From Candidatus Aminicenantes bacterium (GTDB lineage: Bacteria; Acidobacteriota; Aminicenantia; Aminicenantales; Saccharicenantaceae), in the NCBI GenBank assembly GCA_037447475.1, contig JBBIGP010000004.1:7713-71712 (forward strand): a stretch of DNA of 64,000 bases, in the 5' to 3' direction. The translations under genes were made by a program, and so were the position numbers. Shown here one piece after another: positions 1 through 64,000 of the stretch; positions within the stretch are counted from its first letter, which is position 1, and every line of letters begins with the position of its first letter. The notes below the pieces were generated by a model. The model was given only the letters and a program-made list of their open reading frames with translations. It was not told where the DNA came from and did no database searches.

Positions 1-2751
<2,751 letters not shown>

Positions 2752-2806
2752 TTATCATCTTCTATCAGAAAGACCCTGGAAAGTCAATTTGCGGCCGCCC
2801 TGGCGC

Positions 2807-2835
2807 TTTACAGAAGTCCCTGTTTCCCCTATAAT
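2807..2835 (+). promoter_or_regulatory. Candidate sigma70 promoter for feoAB (TTTACA-N17-TATAAT)
   Basis: TTTACA at 2807-2812, a 17-nt spacer, and a perfect TATAAT at 2830-2835, about 85 nt upstream of the feoA ATG. Sequence match only. Confidence 0.45.
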
Positions 2836-2918
2836 TGGACGCCTTGCCCCCTCCCGGAAGAACGGGGCGAACCCCGTCGAGCTCCGAGAGGGAAGGCTGT
2901 ACGGAGAGGAATTTCGGC

Positions 2919-3161
2919 ATGACGCTCATCGAAGCCCCGCTCGGAACCCCCCTTCGGATCGTCGACCTGGCCGGCGGCGAAGGGATCCGGCGCCGGCTCA
3001 TGGCTTTGGGCTTCCACAAGAACGACATCATCGAGCTCGACGGCCAGGCCATCCTCCGGGGCCCGCTCCTCGTCCGCAACGTCACGACTGACACGAAGGT
3101 CGCGCTCGGCCGGGGGGTCGCCCAGAAGGTCGTTGTCGAAGAGGTTCATGAGCGGTCCTAG
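2919..3161 (+). CDS. feoA: Ferrous iron transport protein A (FeoA domain)
   Basis: Internal ATG of ORF 2835-3161. MTLIEAPLGTPLRIVDLAGGEGIRRRLMALGFHKNDIIEL is a typical FeoA SH3-like domain. Overlaps the feoB start. Confidence 0.85.
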   Translation: MTLIEAPLGTPLRIVDLAGGEGIRRRLMALGFHKNDIIELDGQAILRGPLLVRNVTTDTKVALGRGVAQKVVVEEVHERS

Positions 3162-5079
3162 GGTCCCCGTCGTCGTCTTCATCGGCCAGCCGAACAGCGG
3201 CAAGAGCACCCTGTTCAATTCCATCGCCGGGCACAAGGCCGAAACGTCGAATTTCCCGGGCACGTCCATCCAGCATACCCATAGCCGCGTCAACATCGAG
3301 GGCCGGCTCCTCGACATCGTCGACCTGCCCGGCACCTACACCCTCTGCCCCACGGACCGGGCCGAGCAGGTCGTCCTCTCCCACCTTTTCTCCGAGAAGC
3401 CCGACCTCGTCGTCAACGTCGTCGACGCCTCGACGCTCAGCCGGAGCCTCGAGCTGACGCTCGAGCTCGTCGAGCTCGGGTACCCCCTGGTCGTCGCCCT
3501 CAACATGATGGACCTGGCGGAGAGGAAAGGCATCGAGGTCGACGCCGCGAAGCTCGGGTCCCTCCTCGGCGCGCCGGTCGTCCCGATCATTGCCGCCTTC
3601 GGCCGAGGGATCAGGGAGCTCCTGGAACAGGTTTTCTCGGTCCTGGACGGCGGGCAGCGCCTGCAGGGGATACAGGGGTCCGGGGACGTGGAGGACATGA
3701 TCGCCGAGATGGAAAGGCTTGTCCCCCCGGGCTTTCCCATCGTCGGGAACCGCCGGTTCACGGCCGTCAAGCTCATCGAGGCGGGCGGGATGGCCTGCGG
3801 CGACCTGATCGGCGAGGTCGACCCGGAACTGGCCTCCATTCTGGCCGGCATCCGAAAGGGACTCGAAGAGAGCCGCGGCGCGCCGGCCTACGAGATCATC
3901 TCCGCCGAACGCCACCACCTGGCCATGAAGTTCTTCGAGGAGTCGTGCCGCGTCCTGCGCGGCAGGCGCCTGACCTGGGAGACCAAGGCCGACGCCGTCC
4001 TCATGCATCCCGTCCTCGGCTATCTCATCCTGATCGCCGTGTTCCTGGCGTTCTTCTTCATCATCTTCAAGGTCGGCAACCCCCTCGAGGCCCTTCTCCT
4101 CGGGCCCTTCGAGGGCCTCAAGGACACGCTGGCCTCGCGCCTGGGCGACGGATTGGTTTTCTATCTCGCCGAAGGGCTCGTCCAGGGCGTGGGCGGGGGA
4201 GCGGCCATCGTCCTGCCCTATTTCCTCCCCCTGCTGTTCCTGATGGCCCTGCTCGAGGACCTCGGGTACCTGGCCCGGGCCGGCTTTCTCCTGGACACGT
4301 TCATGCACCGCATCGGGCTGCACGGGAAGTCGGTCTCGCCGTTCATCCTGGGCTTCGGTTGCAACGTCCCGGCCATCGTCTCGACGCGCATCCTCGAGTC
4401 GCACCGGGACCGGGTCCTGACTGCGCTGCTCATCCCGTTCATCCCGTGCGCCGCCCGGACGACGATCATCCTGGCCCTAGTGGCCTCCTATCTGGGCCCG
4501 CTCTGGGCCATGGGCTTCTATGTGGCCAACATCGCCGTCGTCGCCCTGGTCGGGGGCCTCCTCAGCCTGTTCCTCAAGGAGCCCTCGCCAGGGCTCATCC
4601 TGGAGATCCCGTCCCTCAAGGCGCCGCGGCCGGGCTCCGTTCTCCGCAAGACATGGCTCCAGATCCAATCGTTCATCAAATTCGCTTGGCCCATCCTCAT
4701 CGCCGGCAGCCTCGTGCTCAGCCTGATGGGTTTTTTCGGCCTCGACCGGCTGGTCAACGACATCCTCGCCCCTCTCGTTTCCAAGGGCCTGGGCCTGCCC
4801 CGCGAGCTGGGGGTCACCCTCGTTTTCGGCTTCCTGCGCAAGGAGCTGTCGCTCATCATGATGCTCCAGGCCCTGGGCGTGGAATACCAGGACCTGCTCT
4901 CGGCGATCACCCGGGAGCAGATCATCGTCTTCACGGTCTTCATCAGCTTTTTCATCCCCTGCCTGTCCACGTTCGCCATCCTCTGGAAGGAGATCGGGAA
5001 GAGATGGGCCTTCGTTTCGGTCGGCCTGAGCGTGTCCGTGGCTTTGGCACTGAGCTGGCTCGTCCGTTTGGTGATCTGA
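3148..5079 (+). CDS. feoB: Ferrous iron transporter FeoB (G-domain plus membrane domain)
   Basis: GQPNSGKSTLFN P-loop, DLPGTY, then a polytopic membrane domain. ATG 3148 has a GAAGAGG SD; the track start at 3133 is a TTG. Confidence 0.95.
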   Translation: MSGPRVPVVVFIGQPNSGKSTLFNSIAGHKAETSNFPGTSIQHTHSRVNIEGRLLDIVDLPGTYTLCPTDRAEQVVLSHLFSEKPDLVVNVVDASTLSRSLELTLELVELGYPLVVALNMMDLAERKGIEVDAAKLGSLLGAPVVPIIAAFGRGIRELLEQVFSVLDGGQRLQGIQGSGDVEDMIAEMERLVPPGFPIVGNRRFTAVKLIEAGGMACGDLIGEVDPELASILAGIRKGLEESRGAPAYEIISAERHHLAMKFFEESCRVLRGRRLTWETKADAVLMHPVLGYLILIAVFLAFFFIIFKVGNPLEALLLGPFEGLKDTLASRLGDGLVFYLAEGLVQGVGGGAAIVLPYFLPLLFLMALLEDLGYLARAGFLLDTFMHRIGLHGKSVSPFILGFGCNVPAIVSTRILESHRDRVLTALLIPFIPCAARTTIILALVASYLGPLWAMGFYVANIAVVALVGGLLSLFLKEPSPGLILEIPSLKAPRPGSVLRKTWLQIQSFIKFAWPILIAGSLVLSLMGFFGLDRLVNDILAPLVSKGLGLPRELGVTLVFGFLRKELSLIMMLQALGVEYQDLLSAITREQIIVFTVFISFFIPCLSTFAILWKEIGKRWAFVSVGLSVSVALALSWLVRLVI

Positions 5080-5101
5080 TGCGGCGGAAGGAAAGGACCC
5101 C

Positions 5102-7231
5102 ATGAACCACAGCGCCCCCGTCCCCGAACGCATCGGCCGCTTGGCCGAGCTCGCCGACAATCTCTGGTGGAGCTGGCATCCTCCGGCGAGGGCGCTCTTC
5201 AAGGCCGTCAGCCTGCCGCTCTGGCGGGCAACGCTGCACAATCCCGTCCGGATCCTCCAGACGGTCAGTCCGGAGCGCCTGGACGCCTTGTCCCGGGACC
5301 CGCGGTTCCTCGACCTCTATGACCGGGTCATGACGGCCTTCGACACCGAGCTGAAGAACGGCCATCTCTGGTTCCCGAAAAACCATTCCGAGCTGCGGGA
5401 TCCCGTGGCCTATTTCTCGGCGGAGTTCGGTCTTCACAGCTCCCTGCCGATCTATTCCGGGGGGCTCGGCGTCCTCTCCGGGGACCACTGCAAGGAGGCC
5501 GGCGATCTCGGGCTGCCGCTCGTCGGCGTGGGCTTCATCTATCCGCAGGGCTATTTCCGGCAGATCATGCCGCCCGACGGCTGGCAGCAGGCCGTCTATG
5601 ACACCCTGAATTATGATCATGTCCCCCTCCACCTCGTGACGGGAGCGGACGGCAAGAGGCTGCTCGTCGAAGTGACGCTCAAGGCCGTCCCCATCTACGT
5701 CCAGGTCTGGCGGGTCAACGCCGGCCGGGTCCCCATTTTTCTGATGGACACGAACATCGACCGCAACGCCCCCTGGGACCGGGACCTGACGGCGCGGCTC
5801 TACGGCGGCGACCAGGAGGTCCGCGTCCGCCAGGAGATGGTCCTCGGCCTCGGCGGGGTCCGGGTCCTGCGGGCCCTGGGCATCGATCCGGCCGCCTGGC
5901 ACATGAACGAGGGCCATTCGGCGTTCCTGCTCCTCGAGCGTCTTCGCGAGGCGACCCACAGGGGCCTTCTGTGGGAGCAGGCCATCGACGAAGTCCGGAG
6001 AGCGACCGTCTTCACGACCCACACGCCCGTTCCGGCCGGCCACGACGCTTTCCCGTTCCACCTCATCGACGAATATTTCGGCCGGTTCTGGCAGGACATG
6101 GGCATCAGCCGGGAACAGTTCCTGGCCCTCGGCGAGTTCGACGGCCGGTTCAACATGACCGTGCTGGCCCTGCGCCTGGCCGGACGGTCGAACGGCGTCA
6201 GCCGGCTCCATGGCGAGGTCTCGCGGCGGATGTGGCAGCCCGTCTGGCCCGACAGGCGGCCGGAGGACGTGCCCATCGGGGCCATCACCAACGGCGTCCA
6301 CGCCCCGGGCTGGATCGCGTCGTCCCTGAAATCGGTCTTCGCGGAGCGCTTGGGAGGCGACTGGCTCGACCGCCACGACGATCCGGCCCTCTGGGACAGG
6401 ATCGACGACGTCCCCGACGAGGTCCTATGGGCGGCCCACATGGACCTGAAGGCCAAGCTGTTGGCCAGGATCCACGACCGTTCCCGGCAGCGTTGGACGT
6501 CCGGCTCCATGGACGCCAGCCAGATCATGCCGTCGGGGGCCCTGCTCGACCCCGACGCCCTGACCATCGGCTTCGCCCGGCGATTCGCCACCTACAAGCG
6601 GGCGACGCTCGTGTTCCACGACGAGCGCAGACTGAACCGCATCCTCCAGTCCGAGAGCCGGCCCGTCCAGATCATCTTCACCGGCAAGGCCCACCCCGCG
6701 GACGGCCAAGGCAAGGAGTTCATCCAGAAGGTCTATCACTATGCCCAGTCCACGGAGTTCGGCGGGAGGATCGCCTTCTTGGAGGACTACAACTTGCACA
6801 TCGCCCACTTCCTCGTCCAGGGCGTGGACCTCTGGCTCAACACGCCCCGGCGGCCCAACGAGGCCAGCGGGACGAGCGGCATGAAGGCGGCCATGAACGG
6901 GGTCCCGAACCTGAGCGTCCTCGACGGATGGTGGGCGGAATCCCACCGGCCCGCGGCGGAAGGGCGGGCGGCCAACGGCTGGGCCTTCGGCGAGGCCGAA
7001 TACGGCGACTGGGACACCCAGGACGAGATGGACAGCCAGGCCCTCTACCGCCTCCTCGAGGAGGAGATCGTCCCGCTCTATTACGACCGCGGCGCCGACG
7101 GCATCCCGAGAGGCTGGATCAAGGTCATGAAGGAGGCCATGAGGACCAGCCTGGCCGCCTTCTCCATGCGCCGCATGGTCAAGGAGTACATCGAGCGGAT
7201 GTATCTGCCGGCCATGCGCCGCGAGGGTTGA
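5102..7231 (+). CDS. glgP: Alpha-glucan (glycogen/maltodextrin) phosphorylase, GT35
   Basis: 709 aa. LWWSWHP N-terminal motif, EFGLHSSLPIYSGGLGVLSGDH, and the PLP-lysine region EASGTSGMKAAMNG. Confidence 0.9.
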   Translation: MNHSAPVPERIGRLAELADNLWWSWHPPARALFKAVSLPLWRATLHNPVRILQTVSPERLDALSRDPRFLDLYDRVMTAFDTELKNGHLWFPKNHSELRDPVAYFSAEFGLHSSLPIYSGGLGVLSGDHCKEAGDLGLPLVGVGFIYPQGYFRQIMPPDGWQQAVYDTLNYDHVPLHLVTGADGKRLLVEVTLKAVPIYVQVWRVNAGRVPIFLMDTNIDRNAPWDRDLTARLYGGDQEVRVRQEMVLGLGGVRVLRALGIDPAAWHMNEGHSAFLLLERLREATHRGLLWEQAIDEVRRATVFTTHTPVPAGHDAFPFHLIDEYFGRFWQDMGISREQFLALGEFDGRFNMTVLALRLAGRSNGVSRLHGEVSRRMWQPVWPDRRPEDVPIGAITNGVHAPGWIASSLKSVFAERLGGDWLDRHDDPALWDRIDDVPDEVLWAAHMDLKAKLLARIHDRSRQRWTSGSMDASQIMPSGALLDPDALTIGFARRFATYKRATLVFHDERRLNRILQSESRPVQIIFTGKAHPADGQGKEFIQKVYHYAQSTEFGGRIAFLEDYNLHIAHFLVQGVDLWLNTPRRPNEASGTSGMKAAMNGVPNLSVLDGWWAESHRPAAEGRAANGWAFGEAEYGDWDTQDEMDSQALYRLLEEEIVPLYYDRGADGIPRGWIKVMKEAMRTSLAAFSMRRMVKEYIERMYLPAMRREG

Positions 7232-7233
7232 GG

Positions 7234-7289
7234 CCGGGCAGGCTCATAGAGGGGATATCTATCGAGATCGCGGGGGCATATCTGCCCGG
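7234..7289. terminator. Possible bidirectional hairpin between convergent glgP and uvrC
   Basis: CCGGGCAG (7234-7241) pairs with CTGCCCGG (7282-7289), with an inner imperfect GATATC/GAGATC stem. There is no clear U-tract on either side. Confidence 0.25.
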
Positions 7290-7304
7290 AATCGGCAAAG
7301 GGAG

Positions 7305-9095
7305 CTATTTCTTATTGAGGTTCTCCCGAACCTTGGCGGCGGCCGTTCGGCCGACGATCCTCTCCAGATCGGGGACCGGGGCGGCTTGGACCGCCTCGAG
7401 ACTCCCGTAGCGCGCCAACAGAGCGGCCTTTTTCTTGGGCCCGAGGCCGGGGATCCCATCGAGCTCCGAGGCGAAGCTGCGCTTTTCTCGCCGGCCCCGG
7501 TGGTAGGAGATCGCAAATCGGTGGGCCTCGTCCCGGACGGCCTGGACGAGCTTGAGGGCCGCCGACGTCCGCGGCAGACGGAGACCTTGCGGCGCCCCGG
7601 CGGTGAAGAGGATCTCCTCGCGCTTGGCGATCGAGACGAGCGGAAGGTCTTCGAGGCCGAGGCCGGAGAGGGCCTTGCGGGCGGCCGAGAGCTGGGGCCT
7701 GCCGCCGTCGACCATGACCAGGTCGGGGAGGGGCCCCCGCTCCTCGAGGACCCGGCGGTACCGCCGGATGATGACCTCCTCGAGGCTGGCGACGTCGTTG
7801 GGGCCCTCGACCGTCCGGACCCGATATTTCCTGTAGGCGTCCTTGTCGGGCCGGCCGTCCCGGAAGACGACCAGCGAGCTGACCGGTTCCTCGCCGCCCG
7901 TGTTCGAGACGTCGAAGCCTTCGATCGTCCGCGGCGGTCTTTCCAGGCCGAGCGCCTGTTGCAGGGCTTCGAGAGGGCCCGGCCCCGGGGCCGTCTTGTG
8001 AAGGTGGGCCTCGGCGTTGCGGGCGGCCAGGGCCACGAGCTTGAGGTCCCGGCCGCCCCGGGGGACGTGAAGGGGTGAGCGGCGCCCGGTCCGCCCGCCG
8101 AGGACGGTCTCGAGGGCTTCGGCGTTCGTCGGCCGGAAGGGGAGCAACAGGCGCGGCGGGATCTCGCGGTCCGAAGGGCTCCCGTAGAATCCGGCAAGGA
8201 GCTTGCCCAGGACATCGGCGTCCGGCACCCCGGCGGGAGCCTCGATGAGGGCCGCCTCGGAGCTGCGGATCTTGCCCCGGCGCATGAAGAAGACGTGGAC
8301 GGCGGCCCGGTCCCCCTCCCGGGCGAATCCGGCCGCGTCCTGGTCCTCGAGGGCCACGGAGATCGACCGGGGCCGGTCCCGCATGTCCTCGACGGTCCGC
8401 AGGACGTCGCGCCAGCGGGCCGCCTCCTCGAACCTCTGCTCCCGGGCCGCCCCTTCCATCCGCTCGCGAAGGGTTCTTGCCAGCTCGGGCATGCGGCCTT
8501 CGAGAAAAAGGCATGCGGCCTCGACGTCGCGGCGGTAACCCTCTTCGGAGATGAATCCCACGCAGGGGGCCGAGCAGAGCTTCAGCTCATATTCGAGACA
8601 GGGTCGCTTCCGTCCCCGGAACACGGCATTCTCGCATCCCCGGACGCCGAAGAGCTTGTTGACGAGGTGGATTGACGTCCGGGCCCGGCGGGCGGGGCTG
8701 AACGGGCCGAAGTAGCGGGACGCGTCGCGCTCGACCCGGCGGCTCGAATAGACGCCGGGGAACATCTCGCCGGCCGTCACTTTGAGGCAGGGGAAGCTCT
8801 TGTCGTCCTTGAGCCGGAGGTTGAAGCGCGGCTGGTGGCGCTGGACGTAGTTGTTCTCGAGGAAGGCCGCCTCCTTCTCGGAGCCCGCCAGGACATAGTC
8901 GATGGACGCCGTCTCCCGGAGGATCGCCCGGACCTTGACGTCGGGGTCCGGCAGGAAGTACGACCGGACGCGGTCGCGCAGGGAGCGGGCCTTGCCGATG
9001 TAGACGACCTCGCCGGCGGCGTTCTTGAAGAAGTAGATCCCGGGCTTGGCCGGCATCTCCGCGGCCCGGGCCTTGAGGCGGTCGTCGGCGCTCAT
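7305..9095 (-). CDS. uvrC: Excinuclease ABC subunit C
   Basis: 596 aa. GIY-YIG N-terminus (PGIYFFKNAAGEVVYIGKA), UvrBC domain, C-terminal HhH. ATG start 1 nt after the uvrB stop. Confidence 0.95.
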   Translation of the reverse strand: MSADDRLKARAAEMPAKPGIYFFKNAAGEVVYIGKARSLRDRVRSYFLPDPDVKVRAILRETASIDYVLAGSEKEAAFLENNYVQRHQPRFNLRLKDDKSFPCLKVTAGEMFPGVYSSRRVERDASRYFGPFSPARRARTSIHLVNKLFGVRGCENAVFRGRKRPCLEYELKLCSAPCVGFISEEGYRRDVEAACLFLEGRMPELARTLRERMEGAAREQRFEEAARWRDVLRTVEDMRDRPRSISVALEDQDAAGFAREGDRAAVHVFFMRRGKIRSSEAALIEAPAGVPDADVLGKLLAGFYGSPSDREIPPRLLLPFRPTNAEALETVLGGRTGRRSPLHVPRGGRDLKLVALAARNAEAHLHKTAPGPGPLEALQQALGLERPPRTIEGFDVSNTGGEEPVSSLVVFRDGRPDKDAYRKYRVRTVEGPNDVASLEEVIIRRYRRVLEERGPLPDLVMVDGGRPQLSAARKALSGLGLEDLPLVSIAKREEILFTAGAPQGLRLPRTSAALKLVQAVRDEAHRFAISYHRGRREKRSFASELDGIPGLGPKKKAALLARYGSLEAVQAAPVPDLERIVGRTAAAKVRENLNKK

Positions 9096-9096
9096 G

Positions 9097-11088
9097 TCAC
9101 AGGTCCAGCTCGAGCTCGCGCTTCTTGAGGCGGGTCAGCTCGTCGCGGTAGCCGGCGGCCTTCTCGAACTCGAGGGCCCGGGCCGCCTCCTTCATGAGCT
9201 TTTCGAGCTCCTCCATCCGTTTCTTGCGCTTCTGCGGCGACAGGTAGATCTCCTTGTCCTCGGCGACCCGGGTGTAGTCGAGGTAATCGCGCTCGTAGAC
9301 GCTGGACAGGACGGCGTCGATGCCCTTGACGATGCTCTGGGGCGTGATCCCGCGGGCCGCGTTGTAGTCCCGCTGGAGGAGGCGGCGCCGGTCGGTCTCG
9401 TCGATGGCCGCCCTCATCGAATCGGTCACCGTGTCGGCGTAGAGGATGACCCGGCCGGCGACGTGGCGGGCCGCCCGGCCGAAGGTCTGGACGAGGGCGG
9501 TCGCCGAGCGGAGGAAGCCCTCCTTGTCGGCGTCGAGGATGGCGACCAGGGAGACCTCGGGCAGGTCCAGGCCCTCGCGGAGAAGATTGATGCCGATGAG
9601 GGCGTCGAACTCCCCCTTGCGGAGGTCGCGGAGGACCTTGACCCTGTCCAGGGTCTCGACCTCGGAATGGAGGTAGCGGACGCGCAGGCCGAGCTCGTGA
9701 TAGTGGCGGGCCAGGTCCTCGGCCATCTTCTTGGTCAGGGTCGTGACCAGGACCCGCTCGTTGCGGGCGGCCCGGGCCCGGATCTCGCCCATGAGATCGT
9801 CCACCTGGCCTTTGACGGGCCGGACCTCAAGCTCGGGGTCGGTCAGGCCGGTCGGCCGGATGATCTGCTCCACGACGCGGTCCGGGGCCTTCGCGAGCTC
9901 GTAGGGGCCGGGCGTCGCCGAGACATACAAGACCTGGCCGACGCGCCCTTCGAACTCGTCGAAGTTCAGAGGCCGGTTGTCGAGGGCCGACGGGAGCCGG
10001 AAGCCGTGTTCGACGAGGGTCGTCTTCCGGGAGCGGTCGCCGGAGTACATGCCGCCGATCTGGGGGACGGTGACGTGGGATTCGTCGATGATCGTCAGGA
10101 AGTCCCCGGGGAAATAGTCGAGGAGAACGGCGGGCGGCTCGCCGGGCCGGCGGCCGCTGAGATGCCGGGAGTAGTTCTCGATGCCCGGGCAGTATCCGAA
10201 CTCGCGGAGCATGTCGAGGTCGTAGAGGGTCCGTTCCTCGATGCGCTCGGCCTCGACGGCTTGCCCGCGGCGCAGGAAGTGCGCGACGCGCTCGGCCAGT
10301 TCCGCCTCGATCCCGGCGACGGCGGCGCGGAGGACGTCGGGGGGGGTCGAGAAGAACGTCCGGGGGTGGATCATGACCGACTCGAGGGACTTGAGCGTCG
10401 TGCCGAGCAGGGGATCGACGAACGAGAGGGCCCGGATCGCCCCGTCCTCGAGCTCGATGCGGATGGCCGAGTTCTCGTAGCTCGGGAAGACCTCGACGAT
10501 GTCGCCCCGGACGCGGAAGCTGCCGCGCTTGAAGTCGCCCTCCTGGCGCTCGTACTGGACGGCGACGAGCTTGTCGAGCAGGGCCTTGCGGGTCGTGGGC
10601 CGGCCGACGGCCAGGCTGAAGCTCATCGAGTAGTAGGTCTCGGGGGCCCCGATCCCGTAGATGCAGGAGACCGAAGCGACGACGATGACGTCGCGGCGGG
10701 CGAAAAGGGAGTTCGTGGCGCAGAGGCGGAGACGGTCGATCTCGTCGTTGATGGTCGCTTCTTTGGCGATGTAGACGTTCGAGGCGGGGATGTAGGCCTC
10801 GGGCTGATAATAATCATAGTAGCTGACGAAATACTCGACGGCGTTCTGGGGGAAGAAGCGCCGGAACTCCTGGTAGAGCTGGGCGGCCAGGGTCTTGTTG
10901 TGGGAGATGACCAGGACGGGGCGGCCGACGCGCCCGATGATGTTGGCCATCGTGAAGGTCTTGCCGGATCCGGTCACGCCCTTGAGGACCTGGTGGCGTT
11001 CGCCCTTCTCGAGTCCCTCGGTCAGGCGGTCGATGGCCCGGACCTGGTCGCCCTTGGGTTCGAACTCGGAGCGTAACGTGAAATTCAT
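9097..11088 (-). CDS. uvrB: Excinuclease ABC subunit B
   Basis: Start re-picked at ATG 11088 ([22 protein letters not shown]). GVTGSGKT Walker A, DESH box, C-terminal UVR domain. The 62-aa upstream extension in the track is Arg/Pro-rich and looks non-coding. Confidence 0.95.
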
Positions 11089-11146
11089 GGCCGCCGACAG
11101 CGGGTCAAGCCTTCGTCCTTTCCGGCCTTCCGACGGATCTCGAGGC

Positions 11147-11527
11147 CTAGGACTTGGCTCCCGTCCGGATGCCGCCCTTGAATCGGGCTCCGTCCGCGAC
11201 CGTGATCTTCGGGGCGGCGACATCGCCGTCCATCCGGGCGGTATCGAAGATCTGGACGCGTTCGCCGGCGTCAACGTTGCCCGCGAGCTCCCCGTGAAGG
11301 ACGAGGGTCCGGACCTTGATCTCGCCCTCGGCGCGGGCCCCCTTGGCGACGGTCAATGTCCCGGACGGGAGCGTGATCGTTCCTTTGAGCCGGCCTTCGA
11401 TGAGGACGTCCTCGTGGGCCTCGAGATCCCCTTGGACGACGACGCTCGGCCCCAGGCGCGTGGCGCCGGGACGCCCGGTCCGTTCCGAGGATGAGTTCTG
11501 GGCCTGGCTGGCTTTTTCGTCCGACAT
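11147..11527 (-). CDS. Bactofilin-family polymer-forming protein
   Basis: 126 aa with repeated beta-helix pattern ([19 protein letters not shown]...[26 protein letters not shown]). ATG start. Confidence 0.8.
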
Positions 11528-11604
11528 GGGTGGTCCTCCCGTCTGGCCGGTCTGAACGGTCCACTGCGATTATAGGGGGGCCTCCGGAGCCTGTCAACGC
11601 TGCT

Positions 11605-11632
11605 TTGAAACGCCCGGGAAATGTGCTAGAAT
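11605..11632 (+). promoter_or_regulatory. Candidate promoter of tRNA-Gly (TTGAAA-N16-TGcTAGAAT, extended -10)
   Basis: TTGAAA at 11605-11610, TG at 11624-11625, TAGAAT at 11627-11632, 14 nt before the mature tRNA 5' end. Same -35 hexamer as the tRNA-Leu promoter. Confidence 0.5.
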
Positions 11633-11646
11633 GCGGCTTTCCGTGA

Positions 11647-11721
11647 GCGGGCATAGCTCAATGGTAGAGTACCGGCTTCCCAAGCCGGGTGTTGTGGGTT
11701 CGAGTCCCATTGCCCGCTCCA
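11647..11721 (+). tRNA. tRNA-Gly (anticodon CCC), CCA encoded
   Basis: Cloverleaf folded by hand: acceptor GCGGGCA/TGCCCGC, anticodon stem CCGGC/GCCGG with loop TTCCCAA, T-arm GTGGG-TTCGAGT-CCCAT, discriminator T, CCA. Confidence 0.9.
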
Positions 11722-11728
11722 TTTTTTT

Positions 11729-11819
11729 AGAGGGGGTCAAATCTCCACTTATTAAATTTTGGACGGCGCGTCGACCATGAACGAAAAATTCGATAATAAG
11801 TGGAGATTTGACCCCCTCT
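11729..11819. repeat. AT-rich long-stem hairpin element, copy 1
   Basis: Left arm AGAGGGGGTCAAATCTCCACTTATTAAATTTT. The right arm reverse-complements to AGAGGGGGTCAAATCTCCACTTATTATCGAATTTTT. 26 bp of perfect stem and a ~23-nt GC-rich loop. Near-identical element at 46831-46925. Confidence 0.75.
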
Positions 11820-12613
11820 GGTCTTTGATCGTTGAGCCGGAACCCCTCCCCGGGGCCCGGAACATGGCCGTCGACGAGCATCTTTTCTTCTTGGCTCAGG
11901 CCCGGCCGCGAACTTTCCTGCGCTTCTACCGCTGGGAGCGGCCGACGGTCTCCCTCGGCTTTTCCCAAGAGGCGGACAGAGTCGCCGACCTCGATTTCTG
12001 CCGGAGGAACGGCATCGATGTCGTCCGGAGGCTGACCGGCGGCAAGCTCGTCCTCCATCACCGAGAGGTGACCTACTCCGTCGCCTCTTCGGACACCGCC
12101 CGCTTTCGCGAGACGGTGCGCGACTCCTACCGGCTCATCTCCCGGGCCCTGCTCGCGGGTCTCGAGCTCCTGGGAATCCCCTCCCGGATGGCCGGCCCGG
12201 CCCCGCCGTCCTACGCCCGGGGGACCATGCCCTGTTTCGCCCACGCGGCCCGCGATGAGATCGAGAGCGGCGGCCGCAAGATCATCGGAAGCGCCCAGAA
12301 AAGGCTCGGGCCGGCCTTTCTCCAGCACGGATCCATCCCCCTCGAGGACGACACCGCCCTCCTGGCGGCCGTGTCGCGTCCCGGCGGAGCGGGGCCCGGC
12401 GGAGGAATGACCTCCCTCTCCGAGGCCGCCGGCCGCCCCGTCGATTTCGCCGCCGCCGTGTCCGCCCTGTCCCGTGGCTTCGCCGATTCTTTCGGGGTGG
12501 AGCTCGTCCCGTTCGCCCTCGGTCTTGCCGACGAGAGCGCCGTCTCCGCCCTCCGATCCGCCAGATACGGCGACGAGGCCTGGACCCTGCGCCGCCCGCC
12601 CGGGCCTCGTTGA
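11777..12613 (+). CDS. Lipoate-protein ligase / octanoyltransferase family protein (BPL_LplA_LipB domain)
   Basis: NMAVDEHLF...FLRFYRWERPTVSLG...GGKLVLHH...GRKIIGSAQKR (catalytic-Lys region). Start is uncertain. ATG 11777 lies in the loop of the hairpin element; TTG 11825, just after the element, would give the family-typical ~14 residues before NMAVDE. Confidence 0.8.
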   Translation: MNEKFDNKWRFDPLWSLIVEPEPLPGARNMAVDEHLFFLAQARPRTFLRFYRWERPTVSLGFSQEADRVADLDFCRRNGIDVVRRLTGGKLVLHHREVTYSVASSDTARFRETVRDSYRLISRALLAGLELLGIPSRMAGPAPPSYARGTMPCFAHAARDEIESGGRKIIGSAQKRLGPAFLQHGSIPLEDDTALLAAVSRPGGAGPGGGMTSLSEAAGRPVDFAAAVSALSRGFADSFGVELVPFALGLADESAVSALRSARYGDEAWTLRRPPGPR

Positions 12614-12663
12614 CTTTTCTTTCGGGGCGGTGTTACACTTCCCTCCGGAGCGAAGACGGTCCC

Positions 12664-13563
12664 ATGAACGAGATCGAAGAACTTTCCAAGGTGGACCCGG
12701 CCAGCCTTCCGCCCCTCCGGGCCATGCTTCTCGACGACCTCTACCAGAGCGTCCTCAAGAACCTCCACCTGGAGCTCGGCAGCGGTCCCGTCCTCTACCT
12801 CCTCTCGCCGAGCTATTCCGTCCTCAATCCGGCCGCCGACGCCCGCATCTCGGATTTCATCACCCGCCACGAGCCCGTCCTCGACTGTCTCAAGGAGTCC
12901 ATCGTCCAGAACCTGGCCGTCCACTCCGTCCTGGTCGATATCAGCAGCTACTTCATCGAGCAGAACAACGGTCTCGTCCTGGCCCGGCTCCGTGACCGCA
13001 ATGCGGAGGGCCGGCGGTTCGAGATCAAGTTCTACACCCATTCCCCGAAGGAGCTTCTCAGCCATTACGAGGACAAGATCTACATCGGGCGCGACTTCCT
13101 CGACCTGTTCACCCCCCACCGGAAATACTTCGGGATCAAGGACTTCATCGTCTCCCTGAAGGCCCAGTTCGACCGCCTCTCCGAACGGGCCGGGGCTAAG
13201 CTCAAGAAGGCCCAAGAGTTCGGGTCCTATTTCCAGGAGATCGGTGAGTCCGTCGGCGAGCTCCACACCGAGAGCCTCCTCATCCTGCAGAGCCTGCCGC
13301 CGCACCTCGACCTGGCCAAGCTCGGGGCCCAGGACCTCATCGACATCAACGCCCAGTACCGGACCATCAACCACTACGTCATCGAGCTCCACGACACGGT
13401 GGCCGAGTTCGAGAATCTGCTGCGGTTCAAAGAGAAGTCGGATTTCGTCCGCTATGTCACGAAATACAAGAAGGACGTGACCAACCTCATCTCCTATTTC
13501 AATATCAAGATCAACGGGGCCATCACCCAGCGGATCTACCAGTGCAGGAACCGCCACGCCTGA
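12664..13563 (+). CDS. Hypothetical cytoplasmic protein, no recognisable domain
   Basis: Uninterrupted ORF from ATG 12664 (MNEIEELSKVD...). Helical/charged composition. No motif I recognise. Confidence 0.55.
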   Translation: MNEIEELSKVDPASLPPLRAMLLDDLYQSVLKNLHLELGSGPVLYLLSPSYSVLNPAADARISDFITRHEPVLDCLKESIVQNLAVHSVLVDISSYFIEQNNGLVLARLRDRNAEGRRFEIKFYTHSPKELLSHYEDKIYIGRDFLDLFTPHRKYFGIKDFIVSLKAQFDRLSERAGAKLKKAQEFGSYFQEIGESVGELHTESLLILQSLPPHLDLAKLGAQDLIDINAQYRTINHYVIELHDTVAEFENLLRFKEKSDFVRYVTKYKKDVTNLISYFNIKINGAITQRIYQCRNRHA

Positions 13564-13572
13564 CGGGCGGGC

Positions 13573-14886
13573 TCAGAATTTCCTTCCCGCCTCCTTGATG
13601 CGGATGTCCGCGTAGGTCGTCTCCAGGTAAAGGGCCGGCCTGTCCGCGCGGTCCTGGAAGGCCTTGAGAACGGACGACCCGTTCGACGTCACGGCGTCGG
13701 GCTTTCCGTCGAGGCCCCAGTCGACGGCCCCGCCCCTGGTGCGGGCCTCGAGCCGGGCGGCCTCTCCGGCCGGCCAGTCGAGGAGGATCATGCCGTGCTC
13801 GTTGCGGACCTCCATCCCGTGCTTCAGATCGATCGGCTTGAGGACGGCGTTGCCGTTGCGCAGGACGACCGACACTTCGGCCGAGAAGCCGTCCAGCTCG
13901 ACGTTCGCGTAGGACGTCCGGACCGAAACGCTCCCGCCGCCGACGCGCGTCGCCGAAACGGAGCCGTTCCGGGAGGCGACTTTGAGATCGCCGCTGACGT
14001 CCGTCGCCCGGACCCTTTGATAGCTCGTTTCGATGTCCAGGTCCCCTCGGACCGTCGCCGCCGTGATCGAGGAGTGGCGGGCCCGGACGACGGCCGGCCC
14101 GACATCCTCGAGCGCGACCTTCTGGTAGCTCGTCTCGACCGAGACGGGGCCCCCGACGCGCCGCGCTTCGACCTCCATGTGGCGCCCGACGATATCGGCC
14201 CGGCCCCCGACATCCTCGACCCGGGCCCGGGCGTAGCTCGTTTCGACCCGCAGGCCGCCCGACACGGATGCCGCCCGGACACTGGCGTGTTTGCTCGTGA
14301 TCGAGCAGTCGCCGTCGACGCCGTCCACGTCCGCGGCTTGATAGCTCGTCTCCAGCGTGCAGGGTCCTCGGATATCCGAGACGAAGAGCTTCCCGTGCCG
14401 GTTCCGGACGACGAGCCCGGCCACGGACTCGACACGGACCGGGCCGTGGGCGTTGACGACCTCGACCGTCATTCTCCGCGGGACCGTCAGGATGAAGCCC
14501 GTCTCGAAGTTCCGCCTGCGGAATTCCTCACGGTTGGTGCCGAGGGCCAGCCGGTCCTCATCCCGGCGGACGGTGTATTGCAGCTGCCCGGCGACGTCTT
14601 GGGCGTCCTCCTCGCTTCGCCGCCGGATGATCTTCTTGAAGGTCAGCTCGATGTGGCCCTGATCGCCGCCCCGCACCTCGACCCATCCGTGGCCGTTTTG
14701 GACCTCGAGCGCCGCGGGCACGGGGGCCTCGAAGACCAGGGTCTCCTCGTAGGAATACTCCCGGCTCAGACCGAACCACTCCTCGTCCCAATCGAACCGG
14801 ATGTCCCAGCCGCCGGTCTGGACCTGGTAGACGACGAACCCGGCGACCAGCAGGACCGCGAGAAGAACGATCTCACGGAATCGCAT
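13573..14886 (-). CDS. DUF4097-type beta-helical repeat protein with N-terminal membrane anchor
   Basis: N-terminal TM (IVLLAVLLVAGFVVY). Five tandem ~36-aa repeats, each starting ETSY/RTSY (ETSYQAADVDG, ETSYARARVED, ETSYQKVALED, ETSYQRVRATD, RTSYANVELDG). Confidence 0.8.
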   Translation of the reverse strand: MRFREIVLLAVLLVAGFVVYQVQTGGWDIRFDWDEEWFGLSREYSYEETLVFEAPVPAALEVQNGHGWVEVRGGDQGHIELTFKKIIRRRSEEDAQDVAGQLQYTVRRDEDRLALGTNREEFRRRNFETGFILTVPRRMTVEVVNAHGPVRVESVAGLVVRNRHGKLFVSDIRGPCTLETSYQAADVDGVDGDCSITSKHASVRAASVSGGLRVETSYARARVEDVGGRADIVGRHMEVEARRVGGPVSVETSYQKVALEDVGPAVVRARHSSITAATVRGDLDIETSYQRVRATDVSGDLKVASRNGSVSATRVGGGSVSVRTSYANVELDGFSAEVSVVLRNGNAVLKPIDLKHGMEVRNEHGMILLDWPAGEAARLEARTRGGAVDWGLDGKPDAVTSNGSSVLKAFQDRADRPALYLETTYADIRIKEAGRKF

Positions 14887-14890
14887 GGCC

Positions 14891-15106
14891 TCAATCCTGC
14901 GGCGGGGCCGGCGGCTTCTCGCGCTCGCGCCTCTCCTTAAGACCGAGCATGAGCTTGTTGGCGCCCCAGACGATCAGGATGACCGGCCAGAGCCTCCAGA
15001 CATAGCGCCAGACGGCGACGTCGAATTGCTCGAGCAGGAAGATCCCGCCGAGGACGATGAGGATGATGCCCCAGACGAGCGAATCGCGCTGTCTCTGCTT
15101 TGCCAT
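14891..15106 (-). CDS. Small membrane protein, LiaI/LiaF-like (DUF5668) domain
   Basis: 71 aa with two TM helices (LVWGIILIVLGGIFLL...LWPVILIVWGANKL). ATG with GGAGGA SD. Confidence 0.6.
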   Translation of the reverse strand: MAKQRQRDSLVWGIILIVLGGIFLLEQFDVAVWRYVWRLWPVILIVWGANKLMLGLKERREREKPPAPPQD

Positions 15107-15118
15107 GATGGTCCTCCT

Positions 15119-15616
15119 TCAGTTCCCGTTGCCGTTCTTCTTCCTGGCCATGGAGTCGGTGACCAGCTTGAGTCCGATGGCGATGACCGCGACGGGCCAG
15201 AAATCGAAGAGGGTCTCGTAGCGGATGACGTCGAAGTTGGCCAGGATGAGAAGGCCGCCGAGGCCGATGAGAACGGCCCCCCAGAAGATCGAGCCGGATG
15301 GCACGATCTCGGGCAGGCCCTGTATCCCGGCTTCGTCCGGCTTCTCGCCGGCGGCCTTCAGGTTGATGGCCTTGGCGACCTGGACGCTGTCGATGACCTG
15401 GAAGACGTAGAACCCGGCCAGCAGCAGGGCCTTGAAGGGCTGCCCGCCGCCGCTCTCTTGGATAGTGATCAGACCGGCGAAAAGGATCATGTAGAAGATG
15501 CCCTTCGCGATCTGCCCGTTGTAGAGGGCCCCGGTGCCGGGGAAGACGGCCGACAGGATGCCGGCCGCCGCCGGCGACTTGGGCGGCTTCCGCGGGATGA
15601 CGGATCTTTCGTCCAT
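15119..15616 (-). CDS. Membrane protein with C-terminal DUF5668-like domain
   Basis: 165 aa with four predicted TM segments. The C-terminus (IFWGAVLIGLGGLLILANFD...FWPVAVIAIGLKL) resembles the downstream small protein. Confidence 0.6.
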   Translation of the reverse strand: MDERSVIPRKPPKSPAAAGILSAVFPGTGALYNGQIAKGIFYMILFAGLITIQESGGGQPFKALLLAGFYVFQVIDSVQVAKAINLKAAGEKPDEAGIQGLPEIVPSGSIFWGAVLIGLGGLLILANFDVIRYETLFDFWPVAVIAIGLKLVTDSMARKKNGNGN

Positions 15617-15636
15617 GGAAATGACCTCCGTTGATG

Positions 15637-16152
15637 TTAGGGTTTATCCTCGCCGGCCTTCAAGAGATCGAAATCCTTGAAGGACCTGATGACGTTTCCC
15701 GTGAACTCGCCCAGCCCGCTCTTGATCGAGCCCGCCTCGGCGTAGAGCTTCTCGACCGTGCCGACGCCCCGGTGGAGCTGGACGTCGATCGTTTTCCGGA
15801 CGGCCTGTCCCTCCGGGTGGAAGAGGACGAAGGACAGGGCGACGAGCAGGACGGTGAACGCGGCGTAAACGGGCTGGAGGGCGGGCCGGACCAGGAGGTC
15901 GATCGCCGCCCGGACGCCCCTTTTCCTCCCGGCTCTCTCGCCGGGGATCCCGTACAGACGGGCCATGAGGGCGGGGGAGGGCTCGGCCTCGGGGAAGACG
16001 GCCATGGCCCCGGTCACCTCCCGGAGCGCCTCCAGCAGCCCCGCGCAATCGGGGCAGGCGGCGAGATGGATTTCCGTCTCGGCCCGCTCCGCGGCGCCCA
16101 GCTCGCCCTCGAGGTAGGCGGAGAGAAGCCCTTCGACGCGTTCGCAGGTCAT
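15637..16152 (-). CDS. Anti-sigma factor, zf-HC2 type, single TM
   Basis: ATG 16152 overlaps the sigma-factor stop (ATGA). MTCERVEGLLSAYLEGEL...HLAACPDCAGLL is the HxxxCxxC zinc motif, followed by one TM helix. Confidence 0.8.
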   Translation of the reverse strand: MTCERVEGLLSAYLEGELGAAERAETEIHLAACPDCAGLLEALREVTGAMAVFPEAEPSPALMARLYGIPGERAGRKRGVRAAIDLLVRPALQPVYAAFTVLLVALSFVLFHPEGQAVRKTIDVQLHRGVGTVEKLYAEAGSIKSGLGEFTGNVIRSFKDFDLLKAGEDKP

Positions 16153-16703
16153 GACGTCCCTCCCTTGGCTTCCCGGAGGACCCGGGCCAGCTGGATCCGG
16201 GCCCGGTTGACGCGCGACTTGACCGTGCCCAGCGGCAGGCCGAGCAGGCCGGCCATCTCCTCGTAGCTGTGCCCCTGCAGGTCCCTCAGGACGATGACCG
16301 TCCGCATCTCCGGCGACAGGCGATCGAGCCCCTGCCAGACGAAGGCCTTGGTCTCCTTGTCGGCGAGGCTCTCCTCCGGGCCGTCGGCGGCGGCGTGGGC
16401 CAGGACGCGTTCGTCGAACTCGTCCCGCCGGGCGCGCTCCCATTTGGTCCGGCGGTACTCGTCGATGAGGTGATTCTTGGCCAGGGTCAGGAACCAGGCC
16501 TGGAAGTTCTTGGCGGGGTCGTACTTGGGCAGGGCCCCGTGGAGCTTGAGGAAGACCTCCTGGGTCATGTCCTCGGCCTCCTGCCGGCTCCCGCTGAACT
16601 GATAGGCCATGTTAAAGATCCTCCCGGCGAACTGGTCCACCAGCGTTCTCCATGCTCCCTGGCTCCCGGCCAGGCACTGGCTGACGACTTCGCTCAAATC
16701 CAC
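16149..16703 (-). CDS. ECF (sigma-70 family group 4) RNA polymerase sigma factor
   Basis: 184 aa, GTG start. Region 2 (FNMAYQFSGSRQEAEDMTQEVFLK, AWFLTLAKNHLIDEYRR) and region 4 HTH (SYEEMAGLLGLPLGTVKSRVNRAR). Confidence 0.9.
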   Translation of the reverse strand: MDLSEVVSQCLAGSQGAWRTLVDQFAGRIFNMAYQFSGSRQEAEDMTQEVFLKLHGALPKYDPAKNFQAWFLTLAKNHLIDEYRRTKWERARRDEFDERVLAHAAADGPEESLADKETKAFVWQGLDRLSPEMRTVIVLRDLQGHSYEEMAGLLGLPLGTVKSRVNRARIQLARVLREAKGGTS

Positions 16704-16719
16704 TCAATCCACCCTGGTT

Positions 16720-16745
16720 GACGGGACCGGACGGCGAAAAGTTCC
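16720..16745 (-). promoter_or_regulatory. Candidate ECF-type promoter (GGAAC-N17-CGTC) upstream of the ECF sigma gene
   Basis: On the minus strand, GGAAC (plus-strand gttcc, 16741-16745), 17 nt, then CGTC (plus-strand gacg, 16720-16723), about 16 nt upstream of the GTG start. Motif match only. Confidence 0.3.
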
Positions 16746-16988
16746 GTTTCCGGGCCCATTTTCTTATAAAAACGCCCCCCGGGCAACCCGGAAAGGAGGT
16801 GCTTCTGCCCGGCTCGGGACGTTCCTCTCGCGGCGCACCCCCGTCCGTGCTCGCCGCTCCAAAGGGCTCTTCGGCATCAGCGGCTGCGCACGGGCGGGGG
16901 GCCCCCACGCCGCTGCGTCACTGTCCCTCGCCCTTCCGAGTCCGGCCTCCTCAGGCCCTGGGGCGGGCGTGCCGGGCGGGGGCCGTCT

Positions 16989-16997
16989 TGCTATAAT
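16989..16997 (+). promoter_or_regulatory. Extended -10 element (TGcTATAAT) upstream of the second ECF sigma gene
   Basis: TG at 16989-16990 and a perfect TATAAT at 16992-16997, with no good -35. Followed by a 10-bp leader hairpin at 17004-17029 that abuts the GAGGAG RBS. Confidence 0.35.
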
Positions 16998-17052
16998 GAA
17001 AGAGGGGCGGGAACGCAACTTTCCGCCCCCTGAGGAGTTAAAGGTAGTGAGC

Positions 17053-17637
17053 ATGGACGAACAAGAGCTGATCCGGCGCGTCCAGGACGGGGACGAATGG
17101 GCGTTCGGCCGGATCATGGCTCTTTATAAGGACCGCATCGTGAACTACTTGTACCACTTCTCGGGCGATTATCAGAAGGCCGTCGAGCTGGCCCAGGAGA
17201 CGTTCCTGCGGGTCTACTTCAAGGCGGGGAAGTACCGCCCCATCGGTCCCCTGTCCTCGTGGATCTATACGATCGCCTCCAACCTGGCCAAGACCGACGC
17301 CCGCAGGTCCCGGCGGGCGGCCACCGTCTCCCTGGAGGACATCCCCAACGACTTCGCGAGCGGCGCCTACTATGAGGACCCGGTCGATCCCGGGCTCGTC
17401 AGGAACCTTCGGGAGGCCCTCGACGAGCTCCACCCCCGCTACCGGATCCCCGTCGTCCTCAAGGACGTCGAGGGCTTCTCCCAGGAGGAGATCGCCCGGA
17501 TCATCGACCGTCCGGTCGGGACGGTCAAGGCCCGCATCAGCCGGGGCCGCGACCAGCTCAAGCGGAAGCTGGAGAAGGCCCTCGAAGGCCGGGTCACGCA
17601 AGTCGACAGCGAGGTGAGCGAACATGGAAGGGCATGA
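17053..17637 (+). CDS. ECF RNA polymerase sigma factor (second copy, divergent)
   Basis: MDEQELIRRVQDGDEWAFGRIMALYKDRIVNYLYHFSGDYQKAVELAQETFLRVY, with region 4 SQEEIARIIDRPVGTVKARISRGR. GTG 17047 is an alternative start. Confidence 0.9.
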   Translation: MDEQELIRRVQDGDEWAFGRIMALYKDRIVNYLYHFSGDYQKAVELAQETFLRVYFKAGKYRPIGPLSSWIYTIASNLAKTDARRSRRAATVSLEDIPNDFASGAYYEDPVDPGLVRNLREALDELHPRYRIPVVLKDVEGFSQEEIARIIDRPVGTVKARISRGRDQLKRKLEKALEGRVTQVDSEVSEHGRA

Positions 17638-18049
17638 CATCCTCGGCAAGATGAGAAAGGTCGGCGCCCCGCCCGACTTCGACCAGAGGGTCTTTTACCG
17701 CCTGCGGGAGGCCCGCAGGGAACGGGCCCGGCGCCGGGCCGTCGCCCGCTATGCCCTGGCCGGCTCGGCGGCCCTGTTCCTGGCCGCGTTCCTGATATTC
17801 GACAGGGGCTTCATGCGGCAAGGGGCCTTTCCGTGGTCAGCGGGGAAGCGTGCCGCCGAGGCCGAACAGAAGCTCGAAACGAAGGATCCGTCCCCATGGC
17901 GGGGGCCGGAGGCAGCCGGCCGGCCGTTCGTCCCGGTCCTCGAGACCCTGGACTACGCGGCCGATGTCCGGCGCGACTCCCCCGGGCCCCGGACGGTTTA
18001 CATACTGGAGCAGGTTTCCGATGTCCGAACGTCGGGAATCATCTACTAG
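17624..18049 (+). CDS. Putative membrane-anchored anti-sigma / regulatory protein
   Basis: Overlaps the sigma gene by 14 nt. 141 aa with one TM (YALAGSAALFLAAFLIF). Called from position only; no zinc motif. Confidence 0.5.
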   Translation: MEGHDILGKMRKVGAPPDFDQRVFYRLREARRERARRRAVARYALAGSAALFLAAFLIFDRGFMRQGAFPWSAGKRAAEAEQKLETKDPSPWRGPEAAGRPFVPVLETLDYAADVRRDSPGPRTVYILEQVSDVRTSGIIY

Positions 18050-18064
18050 GAGGTCTTCGCAGCC

Positions 18065-19711
18065 ATGAATATGAAACATGGATCGGCCCTCACGGCAATG
18101 GTCGTCCTTTTCGTCGCAGGCCTCTCGCCGCTCGCCGGGCCGGCGGCGGCGATGGGCGCTCAGCGCGACAGCGCGGATATCGCGAAAAAGGTCTACCCGT
18201 CCGTGGTCCGGGTCGAGGCCCAGAACCACACCCGCAAGGTCGCCACGGGCGTCGTCGTCGAAAAGGGCGGGTACATCGTGACGACGGCCCTCATCTCGCC
18301 GCGCGACCAGAGGATCGTCGTCACCACGGCCGACGGCAAGACGATCGAGGCCGAGTTCCTCGGCTTCGACACCGAGACCCAGCTGGCCCTCGTCCGGGCC
18401 AAGGATGCCGCCGGGCTTCCCGCCCTGGCCGCAGGGAGGGCCGCCGACCTTTCGGCGGGCTCCTGGATCTGTGTCGTCGGGGTCTCCCCCGAGAGCGCGC
18501 CGGCCGTGACCCAGGGCATCGTCAGCTCCATCGCCGAGGACCGGCTGCGGCTCAACGTCTGGGTGACGCCGGGAACGAGCGGCGGCCCCGTCGTCGACGA
18601 CAAAGGCCGGATGGTCGGGCTCCTCCGGGGCATCTACGTCGAGGAGAAGCCCGTCGTCTTCCAGTTCCGCGACCGCGAACAGACGGGCTCCGGTCTCGTC
18701 ATCAGCCGCGGCGAGGCCCCGTCGTCAGGGATGGCCGTGGCCGTACCCGTGGACGTCGTCAAGGACGTCGCCGCCCAGATCAAGGACAAGGGCTGGGTCG
18801 AACGCGGCTGGCTCGGGGTCGGCATCGGGCAGGACGCCGACGGCCGGATCATCATCGGCCAGGTCGACAGGGAAAGCCCGGCCGAGCTGGCCAAGCTCCG
18901 GCCCGGGGATATCATCCTCAAGATCGGGGACAAGGACATCGCCGGACCCGACCAGCTGGCCGCCGAGATCCGCAAACGGAAGCCGGGCCAGGAGGTCACC
19001 CTGAGGATCGAGCGGGACGGAAAGCCCCAGGACGTCAAGGTCAAGCTCGGCGAATACGCCGAGGCCGACGCCAGGCGGGAGCTTGAGTTCCGCTTCCCCC
19101 GGCTCTTCCCTCCGCCGCCGGAACAACCTGCCGCGCCGGCGGCTCCCAAGGGACTGGCGGCGCCGGCCGTGCCGGCCCGTCCGGCTTGGGCCTTCGAACA
19201 GCGGAAATACATCGGGATCTATCCCTTGGAGCTCAACCGGGAGCTGGCCGAGCACTACGGCGTCAAGGATGGCACGGGGCTGCTCGTCTCGCGGCTGACC
19301 GCCGGCGGCCCGGCCGAGAAGGCCGGCCTCAAGGTCGGCGACGTCATCGTCCGGGTGGACGGCCGGCGCGTGGAATCGACCAACGATCTCATCGACCGCA
19401 TCCAGGCCAAGGCCAAGGGCGACAAGGTCAAGGTCGAGGTCCTGCGGGAGAAGAAGACCGTCAGCCTCGAGATCGAGGTCGCCGAGGAGAGCTCGGGGGG
19501 CTTCTTCGGCCCCGAGGGCCTGAGGGACGCGCTCGAGTCCTGGCAGGGCGCCACCGATGCCTTCGAGACCGTCCTCAAGAGATGGCGGTCCGATCATCTC
19601 CCGGAGATCCGGGAGAACCTGAAGAGGATCCAGGAGGAGATGGCAGTCAAGAGCAAGGAGTCAGCCAAAGAGGTCGCCGCTCTCGTCAGGGGGGTCTTGC
19701 GAAGGGTCTAA
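18065..19711 (+). CDS. HtrA/DegP-like periplasmic protein with two PDZ domains (catalytic His and Asp apparently substituted)
   Basis: Signal peptide, trypsin-like fold (GGYIVTT..., TPGTSGGPVVDDKGRMVGL), and two PDZ-like regions (GWLGVGIG...; LTAGGPAEKAGLKVGDVIV). See the finding on the triad. Confidence 0.85.
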   Translation: MNMKHGSALTAMVVLFVAGLSPLAGPAAAMGAQRDSADIAKKVYPSVVRVEAQNHTRKVATGVVVEKGGYIVTTALISPRDQRIVVTTADGKTIEAEFLGFDTETQLALVRAKDAAGLPALAAGRAADLSAGSWICVVGVSPESAPAVTQGIVSSIAEDRLRLNVWVTPGTSGGPVVDDKGRMVGLLRGIYVEEKPVVFQFRDREQTGSGLVISRGEAPSSGMAVAVPVDVVKDVAAQIKDKGWVERGWLGVGIGQDADGRIIIGQVDRESPAELAKLRPGDIILKIGDKDIAGPDQLAAEIRKRKPGQEVTLRIERDGKPQDVKVKLGEYAEADARRELEFRFPRLFPPPPEQPAAPAAPKGLAAPAVPARPAWAFEQRKYIGIYPLELNRELAEHYGVKDGTGLLVSRLTAGGPAEKAGLKVGDVIVRVDGRRVESTNDLIDRIQAKAKGDKVKVEVLREKKTVSLEIEVAEESSGGFFGPEGLRDALESWQGATDAFETVLKRWRSDHLPEIRENLKRIQEEMAVKSKESAKEVAALVRGVLRRV

Positions 19712-19941
19712 GCCTGATTTATTCACGAGTCGAGGCGGCTGCAGATGCCATCCCTTCGCAACGCAGCAGATGCGGCCGGATCGGCTCGCCCGGAGGGTGA
19801 AAATGCCGGTCTTTCTGAGAGGCGCTTGTAAAAAGCCCTGGAAAAATTGGAGAGCTGGATATCCTGCAGATATCGCAAGACTTAGAGAACACATCGGCAT
19901 TTTCATGAATAGGTCAGGTAAGAGACCTGCTCCTGTCTATA

Positions 19942-19975
19942 GGGGGACATGCACTTCTGGTCCCCCTTTCTTTCT
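19942..19975 (+). terminator. Intrinsic-terminator-like hairpin
   Basis: GGGGGAC (19942-19948), an 11-nt loop, GTCCCCC (19960-19966), then TTTCTTTCT. The U-rich tail exists only in the plus orientation. Confidence 0.4.
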
Positions 19976-20558
19976 ATTCGAGCTCCAGCCACTTTCTCCG
20001 CAGCTTCTCAAGGTCCTCGGCGGGCAGGCGGGGCGCGTCTAAATAGCCCTTTTCCGACCTCTGGCGCAGGGCTTCGTAGAGGATGACGGCGACCGAGACC
20101 GACAGGTTGAGGCTCTGGACCATGCCCAGCATGGGGATGCGGACGATCCGGTCGGCGAAGGCCAGGGCCTCTTCCGAGATGCCCTCGGCCTCGCTGCCGA
20201 AGACGACCGCCGTCGGGCGGCAGAAATCGATCTCCGTGTAAGGGACCGAGTCCTTGCGGAGATGGGTGGCCAGGACCTGGAAGCCCGCCGTTTTCAGCGG
20301 TTGAAGGCCCGCGGCCGGCGTGCCGTGGACGCCGATCTCGAGCCACTTGTGGGCCCCCGTCGAGATGGCTTCGCTGAAATGGAGGAGCTCGGGATTCGGC
20401 GAGACGAGGTCGAGATGGAGGACGCCGGCCGCGTCACAGGTCCGCATGACGGCGCTGGCGTTGTGGGCCATGGCCACGCCTTCGAGGACGACCCGCAGGT
20501 CGGGCTGGCGAAGGAATAGGACGCGGTCGACCTTCTTCGTCCGCTCCGGCGTCGGCAT
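19974..20558 (-). CDS. trmH: tRNA (guanosine-2'-O)-methyltransferase, SpoU/TrmH family
   Basis: MPTPERTKKVDRVLFLRQPDLRVVLEGVAMAHNASAVMRTCDAAG, with C-terminal SPOUT knot motifs (VVFGSEAEGIS, IPMLGMVQSLNLSVS). ATG 20558 preferred over the track's TTG at 20594. Confidence 0.85.
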   Translation of the reverse strand: MPTPERTKKVDRVLFLRQPDLRVVLEGVAMAHNASAVMRTCDAAGVLHLDLVSPNPELLHFSEAISTGAHKWLEIGVHGTPAAGLQPLKTAGFQVLATHLRKDSVPYTEIDFCRPTAVVFGSEAEGISEEALAFADRIVRIPMLGMVQSLNLSVSVAVILYEALRQRSEKGYLDAPRLPAEDLEKLRRKWLELE

Positions 20559-20756
20559 GGATGAAATATACCAGAGGGGCGGGGGACGGGGCAACCATTC
20601 GGCCGTGCAGGTCAGGGAGGCATCGGGCCTGGGTAGAACAATCCGGAAGAGCGGGCGAGGTCCGGCCCAATCAGGATTTGGGAAGCCCCGACGGATAGGT
20701 GAAAGTCCTTGGTGAGAAAGGGAATGAAGCCTATTCGATCAACAGAGGTCCCGTTA

Positions 20757-20785
20757 TTGAAAAGAGGCGGCTTTTCCCTTATAGT
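20757..20785 (+). promoter_or_regulatory. Candidate sigma70 promoter of tRNA-Leu (TTGAAA-N17-TATAGT)
   Basis: TTGAAA at 20757-20762, 17-nt spacer, TATAGT at 20780-20785, 11 nt before the tRNA 5' end. Confidence 0.55.
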
Positions 20786-20796
20786 GAACGGGCCGC

Positions 20797-20882
20797 GCCG
20801 GTGTGGCGGAACTGGCAGACGCGCTGGACTCAAAATCCAGTCCGGAGCAATCTGGGTGTGGGTTCGATTCCCTCCACCGGCA
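20797..20882 (+). tRNA. tRNA-Leu (anticodon CAA), type II with long variable arm, no encoded CCA
   Basis: Acceptor GCCGGTG/CACCGGC, anticodon stem CTGGA/TCCAG with loop CTCAAAA, variable arm CCGGA-GCAA-TCTGG, T-loop TTCGATT. One U-U mismatch in the T-stem. Confidence 0.85.
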
Positions 20883-21027
20883 TACCGTTCTTTCTCATAG
20901 GCCCCCATTTCTCAAGCCCCCGGCGCCCCTCGTTTGACAACCCTGCCCCGCGGGACTATCATGCTTCCTTCGCCGGCACCCGGTATCCCCCCGGCGTCCG
21001 CCGGCATCCCTTGCGAGGAGAGTGACG

Positions 21028-21936
21028 ATGAAGAGACGCGGGATCCTCGGCGGTTTGCTCCTGACGGCCGTTCTCCTGGCGGGCTCGCCCGGCCCGGCCC
21101 AAGAATACGACTGGGAACAGTACAAGAGCTACGACGTGCCCTTCGTGCCGACCCCCATGGAGGTCGTCGACGAGATGCTCCGCCTGGTCGACATCAAGGC
21201 GGGCGACATCCTCTACGACCTGGGCTGCGGCGACGGACGGATCGTCGTCGCGGCGGCCAAGCGATACGGGATCAAGGCCATCGGCATCGACATCGATCCC
21301 GTCCGCATCTCGGAGAGCAAGCAGAACGCCATCGAAGGCGGGGTCGCCGACAAGGTCAAGTTCATGGAGGGCAACCTCTTCGAGGCCGATTTCAAGGACG
21401 CCTCGGTCATCACCATGTACCTCCTGACCTCGGTCAACCTGAGGCTGCGGCCCAAGCTGCTGGCCGAGCTCAAGCCGGGCACCCGGCTGGTCTCCCACAG
21501 CTTCGACATGGGGGACTGGAAGCCGGACAAGACCTCCATCGTCGGAACGGCCTACGATGACGAACGCCACGTGTATTTCTGGATCGTCCCGGCCAACGTC
21601 AGCGGCCGGTGGGATTGGACCGTCGCGGAGGGAGGCAAGAACCGGCGCTACACGTTCCAGGCCGAACAGAAATTCCAGGCCGTCAGCGCAACGGTGACCG
21701 CGAACGAATGGCCGCTGGCCGCCAAGGACATGAAGCTCGTGGGGGACCGGATCTCCTTCCGGCTCGACGTCGATGTCGACGGCAAGATGACGCCCTACTT
21801 GTATGAGGGCCGGGTCCAGGGGCACGCCATCGATGGCACGGCCCGCCCCCTCGGCAACCCCAAGAACTCGGAATTCAAATGGCGGGCCGTCCGCGACCCC
21901 AAGACCGTCGTGCCTCTCGACACCGGCGACGACTGA
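21028..21936 (+). CDS. Class I SAM-dependent methyltransferase with N-terminal export (Tat-like) signal and C-terminal ~110-aa domain
   Basis: ATG 21028 with GAGGAG SD. MKRRGILGGLLLTAVLLAGSPGPAQE, then PTPMEVVDEMLRL...ILYDLGCGDGRIVVAAAK (motif I) ...IGIDIDP. Confidence 0.8.
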   Translation: MKRRGILGGLLLTAVLLAGSPGPAQEYDWEQYKSYDVPFVPTPMEVVDEMLRLVDIKAGDILYDLGCGDGRIVVAAAKRYGIKAIGIDIDPVRISESKQNAIEGGVADKVKFMEGNLFEADFKDASVITMYLLTSVNLRLRPKLLAELKPGTRLVSHSFDMGDWKPDKTSIVGTAYDDERHVYFWIVPANVSGRWDWTVAEGGKNRRYTFQAEQKFQAVSATVTANEWPLAAKDMKLVGDRISFRLDVDVDGKMTPYLYEGRVQGHAIDGTARPLGNPKNSEFKWRAVRDPKTVVPLDTGDD

Positions 21937-21964
21937 GCCTGCCTCGGGCGTTGCGGGGGCATCC

Positions 21965-22666
21965 GTGAAGCGGATCGGCCTCATCGGCGGCATGACCTGG
22001 GAGTCGACGCTCGAGTATTACCGGATCATCAACGAACAGGTCAAGGCCCGGCTCGGAGGCTTCCACTCGGGCCGGATCCTGATGGATTCCCTCGATTTCG
22101 ATGAGATCGAGGCCTGCCAGAGCCGGGGCGACTGGGACGGATCCGCCCGCATCCTCGGCGACTCGGCCGAACGCCTGGAGAGGGCGGGCGCCGACCTCCT
22201 CCTCATCTGCACGAACACGATGCACAAGGTCGCCGACGCCGTGGCCGCGAGTGTCCGCATCCCGCTCCTCCATATCGTCGACGTCACGGCCCGCAGGATC
22301 CTGGCCGCCAGCTTGAGGACGGTCGGTCTCCTGGGCACGCGCTTCACCATGGAACAGGACTTTTACAAGGGCCGGCTCGCGGCGAAGTTCGGCGTGACGG
22401 CCCTGGTCCCCGGTCCCGAGGAGCGGGCCGTCGTGGACGGCGTCATCTACAACGAGCTGACCTTCGGGATCATCTCGCCGGAGTCGAGACGAAAGTACGT
22501 CCGGACGATCGAGGGTCTGGCCGAAAGGGGGGCCCAAGGCGTCATCCTCGGCTGCACGGAGATCCCGCTGCTCGTCCGGCAGGAGGACGTCCGAGTCCCG
22601 GTCTTCGACACGACCCGCATCCACGCGGAAGCCGCCGTCGAAGCCGCTCTCGGGATCAGGGATTGA
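21965..22666 (+). CDS. Aspartate/glutamate racemase family protein
   Basis: GTG start. KRIGLIGGMTWESTLEYYRIIN, LLLICTNTMHKV and GVILGCTEIPLL carry the two catalytic-Cys regions. Confidence 0.85.
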   Translation: MKRIGLIGGMTWESTLEYYRIINEQVKARLGGFHSGRILMDSLDFDEIEACQSRGDWDGSARILGDSAERLERAGADLLLICTNTMHKVADAVAASVRIPLLHIVDVTARRILAASLRTVGLLGTRFTMEQDFYKGRLAAKFGVTALVPGPEERAVVDGVIYNELTFGIISPESRRKYVRTIEGLAERGAQGVILGCTEIPLLVRQEDVRVPVFDTTRIHAEAAVEAALGIRD

Positions 22667-22693
22667 AGACCCGCCCGGGCCGGGAGGGGGGCT

Positions 22694-23062
22694 TCAGGAG
22701 ACCGAGGAGGGGATGCCTTCCCGTTCGCTGTAGAGGTGCCGGATCAGCGACAGAAGGGTCTGGGATATGCTGTGAAGGAACTCCACGCCGATCTCGAAAC
22801 GCTCCCCGTCCTCGCTCTTGCGGGTCCATTTGACCTCGCCGTCGATCTTCAGGGACTGGTGGGTCCTCTCGAGGTCGATGACGATCCGGATGACGCTGCC
22901 CACGGGGAAATCCTGCTGGCTCGAGATCCGGGCCCCGGACAGGGACAGATCCCGGGTGCAGGCGTTGATGCCGCGGTTGCCGGCCGCTTCCCGGGGTTCC
23001 AACGCCCCCTTGATGACGACGTTGTTCTCTTCCACGAAACGCTTATCTTTGCGGTGTTCCAT
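22694..23062 (-). CDS. PilZ domain protein (c-di-GMP receptor type)
   Basis: 122 aa. RKDKRF (RxxxR-like) and DLSLSGARI (DxSxxG) motifs. Strong GGAGGA SD. Confidence 0.8.
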   Translation of the reverse strand: MEHRKDKRFVEENNVVIKGALEPREAAGNRGINACTRDLSLSGARISSQQDFPVGSVIRIVIDLERTHQSLKIDGEVKWTRKSEDGERFEIGVEFLHSISQTLLSLIRHLYSEREGIPSSVS

Positions 23063-23212
23063 GTCAAGGTCCTCCGGGCGCCTTCACGGCGATCGTTCCA
23101 AGCGGCATTCTCATACGACCCCTTCGAGGGGTCAATCACCCCTAAAGGTGATTCGAAGGGTGATATCTCACCCCCTCGAGGTCACCCCGTCACCCGATCC
23201 TTTTTCTATCCT

Positions 23213-24283
23213 TCACTTCCTCCTTGTCAAGCTGAATGCGAGGAGGGTTTCCAGGACCTGGCGATAGCGGCGGTCGACAGGCAGGTCCCGGATGGCTGCC
23301 CCCGCGAGGCGCCCGTGACGGTCCATGGTCCGGCGGACGTCGTCGTCGATCCCATAGCGCCTGGCGAGCTCCCTGACGGCCCCGATGTCCTCTTCGGAGG
23401 CGTCCCGGCATCCGAGGATGGCCGTCAATCTCCTCCGTTCGCCGGCCGTGGCCTTCTCGAGCAGCTGGAGATGGATGAGCGTTTTCTTGCCCTGCCGGAT
23501 ATCGGACCCCACCGGCTTGCCCAGGACCTCCTCCTCGCCGAACAGCCCGAGCTCGTCGTCCTTGATCTGGAAGATCAGCCCCATGGCCTCGCCCAGGCGC
23601 TCCAATCGCCTCCGGACGGGGACTTTCCCGCCTCCGAGGACCCATCCCGCGGCCAGGGGGAGAGAGAAGGAATAGCGGGCCGTCTTGAACCGGTAGATGT
23701 CCAGGATCTCCTTTTCCGCGACGGACCGGGAGGAGGCCCCGGCGTGGATGTCCCGCATCTGGCCCAGGCCGACGAGGGCGAACGTGCTGGCGAAGAGCCT
23801 CTGAACGGCGGACGCCCGGTAGGGCGGGAGGCGGGGCGAGAGACCGGCCAGGGCCTCGAAGGCCAGGAAAATGGCGATCTCGCCGGCGCAGACGCCCATG
23901 CTGACCCCGAAGTGATCGGCGTCGGGAAGCCCCTCCTTTTCGGCCAGGAGGGCGTATTGGCGGTGGAGGGAGGGGGCGCCGCGCCTCCGGGGATCCCTGT
24001 CCATGATGTCGTCGTGGACGAGGAGGGCCGACTGGATGAGCTCCAGCGCGGCCCCCGTCCGGACCGCGTCCGCGGAGACGCGTCCTCCAGCCATCTCGCA
24101 TCCGAGGCAGACCAGCCCGCCGCGGATGAGCTTGCCTTTGCGGGTGAAGCCGGCCAGACGCCCGACGACGTCCTTCCCCCAGGGCCCGAGCCGGGCCATT
24201 TCGGCCTTCTTGCCTTCCAGGAAGCCGTCGAGGAACCTCAGCAGCCTCTTTCGGGTCCGCTCGAAATAGGTCTCGAAGGCCAT
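23213..24283 (-). CDS. Polyprenyl diphosphate synthase (GGPP/FPP synthase-like)
   Basis: Start ATG 24283 (MAFETYF...) overlaps the upstream stop by 1 nt. FARM LVHDDIMDRD. The SARM region is FQIKDDELG, where the third Asp is replaced by Gly. Confidence 0.9.
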   Translation of the reverse strand: MAFETYFERTRKRLLRFLDGFLEGKKAEMARLGPWGKDVVGRLAGFTRKGKLIRGGLVCLGCEMAGGRVSADAVRTGAALELIQSALLVHDDIMDRDPRRRGAPSLHRQYALLAEKEGLPDADHFGVSMGVCAGEIAIFLAFEALAGLSPRLPPYRASAVQRLFASTFALVGLGQMRDIHAGASSRSVAEKEILDIYRFKTARYSFSLPLAAGWVLGGGKVPVRRRLERLGEAMGLIFQIKDDELGLFGEEEVLGKPVGSDIRQGKKTLIHLQLLEKATAGERRRLTAILGCRDASEEDIGAVRELARRYGIDDDVRRTMDRHGRLAGAAIRDLPVDRRYRQVLETLLAFSLTRRK

Positions 24284-25128
24284 CAGATGCCTCCCCGCGG
24301 CTCGAGGACGTTGCGCAGCCCCGTGACGAAGATCCTGGCCCTCGACGGCCGGACCTTGCGGCGGAAGACGATGAACGGGTCGGCCGCGATGCGCCCGGCG
24401 GTCCATTCATACATCCGGGCGGCCGTCCGGACCGGGGCCCGAAAACGCCGGGGGATGAAGGCGTATCCTTTTTCGGCCTCGGCCTGCCAGGTCCTGTACC
24501 TGCCGATCTGCCCACCGACGAACTCCCGGAAGGCTTGCGGCCGGGACCTGGCCTCCTCTTCCGCCAGGGAGGACAATCCCGCCGCCCGCATCTCGTCCCG
24601 GGGGAAATAGATCCGGCCGAGGGCCAGGTCCTCCCGGATGTCCCGGAGGAAGTTGATGTACTGCATGGCCCGCCCCAGGAGACGGGCGCAGGGAAAAGCC
24701 TCGGGGGCGAGCCCCAGGATGCGCGACATCATCAGGCCGACGACCTCCGCCGACCCATAAACGTAGGACAGCGTCTCGCCGAGGGTCGCGTATTCCGTCT
24801 TGACGAGGTCCATGGACATCGAATCCAGGAAGGCCTCCGTCCAGGCCGGATCGAATCCGCGTCGCAGGGAGAGGTCGACGAAGCGGTCGATGACCGGCCC
24901 GGCCGAGGCCGTCTTCCCGTCCCGGCGGCCGGCATAGGCCTCCCGGAGCTTTCGGAATCCCGCCGCGTCCTGGGGCACGCGGTCGACAAGATCGTCGGCC
25001 GTCCGGACGAACCCGTAGAGGATCCCGACGTCCTCGCGGACGGGCCTCGGGAAGAAGCGGGAGCTGCGGAAGTAGGTCCGGCTCCCGCTCCGGAAGATGC
25101 CCGAGAAGACGCGGCCGTCAGTCTTCAT
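24283..25128 (-). CDS. Phytoene/squalene synthase family protein (CrtB/HpnD-like)
   Basis: YGFVRTADDLVD and YINFLRDIREDLALGRIYFP Asp-rich motifs. ATGA overlap with ispH. Confidence 0.9.
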   Translation of the reverse strand: MKTDGRVFSGIFRSGSRTYFRSSRFFPRPVREDVGILYGFVRTADDLVDRVPQDAAGFRKLREAYAGRRDGKTASAGPVIDRFVDLSLRRGFDPAWTEAFLDSMSMDLVKTEYATLGETLSYVYGSAEVVGLMMSRILGLAPEAFPCARLLGRAMQYINFLRDIREDLALGRIYFPRDEMRAAGLSSLAEEEARSRPQAFREFVGGQIGRYRTWQAEAEKGYAFIPRRFRAPVRTAARMYEWTAGRIAADPFIVFRRKVRPSRARIFVTGLRNVLEPRGGI

Positions 25129-25991
25129 GGACGACCCGTTCCGCGGCGGGCCCGGGCCTCCAGCCGCTCGACGACCTCGGAGATCAGGCTCTCGGGCGTC
25201 GAGGCGCCGGAGGCGATGAACACGGCCGCGTCGTCAGGGATGTCGATCGTCTCGACGCTCTCCGCGCTGTCGACGAGGTGAGTGCGGGGATTGATCCTCT
25301 CGGCGATGTGGAAGAGGTGCATGGTGTTGGCGCTGCGGCGGGAGCCGATGACGATGACGCAGTCGGCCGACCGGGTGTGCCGCTCCACCTCTTGCTGCCG
25401 GCTCTTTGTCGGCTGACAGATGGTGTCGTGGAAGACGACCTCAGGGACGACCTCGCGGATGCGCTCCAGGATGCGCCGGGCGTCCGCCTCGACGAACGTC
25501 GATTGGACGACGACGCCCGCCCTCGCGACGCCCTCGAAGAGCTCCGGGGTCACCTCCTCGGGCCTTCGAACGACCAGGGCCCGCCGGACCTGGCCGACGA
25601 TGCCCTGGACCTCCTCATGGCCGACCTGCCCGATGACGACAGGGGTGAGGCCCTCGGCTTCGATCTCCCGTATCCGTTCGTGGATGATGCGGACCATGGG
25701 ACAGGTCGCGTCGATGAACTCAAGCCCGCGCTCCCGGAGCTCCAGGTAACGGCGCAGGGGAGACCCGTGGCTCTGGAGGAGGACGACCCCGCCGGGCGGG
25801 ACCTCCTCCAGGGTCTGGACGATCTCCAGCCCCTTGGACCGCAGGGCCTCGATGACGTGCTCGTTGTGGACGAGCTCCCCGAGCATGTAATAGGAACGGT
25901 CCTGGTTCTCCGCCAGCAGCCGCTCGGTCAGGTCGAGCGTCTTCCGGACGCCGAAGCAATAGCTCAACGTCTCGGAAAGCACGATCTTCAT
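25125..25991 (-). CDS. ispH: 4-hydroxy-3-methylbut-2-enyl diphosphate reductase
   Basis: 288 aa. SYCFGVRKTL, GELVHNEHV and DTICQPT carry the three Cys of the 4Fe-4S site. Confidence 0.95.
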   Translation of the reverse strand: MKIVLSETLSYCFGVRKTLDLTERLLAENQDRSYYMLGELVHNEHVIEALRSKGLEIVQTLEEVPPGGVVLLQSHGSPLRRYLELRERGLEFIDATCPMVRIIHERIREIEAEGLTPVVIGQVGHEEVQGIVGQVRRALVVRRPEEVTPELFEGVARAGVVVQSTFVEADARRILERIREVVPEVVFHDTICQPTKSRQQEVERHTRSADCVIVIGSRRSANTMHLFHIAERINPRTHLVDSAESVETIDIPDDAAVFIASGASTPESLISEVVERLEARARRGTGRP

Positions 25992-26009
25992 GACGGCACA
26001 GGACCTCTC

Positions 26010-26258
26010 TCAGGCGTTCCGGACGTCGAAACGCCGCGGGGCGTAAAGGAACCCGAAAGACCGGGCTTGGCCCTTGCCGAAGCTCTGGTGGCGGTCGGCA
26101 TGCGCCCGGACGATTCGCTTGAGGTAGAACGTCCAGGGCTTGAGACGGAGCCCCCGGACCCGCTTATGGAACATGACATGCTTGTGGGTGGCCCAAGCCA
26201 CGCCCTCCATGAGGACGGCGACGGACAGAGCGAGCAGAATGGCGGCCGCGGCGATCAT
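26010..26258 (-). CDS. Small membrane protein resembling a CrtZ (beta-carotene hydroxylase) with the central two His-boxes missing
   Basis: MIAAAAILLALSVAVLMEGVAWATHKHVMFH...YLKRIVRAHADRHQSFGKGQARSFGFLYAP. Remembered Pantoea CrtZ has VIGMEVIAALAHKYIMH at the N-terminus and YLKRLYMAHRMHHAVRGKEGCVSFGFLYAP at the C-terminus. An alternative GTG start at 26414 would add another TM helix. Confidence 0.45.
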   Translation of the reverse strand: MIAAAAILLALSVAVLMEGVAWATHKHVMFHKRVRGLRLKPWTFYLKRIVRAHADRHQSFGKGQARSFGFLYAPRRFDVRNA

Positions 26259-26419
26259 CGGTGTTCCCTTGGAGAGGCTATCTTGGCAGAAGTCCGAAGG
26301 CCTGTCAACGCGCGAAAAACTCGAGGAGCCGCTCGTTCGGCCTCGCTCCCAGCGGAACATCCTGGCGGAGAGCAGGACGCCGATGACCAGGGGCCCGGCG
26401 AGGACGGCGATCACCGTAG

Positions 26420-27430
26420 TTACCGGGAGAGGGGGTTGCCGAACGTACGCCTATAATGCTCCCAGCCGTCGCGGACCGTCTTTTCGATAGGGGTGTACGC
26501 GTGCTCGAACCCCAGCCGGCTCTTGGCGTTGTCGTAATAGGCCGTCCATCCGCTCAACCGCCCGTACGCGGCCGTGAGCAGCGGCCGTCGCCTGCTCACC
26601 CGGCTGACCCCTTCGAGGAGGCCGCCGAGGGCGGCGAGCAGGCCGGCCGGCAGCGGGAAGGGATGCGCCCGGCGTCCGCAGGCCCCGGCGATGAGGCGGA
26701 TGACCTCCCGATAGGGCAGGTTGGCCCCGACGACGAGGTAGCTTTCGCCGCACCGGCCGCGCCCCTCGAGCGCCTTGAGGATGACGGCGACGAGATCGCG
26801 GACATCGACCACGGCCAGTCCTCCCGAGAACGAGCCGAAGAGGCGTCCGTTCGAGATCCGGCGATAGAGCTCGTTGTGCGGGCTTTTCAAGTTATGGTCG
26901 CCCGGGCCCATGATGGAGGCCGGGTTGAGGATGACGGCGGGAAGCCCGTTTTCACGGACGGCCCGTTCGACGAGGTCCTGTCCGCGCCGCTTCGAGCCCA
27001 TGTAAAGGATATCCGGCGGCCAGTTGAAGGGGGTCGATTCGTCCGCGGGCCGGCCGGACCTGTCGAAACCGATCGCGCCCACCGAAGAGATATGGATGAG
27101 CCGGCTCACGCGGGCGGCCAGGCAGGCCTCGATGATCGACCGGACGCCGTCGACATTGATCTCGTCCAGCCAGCCGGCGTCCCCCTTCCAGTACGAGATG
27201 AACCCGGCCAGATGGACGACATGGGTCTGCCCGTCGACGGCCCGTGCGACGGAGGGACGGTCCCGAATGTCGCCTTCGAACAGGCGGATCCCCGACCGCC
27301 TCCAGGCGTCGGACAAGGGGTCGCCGGGCAGAGCGAGAGCGGAAACGCTCTCCCGACCGTAACGGTCGACGAGTTCCGGGACCAGGACGGAACCGACGAA
27401 ACCCGTCGCCCCGGTGACGAGGACCTTCAC
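26420..27430 (-). CDS. Extended SDR, NAD-dependent epimerase/dehydratase (3beta-HSD/HpnA-like) 1
   Basis: VKVLVTGATGFVGS Rossmann motif and YMGSK catalytic YxxxK. GTGA overlap with the downstream gene. Confidence 0.85.
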   Translation of the reverse strand: MKVLVTGATGFVGSVLVPELVDRYGRESVSALALPGDPLSDAWRRSGIRLFEGDIRDRPSVARAVDGQTHVVHLAGFISYWKGDAGWLDEINVDGVRSIIEACLAARVSRLIHISSVGAIGFDRSGRPADESTPFNWPPDILYMGSKRRGQDLVERAVRENGLPAVILNPASIMGPGDHNLKSPHNELYRRISNGRLFGSFSGGLAVVDVRDLVAVILKALEGRGRCGESYLVVGANLPYREVIRLIAGACGRRAHPFPLPAGLLAALGGLLEGVSRVSRRRPLLTAAYGRLSGWTAYYDNAKSRLGFEHAYTPIEKTVRDGWEHYRRTFGNPLSR

Positions 27431-28134
27431 GGCCTCTTTTCCCGCCTTCGCAGAAAGAGAATGGTGTCCGTGGCCACCCCCGCCGCGGCGTGGAGGATGA
27501 ATGGATAGAGGAACGAGCCCGTCAGCCAGGCGATGATCCCGAAAACGAGCCCCGCTCCGGCCGCGGCGAAGACCTCGGTGTCGGGGTGCCCGATATGAAG
27601 GAGAGTGGAGATCATCGTCTGCACGGCGAGGGCCGGGATGAGCCCGATGGCCGGGACGAGCGGCAGGAAGAGGACGCCCCGGAAGACGAATTCCCAGGGG
27701 AGGTAGTAAAGGACGACGAACGCGGCCTCATAGGCCACGAAGGTCCGGGCCGAGGCGCAGGCGTCCTTGGCGAAGGGGTACATGCGGGCCATCCCGGGAT
27801 CGCGGGCGCCGATGGCGCTGGCCGCGACAGCCACGGGGATGCCGACCGCGGCGATGAGCGCTCCCAGGTCCGCCCGCCCGAAGGTCCAGCCCCAGGAGGC
27901 CAGCGTGATCATGGGTTCGGCTGCGGCCAGGCACACGATGAGCAGGGGAGCGGCCAGGGCGAGGCCGAAGAACGAGACGAAATAGAGCCGGACGGCGCGC
28001 AGCTCGGGCCTCTTCTCCCGGAGGCGCCGGAAGTGAAGCCCCGTCGCGAGCAGGGTCAAGGCCAGAACCAGCTCCAGATAGACCAAAGACAGAGGCCATT
28101 TCAAGCCGGCGGCTTCATCGATCCACGCGCCCAC
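27427..28134 (-). CDS. CPBP-family intramembrane metalloprotease (CAAX protease-like)
   Basis: Polytopic. PWEFVFRGVLF (EExxxR-type motif 1 variant) and TLLHIGH / FILHAAAG His motifs. GTG start overlaps the upstream gene by 20 nt. Confidence 0.7.
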   Translation of the reverse strand: MGAWIDEAAGLKWPLSLVYLELVLALTLLATGLHFRRLREKRPELRAVRLYFVSFFGLALAAPLLIVCLAAAEPMITLASWGWTFGRADLGALIAAVGIPVAVAASAIGARDPGMARMYPFAKDACASARTFVAYEAAFVVLYYLPWEFVFRGVLFLPLVPAIGLIPALAVQTMISTLLHIGHPDTEVFAAAGAGLVFGIIAWLTGSFLYPFILHAAAGVATDTILFLRRREKRP

Positions 28135-29119
28135 GGTCCCTCCCTTCGAGATACCAGGCGACGATCTCCGCGAACTGCCGCTCGACGTCGTCGTCCGGAT
28201 CGTAGCCGAGCTCGGCGATCGTCTTCGAGATGTCGTAGGTCGTCTCGGTGGTGATCCGCTTGATCCGGTAGTAATTCAACTGCCGCTCCATCCGCGGGAA
28301 GATCTTGGACATGAACCCGGAGGCCCCGGCGACCGCGAAGGCGAACCAAACGGGGATATAAACGCGCTGTCGCCGCCCGAGCCCGGCCTGCAGGGCCCCG
28401 AAGAAATCCCGCCACGTCGGCATGACGCGGTTGGTCACGGTGTAGGCTCGGCCCTCGATCCCGTCCCGGGTCAGGGCCAGCTCCACGGCCCGGCAGAGGT
28501 TGCCGACATGGCAATAGCCGAACCGCCAGCGGCCGTTCCCGACGATGAGCGGCGCACCCCGTTCGCATCCCCGAAGAAGTTTGGCGCAAGTGACCCGGTC
28601 GTTGGGACCGAAAACGTCACCCGGGCGGAGGAGGACGAGAGGCAGCCGGCCGGCGGCATGTTCGGCCAGCAGCTCCCTCTCGGTCCGGATCTTGTGGCGG
28701 ACGTAGGGCATGAACTCGGCGGATTCCCCCGGCCGCCCTTCGGAGATGTCGAGGCCGTTGTACCCGAGGGTCAGGGCCGAGGAGAGATAGACGAAACGCC
28801 GCAGAGGGGCCCCGGCCGAACGCAGGCCGTCGACGAGGTTCCGGCTCGTGTCGAAGATGTTCGACCTGCATTCTTCGTCGTCCGCCATGTCGGAGACGAG
28901 GGCCGCGGCGTGGACGACGTACGGGACATCGCCGGGGAAAGCGATCCCCGCAGGCTCCCGGAGATCGCCGCGGATGAGACGGACATCGAGACCCTCGAGG
29001 AAACCGAGGTCCGAGGACTCCCGGACGAGGCCTTCGACGCGCCAGCCCCGTTCGATGAGGAAACGGCAGAGGTTGGAGCCGATGAAGCCGTTGGCGCCGG
29101 TGATCAGGACGCGCTTCAT
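28115..29119 (-). CDS. Extended SDR, NAD-dependent epimerase/dehydratase 2
   Basis: Start ATG 29119 (MKRVLITGANGFIGS), an ATGA overlap with the PAP2 gene stop. PYVRHK YxxxK motif. The longer track ORF (to 30160) is a frame read-through artefact. Confidence 0.85.
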   Translation of the reverse strand: MKRVLITGANGFIGSNLCRFLIERGWRVEGLVRESSDLGFLEGLDVRLIRGDLREPAGIAFPGDVPYVVHAAALVSDMADDEECRSNIFDTSRNLVDGLRSAGAPLRRFVYLSSALTLGYNGLDISEGRPGESAEFMPYVRHKIRTERELLAEHAAGRLPLVLLRPGDVFGPNDRVTCAKLLRGCERGAPLIVGNGRWRFGYCHVGNLCRAVELALTRDGIEGRAYTVTNRVMPTWRDFFGALQAGLGRRQRVYIPVWFAFAVAGASGFMSKIFPRMERQLNYYRIKRITTETTYDISKTIAELGYDPDDDVERQFAEIVAWYLEGRDRGRVDR

Positions 29120-30039
29120 GGCCCCTCGCCGGCCCGCCGGCTGGCCCGGGAGTCCCATGCCTTCCGGACGACCGGCGACACGAGCAGGACGGGAACGGCC
29201 ACGGCGATGCCGATGACGGCATCGGTGAAATAATGGAAACGGCCGTAAACGGTCGAAACGTAGACGGACAGGACGATGGGGGCCAGCACCCAGAATCCCC
29301 ACCGGGCGTGTCTCTTGGCCATGAACCACATGACCGTGGCCGCGGCGCAGTGGGGGCTGGGGATGGTCCCGCCCGGGGCGTGGAAATGCGTCCGGATGTA
29401 CTCGGCGGCCTGTCCGAATCCGCGGACGGGGAGAGGCTCCGTCAAAAGGCCCCGGACGCTGTCCCAGTGCAGCGGGCCCTTGACGGGAAACAGGATGAAG
29501 CCCCATCCGCAGAGGAGGTTCACGAGCCCCAACCCGAAGAGATAATCCTCGTTGGCGGACTCGCCGCGCCGGAAATAGATGACCGCCCCGAGCAGGGGAT
29601 AGATGACGACGTAGGCGACGTAGACGAAGAACATCCAATCGGAGAGCAGGGGAGAATAGAGCTTCTGGATCCAGACGAGCGGCTGGGTCTTGAAGAGCGC
29701 GCTTTCCCAGCGGAGCACGGCGTTGTCGTTCCAGCCGAAGAACAGCAGCTGGAGATCGCGGCTCATGAGGTAGATCTGCAGCAAAAGGATCTGGACCGAT
29801 CCCGTCCGGACCAGGAATCGCAGCCAACGGGGACGCAGGCTGGGAAGAACGGCGACGGCGGCCAGATAGGGGAAAAGGAAGAGGAGGTGCCGCCCGATGA
29901 TCGGCCAGGGATCGGCCAGCCTCGCACGGAACACGACGGCCAGGAGGACGAGCACCGCGCTCCCGCCGAGGACCACGGCGTCGGCGGGCCTCAGGCCTAG
30001 CCCCAGGATGCGGACGGAGAGTGGACCGCCCTTGGTCAA
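29116..30039 (-). CDS. PAP2-superfamily membrane phosphatase/phosphotransferase (PAP2_3-like)
   Basis: Polytopic. C-terminal PAP2 motifs IPSPHCAAAT (SxH) and GRFHYFTDAVIG (RxxxxxHxxxD). TTG start overlapping the upstream stop (TTGA). Confidence 0.7.
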   Translation of the reverse strand: MTKGGPLSVRILGLGLRPADAVVLGGSAVLVLLAVVFRARLADPWPIIGRHLLFLFPYLAAVAVLPSLRPRWLRFLVRTGSVQILLLQIYLMSRDLQLLFFGWNDNAVLRWESALFKTQPLVWIQKLYSPLLSDWMFFVYVAYVVIYPLLGAVIYFRRGESANEDYLFGLGLVNLLCGWGFILFPVKGPLHWDSVRGLLTEPLPVRGFGQAAEYIRTHFHAPGGTIPSPHCAAATVMWFMAKRHARWGFWVLAPIVLSVYVSTVYGRFHYFTDAVIGIAVAVPVLLVSPVVRKAWDSRASRRAGEGP

Positions 30040-31034
30040 GCGCTTTCTCCCCGGCGACGTGGCCTTCCGGGCACGACCGCGTCCGCCGCCCGCCGGACGG
30101 AGTCCCGCATGGTCCTCTCCGCCCGGAAACCCAGGTCCCGTTCGAACCTCGAGCCGTCATAGATCCAATGATAGGCCCGGCCGGACCTTACGATCTCCCG
30201 GGTCAGAAGGGGCGGGCGGCGGCTGAGGCGGGCGGTCTTCTCGGACAGCCAGGCGGCCATGATCTGGACGATATAGGGCACGCGCAGGACCGGTCCTCGG
30301 AGCCCGAGCTCGTCACGGACGGCCTCGAGGATGTCCTTCCAGGCATAGGCCCGGCCGTCGGTCACAAAGAAAGTCTTTCCGACGCTGCGGGGGTCCTCGG
30401 CCGCGAGGATGAGGGCTCTGACGAGGTCCTCGACGTCGATGAGGCTCGTCCGGGGGCGGCCGTTCCCGAGCGAGGGGACGATCCGCCGGCGCATCATCCT
30501 GACGGCTTCCTCGAGCTCGGGCTGCCCCGGGCCGAGCACGTTCGGCGGGCGGAGGATGGTCGCCGGGAGGCGGTCGAAGGCGGCCCTGACCAGCTTTTCG
30601 GCCTCGAGCTTGCTGCGGCCGTAGGGCGAGACCGGCCGGGGCTCGGCGTCCTCGTCGAGGATCCCGCCCTCCGGGCTCGGGCCCGCGGCGGCGATGCTGG
30701 AGACGAAGACGAAGCGTTCGAGACCAGGGGCGGCCCGCAGGCAGGCTTCGAGAAGGTTTGACGTCCCCCGGACGTTGGCCGCATCATAGGCCTCCCAGCT
30801 CGGGGCGCTGATGGCACCGGCCAGGTGGAAGACGACATCCCGACCCTTGACGGCCGGGAGCAAGGAAGCGGCGTCCCGGAGATCGCCTTCGATAAGGGAG
30901 ACCGGGAGGTCCCGAAGCCTGGTCGTCCGGCTCGTCGGGCGGACGAGGCAGGAAACGTCGGCGCCCCTGCGGACCAAGGCTTCGACGAGATGACCGCCGA
31001 TGTAGCCGCTGGCGCCCGTGACCAGCGCCTTCAT
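30036..31034 (-). CDS. Extended SDR, NAD-dependent epimerase/dehydratase 3
   Basis: Start ATG 31034 (MKALVTGASGYIGGHL) with GAGAGGG SD. YGRSK catalytic motif. Confidence 0.85.
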   Translation of the reverse strand: MKALVTGASGYIGGHLVEALVRRGADVSCLVRPTSRTTRLRDLPVSLIEGDLRDAASLLPAVKGRDVVFHLAGAISAPSWEAYDAANVRGTSNLLEACLRAAPGLERFVFVSSIAAAGPSPEGGILDEDAEPRPVSPYGRSKLEAEKLVRAAFDRLPATILRPPNVLGPGQPELEEAVRMMRRRIVPSLGNGRPRTSLIDVEDLVRALILAAEDPRSVGKTFFVTDGRAYAWKDILEAVRDELGLRGPVLRVPYIVQIMAAWLSEKTARLSRRPPLLTREIVRSGRAYHWIYDGSRFERDLGFRAERTMRDSVRRAADAVVPGRPRRRGESA

Positions 31035-31202
31035 GCCGCCCTCTCTGACAATCGCCCTCCGGTCGGGATGGAATGAAATGGGTTTGATTCTAGCAAAAGC
31101 CGAGGGCCGAGCCAAGCCCCCCCGGCGCCGGCCCCCGGCGCCGGACGCCCCGTCGGATGACCTCGCCCGGCCTCGGGCCAAGGACCGGCGGGAATGCCCC
31201 GG

Positions 31203-31688
31203 TCAATCCGTTCTATGGATCGGTTGACTCGTGGCCCGCAGGAGAAACGAGCGGCCTGCCCGGGTGACGGCCCGGACCACGACCTCGGCCCGGGTCCCCG
31301 TTTCCCACTTGGGACCGCCCCTTGCGATCTTCTCGAGCTGATGGGGATGGAGGCCGTCGCGGGGCCTGTTCTCTCCCGAGAACGCCGTCTCCCAGACGTC
31401 CCGGCCGTTGATGACCCAGAGGCGGTCGGCGTCGAGGTCGGAGGGGAAAGGCTGGAGGTCGACGGCCGTGATCCGCACGACGGCCCTGAGATCGGAGCCA
31501 TCGGGAGGGCTGACCGGCATGAAGTCGCGCCAGAGAAAGGTCTCTAGAACGTACTTTCGCCCGGCGACCTCGATCTCCAGCGGGGCGGACAGCAGTTCCT
31601 CCAGAGGAACGGAAGGGACGGTCGGGCCGGGGCAGCCGACGGCCAAGAAGACCGCCGCGGCGGCGATCCTAGGGAACGGCTTCCTCAT
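31203..31688 (-). CDS. Hypothetical lipoprotein
   Basis: MRKPFPRIAAAAVFLAVGC lipobox. No recognisable domain. Confidence 0.55.
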   Translation of the reverse strand: MRKPFPRIAAAAVFLAVGCPGPTVPSVPLEELLSAPLEIEVAGRKYVLETFLWRDFMPVSPPDGSDLRAVVRITAVDLQPFPSDLDADRLWVINGRDVWETAFSGENRPRDGLHPHQLEKIARGGPKWETGTRAEVVVRAVTRAGRSFLLRATSQPIHRTD

Positions 31689-31867
31689 GGGACGGACACC
31701 TTCAATAAAAATAGGGCCATCGAGGGAGGCTGTCAAGCGCACCCTCTGATCTGTCAGCGCTCATGTCCGCACACAGAGCCCTTCCGGGCCTTGACTTGCG
31801 AAGGGGAAATGATTAATTATCTGAATATCGAGAATCCGAAACTCATATTGTCAAAGGAGGGAAAGAA

Positions 31868-34576
31868 ATGAAAAAGCCGCTCATCGCGCTGGGCATGATA
31901 GCCCTGTTCCTCATGACGGCCGCCGTCTCCGCGCAGGAGCGCGGCTCGGTCCGCGGCGTCGTCAAGGACCAGGACGGGAACGCCATCCAAGGCGCCACCG
32001 CGACGATCGCGGGGGCATTCCTTCCGCGGGGGAGGGAGTTCGTCACCGGCCGTGACGGGATCTTCCTCTTTCAGGCCCTGCCGCCGGGCAATTATACGCT
32101 TCTCATCATCCATCCGCAGATGATGGACTATACGTCCGATGTCATCGTGGCCCTCGACCGGCAGACGGCCGTCAACGTCACGATGTCCGCCGTCGGCCGG
32201 GTCCAGGAGGAGATCACGGTCATGGCCGCCTCGCCCATCGTGGACCTGAAATCGACGTCGATCTCCGCGAGCTGGCACAAGGACCTCGTCGAGAAGCTGC
32301 CCATGGGCCGGTCCTACGCCTCGCTCTTCCAGCTGGCCCCCGGGGTCGCGGACAACCGCGATTTCGCGCCCAATGCCGGGGGGAACAAGCAGGACAACGT
32401 CTATCTCTACGACGGCTCGAACATCACGAATCCCCTTTTCGGGTATCTCGGGGCGAACTTCTCCGAGCTCGACATCCAGGAGGTCAACATCAAGAGGGGA
32501 GGCGTCACCGCCGAGTTCGGGCGGGCCGCGGGAATGGTCACCAACGCCGTCACTAAATCGGGCTCGAACACGGTCTCAGGCTCGATGCGGTTCATCTTCG
32601 AGCCCGCCGCGTTCACGGCCGGCTTCGTCGACCCCAACATCGTCACTAAATACAACCAGTACCAGCCGGCCGTCGGCGTCGGCGGCCCTCTCGTCAAGGA
32701 CAAGCTGTTCTGGTACGTCTCGGGGAACCTCCCTTACTCCCTGACCACGGGCCGGGTCAACAACTTAGGCAGCGTCCCGGATTCCAAGAGGACCTCGAAC
32801 GAGTTCTTCGGCAAGATCACCGCCAACCCCCACAAGGCCCACACGATCACCCTGAGCATCCGCAACAACGACTACAAGAACAGAGACGCGGGGATCGGCG
32901 TCAACGACCATCCGAGCGCCGCCTACGACAGCGAAGGATTGAACCGGATCATCTACGGATCTTGGGTCTGGACGATCTCCCAGAACACGATCCTCGAGAC
33001 CCGCTACAACCACGTCAACGAGGACTATTCCGCTGTTCCCATTACGGATCTCGGCTACCGCCCGGCCTTCGACATCAACAACCTTCCGGCCATGGGCTAT
33101 TTCCGGACGGCGACAGGCTATATCGTCGGCGGGGCCACGGCCAGCGGCCAGTTCGTCGGCGGCTATTCAATGAAAGACACCCAGAACTTTTTCCGGGATG
33201 AGCTCAAGTTCGTCCTGAGCCACTATGCGGATTTCCGCGGGCACTCCCATGTGCTGAAGGCGGGATTCTCTTACGACGACGGCGGGGAGTACCTGGACAG
33301 GATCGCCAACGGTTGGGGCTCCATCACCGTGACCACCTACGGAGGCCAGCCCGTTTTCCGGGCCGCGTATTACTCCGAGCAGGCCCCCCAGGATTCCCGG
33401 GGCCGGACCTATTCCATCTTCATACAGGACACGGCCACGATCGGCGAGCGCTTGACCCTGACCGCGGGCCTGCTCTTCAACCGGGACGAGTTCAGCGCCA
33501 AAACGGCCGCCGAAAAGAACACCTTCCTCAGATTCAGTTTCGAGCAGGAAGTCCAGCCGCGCATCGGGCTCGCGTTCACCCTCGACCCCAAAGCCGGCGA
33601 CAAGATCTACGCCAACTGGGGCCGTTACAACAACATGGACAACCGCAGCCTGTCCCGGGCCGCAGCCCCTATCCGGATCTTTCTGTCCGATGCCTATTTC
33701 CTCCGCTCGGACGGCTCCCTGATCGCCGACCTTCCCCGCACCGCGGAGACCGGCAAGGTCATCCTGCCAGGCCTCAAACCGACCTACACGGATGAGGTCG
33801 TGGGCGGATACAGCCGGCCGCTCGGCCGCGTCTGGAGCATCGATGTCTGGGGCCAGTATCGGACCATGAAGAACGTCATCGAGGATTTCCCGACCCGTAA
33901 CAGGGAAACCTCCCCAAGCCAGTATGTTTACGCAAACCTCAACGGGCAAACCATCTCTTATGGCGGGAACCCTGCGTTCGAAGCCGGCAAGGCCCGCCGC
34001 GTCTACAAAGCCGCCAGCTTCGAGCTCAAGAAGCAGTACGCGGACCGCTGGTCGATGACGTTCATGTACACCTGGAGCCGTCTCGAGGGGAACTGGGACC
34101 TCGACTATGCCGCGTCGGCGTTGTTCTACGCCTCTTCCGCTCTCGAGGATGGCCCCGGCCTGTACGTCAGCGACCCCAACCGCGACGGGCTCCTTATCGG
34201 GCACAGGACCCACGTCCTCAAGTTCTTCGGAAGCTGGGAATTCTACAAGAACTTCACCCTGGGCTGGTTCAGCCGGATCCAGAGCGGCCGTCCTTGGGAA
34301 TCGCGGGGCTTGGATTACGTCAACAGCTACCGCAGATACCTGGAGCCGGCCGGATCGAACACCCTCAAGGACTGGGGCAACCTCGACCTACAGGTGTCCT
34401 ACGCAATCCCCATTGGCCGGACGTTCCACGGCATAATTGAGGCCCGCATCATGAACCTCTTCAACGACCAGACGGCGCTGACCATCGACCAGCGCGCAGA
34501 CCAGCCCACTTTCAAGAACCCGACATCCTATGCGCCGCCGAGGAAGTTCGCACTCTCGTTCCACCTCAACTTCTGA
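31868..34576 (+). CDS. TonB-dependent-receptor-like outer-membrane beta-barrel with N-terminal CarboxypepD_reg domain
   Basis: Signal peptide. GSVRGVVKDQDGNAIQGATATI...PPGNYTLLI (carboxypeptidase-regulatory fold), a plug-like segment, a long barrel, and a C-terminal aromatic residue (LNF). AAAGGAGGG SD. Confidence 0.85.
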   Translation: MKKPLIALGMIALFLMTAAVSAQERGSVRGVVKDQDGNAIQGATATIAGAFLPRGREFVTGRDGIFLFQALPPGNYTLLIIHPQMMDYTSDVIVALDRQTAVNVTMSAVGRVQEEITVMAASPIVDLKSTSISASWHKDLVEKLPMGRSYASLFQLAPGVADNRDFAPNAGGNKQDNVYLYDGSNITNPLFGYLGANFSELDIQEVNIKRGGVTAEFGRAAGMVTNAVTKSGSNTVSGSMRFIFEPAAFTAGFVDPNIVTKYNQYQPAVGVGGPLVKDKLFWYVSGNLPYSLTTGRVNNLGSVPDSKRTSNEFFGKITANPHKAHTITLSIRNNDYKNRDAGIGVNDHPSAAYDSEGLNRIIYGSWVWTISQNTILETRYNHVNEDYSAVPITDLGYRPAFDINNLPAMGYFRTATGYIVGGATASGQFVGGYSMKDTQNFFRDELKFVLSHYADFRGHSHVLKAGFSYDDGGEYLDRIANGWGSITVTTYGGQPVFRAAYYSEQAPQDSRGRTYSIFIQDTATIGERLTLTAGLLFNRDEFSAKTAAEKNTFLRFSFEQEVQPRIGLAFTLDPKAGDKIYANWGRYNNMDNRSLSRAAAPIRIFLSDAYFLRSDGSLIADLPRTAETGKVILPGLKPTYTDEVVGGYSRPLGRVWSIDVWGQYRTMKNVIEDFPTRNRETSPSQYVYANLNGQTISYGGNPAFEAGKARRVYKAASFELKKQYADRWSMTFMYTWSRLEGNWDLDYAASALFYASSALEDGPGLYVSDPNRDGLLIGHRTHVLKFFGSWEFYKNFTLGWFSRIQSGRPWESRGLDYVNSYRRYLEPAGSNTLKDWGNLDLQVSYAIPIGRTFHGIIEARIMNLFNDQTALTIDQRADQPTFKNPTSYAPPRKFALSFHLNF

Positions 34577-34799
34577 TCCGGCGTTTCGTTCGGGAAGAAA
34601 AGGGCGGCGACGTCTTCTTTTCGGCGGCGAGCACCCCGGCGGCCATGAACCCCCGGGGGGACATCTCCTGGATCCAGACCCGGATCGTCTCGAGAGGGGC
34701 GCCGATGGATTCGTGGACGGCCTCCGTGACGGCCGCGAGCAGGGCCTTCTTCTGATCGTCCGTCCGGCCTTCGAGGAGGTGGATCTCGATGAGCGGCAT
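34566..34799 (-). CDS. 4-oxalocrotonate tautomerase family protein
   Basis: MPLIEIHLLEGRTDDQKKALLAAVTEAV with catalytic Pro1. Overlaps the 3' end of the OMP gene by 11 nt (convergent). Confidence 0.8.
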   Translation of the reverse strand: MPLIEIHLLEGRTDDQKKALLAAVTEAVHESIGAPLETIRVWIQEMSPRGFMAAGVLAAEKKTSPPFSSRTKRRIRS

Positions 34800-34906
34800 G
34801 GGCGGCTCCTTTCGGGCCTATTCTATCAAAAAAGGGGCAGTGATTCCGGCGCGCGGTTGACTTTGGCCAGGGCTTCTGATAAACAAATGAGCGAAGGCGG
34901 GCCATC

Positions 34907-35254
34907 ATGACCATAGCGACCCGAGACACGGACGGCGTTGTCATTTTCGACATCACGGGCGAGATCCGGCGCTCCGACAACATGGAAACGACTCTCCATC
35001 ACCTCGTCAAGTCCCACCTCGACCGGGGCAAGCGCAGGATCATGCTCAACTTGGAGAAGGTCGATTTCATCGACAGCTTCGGCGTCGGCGAGATCCTCGC
35101 TAGCTACATCTCCACCCAGAACCTGGGCGGGAGGTTCAAGCTCTTCAGCATCTCGAAAAAGCTCCTCCTCATCTTCCAGATCACGATGCTGACCAAGGTC
35201 CTCGACATCTACGAGGACGAGGGCTGCGCCCTGCGGAGTTTCGAACAGGCGTGA
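34907..35254 (+). CDS. STAS-domain protein (anti-sigma-factor antagonist, SpoIIAA/RsbV-like)
   Basis: 115 aa. VVIFDITGEI...IMLNLEKVDFIDSFGVGEIL carries the DSxG phosphorylatable-Ser motif. Confidence 0.85.
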   Translation: MTIATRDTDGVVIFDITGEIRRSDNMETTLHHLVKSHLDRGKRRIMLNLEKVDFIDSFGVGEILASYISTQNLGGRFKLFSISKKLLLIFQITMLTKVLDIYEDEGCALRSFEQA

Positions 35255-35281
35255 CCGGGCCGGCGCTGAGCGCGACGCTCC

Positions 35282-37849
35282 ATGCCTGACGACGGCCGGC
35301 TGAACAGGTTCCTGAACCGTTTCGGCTTCGCCGATGTCCGCGTCCCCGAAACGCGGGCCGTGTCCTATCTCTTCGCCCTCTTCTTCCTGACGACATTCTC
35401 GTTCTACATCATCAAGCCGGTCAAGGAGACCTTCCTCATCGGGGTGACTCCCGCCTGGTGGCCGTACGCGGACCTGGCCACGGCCCTGCTCATCGGCTTC
35501 GTCGTGGCCCTCAACGCCAGGCTCCTCAACCGCCTTCCGCGGCGGGCCTACTTGACGGGGACCGTCCTGTTCTTCGCCGCCTGCTTGTTCGTCTTCTGGT
35601 ACGTTTTCGACGCCGCCCTGCAGCTCCAGATCCGGACGCCCGTGATCCACTCCTCGGCCATTTTCGGCGTCATTCCCTTCCAGGTCGCCGTCCGCAACAT
35701 CTGGCCCCTTCCGGTGTTCGCCTTCAGCTTCTTTTCCGATGTCTTCATCGCCATGTCCGTCACCCAGTTCTGGATCGCGGTCAACGATACCCTCGATCCC
35801 TACCAGGCGAAGAGGACGGTCGGCCTGTTCGTCTCGGGGGGGCTGTTGGGCGGGATCGCCGGCGCCCTCCTGACGTCCCTCCTCGTCCGCGTCGTCGGCC
35901 CCGAGAACCTTCTCCTCGCCTGCCCCGGCATCCTCCTCGTCGTCCTGGCCGCCGTCCGCCTCGTCTACGGCGAGCAGAAAAAGCACAGGGGGGAGGCCGA
36001 GCCCTCGGCATCCCCGCCCAAGGCCCGGGTCGGCTACCTGGAGAGCTTCGGCGCCGTCCGGAGGAACAGGTATCTCCTGCTCCTGGCCGGGCTCCTGGCC
36101 TCGGCCATGGTCGCCGGGTCGCTCATCAACTATCAGTTCAAGATCGTCGTCAAGAGCGTCTTCGCGAGCAGCGTCGACCGGACCTCGTTCCTGGGCTCGT
36201 TCTTCTTCGCCATTCTCGTCCTCTCGACCCTTTTCCATCTGGCCGCCACGCGCCTCGTCCTGAAGAATTTCGGCATCCGGCTGGCCCTCCTCGTGGCCCC
36301 CGTGGTCCTGCTCCTCGGCTCGCTCTCGGTCTTCCTCCTCCCGGCCGGCGCCCTGATGGCCTGGGCCAGTCTCGTCAGGGGCGGCGACAAGATCTTCGAC
36401 AACACGATCGGCCAGTCGGTCCGGGAGCTGCTCTACATCCCCGTCCCGGACGAGATCAAGTACAAGGCCAAGATCTTCATCGACATGTTCGTCAACAAGT
36501 TCGCCGTCGGGCTCGGGGCCGGGCTGTTCCTCCTGCTCTACCACGCGTCGCGCTTCGCCTACAAGGCCGAACCGGCGCAGGTCCGGGAGGTCGGCGTCCT
36601 GGCCGTCGCCTTCATCGCCCTCTGGATGGTTCTCACGGGCGTCGTCTACGGGGAGTACCCGAGCGTCGTGAAGAAGGACCTGGCCCGCAAGTGGAAGGAC
36701 GCCGACAAGGTCGTCGAGGAGAGCGTGGACGTCGATGTGACCCGCCGCGTCTTCGACACCGTCCAGAGCCGGGAGCGGAGCGCGACCCTGTACGTCATGA
36801 ACGTCTTCGACCTCATGCGCCGCGGCCGCCTCAGCCCCGAGCTCAAGGAGCTCTTGGGATCCCAGAGGGACGAGCTCAGGGCCCGGTCCATGGACTGCTT
36901 GTTCGACGTCGGGGGAGAGGTCTTCTTCCAGGGGTTCGAGGAGGCCATCGCCGACGAGGACTTCGGGAAAGAGGTCGAGAAGGTCATCCAGTCGGACGAT
37001 TACAAGGCCCTCATGGAGGGACGCCTCGAGACGGTCGCCGGGTCCGCGTCGGAGATCGAGCGCATGGAAGCGGCCAGGCTCATCGGGATGATGGACCCGA
37101 CGCCCCGGGCCATGAGGGTCCTGAGCGTCCTTCTCCAGGACCCCTCGTCCGAGGTCGCAACGTACGCCCTCGACAGCGCGGCGATCCACCGGAGGAAAGA
37201 GCACATCCCCCTGGCTCTCTCCCAGCTGAGCAATCCCTTGACCTGCCAGGGCGCCCAGGCCGCCTTGGCCGCCTACGGCCCGGCCGCCGAGGAGGCCCTG
37301 AGAGCGGCCCTCCAGGACGAAGACCTGCCCCCCGGCGTCCGCCGGGCCATCCCCGATGTCCTGGGCCGGATCGGGACCCAGCGGGGGGCCGACATCCTTC
37401 TCGCCGAGCTCGGGAGGTGCGGCGAGGACATGGAGCCGGAGATTGTCGGAGCCCTTTACAGGATCCGCTCCGCCCGGCCGGGCGTTCTGTTCAAGGAGAA
37501 GAAGGTCCGTCCCGAGATCCTCCGCCTGGTCAGGAAAGCGGGGGAGATCTTCCTCGAGAGGGTCCTGGACGGACAGGACCCCGGCGCCACGGCGGCCCTC
37601 GACCTTCATGTCAAGCGGATTTTCGACCTGCTGACGCTCGTCCAACCGGCCGAGGACGTCGTCAAGGCCTACCAGAACATCCTTCAAGGGACGAAGCGGT
37701 CTGTCGATTATTCCCTCGAGCTTCTCGACAACCTGCTCGATCGGGAGCTCAAGAGGGCCCTCTTCCCGCTCCTCGAGGACCTCCCGCCCGAGGACAGGAG
37801 CGTCCGGCTGAGAAAGGCCCTTCGGGGCCTCGGCCGGGGCCGGGGTTGA
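35282..37849 (+). CDS. TLC/NTT-family (ATP/ADP translocase-like) transporter fused to C-terminal HEAT-repeat domain
   Basis: N-terminal ~440-aa polytopic domain with TLC signatures (FSFYIIKPVKETFLI; DNTIGQSVRELLYIPVPDEIKYKAKIFIDMF). The cytoplasmic tail has HEAT/PBS-lyase-like repeats (LQDPSSEVATYALDSAA; DEDLPPGVRRAIPDVLGRIG). Confidence 0.85.
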   Translation: MPDDGRLNRFLNRFGFADVRVPETRAVSYLFALFFLTTFSFYIIKPVKETFLIGVTPAWWPYADLATALLIGFVVALNARLLNRLPRRAYLTGTVLFFAACLFVFWYVFDAALQLQIRTPVIHSSAIFGVIPFQVAVRNIWPLPVFAFSFFSDVFIAMSVTQFWIAVNDTLDPYQAKRTVGLFVSGGLLGGIAGALLTSLLVRVVGPENLLLACPGILLVVLAAVRLVYGEQKKHRGEAEPSASPPKARVGYLESFGAVRRNRYLLLLAGLLASAMVAGSLINYQFKIVVKSVFASSVDRTSFLGSFFFAILVLSTLFHLAATRLVLKNFGIRLALLVAPVVLLLGSLSVFLLPAGALMAWASLVRGGDKIFDNTIGQSVRELLYIPVPDEIKYKAKIFIDMFVNKFAVGLGAGLFLLLYHASRFAYKAEPAQVREVGVLAVAFIALWMVLTGVVYGEYPSVVKKDLARKWKDADKVVEESVDVDVTRRVFDTVQSRERSATLYVMNVFDLMRRGRLSPELKELLGSQRDELRARSMDCLFDVGGEVFFQGFEEAIADEDFGKEVEKVIQSDDYKALMEGRLETVAGSASEIERMEAARLIGMMDPTPRAMRVLSVLLQDPSSEVATYALDSAAIHRRKEHIPLALSQLSNPLTCQGAQAALAAYGPAAEEALRAALQDEDLPPGVRRAIPDVLGRIGTQRGADILLAELGRCGEDMEPEIVGALYRIRSARPGVLFKEKKVRPEILRLVRKAGEIFLERVLDGQDPGATAALDLHVKRIFDLLTLVQPAEDVVKAYQNILQGTKRSVDYSLELLDNLLDRELKRALFPLLEDLPPEDRSVRLRKALRGLGRGRG

Positions 37850-37850
37850 A

Positions 37851-40034
37851 ATGGCCGGACGCGTCGTCTACAATGAGGGCGCAGGGGATGACATGCCCGA
37901 CTTCTACGTCTATCCCAAGACGGGCGATCCGTTCACCGTGCCGCTGAAGCCCGGCAAGATCACCATCGGCCGGGCGCCGACGAACGACCTCGTCCTTTCC
38001 GACCAGTTCAGCTCGGGATGTCACGCCTCCGTCTATCCGACGACAAGCGGATTCGTCCTTCTCGATCACGGCAGCAAGAACGGCACGTTCGTCAACGGCA
38101 AGAAGGTCACGGGGGAGATCCTCCTGGCCCGGGGGGACGAGATCCTCATCGGCTCGACGAGGATCTACTTCGACCGGGAGTTCCAGAGCAGCATCGAGAT
38201 GGTCGAGGGGACGACCTTCACCCACAGCTCGAACACCATCATCCAGGTCAAGGACATCCTGAAGAAGGCCCCCACGGCCGGCGACTACAGGACGCCCGGA
38301 GGGGAGCTCGACCTGGGGAAGCTCCAGCAGGAGCAGAAGATGATCGCGGTCATGGGGGAGGTCAGTCAGGCCCTCATCTACCACATGCCCCTCGACAAGC
38401 TGCTCAACCACATCATGGACGTTCTCATCCAATACCTGCCCATGGACCGGGGCGTCCTGATGCTCAAGGACCCGGCGACGGGCGAGCTCGCCCACAAGGT
38501 CGTCCGCGTCCAGAGCGGGTCCCTGAGGACGCAGAACATCGCCATCAGCAAGACCATCGTCCAGACCGCCGTCGAGAAGAACTCGGCCATCCTGCTGTCC
38601 GACATCCGGTCGGACGAGAGGTTCGGCGGCCAGGCCAGCGTCATCCAGGCCCAGATCCATTCGGCCATGTGCATCCCCCTCTGGAACAACCAGAACATTC
38701 TCGGGCTCATCTACGCCGACCGGGCCTCCCTCGTCGAGCAGTTCACGGAAGACGATCTGAAGCTGCTGACCCTGCTCGCCAACCTGGCCGCGGTCAAGAT
38801 CGAGAACGCCCGGCTCTACGAGAATTCCCTCAAAATGGAGCAGATGGAGCGCGAGATGGCGATGGCCGTCCAGATCCAGAAGAACTTCCTGCCCCGGGGG
38901 AACCCGTGGTTCGAACCCTACGACGTCAGCGGCAGCATGCGGGCCTGCCACCACGTCGGCGGGGACTACTACGATTTTCTGCCCGAGGCCGACGACCGGC
39001 TGGGCATCGTCATCGCCGACGTCTCGGGGACGGGGGTCAGCGCGGCCCTCCTCATGGCCAACCTGAGGGGGGCCCTGACCGAGAAGTTCCCGGTCACGCC
39101 GGACCTGGGCGAGCTGGTCGCCAAGCTCAACGACTTCGTCCATTCGAGCTCGGACAGCCATTGCTTCATTTCTTTTTTCCTGGCCGTCCTGGACCGCGCC
39201 CGGGACAGGCTGACCTACGTCAATGCCGGCCACAACCCCCCCCTGCTCGCGGACGATCGCGGCCGGATCAGCCGGCTCGAGAGCACGGGTCTCTGTCTCG
39301 GCATGTTCCCGGCCCGGGCCTACGAGCAGCGGACGATCGACCTCGGGCCGGGGGACGTGCTGTGCCTCTACACGGACGGGATCGTCGAGGGCCGGAACAA
39401 GGGCGGGGAGGAATTCGGGGAGGAGAGGCTCGCGGGGATCCTCCGGTCCGCCGCGGCCATGCCGGCCCGGGGGATCATGGAAAGGATCTACGAGGAGGTC
39501 CTCGCCTTCACGGACTGCTCCGCGGCCGGCGACGACATGACCCTCGTCGTCGTCCGGAAGAACCCGCGGCGGGAGGACGGCGAACGGTCTTCGACGGAAA
39601 GGGACGTGCGGGAGATCCGGGTCCCCGCCGCTCTCGAAGCCGTCGACCGCGTCAGGGAGTTCCTCCGGGCCTACATGGGCGAGCAACGGGTCCCCGACGA
39701 GGAGGCCCTGGCCGTCGAGCTCTCGCTCCACGAGATCTGCGTCAACATCGCGATGTACGCCTACTCCGGGGGTCCGGCGGGAGAGATGGCCGTCCGGATC
39801 TGGAACGATGACGGCATGCTGTTCCTCGAGATCCGCGACCGGGGCGTCCCCTTCGACCCCGCGGGAAAGCCGGACCCCGACCTTCTCGTCAAGGTCCGCC
39901 GCGGGCAGCGGGGCGGATTAGGCGTCTTTTTCTTCAAGACCCTCATGGACGGCTTCACTTACCGCCGGGAGAACGGGGAGAACGTCCTGACCGTCCGCAA
40001 GCGGATCCCGCCCCGGCCCGCTCCGGTTCAGTAG
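37851..40034 (+). CDS. Multidomain signalling protein: FHA - GAF - PP2C/SpoIIE phosphatase - RsbW-like HATPase
   Basis: FHA (ITIGRAPTNDLVLSD...GSKNGTFVNG). GAF (DRGVLMLKD...LGLIYADR). SpoIIE (VGGDYYDF, ADVSGTGVSAAL, NAGHNPP, LYTDGI). HATPase_c_2 (LHEICVNIAMYAY, IRDRGVPFD, GGLGVFF). ATG 37893 is an alternative start. Confidence 0.9.
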   Translation: MAGRVVYNEGAGDDMPDFYVYPKTGDPFTVPLKPGKITIGRAPTNDLVLSDQFSSGCHASVYPTTSGFVLLDHGSKNGTFVNGKKVTGEILLARGDEILIGSTRIYFDREFQSSIEMVEGTTFTHSSNTIIQVKDILKKAPTAGDYRTPGGELDLGKLQQEQKMIAVMGEVSQALIYHMPLDKLLNHIMDVLIQYLPMDRGVLMLKDPATGELAHKVVRVQSGSLRTQNIAISKTIVQTAVEKNSAILLSDIRSDERFGGQASVIQAQIHSAMCIPLWNNQNILGLIYADRASLVEQFTEDDLKLLTLLANLAAVKIENARLYENSLKMEQMEREMAMAVQIQKNFLPRGNPWFEPYDVSGSMRACHHVGGDYYDFLPEADDRLGIVIADVSGTGVSAALLMANLRGALTEKFPVTPDLGELVAKLNDFVHSSSDSHCFISFFLAVLDRARDRLTYVNAGHNPPLLADDRGRISRLESTGLCLGMFPARAYEQRTIDLGPGDVLCLYTDGIVEGRNKGGEEFGEERLAGILRSAAAMPARGIMERIYEEVLAFTDCSAAGDDMTLVVVRKNPRREDGERSSTERDVREIRVPAALEAVDRVREFLRAYMGEQRVPDEEALAVELSLHEICVNIAMYAYSGGPAGEMAVRIWNDDGMLFLEIRDRGVPFDPAGKPDPDLLVKVRRGQRGGLGVFFFKTLMDGFTYRRENGENVLTVRKRIPPRPAPVQ

Positions 40035-40921
40035 AGGACCTTCTCTTCTCCGTTCATCCTGACGAGCCTGTCGATCTCCTTGAGGACGAGGTCCCTGCGG
40101 ACGAGCACGGCCTTGATCTCCTCGTCCGTGAGGTACTCGCCCACGACGCCCTTGACGGCCTCGGCATCGAGCGTCTTGATCTTGTCGACGATGGCCCGGG
40201 GCAGCTCGCTCATGAGCTTGGGGCCTTCCTTGTGCTTTTCCGTGTAGATCAGGCTCTTCGTGAACTTCCCCGAGGCCCGGAAGGACCGGGAGTGGTCGAT
40301 GAGGATCATCCGCCAGTCGGGCTGGGTGATGAGGATCTGGTTCTGGTGGCGGTCCTCGTTGGCGATGAGATTGTCCCAGAACCGCTGCAGGTAGGTCGCC
40401 CGGTTCCAATAATAGACCCTGATGGGCGGGACCTTGAGGTTCTTCTGCTCCTTGTCGCGGAGCGTGATGCAGTCCTCGACCCAGAGCTGGCAGGACCCGC
40501 GCTCCGCGCGGTAACGTCGCTCGACGGTCGGGGGGACCATGTTGAGCCCGAGGTGCTTGTCGAGGAGATAGGCGGCGACCTCGTAGTTCCAACCCTCCCA
40601 ATACCCGCCCATCCGGCCTTGGGCGTTCTTCCACAGGGCCCGGTGGGACACGTCGTCCTTTTTCAGGGTCAGGACCCAGGGGCTGGTCACGGATTCCCTT
40701 CCTGTCATCTGCCGGCTGTCGACGACCTCGGCCGTCCTCAGGAACTCCTCCCACTTCTCCCGCTCGGCCAGGTCTTCGGGCGTGAACTGGGCGGCGCCGA
40801 GTCGCGGGGCCGGCCCTCCGGGGCCGTTGGCCGGGCTCATGGCGTGGCCCAGGAGGACCACGGACAAGACGCCGGCGGCGATGGCGCCGGACACGATGGA
40901 TACGATCGCGGACTTTTTCAT
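40028..40921 (-). CDS. Exported PI3/PI4-kinase-like (type II PI4K-like) protein, paralogue 1
   Basis: Signal/anchor MKKSAIVSIVSGAIAAGVLSVVLLGHA. Motifs RALWK, EVAAYLLDKHLGLNMVPPT, GSCQLWVED, NLIANEDRHQNQILI, WRMILIDHSRSF. Strong GGGAGGG SD. Confidence 0.7.
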   Translation of the reverse strand: MKKSAIVSIVSGAIAAGVLSVVLLGHAMSPANGPGGPAPRLGAAQFTPEDLAEREKWEEFLRTAEVVDSRQMTGRESVTSPWVLTLKKDDVSHRALWKNAQGRMGGYWEGWNYEVAAYLLDKHLGLNMVPPTVERRYRAERGSCQLWVEDCITLRDKEQKNLKVPPIRVYYWNRATYLQRFWDNLIANEDRHQNQILITQPDWRMILIDHSRSFRASGKFTKSLIYTEKHKEGPKLMSELPRAIVDKIKTLDAEAVKGVVGEYLTDEEIKAVLVRRDLVLKEIDRLVRMNGEEKVLY

Positions 40922-40970
40922 TCTTCCCTCCCTGATCTATCCGGTCGATGGCCCAGCCATCTCCTCTCCC

Positions 40971-41807
40971 TCAGTAGAGGACGGCGGCTTCGCCCTGTTC
41001 CCGGACCATCTGGCGGATCTCCTTGAGCAGGAGGTCGCGGCGGGCCAGTACGGCCCGGATCTCCTCGTCCGTGAGGTACTCTCCCACAGCGGCCCGGATG
41101 GTCTCGAACGATAACTCCCGGATCCGGTCCACGAACGAGCGTGGCAGGCGCCGGAAGAGGAACGGCGTCCCCTGCATGGACGTCTGCAGGCCCCGCTGTC
41201 CGAACATCAGCCTTTTCGTGTGCTCCTTCGTCGCGCGGAACGACCGCGAGTGGTCGATGAGGATCATCCGCCAGTCCTCGGTGTAGAGGATGTTCTGCTG
41301 GTTCCGGTCCTCGTTGGCGATGAGACTGTCCCAGGCGCGGGTCAGCCACTTCATCTTTTCCGTGTGTTCCGTCACGGAGTCGGGAATGCGGATGTTGTTG
41401 TCGACGATCTTTTCCAGGCTGTGCTTGTTCTCGGCCCAGAGGACGAGGGCGCCGCTCTGTCCCTGGAACTCCCGCTCGACGGCCGGTGGGATCATGTTCA
41501 AGCCGATGAGCTTGTCGAGGCGGTAGGCGGCGATCTCGAATCGCCAGCCCTCGTAGAAGCCCAGCTGCATGCCGCTCGGGTTCTTCCAGCAGGCCGCCGC
41601 CTCGCGGTCTCCCTGTTTGAGAGTGAGCTTGAAGGGCTTGGTCACCCCTTCGCCGATCTCCTTGAAGCCGGCGATCTCGGCCGTCCTCAGGAACTCCTCG
41701 AACGCTTCTCTCGCGGCGATCTCGTCCGGGGTGAATTGCCCGAACAGGGCGGCCGGAGCCGCTATGAGCAGGAGAAGGCAAACGGCGGCCCGAAACGCAC
41801 ATATCAT
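40971..41807 (-). CDS. Exported PI3/PI4-kinase-like (type II PI4K-like) protein, paralogue 2
   Basis: Start re-picked at ATG 41807 (GGAGGA SD 7 nt upstream): MICAFRAAVCLLLLIAAPAALFG. Motifs AACWK, EIAAYRLDKLIGLNMIPPA, ALVLWAEN, SLIANEDRNQQNILY, WRMILIDHSRSF. Confidence 0.7.
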   Translation of the reverse strand: MICAFRAAVCLLLLIAAPAALFGQFTPDEIAAREAFEEFLRTAEIAGFKEIGEGVTKPFKLTLKQGDREAAACWKNPSGMQLGFYEGWRFEIAAYRLDKLIGLNMIPPAVEREFQGQSGALVLWAENKHSLEKIVDNNIRIPDSVTEHTEKMKWLTRAWDSLIANEDRNQQNILYTEDWRMILIDHSRSFRATKEHTKRLMFGQRGLQTSMQGTPFLFRRLPRSFVDRIRELSFETIRAAVGEYLTDEEIRAVLARRDLLLKEIRQMVREQGEAAVLY

Positions 41808-41915
41808 CGAATCTTCCTCCGATGGCACCCTGATGCTCCTATCATAAGGAGGGTCAAGGGGGAAATCAAGCCCAGCCCGAGCCCCGTTTCCGCTTCGTGT
41901 GGCCGTCGAGGGGGA

Positions 41916-43406
41916 TCAGGCTTTGGCAAGGGCATCCTGGGCGGTCTTCCGCCTTCGGTAGGCGGGAATGATCTTGAGACAGATGCCGATCAGGACGGCC
42001 ACGGCGAAGACGTTGAGGAGAGCGTAGTTTTCGATGTGAAGTCCGAGAAGGTGGACGCCGATGAGGACGGCCAGCGCTGAAAGCGTGTCTCCCCCCCTGA
42101 CAAAGAAGGTGTCGATAGCCGCCTTGGCTTTATACTTCTCCTCCCGCTTGGTGACCAGGAACAGCGCGGCCTTGGTCGTATTCTGAAGGGAATAGTCGGT
42201 GCCGTTCTCGAAGGCCTTGACCCAGCGGACGAGCACGAGAACGGCTCCGAAGGAAATCAGCGTGTAGCCGCCCAGGGCGATGAGAGGAAGGAAGAGCAAG
42301 GCCCCTCCCACGCCGATCCACTTGAAGATGCGCGAGACCAGGAAGAGCTGGATGATGAGGGCGATCAGATTGGTCAGGAACTGGTAGTTCATGAATGCGC
42401 TGTGAATGGCCTTGCTCTCCGTTCCGGCGGGCAAGGCCGGGGACGCCGCCGGGCGCTTCCGATCGGCTCCATCGTCGGGAAGCGGGACGAGCCGGCCCCG
42501 CGGGCCTCCCGCGGCTCCATCGGCTATCGACTCCCTGACCGTGACGGCGGTGATGATATATTCCCCGGTCGCATTGATGAAATTATAGAGGCCGATCATG
42601 GCCGCGATGAGAAGAAGGTAGCGGCTCTTGAAGATCAGCCGGAACCCTCCTCCCGCTCTTAGCGGCTGTTCACTGGCGACGCTTTCCTCCTCGGCCTTGG
42701 CCAGGCCCTTTTCGCGGGCCTCGCGGGTGTCCCGGACGGCCCGGTTGTGGATATGCCAGGCCAAGGCGATGCAGAGCAGCAGGATGAGGCCCGCGATGAG
42801 CATGAGCTCGTATTCCCAGTTCTCCCCCAGGATATCCCTCAACCGCTTCATGATCGGCAAGGTCGCGACGAGCCATCCGAGCGTGGCTCCCAGGGCGACG
42901 AGCGGAAACGTGCGCTTTCCGACCTCGTCCGAATAGAGGTCGTTCGCGAAGCCCCAGAACTGGGCGATCACGAAATAATTGAATATGCCGATCCAGATGA
43001 AGAACATGATCCCCATGGGCTTGACGGCCATCCCGCTCAAGTTGAGGAAATAGAAGACGACGAGGTTGGAGATGAAGAATGATGTTGTCCAAGTGATAAG
43101 GATATGCCGAGGCACCCTGGAAGCGAGGCGACTGAATGCCTTGATGACGAAGATGAAGAGAACGGCTTGGGCCCCGCTCAGGTAGCTCTTGACTTGAGGG
43201 GAACCCTGGTCAACAAGGAGAAGCGACTCGCGCAGCGGCTTGAGGATGTAGTAGGCCAGAAGCAAAAGAAAGATGTTGAGGGCGAGCAGGAGGGCCTTCA
43301 GGGCTTCCCCCTTGCGGACGTCGGCGAACAGCCTGAGGAAGCCGTAGCCGATGTTCGAAGTAGCGCCGCCCGACGGCGGGATCCCCCCGCGGATTCTATC
43401 CCCCAT
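41916..43406 (-). CDS. TLC/NTT-family (ATP/ADP translocase-like) nucleotide transporter
   Basis: 496 aa, polytopic. LLLAYYILKPLRESLLL; IAQFWGFANDLYSDEVGKRTFPLVALGATLG; DYSLQNTTKAALFLVTKREEKYKAKAAIDTF. These match remembered Rickettsia Tlc motifs (FWQFANQI..EAKRFY; KYSLFDATKNMAYIPLD..KGQAAVE). Confidence 0.85.
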   Translation of the reverse strand: MGDRIRGGIPPSGGATSNIGYGFLRLFADVRKGEALKALLLALNIFLLLLAYYILKPLRESLLLVDQGSPQVKSYLSGAQAVLFIFVIKAFSRLASRVPRHILITWTTSFFISNLVVFYFLNLSGMAVKPMGIMFFIWIGIFNYFVIAQFWGFANDLYSDEVGKRTFPLVALGATLGWLVATLPIMKRLRDILGENWEYELMLIAGLILLLCIALAWHIHNRAVRDTREAREKGLAKAEEESVASEQPLRAGGGFRLIFKSRYLLLIAAMIGLYNFINATGEYIITAVTVRESIADGAAGGPRGRLVPLPDDGADRKRPAASPALPAGTESKAIHSAFMNYQFLTNLIALIIQLFLVSRIFKWIGVGGALLFLPLIALGGYTLISFGAVLVLVRWVKAFENGTDYSLQNTTKAALFLVTKREEKYKAKAAIDTFFVRGGDTLSALAVLIGVHLLGLHIENYALLNVFAVAVLIGICLKIIPAYRRRKTAQDALAKA

Positions 43407-43427
43407 GTCGACCTCCCTCCGGGACGC

Positions 43428-45311
43428 TCAGATCAGGACATGGCCCTCCCCGCGGGTCTCGATGAGCCTTTTGATGATCCGGATGATGAGGTCACGGCGG
43501 GAATGGAGGGCTTCGATCTCTTCTTTGTCGAGATGGGGCGACAGAAGGAGGAAGACCGCCTTCCTGTCCCACCCCAGGAGCTTGCCGAAGAGGTCTTTCG
43601 AGCACTTGCGGATCTCGCATCCGGGCGGAAGGCTCTTCCGGGGCGCGAAGGCTTCCGAGAAATCGACGCGGTAGATCCGCTGGTCGTCGCGGCTGACGAG
43701 CACGTCCCGGTCGTTGTCGCACTCTTCGTGGACGAGCATCTCGAAGAGCCGCAGGTCTTCCCGGTCCCGCTCGAAGGCCGCGGGCCGGGCCGGGGCGAGC
43801 TTCTGCTCCTTCCAGTCGAATTCCGAGATGGCGTTCTCGACGAAGACCTGCAGGGAGCCGGGGATCCCGTCGATCTCCCGCTCGATGACAGGCGGGACGA
43901 ACGCCAGCTTGAGGTACTTGGCGAGGTCGTAAGCGGCCAGCTCGTAGCGGTAGCTGTCGGGGAGCGGGTGAGGGCGGCGCCGGTCGATGTACTTGAACAT
44001 GGCCCTGCGCGTGACGCCGTCCTTCTCGAGGGTCACCCGCCAAGGCTCCGTCCGCCCGGCGGCGGCCGTCTTGCGGGCCATGGCCTTGGCCGTCCTGAGG
44101 AACTCCTCGACGGCTTTGGCCGAAGCGAGCGGTTCCGGGCGGGTGACGACCGGAGAGCTGCGGGCGGCGGCCTCTTCCGTCTCGCCCCAGAGCTCGAACC
44201 GTCCGTCCTCGTAGATGAGGGCCGCGGGCAGGCCGCCGTAAAACTCGGAGATCCCGGTGTCGATGACGAAGACCTTGCCGCCGAAGCGGCTGACGGTCTC
44301 GAGGGTCGCGATGGGGCTCGACCCGGCGTTGTTGACAGGCAGATAGCTGTGGCCGACGACGATGGCCCGGGCCCCGAGGTTGTCCAGGATACGGTCGACC
44401 TCGGCCTGAGCGGTGCCTTCGATATGGGTCGTCAGGCCCCGGAACCAGACCGGGCCGTCCGGCGCGTAGACGAGCTTGGGCTTGAAGGGCCTAAAATAGC
44501 GATGAGGGGACTTGATCCTCTCCCGGAACTCCTCGAGCTCCTTTCTCATGAGGTCGTTCGTCTCGCGCAACGGCCGTTTCGAGTAGTGCTCGTTGACGCC
44601 CCCGTGGAGGTAGACGACGTCGTTGATCTTGATGATGGTGTTCTTCGTCAGCAGCCAGCTTCCGTACAGGTCGTTGAAGGCGTTGACATAGGCCAGGCGG
44701 GCCTCCCGGTCGTGGCGGATGACACGCTGCCAGTAGGCCCGCAGAGCTTCGTCCGTCCCGAGATCCAGGCCCTCGGCCTCGGCCTGGCGGCGCCGGTCGC
44801 GGGGGAGCCTGGCGATGTAGGCCGCTTCCAGGGACCTGCGGACGCCGTCCGGGAGGAAGGAGACGAACTGCTCGGGCGTGACGTACTGAGGATAGTCCAG
44901 GGCGATGCCGGTGATGTTCATCTCCTCGTGGTTGCCGATGAGGACGTGGACCAAGCCGCCGGCCGCCTCGGCTTCCTTTTCGAGGCGCATGAGAAGGTCC
45001 ATGATCTTCCTGGCGTCGGGGCCGCGGTCCATGATGTCGCCGAGCTGGACGAGGTGGGCCGTCCCGGCGGTCCATCGGAGGTCCGCGTCGATGACGCCGA
45101 CCTCGGGGTTCGAGAGGATGAAGACGAACCGGTCGTAGTCGCCGTGCAGGTCGCCGACGGCGACGACGCGGCCGACGCCGGACCAGGCATAGGGGATCTC
45201 GGAGGCGGGAGAGAGCGGGACATGGAGCAGGATGAGCAGGAGAAGAATAAACAGACCTTTGAGGGGCCGACATGGGGCCTGTCGCGACCATCCCCTGCTG
45301 CGTTCGGGCAT
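43428..45311 (-). CDS. Exported PPP/calcineurin-type metallophosphoesterase fused to a degenerate PI4K-like domain
   Basis: Signal-like N-terminus (LKGLFILLLLILLHVPLSPA). GDLHGD, GDIMDRG, GNHE, LHGG and VGHS motifs in residues ~50-325. Residues ~395-627 are homologous to the two downstream kinase-like proteins but carry DNDRDVLV / YRVDFSEAF. Confidence 0.8.
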   Translation of the reverse strand: MPERSRGWSRQAPCRPLKGLFILLLLILLHVPLSPASEIPYAWSGVGRVVAVGDLHGDYDRFVFILSNPEVGVIDADLRWTAGTAHLVQLGDIMDRGPDARKIMDLLMRLEKEAEAAGGLVHVLIGNHEEMNITGIALDYPQYVTPEQFVSFLPDGVRRSLEAAYIARLPRDRRRQAEAEGLDLGTDEALRAYWQRVIRHDREARLAYVNAFNDLYGSWLLTKNTIIKINDVVYLHGGVNEHYSKRPLRETNDLMRKELEEFRERIKSPHRYFRPFKPKLVYAPDGPVWFRGLTTHIEGTAQAEVDRILDNLGARAIVVGHSYLPVNNAGSSPIATLETVSRFGGKVFVIDTGISEFYGGLPAALIYEDGRFELWGETEEAAARSSPVVTRPEPLASAKAVEEFLRTAKAMARKTAAAGRTEPWRVTLEKDGVTRRAMFKYIDRRRPHPLPDSYRYELAAYDLAKYLKLAFVPPVIEREIDGIPGSLQVFVENAISEFDWKEQKLAPARPAAFERDREDLRLFEMLVHEECDNDRDVLVSRDDQRIYRVDFSEAFAPRKSLPPGCEIRKCSKDLFGKLLGWDRKAVFLLLSPHLDKEEIEALHSRRDLIIRIIKRLIETRGEGHVLI

Positions 45312-45430
45312 CTGTATCCCTTATACACGTTTTTGTGGTGGGAATCAACGGCTTGGCCGTCCACGATGCGTGTCATCGATAGACACCACGGGACCGGTCG
45401 TTTCCCATCAGGGGAGTGGAGCCGAAAGAA

Positions 45431-45460
45431 TTGACTCCGCCGCCGGGCCCCTGATATCCT
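45431..45460 (+). promoter_or_regulatory. Candidate promoter (TTGACT-N18-TGaTATCCT) for the DUF1343 gene
   Basis: TTGACT at 45431-45436 and TATCCT at 45455-45460 with an upstream TG. Motif match only. Confidence 0.3.
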
Positions 45461-45477
45461 GAGGCGCGCGGGCAAGG

Positions 45478-46830
45478 GTGACGAAAGGACGGTGGACCGT
45501 GCGTTTCGGATCGTTCGTTGGTGTCATAGGGCTTGTGGGAATGTTTGTCGTTCTTGCCGGGGTTTCCGGCTGCAGGGGAGGCGGGCGGCCGGTCCCCTCC
45601 GAGGATGTCGCTGTGACGGTCAAGCCGGGCGTCGAGGTCTTCCTCGAGAGATATGTCGGGCTCGTGGAGGGCAAGCGCGTCGGCCTGATCACCAACCCGA
45701 CGGGAGTGGATGGGCGCCTGCGGTCGACGGTGGACCTGTTCGCCGGGAGCCCCGATATCGACCTGGTCGCGCTCTATGGCCCCGAACACGGCGTCAGGGG
45801 GAACGCGCAAGCCGGCGAATACGTGCCGTTCTACATCGACGACAAGTACGGTTTGCCCGTTTTCAGCCTCTACGGACAGTCGTTCAAGCCCCCGCCGGGC
45901 ATGCTCAAGGACATCGACGAGCACATGCGGTCGTTCGACACGGACATCGCCGGGAAGGTCCCCGAGAAAGCCATGGTCGAGAGCGTCGACGTCCTCGTCT
46001 TCGACGTCCAGGACGTGGGGACGAGGGTCTACACCTATATCGCCACCATGGCTTACGCGATGCAGGCGGCGGCCGAGAGCGGCATCGAGGTCATCGTCCT
46101 GGACCGCCCGAACCCCGTCAACGGCGTGGACATGGAGGGGCCGATCCTGGAGTATCCCGCATTCAGCTCGTTCGTCGGGCTCTATCCCGTCCCTGAGCGC
46201 TTCGGCATGACGATGGGCGAGCTGGCCCTGCTCTTCAACGACAGGTTCCTGGAGAAGAAGGCCCGTCTGACGGTCGTCGCCATGGAGGGCTGGAAGAGGC
46301 CGATGTGGTTCGACGATACGGGACTGCCCTGGATCATCCCTTCGCCCAACATGCCGACCCTCGACACGGCCACGGTCTATCCGGGCCAGGTCTATATCGA
46401 GGGGACGAACATGTCGGAAGGCCGGGGTACGACCCGGCCGTTCGAGCTGTTCGGAGCGCCTTGGATCGACGGCCACGAGCTGGCGAAAAGGCTCAACGGG
46501 CTCGGCTTGCCGGGCGTCGTCTTCCGGGAGACCTGGTTCACGCCGTGGTTCTCCAAGTTCCAAGGGCAGCTCTGCGGAGGCTGCCAGGTCCATGTCACGG
46601 ACAGGGAGGCATACCGGTCGTTCGGGACCGCGCTGCACGTCATCAAGACGGTCCGGGACATGTATCCGGACAAGTTCGCCTTCCATGCGGACTACTTCGA
46701 CAAGGTCATGGGGACGGACAAGGTCCGCCGGGCTCTCGAAGCGGGGGAGACCGTCCCAGCGATCCTCGAGAGACTGGAGCCCGGGCTGGCCGCCTTCGCC
46801 GCGCTCCGCCGCCCGTATCTGCTCTATTAG
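45478..46830 (+). CDS. DUF1343 family lipoprotein (NamZ-like exo-beta-N-acetylmuramidase family)
   Basis: Lipobox LAGVSGC. GLITNPTGVD, ALYGPEHG, VLVFDVQDVGTRVYTYI, IVLDRPNP and PSPNMPT are typical DUF1343 motifs. GTG start (45478, or 45499). Confidence 0.85.
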   Translation: MTKGRWTVRFGSFVGVIGLVGMFVVLAGVSGCRGGGRPVPSEDVAVTVKPGVEVFLERYVGLVEGKRVGLITNPTGVDGRLRSTVDLFAGSPDIDLVALYGPEHGVRGNAQAGEYVPFYIDDKYGLPVFSLYGQSFKPPPGMLKDIDEHMRSFDTDIAGKVPEKAMVESVDVLVFDVQDVGTRVYTYIATMAYAMQAAAESGIEVIVLDRPNPVNGVDMEGPILEYPAFSSFVGLYPVPERFGMTMGELALLFNDRFLEKKARLTVVAMEGWKRPMWFDDTGLPWIIPSPNMPTLDTATVYPGQVYIEGTNMSEGRGTTRPFELFGAPWIDGHELAKRLNGLGLPGVVFRETWFTPWFSKFQGQLCGGCQVHVTDREAYRSFGTALHVIKTVRDMYPDKFAFHADYFDKVMGTDKVRRALEAGETVPAILERLEPGLAAFAALRRPYLLY

Positions 46831-46925
46831 CAAGAAGGGGTCAAATCTCCACTCATTAAATTTTCAGCTGCCATGTCGTCGGGAAATCGAAAAATTTAAT
46901 GAGTGGAGATTTGACCCCCTCTTGT
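46831..46925. repeat. AT-rich long-stem hairpin element, copy 2
   Basis: Left arm CAAGAAGGGGTCAAATCTCCACTCATTAAATTTT. The right arm reverse-complements to CAAGAGGGGGTCAAATCTCCACTCATTAAATTTTT. About 33-bp stem with one mismatch and a 25-nt loop. Starts on the base after the DUF1343 stop. Confidence 0.75.
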
Positions 46926-46953
46926 TGCATCCTTGCCGCTGTTCCCATAAAAT
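46925..46953 (+). promoter_or_regulatory. Candidate sigma70 promoter (TTGCAT-N17-TAAAAT) for the glutamine-synthetase-family gene
   Basis: TTGCAT at 46925-46930 and TAAAAT at 46948-46953, directly after the hairpin element. AAAGGAGAG SD before ATG 47003. Confidence 0.45.
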
Positions 46954-47002
46954 GAATGCTCTTGCCTTACGGAGCCACAATCATAAAAAGGAGAGCGACG
47001 AG

Positions 47003-48574
47003 ATGGCGAACAAGACCCTTCACTACGCCCTGGTCAACCCGCTGTCCAAGTTCCTCGATAAGCCGGCCGCCGACTTCACCCGGGCCGACCTGCTCAGGGT
47101 CATCGAGGACCGGCAGATCGAGCGCATCACCTTCCACTACACGGCGGTCGACGGCAAGCTCAAGGAGCTCAAGATCCCGGTCGCCGGCCGGTCCCAGATC
47201 GAGGCCATCCTGGCCGAAGGCGAGCGGGCCGACGGCTCCTCGCTCTTCAAGGGCATGGTCGATATGGCTCTGTCGGACGTCTATATCGTGCCCCAGTACC
47301 GGTCGGCCTTTTTCAATCCGTTCGACGAGGGCAGCCTGGACTTCGTCTGCCGCTATCTGACCAAGGAGGGCGACCTCGCCCCGTTCACCCCGGACAACAT
47401 CCTGGCCCGGGCCGCTGCGATGTTCCGCCGGACGACCGGCCTCGAGTTCAACGCCCTGGGCGAGCTCGAGTTCTTCCTGCTCCTCGAGCCGTCGGACCGG
47501 AGGTACCCGGCCGAGCCTCAGCGCGGCTACCACGGCTCGTCTCCCTTCGTCCGCGGCGGCCCCATCCTCGACGAGATGCTGCGCCACATCGCCCGCGTCA
47601 CCGGGGCCGTCAAGTACGCCCACAGCGAGGTCGGCCTTGTGGACAGCCTGAAGAGCGACCTCGACGAGATCCGCGGCCGCCGGGCCGAGCAGATGGAGGT
47701 CGAGTACCTGCCCAAGCCCGTCGAGGACATGGCCGACGACCTGGTCATCGGCCGCTGGATCATCCGCAACACGGCCTACCGCCACAACGCGATCGCTACC
47801 TTCGCCCCCAAGCTCGAGGAAGGGGTGGCCGGCAGCGGCCTCCATTTCCATCTCGAGTTCACCAAGGACGGCCGCAACGTCATGGCCGGCCCCGACGGCA
47901 AGCTCACCGAGGCCGCCCGCAGGCTCGTCGGAGGCCTTTGCGAATACGCCGACTCGCTGACGGCTTTCGGCAACACGGTCTCTTCGGCCTACCTCCGCTT
48001 GGTCCCCCACCAGGAGGCCCCGACCCGCATCTGCTGGAGCGACCTCAACCGCAGCGCCCTCATCCGGGTGCCCCTCGGCTGGCACGGCCTCGGAAACCTG
48101 GCCCGGCGCGTCAATCCCCAAGAGACGGGGGAATTCGTCGACCCGCGCGGCGGCCGCCAGACCGTCGAGATCCGCAGCCCCGACGGCAGCGCCAACATCC
48201 ATCTGACCCTGGCCGGCATCTGCATGGCCGCCAACTGGGCTTTCGCCTCCGACCAGGACCTCCACAAGGACCATGGCCCTCTCGACCTCGCCGAGCGCCT
48301 CTACGTCAAGGGCAATATCTTCGCCGACAAGGAGCTCCTCAAGCGCCTGCCGACCCTGCCGTCGAGCTGTGTGGAATCGAGCCGCCTCCTCCTCAAGAAG
48401 CGGGCGCTTTACGAGCGCGACGGGATCTTCCCCCCGAGCGTCATCGACTGCGTCGCCCGCATGCTCCAGGCCGAGGACGACGAGGCCATGAACAAGAAGC
48501 TCGCCGGCCTGCCGGCCCACGAGCGGCTTCACGAGATCCGCAAGATCATGCACAAGGACCTCCACAAGCATTGA
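47003..48574 (+). CDS. Glutamine synthetase family protein
   Basis: Start ATG 47003 with strong SD. Beta-grasp N-domain (ITFHYTAVDGKLKELKIP) and catalytic domain (GELEFFLL, AFGNTVSSAYLRLVPHQEAP, ALIRVP). The track ORF extension from 46592 crosses the repeat and is spurious. Confidence 0.85.
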   Translation: MANKTLHYALVNPLSKFLDKPAADFTRADLLRVIEDRQIERITFHYTAVDGKLKELKIPVAGRSQIEAILAEGERADGSSLFKGMVDMALSDVYIVPQYRSAFFNPFDEGSLDFVCRYLTKEGDLAPFTPDNILARAAAMFRRTTGLEFNALGELEFFLLLEPSDRRYPAEPQRGYHGSSPFVRGGPILDEMLRHIARVTGAVKYAHSEVGLVDSLKSDLDEIRGRRAEQMEVEYLPKPVEDMADDLVIGRWIIRNTAYRHNAIATFAPKLEEGVAGSGLHFHLEFTKDGRNVMAGPDGKLTEAARRLVGGLCEYADSLTAFGNTVSSAYLRLVPHQEAPTRICWSDLNRSALIRVPLGWHGLGNLARRVNPQETGEFVDPRGGRQTVEIRSPDGSANIHLTLAGICMAANWAFASDQDLHKDHGPLDLAERLYVKGNIFADKELLKRLPTLPSSCVESSRLLLKKRALYERDGIFPPSVIDCVARMLQAEDDEAMNKKLAGLPAHERLHEIRKIMHKDLHKH

Positions 48575-48582
48575 CCCGCGAC

Positions 48583-49629
48583 ATGATGACCCCGCTCGAG
48601 CGTTGGCGGGCCGTACTCGAGGGCCGCAAGCCCGACCGCGTCCCCATGGACTACTGGGGCACCGAAGAAGCCACCCGCAACCTCATGCGCCACCTCGGCT
48701 GCCGGACCCGGCGCGAGGCCCTCCGCAGGCTCCGCGTCGACTACGAAGTGCGCGTCAAGCCGCGCTATATCGGCCCGCGCCTGCCCCGCATGACGGACGA
48801 GTTCGGCCGCCGCTTCCGGAAGGTCGACTACGGGACCGGCGCCTACCGGGAATGCATCCATTTTCCGCTGGCCGGCTTCCGGTCGGTCGCCGAAATCGAG
48901 CGCGGGTATATCTGGCCCTGCCCCGACTGGTGGGACTACTCCGATATCGCCGCCCAGGTCCGCGGCCACGAGGAGTATCCCATCCGCGGCGGAGGGTCGG
49001 AGCCGTTCCTCATCTACAAGGAGCTCCGGGGCCAGGAACAGGCCTTCGTCGACCTCATCGAGAACCCGGAGATCGTCCGCTATGGCCTGGGGAAGCTCTT
49101 CTATCTGGCCTACGAGAACACGGTCCGGATCTTCGAGCGCCTCCCCGGCCGGGTGACCATCTGCTACATCGCCGAGGACATGGGCGGCCAGACCGACATG
49201 ATGATCTCGGTCCGCCATGTCCGCGAATTCCTCCTGCCCGGCATGAAGCGGATGATCGACCTCGTCCACTCGGCGGGCGCCTACGTCTTCCACCACAACG
49301 ACGGCAGCTGCTGGCGCATCGTCCCCGACATGATCGCGCTCGGCATCGACATCCTCAATCCCCTCCAGTGGCGATGCCCCGGCATGGAACGTGAGCGGCT
49401 CAAGGCCGAGTTCGGCCCGAAGGTCGTCCTCCACGGGGGAGTGGACAATCAGTTCACGCTCCCGTTCGGAACGGTCGAGGACGTCCGCCGCGAGGTCGAG
49501 GACAACCTGCGCATCCTGGGCGCGGGCGGCGGCTACATCCTGGCCCCCTGCCACAACATCCAGGCCAACACCCCCCCGGAGAACGTCGTGGCCATGTACG
49601 AAGCCGGCCTCGAGCTCGGCCGGACCTAG
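48583..49629 (+). CDS. Uroporphyrinogen decarboxylase (URO-D) family protein / methyltransferase-like
   Basis: MMTPLERWRAVLEGRKPDRVPMDYW... and GGYILAPCHNIQANTPPENVVAMYEA are typical URO-D/MtaA-like termini. Confidence 0.75.
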   Translation: MMTPLERWRAVLEGRKPDRVPMDYWGTEEATRNLMRHLGCRTRREALRRLRVDYEVRVKPRYIGPRLPRMTDEFGRRFRKVDYGTGAYRECIHFPLAGFRSVAEIERGYIWPCPDWWDYSDIAAQVRGHEEYPIRGGGSEPFLIYKELRGQEQAFVDLIENPEIVRYGLGKLFYLAYENTVRIFERLPGRVTICYIAEDMGGQTDMMISVRHVREFLLPGMKRMIDLVHSAGAYVFHHNDGSCWRIVPDMIALGIDILNPLQWRCPGMERERLKAEFGPKVVLHGGVDNQFTLPFGTVEDVRREVEDNLRILGAGGGYILAPCHNIQANTPPENVVAMYEAGLELGRT

Positions 49630-49647
49630 GTCTTTTTCCGCAGAAGC

Positions 49648-51207
49648 TTAGTCTGCGCCGCCGGGCTTCAGTCCCCCGCGCTGGGCCTTGAACTCGGGGA
49701 TGAGGCGCTTCCACAGGGAATTGAACCGGTCTTGAAGTTCGGCGTAAGTCGCCGCGTTGGCCGGGTCGGTCACGGCCGCCAACTTGCCCAGCGAAACGCG
49801 TTCGTCGGTGATCTCGGCGATCGTCACTTTCTCGCCCTTCTCCCGGAGGAAGCACCAGATCGATTGGAGGGCCGCCCCGAAAGCGGCCGCCTCCTGTTCC
49901 TGGAGCGTGACGACCGGCGCGCCCAGGACGTCGGCCGCGATCTGCAGCCAGAGCCGGCTCTTGGCGCCGCCTCCCGTGGCCCGGATCTCGCTCGGCTCGA
50001 GCCCGAGCTTTCGCATCCTGGCCATCCCGTACCCGAGGTTGAGGATGGCCCCTTCCATGACGGCCCGGGCGATATGGGCCGCGTCGAAGCTCCGGCGGTC
50101 GAGTCCGAAAAGAACGGCGCACGCGAAGGGCAGCGCCGGGACCCGCTCGCCGTCGACGAACGGCAGGAAGAGAAGCCCGCCGGCCCCGGCCGGCGCCGAA
50201 CGGGCCAGGGCCTCGAGGCGGACGTTGTCGATCCTGAAGAGCGGCTTGACGAGCTCGGTCGTGTTGGTGACGTTCATCGTGCAGAGGAGCGGGAGCCAGC
50301 CCCCCGTGCTGTCGCAGAAGGATGCGATCTCGCCCCGGGGATCGACGAACGGCTTTGCGGAATACGAATAGACCGTCCCCGACGTCCCCAGGCTCAGCGT
50401 GCAGGCGCCGGGCTTGACATTGCCGCTGCCGACGGCGCCCATCATGTTGTCGCCGCCGCCGCCCGAGACGAGGACCTTGCCGAACCCGAAGCGGGCCGCA
50501 ACGCTCTTCTTTATCAGGCCCGCCGGCTCGGCCGGGTGGCTGAGGCGCGGGAGCTTGACGGCCAGGCCGGGATCGACGGTCCGGACGGCCTGCGGGCTCC
50601 ATCGTCGCCGCCGGACATCCATGAGACCGGTCCCCGACGCGTCGCCGTATTCCATATGGATGCGGCCGGTCAGGTGGTAGTTCAGATAATTGTGGGGCAG
50701 GAGAACGGCCGCGAGCTTCGCGAAGTTTTCAGGCTCGCGGCGCTTGAGCCAGAGGATCTTTGAGATCGTGTAGCCGACCGCCGGGGCGATGCCCAGCTTC
50801 TTGATCCAGCCTTTCGCCCCGCCGAGCCGGGCCAGCAGCTCCTCGGTCTCCTCGATGGTCGAGGTGTCGTTCCAGAGCTTGGCCGGCCGGATGGGCCGGC
50901 CCTTGCCGTCGAGCGGAACGAACCCATGCTGTTGCCCGGAAACGCCCAGCGAGACGACGCTCCGGGGCTCGACCCGGGACTCCCGGAGGGCCGCGGCCAG
51001 CGCCTTGTCCATGGCCCGGACCCAGGTCGCCGGGTCCTGCTCGCTGGCCCCCGGGCCGAGCCCGGCGATCATTTCGTGGGGCGCGTATCCGCGGCCGAGG
51101 ACGCGGCCCGAATCGAAGTCGACGACGAGGGCTTTCGTGCCTTGGGTGCCGGAATCGATGCCGACGGCGCATCTCGCGCTTTTCGCCCGCGACGGTATAT
51201 TTTTCAT
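49648..51207 (-). CDS. xylB: FGGY-family carbohydrate kinase (xylulokinase-like)
   Basis: Start ATG 51207 (CAVGIDSGTQGTKALVVD). SEQDPATW and GGGAKSRLWLQIAADVLG are FGGY C-terminal motifs. Confidence 0.8.
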   Translation of the reverse strand: MKNIPSRAKSARCAVGIDSGTQGTKALVVDFDSGRVLGRGYAPHEMIAGLGPGASEQDPATWVRAMDKALAAALRESRVEPRSVVSLGVSGQQHGFVPLDGKGRPIRPAKLWNDTSTIEETEELLARLGGAKGWIKKLGIAPAVGYTISKILWLKRREPENFAKLAAVLLPHNYLNYHLTGRIHMEYGDASGTGLMDVRRRRWSPQAVRTVDPGLAVKLPRLSHPAEPAGLIKKSVAARFGFGKVLVSGGGGDNMMGAVGSGNVKPGACTLSLGTSGTVYSYSAKPFVDPRGEIASFCDSTGGWLPLLCTMNVTNTTELVKPLFRIDNVRLEALARSAPAGAGGLLFLPFVDGERVPALPFACAVLFGLDRRSFDAAHIARAVMEGAILNLGYGMARMRKLGLEPSEIRATGGGAKSRLWLQIAADVLGAPVVTLQEQEAAAFGAALQSIWCFLREKGEKVTIAEITDERVSLGKLAAVTDPANAATYAELQDRFNSLWKRLIPEFKAQRGGLKPGGAD

Positions 51208-51401
51208 GCTCCCGCCTTTCGTCCGAGGAACACATCGTGATGAAGAATCGGCTTCATTGTAAGGAAGCCCGCGCGGAGGTGTCAACCGCGCTCGATATCA
51301 ATGGGCGGCAATCTCATAGCTTTGTCAGCGGCCGGACCTTGACATGCCATGAAGGGAGCCATAGAATGGCTCAACCCGAGCGTCGTGATAGCGAGAGACC
51401 G

Positions 51402-51965
51402 ATGAAGAGAACACACCTTAGGTTGTTGATCGCGGCGATCTTGGTCCTGACGGCCGGCAAAGCATGGGGGGCCGGGTTTTCGCTGACGCTCAAAGGCGGC
51501 TATTTCATGCCCGCCGACCAGGTATTCAAGGACGTCTACGGGAGCGGCCCCATCTTCGGGGCGGAGTTCGCGGCCCCGCTCGCCGGCGGCCTCCACGTCT
51601 GGACCGGGGCCGAGATCTTCACGAAGAAGGGCCTTCTCCCGGTGACCGAGGAGGAGACGAGCGCCCGCATCGTGCCCGTCTTCGCCGGGCTCCGCTATCA
51701 CGTCGGGTCCTCTTCCGTCCGGCCCTATCTCGGCGCCGCCGCCGGCTATTTCATGCTCCACGAGGAGAACCCCCTGGGCACGGCCAACGAGAGCGGCTTC
51801 GGGTTCCTCGTCCGCGGGGGCCTGCTCGTCAAGATCGCCGGCCCTCTCTCGCTCGACCTGCACGGGAATTATTCCGGGTGCACCATCAAGTCCGACGATC
51901 CCGACCCGCTCGAGGCCAAGATCGGCGGGCTCCAGGCCGGCGGCAGCCTGGTCATCCGGTTCTGA
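51402..51965 (+). CDS. Small outer-membrane beta-barrel protein (OmpW/OmpA-barrel-like)
   Basis: Signal peptide MKRTHLRLLIAAILVLTAGKAWG, alternating beta-strand pattern, C-terminal aromatic residue (VIRF). Confidence 0.65.
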   Translation: MKRTHLRLLIAAILVLTAGKAWGAGFSLTLKGGYFMPADQVFKDVYGSGPIFGAEFAAPLAGGLHVWTGAEIFTKKGLLPVTEEETSARIVPVFAGLRYHVGSSSVRPYLGAAAGYFMLHEENPLGTANESGFGFLVRGGLLVKIAGPLSLDLHGNYSGCTIKSDDPDPLEAKIGGLQAGGSLVIRF

Positions 51966-52041
51966 CCGGCCTCCGCCGCTTGAAAAACCGCGGCTGGCCC
52001 GCTACACTGGATTCCCACGGAACGAAGATCCTGGAGAAGCC

Positions 52042-52671
52042 ATGAGCACCGTCCTCAGATCCCTTGGCGCCGCCGCCGCCCTGTTCATGCTAACCGTCTC
52101 CTCCTTCGCCGTCCTCAGCCCGGGAGATACGCTCATCCCGTTCTCCCTGCTCGACGTCGACAACAGGGAATACACGGTCTTCCTGGAGGACGGCAGGCTG
52201 ACCCTGACCGTCTCCGAGACGGCGGTGGGCGGGACCCGGACTGTCAAGTCCTATCCGGACGCGGTCCTCGTCGATTTCTGGGCGACATGGTGCGTCCCTT
52301 GCCGCAAGGCCATGCCCCACCTGCAAAGCCTCTTCGAGAAGTTCGGGCCGGCCGAGGGCCAGGAAGAGGGCGGGCTGTGGGTCATCGGCATCGCCCTCGA
52401 CGACGCCGGCTCGAAGGTCGTCCGGCCGTTCTATCGCAAGCTCAAGATCACCTACCCCATCCTCGCCGACTCTTCCAAGGGGGGAGCCGCCGCCGGGACG
52501 GTCATCTCGGCCAAGGATATGATGAGCCGCTACAAGGTCCAGGAGATCCCCGTCGTCTATCTCATCGACGCCCGAGGCCGCATCACCCATGTCCATGTCG
52601 GGTTCAAGGAGGAGTTCGTCGCCGAGCTCGATCACGCCGTGATGGGTCTGGTCAAGGGCAAGACGCCATGA
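52042..52671 (+). CDS. TlpA/ResA-like periplasmic thiol:disulfide oxidoreductase
   Basis: Signal peptide and thioredoxin fold with FWATWCVPCRKAMPHL (CxxC). Confidence 0.85.
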   Translation: MSTVLRSLGAAAALFMLTVSSFAVLSPGDTLIPFSLLDVDNREYTVFLEDGRLTLTVSETAVGGTRTVKSYPDAVLVDFWATWCVPCRKAMPHLQSLFEKFGPAEGQEEGGLWVIGIALDDAGSKVVRPFYRKLKITYPILADSSKGGAAAGTVISAKDMMSRYKVQEIPVVYLIDARGRITHVHVGFKEEFVAELDHAVMGLVKGKTP

Positions 52672-52802
52672 AGCGCAAGCTCCCCTGGGTCCTGCTGGCG
52701 CTCTTTTCGGGGCTCATGGTCGCCGGTCTCCTGCTCGGCGAATACAAGGTCGTCTTGGAGAAGGCCGTCATGGTCTGTCTCGACTGCATCGGGATCGGAT
52801 GA
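52668..52802 (+). CDS. CD1871A-type small CXXC membrane protein
   Basis: 44 aa: MKRKLPWVLLALFSGLMVAGLLLGEYKVVLEKAVMVCLDCIGIG. One TM plus the C-terminal CLxCIGIG signature. ATGA overlaps on both sides. Confidence 0.6.
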   Translation: MKRKLPWVLLALFSGLMVAGLLLGEYKVVLEKAVMVCLDCIGIG

Positions 52803-53695
52803 AAAAGCCCAGGGACAGAAGAGCTTGGTACCAGGCGGCGAGCGCCCTGGCCATGAACGCCTGGCTCCCGGGCTGGCTCAAGGGCCGCATCTTCCAGGGC
52901 GGAATCAAGGGCGTCTGCGTCCCGGTCCTCAACTGCTACTCGTGCCCTTCGGCCCTCGGCGCGTGTCCCATCGGGGCCATGCAGACCTCGTTCGGAGGGC
53001 TGCGCTTCAACCTGTCGATCGCCGAGAAGAAGTTCGGGCTCTACGTCATCGGCTTCCTCGGCGCGGTCGGCGCTCTGGTCGGCCGGCTGCCCTGCGGTTG
53101 GCTCTGCCCCTTCGGCTTTTTCCAGGAGCTCGTCCACAAGATCCCCTCGCCCAAGGTCCGGATGCCGTCGTTCTTCTCCTATTTCCGGTACGTCTTCCTG
53201 GCCGTCTTCGTCGTCGCGCTGCCCCTCCTCGTCGTCGACGAGTTCGGCTTCGGGGAGACCTGGTTCTGCAAATGGATCTGCCCGGCCGGGACCCTCGAGG
53301 CCGGCCTGCCCCTCGTCGCCCTCAACGCCAACCTGCGGGCCCTCGTCGGCTTCATGTATTACTGGAAGGTCGGGCTGCTCGTCCTGTTCATGGCCGCCAT
53401 GGTCCTCGTCCGCAGGCCCTTCTGCCGGGCCGTCTGCCCGCTGGGCGCGATCCTCGGCCTGTTCAACAAGGCGAGCATCTTCCGGATGGCCGTGGACGAC
53501 GAGAAGTGCACGCGATGCGACCAGTGCCTGAAGGACTGCCCCGCCGGCATCCGGATCTACGAGTCGGCCGACACTCCGGATTGCGTCCGCTGCCTCAAGT
53601 GCGTCTCCTCGTGCAAGTACGGGGCCGTGAGCTACTCGTTCCTCAAGAAGCGCGAGGTCGCCGAGGACTTGAGGGCCGCCCGCGGCCGGGCCTGA
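52799..53695 (+). CDS. Membrane-bound 4Fe-4S polyferredoxin (NapH/MauN-like)
   Basis: CYSCPSALGACP, GWLCPFG, KWICPAG and RAVCPLG membrane Cys motifs, plus a C-terminal 2x[4Fe-4S] region (CTRCDQCLKDCP, CVRCLKCVSSC). Confidence 0.8.
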   Translation: MKKPRDRRAWYQAASALAMNAWLPGWLKGRIFQGGIKGVCVPVLNCYSCPSALGACPIGAMQTSFGGLRFNLSIAEKKFGLYVIGFLGAVGALVGRLPCGWLCPFGFFQELVHKIPSPKVRMPSFFSYFRYVFLAVFVVALPLLVVDEFGFGETWFCKWICPAGTLEAGLPLVALNANLRALVGFMYYWKVGLLVLFMAAMVLVRRPFCRAVCPLGAILGLFNKASIFRMAVDDEKCTRCDQCLKDCPAGIRIYESADTPDCVRCLKCVSSCKYGAVSYSFLKKREVAEDLRAARGRA

Positions 53696-53723
53696 GATCC
53701 GGGACTCTCCCCGCCCTTGGTCC

Positions 53724-56162
53724 CTACTTGACGACGACCTTGTCCCGCCAAACGGGATCGGACCGCCCGTCGCCGTCGGCGTCAACATAAATGGGGTTTG
53801 TCAGGGCGTAGGGAAGTGCGGCGTTCTCCGCCTGCCCGTCGCCGGAGCGGCGCTGGACGAGAGGGAAGAGCGACGCCCGGCCGACGACCTCGACGGCGAT
53901 CCAGGCGTCGCGCCCGAGCGTGAGCCGGACGCGGTCGCGGAACTTGACGACCGCGCCGGGCCTCGTCCGGACGGCCAGCGGTTCCCGCCGCAGGCCGTCG
54001 ACGACAACCCGGACCTCCGAGACATCCATCCACGGCGCTCCCGTCACTGTGATGTCCAGGTCGACGCGCCCGTTCCGGGCCGTCACGAGGTCCCCGAACG
54101 TCGCCCGGCCGTTGGCCCGGACGGCGACGACCGGCCCGGTGCTGACGAAGGACCGGCCCGCCTTGACGGCCTCGACGAGGGCCCCGGCGTCGAGCCCGGC
54201 GCCCTTGGGCCCCTTGTAGAGAACGTAGGTCCGGGCGTATCCCGGCTCGCCGCCGTCGATCGTGTGGGCGTCGGAGGTCCCGACGATCCGGATGGGATAA
54301 CCCCGATTGAGCAGGTGGAACCAGTCCTCGATGGACTGGCGGTTGGCCTCGTTGACGGCCGGCCCGTTCATGGCCTCCATGACGTCGAACCTCAGGTCGA
54401 AGGGCGCGGCCGCGGTCGCCGCGAACTCGGGGTCCAGCTGATAGGACGCGAAATAGTCCAGGCCGGGCGTGCGGGGATGGTTGACGTGGATGAGCGTCCC
54501 GGGGTTCTTCTCCCGGCTGAGGGAGAACAGCGTGCCCGGGGTCTCGTCCCGGACGCTGACAGCCCCGCGGCCGGGTTCGCCGGGCCTGACGGCGTCGGGG
54601 AAGGTGTTGTAGTGGAGGCTGCCCGTCCGGGCCGTGACCTCGTTCCCCGGGATGACCGCGAGGAACGCGTCCAATCCCAGGGCCTTCAAGTCGGGCTCGT
54701 AGTCCGTGACGAAATTGTGATCGGAGGCCACGGCGACCTCGATGCCCTCGGCGATGACGCTCCGCAGGCGCTCGGGGATGCCAACGGCCCCGTCCGAGTT
54801 CCGGGTGTGCATGTGGGAGTCGAGGGAGATGAGCCCCCGGGTGTCGACCGCTTTCTCGATCGTCAGGTCGAGCTGAAGGTTCTCGCCGTTGAGGACCTCG
54901 ATGACCCTCGTTTCCCGCGTGTATTCGGGGCCCCGGGAGCAGGCCACGAGATAGGTCCCGACGGGCAGCTGGACTTCGAGGACGTCATTCATCGGGAAGA
55001 CGGAGTTCTTGAAGGTCTCCCAGCTCCGGCCGGTCTCGATCGGGTCGTCGGGTTCGAAATAGGGGGAGGGGATCGGAGCCAACCCGATGAACGAGACTTT
55101 GCCCGGCACGTGCCTGCCGCGTCCGTCCCTTATCGCGATCTTGAGGCTGCCGAACGCCGGGACGGCCAGCTTCCATGACCGGCTCTCCGGCCGGCCGTCA
55201 ATCGCGAAGACCCGCTCGACGACCGCCGGGAAGAAATGGGCCTGAGCGCGGTACGTCCCTTTCGGCGCCGGGAACGAGATGGGGGCCGCCCGGCCGAGGA
55301 ACGTCCGGAAGAAAACGGCTCCGGTGGCGGGCTCCCGGACCAGGATCTCGACCGGGCCGTCGAACTCGCCGAGGTCGAGCTTGACTATCTCGGTCGCGGC
55401 GCCCGCCAGCCGGTAGATGCGCTCGAGGACGTCCGCGATGTCCGTGCCGGTCAGAAGACCGTAGGCGACCTTGTGGACCTGGCCGGGGCGCAGGGTGCCT
55501 GGCAACGGCTTGTCCGAGGTTTCTACAGGGTTCGGATTGAACCAGGCCAGAACATGGTCGGGCCGCTCCCAGACGCGGAAATTCAGCTTCGGAAAGGCCT
55601 CGGCATGGAAGGGGCTGAAATTGAAGTTCTGGGCGGCGCTGGCCCCCAAGCCGAAGCTCAAGTCCTCGACCACCGCCTTGCCTGCGTTCCGGATCTCGGA
55701 CGTGACGGAGATCCTGCCGGCGTCGAAGGCAAAATCGTAGCGGGTCCTGATCTCGAGCCGGGCCCCGCCGGGGCCTTCGCAGGAGGAGAGCGCGACGATG
55801 CCCGTGCCGGACCGCTCGACCGACCGGGTCGAAGCGGCCAGCGCCTTCCCGGCGATCCGCACAGCCGGCGCCCCGAACTGGGCCATGAGCCTTTTCTCGG
55901 CGCCTTTCGGCGCGAAGGCCAGCACGAAGCCGTTGATCTCGGGGTGGTCGTAGTTGATGGTCGAGAACATCGTCCGCGGCGAGCCGGCGACGACGGCCGT
56001 GTATTTCCCGTCGGTGACCAGGAGATCGCCTTTCCGGACGAACTCCCGCCACGGGGCAGGGAGCTCTCCCGTGTCCTCGACGGTCTTGATCTCGAGGCTC
56101 GCGGCGAGGACCGGGCCGCAAAGGAGCAGGACGAGGATGGCCAGACGGGCGGCTTTTTTCAT
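53724..56162 (-). CDS. Exported PHP-domain metallohydrolase (CehA/McbA-like) with a large N-terminal domain of unknown function
   Basis: Start ATG 56162 (MKKAARLAILVLLLCGPVLA). PHP motifs LDSHMHTRNSDG, VASDHN, IHVNHP and GTSDAH. Confidence 0.7.
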   Translation of the reverse strand: MKKAARLAILVLLLCGPVLAASLEIKTVEDTGELPAPWREFVRKGDLLVTDGKYTAVVAGSPRTMFSTINYDHPEINGFVLAFAPKGAEKRLMAQFGAPAVRIAGKALAASTRSVERSGTGIVALSSCEGPGGARLEIRTRYDFAFDAGRISVTSEIRNAGKAVVEDLSFGLGASAAQNFNFSPFHAEAFPKLNFRVWERPDHVLAWFNPNPVETSDKPLPGTLRPGQVHKVAYGLLTGTDIADVLERIYRLAGAATEIVKLDLGEFDGPVEILVREPATGAVFFRTFLGRAAPISFPAPKGTYRAQAHFFPAVVERVFAIDGRPESRSWKLAVPAFGSLKIAIRDGRGRHVPGKVSFIGLAPIPSPYFEPDDPIETGRSWETFKNSVFPMNDVLEVQLPVGTYLVACSRGPEYTRETRVIEVLNGENLQLDLTIEKAVDTRGLISLDSHMHTRNSDGAVGIPERLRSVIAEGIEVAVASDHNFVTDYEPDLKALGLDAFLAVIPGNEVTARTGSLHYNTFPDAVRPGEPGRGAVSVRDETPGTLFSLSREKNPGTLIHVNHPRTPGLDYFASYQLDPEFAATAAAPFDLRFDVMEAMNGPAVNEANRQSIEDWFHLLNRGYPIRIVGTSDAHTIDGGEPGYARTYVLYKGPKGAGLDAGALVEAVKAGRSFVSTGPVVAVRANGRATFGDLVTARNGRVDLDITVTGAPWMDVSEVRVVVDGLRREPLAVRTRPGAVVKFRDRVRLTLGRDAWIAVEVVGRASLFPLVQRRSGDGQAENAALPYALTNPIYVDADGDGRSDPVWRDKVVVK

Positions 56163-56191
56163 GGATTCGGACCTCCTCAAGGAAGAATGAC

Positions 56192-56776
56192 CTACTTGCC
56201 GGATGTCCGGAAGACGATCTTCTCGAAGACTTCGGCGTGGGTGTCGACGGTTGTCCGCGAGGCCCGGACGACGGGCACGGCGACCGTAAAGGCGATCTCC
56301 GCGGGCGGCAGGCAGGTCGCGTCGTCGCACGCTTGGTAGCTCAGGGTCCCCTGGAGCTCGATGGTCCCCGGGGCGATCTTGCCGGCCGCCTTGAGAAGCA
56401 GGCCGAGGATGACCCGGCCCTCGTAGACGGCGACCTCGACGTCGGAATAGTCGACCTTCGTCCGGCGTCCGGCCGGGTAGAAGGTCTCGAGGAGCTCGAT
56501 CCCGGCCGCGTCTTCGATGTCCAGGGACGTAGGGTACAGGAATTCGTCCAGGGGGGCGCTGTCGTTGATGTGGAAGCCGGGCTTGACCTCGAGGATGACG
56601 GCGGCCTTGAAGGTCTCGCCGGGCCGGACGGCGTCGCGCGAGAGGAGGACTTCGATGGAGGTGATGACCTGGACCTCCTGGCCGGCGGCGCCCGGACCGG
56701 CGCCTGCGGCGAGCGTCAGAATGATAAGGGCGGCCCGGGGTCGGACCAGCGATCCCTTTCTCACGTGATCCCTCAT
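56192..56776 (-). CDS. DsbD N-terminal-domain-like (DsbD-alpha) periplasmic protein
   Basis: Signal peptide. KPGFHINDS and LSYQACDDATCLPP resemble the Ig-like thiol-disulfide interchange domain. Confidence 0.6.
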   Translation of the reverse strand: MRDHVRKGSLVRPRAALIILTLAAGAGPGAAGQEVQVITSIEVLLSRDAVRPGETFKAAVILEVKPGFHINDSAPLDEFLYPTSLDIEDAAGIELLETFYPAGRRTKVDYSDVEVAVYEGRVILGLLLKAAGKIAPGTIELQGTLSYQACDDATCLPPAEIAFTVAVPVVRASRTTVDTHAEVFEKIVFRTSGK

Positions 56777-56777
56777 C

Positions 56778-58550
56778 TCAGACCTTCACTTCCTTGACCC
56801 AGAGCTTCGGCAGGAGTTTGACGAGCCCGAGCCCGCTCGCGACGAAGACCGCCGTCCAGACGAGCCCGAGCGTCGTTTTGCCGTAGATGTAGCTTCCGGC
56901 CCCGAACAGGGCGGCATAGACGAAGGCGATGCCCGTCACCCAGCACAGGAGGGCGTTCGGCAGGCTGTCGGGGGAGGCCTCGACGCCGGCCTCGGCCCGG
57001 ACGGGCTCCCAGCCGCGGCCGCCAGGCCGGACCAGCCGGTAAAAGCTCACGAGGGTCATCCGGTCCGCGGGCTTGGTCAGGAAGGTCACCGTGAGCCAGA
57101 CGACCGTCGTCACGGCGATGGTCAGGACGAGCGAGACGTGCGTGGGCACGGGATGGCCCGTCCTGCCCAGGATGAAGAAGGTGAAAGCCATCAGGAAGGA
57201 GCTGGTCATGGCCGCGATCTCGCTCCAGGCGTTGATCCGCCACCAGAACCAGCGCAGGAGGTAGATGAGCCCCGTGCCGGCCCCGACCGACAGGAGCAGG
57301 TCGAAGCTCGTCTTGGCCGTGTCCAGGACGTAGGTCAGCAGGGCCGCCAGGACCATCAGCAGGGCCGTCATGACCCGGCCGGCCAGGACGTAGTGCTTCT
57401 CGCCGGCGTCCTTCTTGATGAACCGGCGGTAGAAGTCGTGGACGACGTAGGAGCTGCCCCAATTGAGGTGGGTGATCAGGGTCGAGACATAGGCGGCCAG
57501 GAGCCCGGCGACCATCAGCCCCAACAGACCCGCCGGCAGGAACCGGAGCATGGCCGGGTAGGCCATGTCGGGCCCGACGAGCTTGGGATCGACGCCGGGG
57601 AAGGCCGCCTGGATGTCCGAGAGCTCGGGGTAAACGATGAGCGAGCAGAGCCCGACGAGGATCCAGGGCCAGGGCCTCAAGGCGTAGTGCATGGCGTTGA
57701 AGAGCAGGGTCCCGCCGAGCGCGTCCTTCTCCGACTTGGCGGCCAGCATGCGCTGGGCGATGTAGCTGCCGCCGCCCGGCTCGGCGCCCGGGTACCAGAC
57801 CGACCACCACTGGACGGCGACGGGGATGATGAAGATGGACAAGGCCAGCCCCCAGTCGCCGAAGTCGGGCAGGATGCTGATCATCTTCGGGTCGAGCTTC
57901 TCGAACAGGCCCGAGAGGCCCCCGATCTGGGGCTGCTTGACGGCGAAGTAGGCCGCCGAGAAGGCCCCGGTCATGGCGATGCCGAACTGGATGAGGTCGA
58001 TGACCAGGACCCCCCAGAGTCCCGACGAGACGGCGAAGAAGATGTTGATGGCCGCGCAGATGAGCAGGGTCTTGGTCATCGGCCAGCCCAGGAGGACGTT
58101 GGCGATCTTGACCGCGGCCAGGTTGACGGTGGCCATGATGACGCAGTTGAAGAGCAGTCCCAGATAGACGGCCCGGAAGCCGCGGACGAAGCTCGCCGGC
58201 TTCCCCGAGTAGCGGATCTCGTAGAACTCGAGGTCGGTCAGGACCCCCGAGCGGCGCCACATCCGGGCGTAGAAGAAAACGGTCATCATGCCGGTCAGCA
58301 GGAAGGCCCACCAGACCCAGTTGCCCGCGACTCCCTGGGTCCGGACGATGTTCGTCACCAGGTTCGGCGTGTCGGTGCTGAAGGTCGTCGCGACCATGGA
58401 GACGCCGACCAGCCACCACGGCGCGGCCCGGCCCGAGGTGAAGAACTCGGCCGTGTTCTTCCCGGCCCGCCGGCTGAAGAGAAGAGCGGGCACGAAGCAG
58501 ATGGAAACGGAGGCGGCGATGATGATCCAGTCGATCAAGACAAGTCGCAT
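56778..58550 (-). CDS. Sodium:solute symporter (SSS) family transporter
   Basis: 590 aa, ~13 TM. GKNTAEFFTSGRAAPWWLVGVSMVATTFSTDTP is a typical SSS N-terminal motif. Confidence 0.9.
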   Translation of the reverse strand: MRLVLIDWIIIAASVSICFVPALLFSRRAGKNTAEFFTSGRAAPWWLVGVSMVATTFSTDTPNLVTNIVRTQGVAGNWVWWAFLLTGMMTVFFYARMWRRSGVLTDLEFYEIRYSGKPASFVRGFRAVYLGLLFNCVIMATVNLAAVKIANVLLGWPMTKTLLICAAINIFFAVSSGLWGVLVIDLIQFGIAMTGAFSAAYFAVKQPQIGGLSGLFEKLDPKMISILPDFGDWGLALSIFIIPVAVQWWSVWYPGAEPGGGSYIAQRMLAAKSEKDALGGTLLFNAMHYALRPWPWILVGLCSLIVYPELSDIQAAFPGVDPKLVGPDMAYPAMLRFLPAGLLGLMVAGLLAAYVSTLITHLNWGSSYVVHDFYRRFIKKDAGEKHYVLAGRVMTALLMVLAALLTYVLDTAKTSFDLLLSVGAGTGLIYLLRWFWWRINAWSEIAAMTSSFLMAFTFFILGRTGHPVPTHVSLVLTIAVTTVVWLTVTFLTKPADRMTLVSFYRLVRPGGRGWEPVRAEAGVEASPDSLPNALLCWVTGIAFVYAALFGAGSYIYGKTTLGLVWTAVFVASGLGLVKLLPKLWVKEVKV

Positions 58551-58566
58551 GCGGGAGTCCTTTCGG

Positions 58567-59349
58567 TCAGTATCTCTGCCAGTCGGGCTTGTTGTCGTAG
58601 ACCCATCGGTAGTAGGGGGCCATCTCGAGCTCCGAGGCCGCGTCCTCGTCGAGGATGACCACGGTCCGGGGATGCATCTGGAGGACCGAGCCGGGGACCA
58701 TGGCCGTGACCGGACCTTCGACGGCCTTGGCCACGGCCCGGGCCTTCTTGCGGCCGAAGGCGAGGAGGAGGCACATCCGGCTGTCCATGATCGTTCCGAG
58801 GCCCATGGTGATGACGTGGGCCGGGACCCCTCCGGGCCCGCCGAAGCCGGCCGCGGCGTTCCGCCGGGACTCCTCGGTCAGCGTCTTGATCCTCGTGCGC
58901 GAGGACAGGGAGGAAGTCGGCTCGTTGAAGCCGATATGGCCGTTCGTCCCGATGCCGAGGATCTGGGCGTCGATCCCGCCGGCCGACCGGATGGCCTGCT
59001 CGTACTGCCGGCAGAAGGCCGGGATGTCCCGGGCCAGGCCGTCCGGGATGTGGATGCGCTCCTTGGGAACGTTGATGCGGCTGAACAGATGGGCCCACAT
59101 GTAGCTGTGATAGGAGGACGGGTGGGAGGGAGATATGCCGACGTACTCGTCGAGGTTGAAGGTCGTGACGGCGCCGAAATCGAGCCCGTTCTCCCGATGC
59201 ATGCGGACGAGCTCCCGATAGAGCGACAGGGGAGTGTTGCCTGTGGCGAGGCCGAGGACGGCGTGGGGCTTGTCCTCGACGAGCCGGGCGACGATGCGGG
59301 CCGCGACCCCGCTCGCTTCGCGGCCGTCCCGCTGGATGACGATCTCCAT
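58567..59349 (-). CDS. nagB: Glucosamine-6-phosphate deaminase
   Basis: VLGLATGNTPL, FNLDEYVG and LLGIGTNGHIGFNEP motifs. GGAGGAAG SD. Confidence 0.9.
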   Translation of the reverse strand: MEIVIQRDGREASGVAARIVARLVEDKPHAVLGLATGNTPLSLYRELVRMHRENGLDFGAVTTFNLDEYVGISPSHPSSYHSYMWAHLFSRINVPKERIHIPDGLARDIPAFCRQYEQAIRSAGGIDAQILGIGTNGHIGFNEPTSSLSSRTRIKTLTEESRRNAAAGFGGPGGVPAHVITMGLGTIMDSRMCLLLAFGRKKARAVAKAVEGPVTAMVPGSVLQMHPRTVVILDEDAASELEMAPYYRWVYDNKPDWQRY

Positions 59350-59376
59350 CTCTTCCTCCTCCGGACCGGGGCCCTT

Positions 59377-60237
59377 TCAGGGCTTCTTGACCCAGTATCG
59401 CTCGATCGCGCCGGCGACGCTCCGGCGGAACTTGTCGACGTGCGACAGGACGAAATCCGGCACGTCCAGGGAGGCGTCCCGGACGACCGGGGTCAGGTCT
59501 ATGGCGAACCAGAGCTGTTCGGCCGCGTCGGTGTGATGGGACTGGAAGTAAGAGGCGTTGGCCCGGCGGCGGCCCATTGTCGCCAGGTCGTACCTTTTGC
59601 CGCCGGCCACTTGCGAGTCGTAAACGCCGATAAGGGCCATGGCCAGTCCCTCCCGTGCCCCGACGTCGAAAGCGACCTTGTCGCCGTCGTCCATCCAATC
59701 CAAGCCCCTCCAGACCTCGCAGCCGTAGACGGCCCGGGGACGCTCTTCGGCCGGGAGCTCGCGGAGGGCGGCCAGGGCCGTGAAGACGACGGCCAGATGG
59801 GTTTCGTGCTTGTCGATGGGATTGTGAGTATAGACGAACTCCGGCCGGGCGGCCCGGAGGGCTTCGACGAGATCGGCTTTGAGCCTGCCGTTCGCGACAT
59901 CCTTGACGGCGGCGCTCGGATGGTTGAGCTGGATGAGGATACCGTAATTGCCGAGAGCGGCCGCCTTCTCCTGTTCGCGCCGTCTCAGGGCCGCCATTTC
60001 CCCGTCCGTATAGGAGGCGTACTCGCCGGACCGGGGGCTGCCGCCGCCGTTCGTGCAGATCACGGCCCCGAACCACAGGTCCCGGCGATGGAAGCACTGC
60101 TCGATGCCGTGGAAGGCCATGATCTCCAGGTCGTCCTGGTGGGCGCCGATGCCTAGATGGGTGGTCCGGCGGACGGCCTCCGGGACCGCCGCGCCGTCGG
60201 GCACGAAGATCGAGGCTTCGGAGTTGCGGAACTTCAT
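59377..60237 (-). CDS. PIG-L/LmbE family deacetylase
   Basis: Start ATG 60237 (ATGA overlap with the upstream stop). LGIGAHQDDLEIMAF (HxDD motif) and THNPIDKHETH. Confidence 0.8.
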   Translation of the reverse strand: MKFRNSEASIFVPDGAAVPEAVRRTTHLGIGAHQDDLEIMAFHGIEQCFHRRDLWFGAVICTNGGGSPRSGEYASYTDGEMAALRRREQEKAAALGNYGILIQLNHPSAAVKDVANGRLKADLVEALRAARPEFVYTHNPIDKHETHLAVVFTALAALRELPAEERPRAVYGCEVWRGLDWMDDGDKVAFDVGAREGLAMALIGVYDSQVAGGKRYDLATMGRRRANASYFQSHHTDAAEQLWFAIDLTPVVRDASLDVPDFVLSHVDKFRRSVAGAIERYWVKKP

Positions 60238-61676
60238 GGGCGCGCTCCTTGAGGATCTGGGGGGCCTTCGAGCTCGGGGAGGCTGGCCGCGGCCACGGCC
60301 TGGCCCACCCTCCGGCTCTTCTCGTCCAGGAGGTGGATCCGGACCCGGGCGGCCGTTCCGGGGTAAGAGGACTCCAGGACCTGGCCCGCCTTGCGGACGA
60401 TGATCTCGCCCCCGGGGCCCGACATGACCCGGCCCAGGACGAGCAGGTTCCTGAACCGGTAGAAGACCTCGTACCACGGGACCGTGTGCCCCAGGTAGAT
60501 GCCGATGGATTCGTAGACGCGGGCCGCCCGCTCGTCGCCGGCGTCCATGCGGGCCTGGATCTCCTTCAGCCGTTCGGGGAGGGGTCGATCCGGGGAAAAG
60601 ACGAAGCCCGCGGCGACGGCCAGGCGGTCGGCGGCCTGCTGCGAGAAATAGTTGGCCCCGACGCCCCTGTCTCCCGACCATTCGTCCATGGGGGCCAGGG
60701 GATTCAGGTCGACGGGCGCGAAGGCCAGCTCGTCGAGCCAGTCCATGAGATGCCCGTCCTCGTTGAGGAAGCCCGCCGCCTGGCTGGAGCCCATGGCGAT
60801 CCCCAGGACGGCTTTCTCGCCGAGCGAGAGCATCCCGGCCAGGGCCGTGACCTCGCCGTCGTTGAGGACCTCCAAGGGGACGCCCCATTCCCGTCCGAGG
60901 CGACGGAACATGCCCTTGACCTTGTCCTCGAAGACGTCCTCGGGCACGGCCCGGAAGAGCGAGGCGATGCGGACCTGGTTGTTGATGAAGACGCCCGCCG
61001 AGCTCCCGCCGATGGCGTCGACGCGGGGGAGATGGGCGGCCGCTCTCTTCAAGCCGTCCTGGATGCGCCGGTAATGATAATCGGGATCGGCCTCGACCGC
61101 GGGCGTCCAGGGGAGCTCCGCGCAGAAGACGGGCTCTCCGTCCTTGACGGCGGCGATCTTGTAATCGCTCGCCCCGAGGTCGAACCCGATCCGGCAGCCG
61201 TCGAGAAAGCCGCCCAGGTGGCGCCGGCTTTCCCTCGCTTCGGGGAATGTCCCATCGCGATGAAGGACGACCTCGAAGGGCCGCTCGTAGATGCGGCCCA
61301 TGAGGCGGATGTCGAAATCCCGCGGGCCGCCGGCGGCATATATGGCCCGAAGGCGCTCGCCGGTCCCGTCCGGGCCCAGGAAATGGATGCGCCAGCCGCC
61401 GCGCGACCAAAGCAGGAACTTGACGAGCCGTTCGACGACTTGCCGCGTCTCTTCCCCTCGAGGGTCCCCGGCCGGGTCCGGAATGGATGTCTCGAACGTC
61501 GAGACCTGACCGTCCTCGCGCTCGACCCCGATCTTGACCCGGATCTGCCCGACGCGGGCGGCCCGGTCCAGCATGTCCCGATAGGCGAAGACGATCGGAC
61601 GGAATCCGGGATCGCAGGGGGGGGCGATCGGCGGCGGCCCAGGCCCGCGGGCGTTCGAGGAACCGGGAACGGTCAT
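60234..61676 (-). CDS. ROK/ASKHA-family sugar kinase (polyphosphate/ATP glucokinase-like) with ~130-aa N-terminal extension
   Basis: RIGFDLGASDYKIAAV (phosphate-1), IGGSSAGV, LNDGEVTALAG. No CxCGxxGC zinc motif seen. Start uncertain. Confidence 0.6.
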   Translation of the reverse strand: MTVPGSSNARGPGPPPIAPPCDPGFRPIVFAYRDMLDRAARVGQIRVKIGVEREDGQVSTFETSIPDPAGDPRGEETRQVVERLVKFLLWSRGGWRIHFLGPDGTGERLRAIYAAGGPRDFDIRLMGRIYERPFEVVLHRDGTFPEARESRRHLGGFLDGCRIGFDLGASDYKIAAVKDGEPVFCAELPWTPAVEADPDYHYRRIQDGLKRAAAHLPRVDAIGGSSAGVFINNQVRIASLFRAVPEDVFEDKVKGMFRRLGREWGVPLEVLNDGEVTALAGMLSLGEKAVLGIAMGSSQAAGFLNEDGHLMDWLDELAFAPVDLNPLAPMDEWSGDRGVGANYFSQQAADRLAVAAGFVFSPDRPLPERLKEIQARMDAGDERAARVYESIGIYLGHTVPWYEVFYRFRNLLVLGRVMSGPGGEIIVRKAGQVLESSYPGTAARVRIHLLDEKSRRVGQAVAAASLPELEGPPDPQGARP

Positions 61677-61689
61677 GGGCGCGGACCGT

Positions 61690-62889
61690 TCAGCGGGCCT
61701 TGAACTCCACCGTGACCGGGGCGAGAAGGCGGGCGGCGAGATTCTCGATCCGCAGGGCCCAGTTCTGGGCGGCCGGCACGCCGGGCGAGGTGGTGCCCCT
61801 CTCCCAGGAACCCGCGACCCAGAATGTCAACACCTGGGAGGCCTGAGCCTTGAGCTTGACGGCCCGGTCGACGGCTCCTTCCTCCAATCCGGCGAACCGG
61901 GCAGGGGGGAAGATCACGGCCAATCCGATCTCGCCGGCGCCTGGCGCCTTGCCCCACCCGGCGATAAACCCCTTGGCTTCCTTGAGGGCCCGGGTCTCGG
62001 AAGCGAGCTTCTTGAGGCCGGGGCCGGCATGGATCGGCCCCTCGGCCTTCGTGTCGATGGTGACGTCATGACGGGACCAGGCGTTGTCGGCGAACGCCGA
62101 GAAGCGGACGGTCACGCCGGCCGGCACGCCGCCGGCCAGCTTGACCGTCCCGAATTCCGCCTTGACCATGGCCCGGAGGGGCCCGGAGGCGACCACGCTC
62201 AGCTTGGCCTCGGGCGCGGACGGGCCGAAGAGAGGCCGCCGCGTGTCCCCGTCCCACAGGGACAACCCGCCGAGACCGCCCGAGTCGCCGGCGTCGAGGA
62301 CGTTCATGCCCCATTCCTGCAGGCGCCTCTCGTCGGCCGGGAGCTTCTTCAGCATGAGCTCGTCGTAGGACTTGCCGTAGAACTCGATCCGGCCGTTCAC
62401 GAACTTGTAGGCGGCGAGGTTCGACTCCCAGCCGGCCGTGGACGAGCCGGGCTCCCAGCCGATGCGGGCGCCTGCCTTGGCGACCGGCATGAGCTGGAAG
62501 CTCCGGGTGGGGGAGTAGTAGCAGATCAGCCTCGTCTTGGACCGCGGCCCGAGGCTGCGGAGGAAGACGATCTCGTCGTGATAGCGGTCCCCGTCCAGGT
62601 CGTCGGCCTGGGTGACGACGAGGTTATAATCGCCGCCGGCCTCGTCGAATACGGCGTAATTGTAGCTGTTGAAATCGGGAGCGAAGGCGCGGACGGCCGC
62701 GACATCGACCACGATGGGGTGGTTGTCGAGGGCCGCGGGCCCGGGATTGGAAAGCTCGATGACGAACCGTTTCTTGAACCCGAGGACCGAGGGGTCCTGG
62801 CCCTGGGCGGCGGCCCACCCGGCCGTGAGCCAGGCCAGGGCGAGGAGGCCGGCCGGCGCGCGGACGGCCTTATGGGCGGGACGGAACAT
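61690..62889 (-). CDS. Exported DUF4861-like protein (polysaccharide-utilisation-associated)
   Basis: Start ATG 62889 with GGAG SD. Signal peptide LLALAWLTAGWAAAQG. The overall pattern (GWESNLAAYKF, YGKS) recalls DUF4861; assignment is from memory. Confidence 0.5.
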   Translation of the reverse strand: MFRPAHKAVRAPAGLLALAWLTAGWAAAQGQDPSVLGFKKRFVIELSNPGPAALDNHPIVVDVAAVRAFAPDFNSYNYAVFDEAGGDYNLVVTQADDLDGDRYHDEIVFLRSLGPRSKTRLICYYSPTRSFQLMPVAKAGARIGWEPGSSTAGWESNLAAYKFVNGRIEFYGKSYDELMLKKLPADERRLQEWGMNVLDAGDSGGLGGLSLWDGDTRRPLFGPSAPEAKLSVVASGPLRAMVKAEFGTVKLAGGVPAGVTVRFSAFADNAWSRHDVTIDTKAEGPIHAGPGLKKLASETRALKEAKGFIAGWGKAPGAGEIGLAVIFPPARFAGLEEGAVDRAVKLKAQASQVLTFWVAGSWERGTTSPGVPAAQNWALRIENLAARLLAPVTVEFKAR

Positions 62890-63002
62890 CGGCGTCTCCT
62901 TTCCGTGACGGTGGCGAGATGACCATTCTACCTCAATTCCGCGGAAACGGGTAGGCGCGACGACGGACTGGTCGGGCGCCGGGCCGGGTGGCGGCAGCGG
63001 GC

Positions 63003-63998
63003 TCAGCGGCACCCGTCAGGGACGGCGACCGGCCCTTTCCCGCCGCGGAGAACGCCGGCGATCTCCTCGACGAGCGGCTTCGAGCCGAGGTAGAGGGCCG
63101 TCCGCTGATGGTGATGTTCCGGGACGATGTCGAGAATGGGCCGGCCGCTCTCGTCCACGGCCGCGCCCCCGGCCTCGCAGCACATGAAGGCCACGACGGC
63201 CGCCTCGTACATCAGCCGGAGCTTGCCCTGGGGGCGGTTCTTCTTGGGGTTGGGGTGGTTGACGATGGCCGGGTACATGAACAGGCCGCCGTTGAGGAGG
63301 ATGCGATGGAAGTCGCCGGCCAGGGCCCCGAGATAGCGGAAGACGAAGGACGTCTCGTTCTTCCGGACCCACTCCTGGATGCCCGCGGCGCAGTGTTCGA
63401 GGTTGGCGGCGTTGAAGGACAGCTCCCATGTCTTGCGGTCCTCGGGCAGGACCATCCGACGGGGCTTGACGTAGTTCATCATCTCGTCGATGTGGAACCG
63501 CCAGCAGCCCGCGTCGCGCAGGGCCAGGGTGAAGGTTCCCGTGGGGATGACGAACATCCCGGCCGCCCGGAACTCGTTGCCGGCCCGGAGGTGGTTGTCC
63601 TCCGGGCCTTCGAGGTTCCGCTTGCCGATCCCGAAGAGGAACCCCACCGGCAGGTTGTGGGGGACGTTGGACGTGCCGTCCATCGGGTCGTAGTAGAGGA
63701 AGTAGCGCCCCCCCTCGACGTTCATGGGGATGATGTCCTCCTCCTCCTCGGAGACGGCGTGGATGACCCGGCCCGACCTCAGGAGGTAATGCTTGACGAC
63801 CTCGTTGGCGATGTCGTCCATCTTCATGACGTCCTCGCCCTGGACGTTGACCGAGCCGGCCAGGCCGAGGTTCCCGTGCAGGGCCCCGGTCAGATAGTAG
63901 TACTGGATGCGCTTGGCGGCGTTGAGGATGGAGTTCATGAGGATGAGGAAGTGATAGGTCCGGTGATGGCGCTCCTGGTGCTCGAGAAGGAAATCCAT
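63003..63998 (-). CDS. fbp: Fructose-1,6-bisphosphatase class 1
   Basis: AVSEEEEDI, YDPMDGTSN, MYPAIV and KLRLMYEAAVVAF motifs. ATG at 63998 near the window edge, so a longer N-terminus cannot be excluded. Confidence 0.9.
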   Translation of the reverse strand: MDFLLEHQERHHRTYHFLILMNSILNAAKRIQYYYLTGALHGNLGLAGSVNVQGEDVMKMDDIANEVVKHYLLRSGRVIHAVSEEEEDIIPMNVEGGRYFLYYDPMDGTSNVPHNLPVGFLFGIGKRNLEGPEDNHLRAGNEFRAAGMFVIPTGTFTLALRDAGCWRFHIDEMMNYVKPRRMVLPEDRKTWELSFNAANLEHCAAGIQEWVRKNETSFVFRYLGALAGDFHRILLNGGLFMYPAIVNHPNPKKNRPQGKLRLMYEAAVVAFMCCEAGGAAVDESGRPILDIVPEHHHQRTALYLGSKPLVEEIAGVLRGGKGPVAVPDGCR

Positions 63999-64000
63999 GA

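Follow-up and report, generated by a model that had tools for sequence, protein, structure and literature searches.

The window, meaning the whole stretch of 64,000 nucleotides that was analysed, carries on its minus strand a conserved operon for a phosphatase fused to a kinase-like domain, a transporter-like protein, and two stand-alone kinase-like paralogues; all features described here are on that strand. The fusion gene (43428-45311) is an open reading frame for 627 amino acids, with a signal peptide, a Shewanella-like PPP phosphoesterase, a linker, and a kinase-fold domain, here called K3, that is predicted to be a pseudokinase. Between the fusion gene and K1 stands the gene for a TLC-family (ATP/ADP-translocase-like) membrane protein of 496 amino acids (41916-43406). 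The putatively exported paralogue K1 (40971-41828) has the motifs WKN, EIAAY, NEDRNQQN, and IDHSRSF, while K2 (40028-40921), also putatively exported, has WKN, YEVAAY, NEDRHQNQ, and IDHSRSF; the two have 49% identity to each other. An Rfam search over 39900-45700, covering the operon and its upstream region, gave no credible RNA element, the two matches listed being far below their gathering scores.

Export signal, phosphatase, and transporter

The signal peptide of the fusion (residues 1-37, 45201-45311) has a basic n-region, an L-rich core, and the sequence SPAS. The fusion has 120 full-length orthologues with 54-87% identity, and a hydrophobic N-terminus with basic residues was present in 116/116 fusion orthologues by a heuristic call, not by a dedicated predictor. 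From such signal-like N-termini the phosphatase-K3 fusion, K1, and K2 are all predicted to be exported to the periplasm or envelope, and a covarying cysteine pair in K3 further backs the prediction. The AF2 model of the fusion has a pLDDT of 84 and a pTM of 0.58, with the mutual orientation of the two domains being of low confidence. The inter-domain linker (residues 378-394, 44130-44180) has a pLDDT <50 at residues 385-392, and a comparison of split and fused genes places it where split K3 genes have their own signal peptide.

The phosphatase domain (44181-45182) belongs to the PPP family of metallophosphoesterases and is of the Shelph type. The motif set described for the Shelph group is GDxHG, GDxxDRG, GNH(E/D), H(A/G)G, and the bacterial (I/L/V)D(S/T)G (PMC535813); the domain has GDLHGD, GDIMDRG, GNHE, HGG, IDTG, and GHS, all intact, and is most similar to Shewanella PPI. 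Its closest solved relative is the cold-active protein-tyrosine phosphatase of Shewanella (PDB 1v73, 1.3e-35; also 2z72), with which it shares every PPP motif as well as (I/L/V)D(S/T)G, although the solved chains (331-342 residues) align solely with the N-terminal phosphatase domain of the fusion. With every PPP motif in place, the phosphatase is predicted to be catalytically competent.

The transporter passes the Pfam TLC model (PF03219; 2e-16, 60.3 bits, cutoff 21) but is far under the cutoff of the ATP:ADP antiporter equivalog (TIGR00769; 48.8 bits, cutoff 387). The position of its gene is conserved in Aminicenantes, and at 6 of 8 places in other phyla a TLC gene likewise lies next to a fused relative. 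Characterised members of the TLC family (Tlc/Npt/NTT) are nucleotide transporters, and the linkage across phyla would suit the scavenging of nucleotides or organophosphates: the exported phosphoesterase and kinase-fold proteins would process extracellular nucleotides, the TLC protein would import them, and K3 would be a nucleotide-binding receptor. Scavenging is nevertheless highly improbable, given the resemblance of the phosphatase to a protein-tyrosine phosphatase, the low antiporter score of the transporter, and the complete phosphotransfer loop kept by K1, K2, and the fused relatives, which a binding protein would not need.

The K3 domain and its active site

K3 corresponds to 43431-44129, as originally delimited, or residues 395-627. 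The original prediction was that this C-terminal domain aligns along its whole length with both stand-alone kinase-like proteins, and all the peptide strings quoted for it are present in the 43428-45311 open reading frame. In BLASTP comparisons the C-terminal ~235 residues of the fusion match K2 (2e-30, 33% identity) and K1 (2e-21) end to end, and the homology is far above chance. The model of K3 has a bilobal kinase fold, with Fam20C, Fam20B, and PI4KII (type II PI 4-kinase) as the best Foldseek matches, and the K1/K2 profile matches the motifs EIAAFHLDR..VPP and DFLIGNxDRHH...LDNxxxF of FAM20A and Fam20B. Common to the bacterial domains and Fam20C, Fam20B, or type II PI 4-kinase are EIAA[F/Y]xLD...VPP, NxDRH, and [I/L]D[N/H], as well as action outside the cytosol, which for the bacterial proteins is predicted. 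Unlike these kinases, K1, K2, and K3 are minimal domains of ~230 residues that do not reach the thresholds of the corresponding Pfam models. Fam20C (PF06702) is below threshold on all proteins of the window; PI3_PI4_kinase (PF00454, cutoff 27.1) has no match on K3 and gives 16-17 bits for K1 and K2 (0.011 for K1), and is passed by distant fused relatives only (P0391, 49.7 and 28.5 bits; P0488, 29.3 bits). The SCO1664 family (TIGR03843), which is PI3/PI4-kinase-like and found in Actinobacteria, matches K1 (3e-9) and K2 (9e-12) over nearly their full length but weakly, and K3 partially; at 21-45 bits against a cutoff of 172, these are distant relatives and not members. At E<=1e-3 the kinase-like family that includes K1, K2, and K3 comprises 5117 cluster representatives; Pfam lacks a model for it, and a search of the open-access literature on bacterial Fam20-like kinases, periplasmic kinases, and periplasmic ATP supply found nothing on it. 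Among representatives of the K3-type clusters, the single name assigned was Candidatus Saccharicenans (Aminicenantes).

The catalytic loop of K3 (EECDNDRDVL, residues 529-538, 43698-43727) was initially read by matching the DR of CDNDRD with that of DRH, so that the His and Asn of DRHxxN appeared lost. The degeneracy is real, but the match between the two DR pairs is coincidental: it needs a two-residue gap, whereas MAFFT and hmmalign both align NEDRHQNQIL with EECDNDRDVL without gaps, and orthologues read C[R/Q/H]N[E/D][K/R]D, for example CRNEKD. It is the catalytic Asp itself that is replaced, by Cys531 (43719-43721); Asn533 takes the position of the His and Asp536 (43704-43706) that of the Asn at +5. 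In hydra Fam20B the DRH motif supplies the catalytic base through its Asp and a contact to the substrate through its His (PMC5865150). DRHxxN is no consensus of the family: K1 proteins have DR[T/N]QQN, K2 proteins have DRHxNQ with Gln for Asn at +5, and distant fused relatives have DRNxGN. The K1 and K2 copies are apparently catalytically intact by these motifs, and the Asp of DRH, equivalent to that of HRD, is present in both as well as in the fused relatives. Among the 120 close orthologues of the fusion, Cys531 and Asp536 are present in 120/120 and Asn533 in 109/120, and Asp536 is at 100% across the K3 clade. An Asp at position 531 was found in none of these orthologues, in none of 80 species-level K3 sequences, and in none of 28 further cluster representatives. 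The proposal of a pseudokinase domain thus agrees with a kinase-fold paralogue that is devoid of the catalytic base, with no exception among the 80 species-level K3 sequences or the 120 close orthologues.

The change from IDH to VDF (residues 549-551, 43659-43667, in the conserved context RVDFSEAFAP) is likewise as proposed in that the His is lost to Phe, but the metal-binding Asp of this DFG-equivalent loop is kept: Asp550 is present in 120/120 and Phe551 in 117/120 close orthologues, and Asp550 is invariant across K3. The family-wide switch is from IDHxR to VDFxE, so that the conserved His and Arg are both gone. Overall, K3 keeps ~31 of 50 positions conserved across the family, and the conserved switches fall in the two catalytic motifs. 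Retained features are G and T of the Gly-loop (GGRT), a putative salt bridge between beta3 and alphaC, the Asp that binds metal, and, at +5, an acidic residue. The ion-pair positions Lys440 (beta3) and Glu457 (alphaC), spanning 43941-43994, line up with FKP...EIAAF in Fam20. In 80 K3 sequences the pairs are KE, KD, or RD and never RE, K/R covarying with E/D; in the wider family position 440 is K, R, H, or Q, and the rule of an invariant beta3 Lys-alphaC Glu pair may not fit this family. The loop between beta3 and alphaC has a K3-specific RRR motif at residues 444-446. A more basic pseudo-site that acts as a phosphate reader found no support, the conserved switches adding acidity (N to D and R to E).

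Cys531 covaries with Cys565 (43617-43619) of the activation-segment region: among 80 K3 sequences, position 565 is not Cys in ~14 of the 16 in which position 531 is not Cys, which suggests a Cys531-Cys565 disulfide. Cys570 (43602-43604) is present in 75 of the 80. The loop C-x-[N/D]-x-x-D together with VDFSEAF is the signature of a monophyletic K3 subfamily conserved across Aminicenantes, and K3 is under purifying selection, with a dN/dS of 0.17 compared with 0.15 for K1 and 0.19 for K2. Neutral decay or an accident of one lineage is ruled out by the conservation and the dN/dS. The pseudo-site would be remodelled and not decayed, since Asp536 and Asp550 are invariant, the pairs 531-565 and 440-457 covary, and the dN/dS is low.

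Some proteins called pseudokinases use displaced residues or other chemistry, so the replacement of Asp by Cys531 predicts inactivity with that reservation. Among pseudokinases there are published precedents for catalytic residues that have moved and for other chemistries (PMC5413348, PMC10211241), and K3 could still be an enzyme that uses Asn533, Asp536, Asp550, and the GGRT loop for non-canonical phosphotransfer or another ATP-dependent reaction. The invariance of Asp536 and Asp550, the conserved Gly-loop and K/R-E/D pair, and a purifying selection as strong as that on K1 and K2 would all be expected of an enzyme. However, the covariation of the Cys at the base position with a second Cys points to a structural disulfide, and in some lineages among the 80 sequences position 531 has Arg, Pro, or Gln or is gapped, so it holds no constant catalytic residue. 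The beta3 position also accepts Arg, and neither the His nor the Arg of IDHxR is kept. Residual enzymatic activity of this kind is considered quite unlikely, and canonical phosphotransfer by K3 very unlikely; K3 plausibly still binds a ligand, be it a nucleotide, a metal, or a substrate. As judged from its residues, K3 is a pseudokinase by definition: it has a kinase fold, lacks a canonical catalytic residue, and is conserved.

Fused, split, and intact relatives

In 80 species of Aminicenantes, the phosphatase and K3 are encoded by one open reading frame in 40 loci and by two adjacent, overlapping open reading frames in ~38 loci, the split K3 having its own signal peptide. K3 is always directly 3' of the phosphatase gene. 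It had been asked whether both the fusion and the degenerate loop are conserved in orthologues: the loop is conserved throughout the K3 clade, but about half of the class lacks the fusion. The fusion and the overlapping adjacent genes support a physical or functional tie of K3 to the phosphoesterase, and from the gene overlap a stable phosphatase-K3 complex may be supposed for the split lineages. K1 and/or K2 are present in 61/61 Aminicenantes loci with enough flank, usually with the transporter gene between them and K3.

In Myxococcota, Deltaproteobacteria, and Acidobacteriota, the fused relatives show DR[N/H]xxN in 115/116 and IDH in 111/116 sequences, while the beta3 Lys is Arg in ~100 of the 116 and His or Gln in others. 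These beta3 residues, like the Gln at +5 in K2, weaken the case for active kinases in the family. Orthologues with an intact loop, which the original prediction held would point to a lineage-specific accident, are missing from the K3 clade; an intact loop occurs in the fused relatives of other phyla. No K1 or K2 was found within 5-8 kb of the fused-intact relatives. By distance and neighbour joining K3 is closer to the fused-intact group than to K1 or K2, the neighbour-joining placement of a fast-evolving clade being weak. Because the same architecture elsewhere keeps an intact DR[N/H]xxN, the catalytic degeneracy is read from these sequences as a derived state of Aminicenantes, coinciding with the stand-alone K1 and K2. 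A role of the attached domain would thus predate K1 and K2, since relatives with an intact loop are fused and have no stand-alone paralogue nearby.

The occurrence of K3 together with K1 and/or K2 in every such locus, its lineage-specific conserved Cys pair, and its Fam20-type fold recall Fam20A (PDB 5wrr, 5yh2), which shares this atypical kinase fold. Fam20A, a secreted pseudokinase, forms a heterodimer with its paralogue Fam20C and thereby activates it; it also binds ATP, and its disulfides follow a pattern of their own (PMC5413348, PMC4421793, PMC5865150). The ATP binding of the Fam20A type is inverted and independent of cations. Like Fam20A, K3 appears to be an exported, non-catalytic paralogue beside apparently active ones, and it could heterodimerise with K1 and/or K2 as their scaffold or allosteric activator, the phosphatase being carried along in the complex. 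Identity between the two is only ~20%, and the bacterial K3 has neither the N-terminal segment nor the insertions of Fam20. The pattern of loss is also reversed: Fam20A lacks the alphaC Glu (Gln258) and keeps DRHH, while K3 keeps Glu/Asp at alphaC and lacks the catalytic Asp. In addition, the partner of Fam20A is a kinase, whereas K3 is joined to a phosphatase by fusion or translational coupling and usually separated from K1 and K2 by the transporter gene, and fused-intact relatives exist with no stand-alone paralogue nearby. An allosteric role in place of a phosphatase partnership is thus rather unlikely; by analogy, it would be as well precedented as the latter, and both may hold.

A proposed phosphatase partner and a possible extracytoplasmic cycle

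The explanation preferred here, with a probability of about 60%, is that K3 is a true pseudokinase and the non-catalytic partner of the exported phosphatase. K3 would be the phosphatase-attached member of an exported bacterial family with a Fam20/PI4KII-like kinase fold, and would serve the Shewanella-like PPP phosphatase as a binding or regulatory module. It would act in cis in this lineage and, in sister lineages, as a separately exported and translationally coupled subunit. K3 may also, as originally proposed, retain recognition of a substrate and direct the phosphatase to what K1 and K2 would phosphorylate, which goes beyond what the sequences show. The attached domain may have lost catalysis in Aminicenantes, where K1 and K2 share the operon, by subfunctionalisation.

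Bifunctional kinase/phosphatase proteins are known, for example PFK-2/FBPase-2 and AceK. They have opposing activities in one polypeptide, which is the apparent state of the fused-intact relatives; however, their folds are unrelated and they are cytoplasmic, and in the fusion described here the kinase half appears to be disabled. The operon of phosphatase-K3, TLC-like transporter, K1, and K2 is most plausibly an extracytoplasmic phosphorylation/dephosphorylation module, and its content hints at a phosphorylation cycle outside the cytoplasm. A more tentative proposal, rather unlikely at present, is a self-contained cycle analogous to that of the Golgi/ER lumen: the TLC exchanger would provide periplasmic ATP, K1 and K2 would phosphorylate a substrate that is secreted or lies in the envelope, the Shelph phosphatase would reverse the modification, and K3 would be the non-catalytic sensor or targeting subunit of that phosphatase.

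Pseudokinases are well known in eukaryotes; to our knowledge, few conserved ones with a clear evolutionary history have been described in bacteria. The present case is a natural experiment, in which the attached kinase-fold domain is intact in several phyla and disabled exactly where stand-alone paralogues appear, and K3 is open to study both in its fused form and as a subunit of its own. The family is large and unnamed, with export signals, a Fam20-like fold, and a genetic tie to an ATP/ADP-translocase-like transporter. If K1 and K2 are active, it is directly relevant to the existence and mechanism of ATP-dependent phosphorylation beyond the bacterial cytoplasm and gives concrete genes with which to ask. 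If the proposed cycle is true, the linkage of phosphoesterase, kinase-like, and TLC genes across phyla would represent a widespread and undescribed use of ATP outside the bacterial cytoplasm.

Gene order and fold of the kinase-like proteins

The operon comprises four consecutive minus-strand genes in the ORF listing, from 45311 down to 40028. The fusion protein (43428-45311, -; 627 aa), with Pfam Metallophos at residues 48-322 and the kinase-fold domain K3 at its C-terminus, is followed by a membrane protein (41916-43406, -; 496 aa; Pfam TLC 2e-16) and by two stand-alone kinase-like proteins, K1 (40971-41828, -; 285 aa) and K2 (40028-40921, -; 297 aa). An FHA-GAF-SpoIIE(PP2C)-HATPase_c_2 multidomain signalling protein (37851-40034, +; 727 aa) is convergent with K2, the final 7 nt of its gene overlapping the end of the K2 ORF (40028-40034). 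The gene for a NamZ-type exo-beta-N-acetylmuramidase (45478-46830, +) is divergent and adjoins the operon promoter region, and a TonB-dependent-receptor-like outer-membrane protein is encoded farther downstream of the cluster (31868-34576, +); both are envelope-related neighbours.

The original prediction that the C-terminal domain of the fusion (43431-44129, residues 395-627) is homologous to K1 and K2 was borne out: residues ~392-626 align with K2 over the whole length (BLASTP 2e-30, 33% identity), the match to K1 is 2e-21, and all of the peptide strings quoted are present in the translated sequences. K1 and K2 are 49% identical. Pfam and NCBIfam matches were sub-threshold (PI3_PI4_kinase ~0.01, also HipA_2 and FAM198; TIGR03843, the SCO1664 family, 1e-9 to 1e-12 but well under its cutoff); identity as a kinase fold is settled by structure prediction. 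In the fusion model (pLDDT 84), the 10-residue blocks covering most of K3 (residues 451-627) are at ~90 or higher; residues 414-421 are below 50. The structural ranking of this domain (Fam20C 14.1, Fam20B 13.9, PI4KIIalpha 13.4) is the same as that of the K2 model (pLDDT 81.5), for which CtkA, actin-fragmin kinase, HipA and CotH come after the top-ranked folds, and Foldseek matched the fusion model to 5yh0 at 3e-6. A profile of K1 and K2 searched against all PDB sequences picked out FAM20A (E 0.007) and Fam20B (E 0.015), matching the motifs EIAAFHLDRxLxFxRVPPTV and DFLIGNxDRHHYE...LDNxxxFG. Work on hydra Fam20B identifies the DRH Asp as catalytic base and places the next His in contact with the acceptor sugar (PMC5865150).

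Remodelling of the K3 catalytic centre

The catalytic loop reads N-E-D-R-H-Q-N-Q-I-L in K2 and E-E-C-D-N-D-R-D-V-L in K3 (K3 consensus D-D-C-R-N-E-K-D-T-L), and the metal-binding loops read I-D-H-S-R-S-F and V-D-F-S-E-A-F. The loops align without gaps, so Cys531 replaces the catalytic Asp itself. This contradicts the earlier pairing of the two "DR" dipeptides, a coincidence peculiar to the window sequence. The reported loss of the His and Asn holds, with Asn533 at the His position and Asp536 at the +5 position, but the catalytic Asp is lost too; likewise, the change from IDH to VDF is present, but the metal-binding Asp (D550) survives. Among 120 close orthologues (54-87% identity), C531, D536, D550 and C565 are conserved in all 120, F551 in 117, C570 in 114 and N533 in 109.

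In a species-level set of 80 K3 sequences from genome contigs, none has Asp at position 531, and D536 and D550 are invariant save for alignment gaps in two. Cys531 and Cys565 co-occur or are jointly absent: of the 16 sequences with Arg, Pro, Gln or a gap at 531, ~14 also lack Cys at 565. A disulfide bridging the catalytic loop and the activation segment would be expected to leave such covariation, which fits an exported protein. At the beta3/alphaC positions the combinations K-E, K-D and R-D occur but R-E does not, which suggests that the salt bridge is kept and that Lys is not obligatory. Compared with 142 family members having an intact loop, K3 has the identical residue at ~31 of ~50 conserved positions, and its own conserved switches include D->C, N(+5)->D and IDHxR->VDFxE, each lying in one or other of the two catalytic motifs; this too speaks for remodelling and against decay. 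Against the closest genome (L001), dN/dS is 0.17 for K3, 0.15 for K1, 0.19 for K2, 0.16 for the transporter and 0.22 for the phosphatase domain.

With its catalytic Asp gone, K3 is well supported, at the level of sequence, as a pseudokinase by the usual definition (PMC13519141, PMC4718504), and one under full purifying selection. Residual or alternative catalysis is a less likely reading. A lineage-specific accident would leave orthologues with an intact DRHxxN, and none was found among the 120 orthologues or the 80 species-level sequences.

The wider family and the transporter link

When 1.84 billion cluster representatives were searched with a profile, 5117 family members were retrieved at E<=1e-3 and 819 at the stricter E<=1e-30. 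Among those 610-720 aa long, many combine an N-terminal homologue of the window phosphoesterase with a C-terminal kinase-like domain whose loop is intact; their N-termini are signal-peptide or lipoprotein-like, and some score above the Pfam cutoffs of PI3_PI4_kinase and Fam20C. One of these fused-intact relatives, P0300 from Myxococcota, retrieves 3951 relatives from Myxococcota, Deltaproteobacteria, Terriglobia and Thermoanaerobaculia; among the best 116 of the 3951, DR[N/H/T]xxN is found in 115, IDH in 111, and Arg as the "beta3 Lys" in ~100. A metagenomic protein, P0391 (1038 aa), carries in a single chain one phosphoesterase and, after it, a pair of kinase-like domains, and passes the Pfam cutoffs of both PI3_PI4_kinase and Fam20C.

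Family-wide, the beta3-Lys-equivalent position is Lys, Arg, His or Gln and covaries with alphaC (K/R-E, H-Q, Q-N); such variation is unusual for active kinases and would bear on the chemistry of the whole family. K2 orthologues have DRHxNQ, in which +4 is Asn and +5 is Gln. In K1 and in the fused relatives +5 is still Asn, so the two putatively "active" paralogues are not equivalent. Given this Gln and the tolerance of Arg, His or Gln at beta3, K1 and K2 are best called putative kinases only.

Of 61 informative Aminicenantes loci, 38 show exactly the gene order phosphoesterase(+K3), TLC, K1, K2, and in ~49 a TLC gene lies within the cluster. In other phyla, a TLC-family (ATP/ADP-translocase-like) gene is directly adjacent to fused-intact relatives on the same strand at six of eight places examined (L083, L084, L086, L088, L089 and L090) and absent at two. 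A Glu_cyclase_2 (glutaminyl-cyclase-like) gene follows the TLC gene in two fused-intact loci (L084, 11260-12045; L090, 8408-9190) and is nearby in a third (L081, 15327-16289). The recurrence of the TLC link in several phyla is an argument that the transporter-like protein and the exported kinase-fold proteins are functionally coupled. The window protein is above the Pfam TLC threshold and far below the ATP:ADP antiporter equivalog cutoff. That the TLC protein would supply ATP to exported putative kinases is an attractive reading, by analogy with lumenal Fam20 kinases, which need imported ATP; nucleotide scavenging is a less likely alternative. The window TLC gene has a low-complexity Gly/Pro/Ala/Arg-rich insertion (42400-42560, -) containing AAGGPRGRLVPLPDDGADRKRPAASPALPAG. 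A second TLC/MFS-like transporter with C-terminal HEAT repeats (35282-37849, +; 855 aa) is encoded on the opposite strand ~2 kb past K2, and at many loci in Aminicenantes the cluster is likewise flanked by extra TLC paralogues.

No description of the kinase-like family, the phosphoesterase plus kinase-like architecture, or the TLC link was found in the open-access literature. The secreted pseudokinase paralogue is already known as a concept; what appears to be new is the bacterial family, the attachment to a Shewanella-like (Shelph) phosphatase, the linkage to a transporter and the fact that the loop is intact in some phyla and degenerate in another.

Coupling of K3 to the phosphatase

The phosphatase has the motifs GDLHGD, GDIMDRG, GNHE, HGG and IDTG, which are the PPP signature plus a bacterial-type motif (PMC535813). 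Motif residues (for example D54, H56, D92, D95, N127, H128, H236, H321 and D351) are invariant or nearly so in 68 orthologues, and the enzyme is predicted to be catalytically competent. Across 80 loci, all from Aminicenantes or Acidobacteriota MAGs, phosphoesterase and K3 form one ORF in 40 and two ORFs in ~38, the latter in more distant lineages (38-48% identity) that include Candidatus Saccharicenans. In the split loci (within L030-L080; for example L046, 9977-11843, and L071 from Candidatus Saccharicenans, 9917-11777) the two ORFs meet end to end or share a few bases, and K3 opens with its own signal peptide. Thus of the two features whose conservation was in question, the fusion is lineage-specific and confined to half of the loci, but the degenerate loop is found in fused and split forms alike; the loop change therefore either came before the genes took their fused or split form or is unrelated to that form. 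That K3 and the phosphatase are fused in one lineage and tightly coupled in the other is an argument for their joint action, and attachment of K3 to a phosphatase with which it works is supported on this basis.

K1 and/or K2 are present in all 61 Aminicenantes loci with enough flank, and no stand-alone gene of this type was found within 5-8 kb of fused-intact relatives. In a neighbor-joining tree K3 is a monophyletic clade; its mean distance from the fused-intact group (1.45-1.51) is somewhat smaller than that from K1/K2 (1.66-1.81). The K1-K2 distance is 0.88, and these two are recent duplicates of each other. In the simplest history, the ancestor would have been an exported phosphoesterase plus kinase-like protein, whose attached domain would have lost catalysis in Aminicenantes, where stand-alone paralogues are present, and been retained for a non-catalytic role. 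K3 may be a Fam20A-like activator of K1 and K2 (PMC4421793, PMC5413348). As originally proposed, it is also plausible that K3 keeps substrate recognition and would bring the phosphatase to the K1/K2 substrate.
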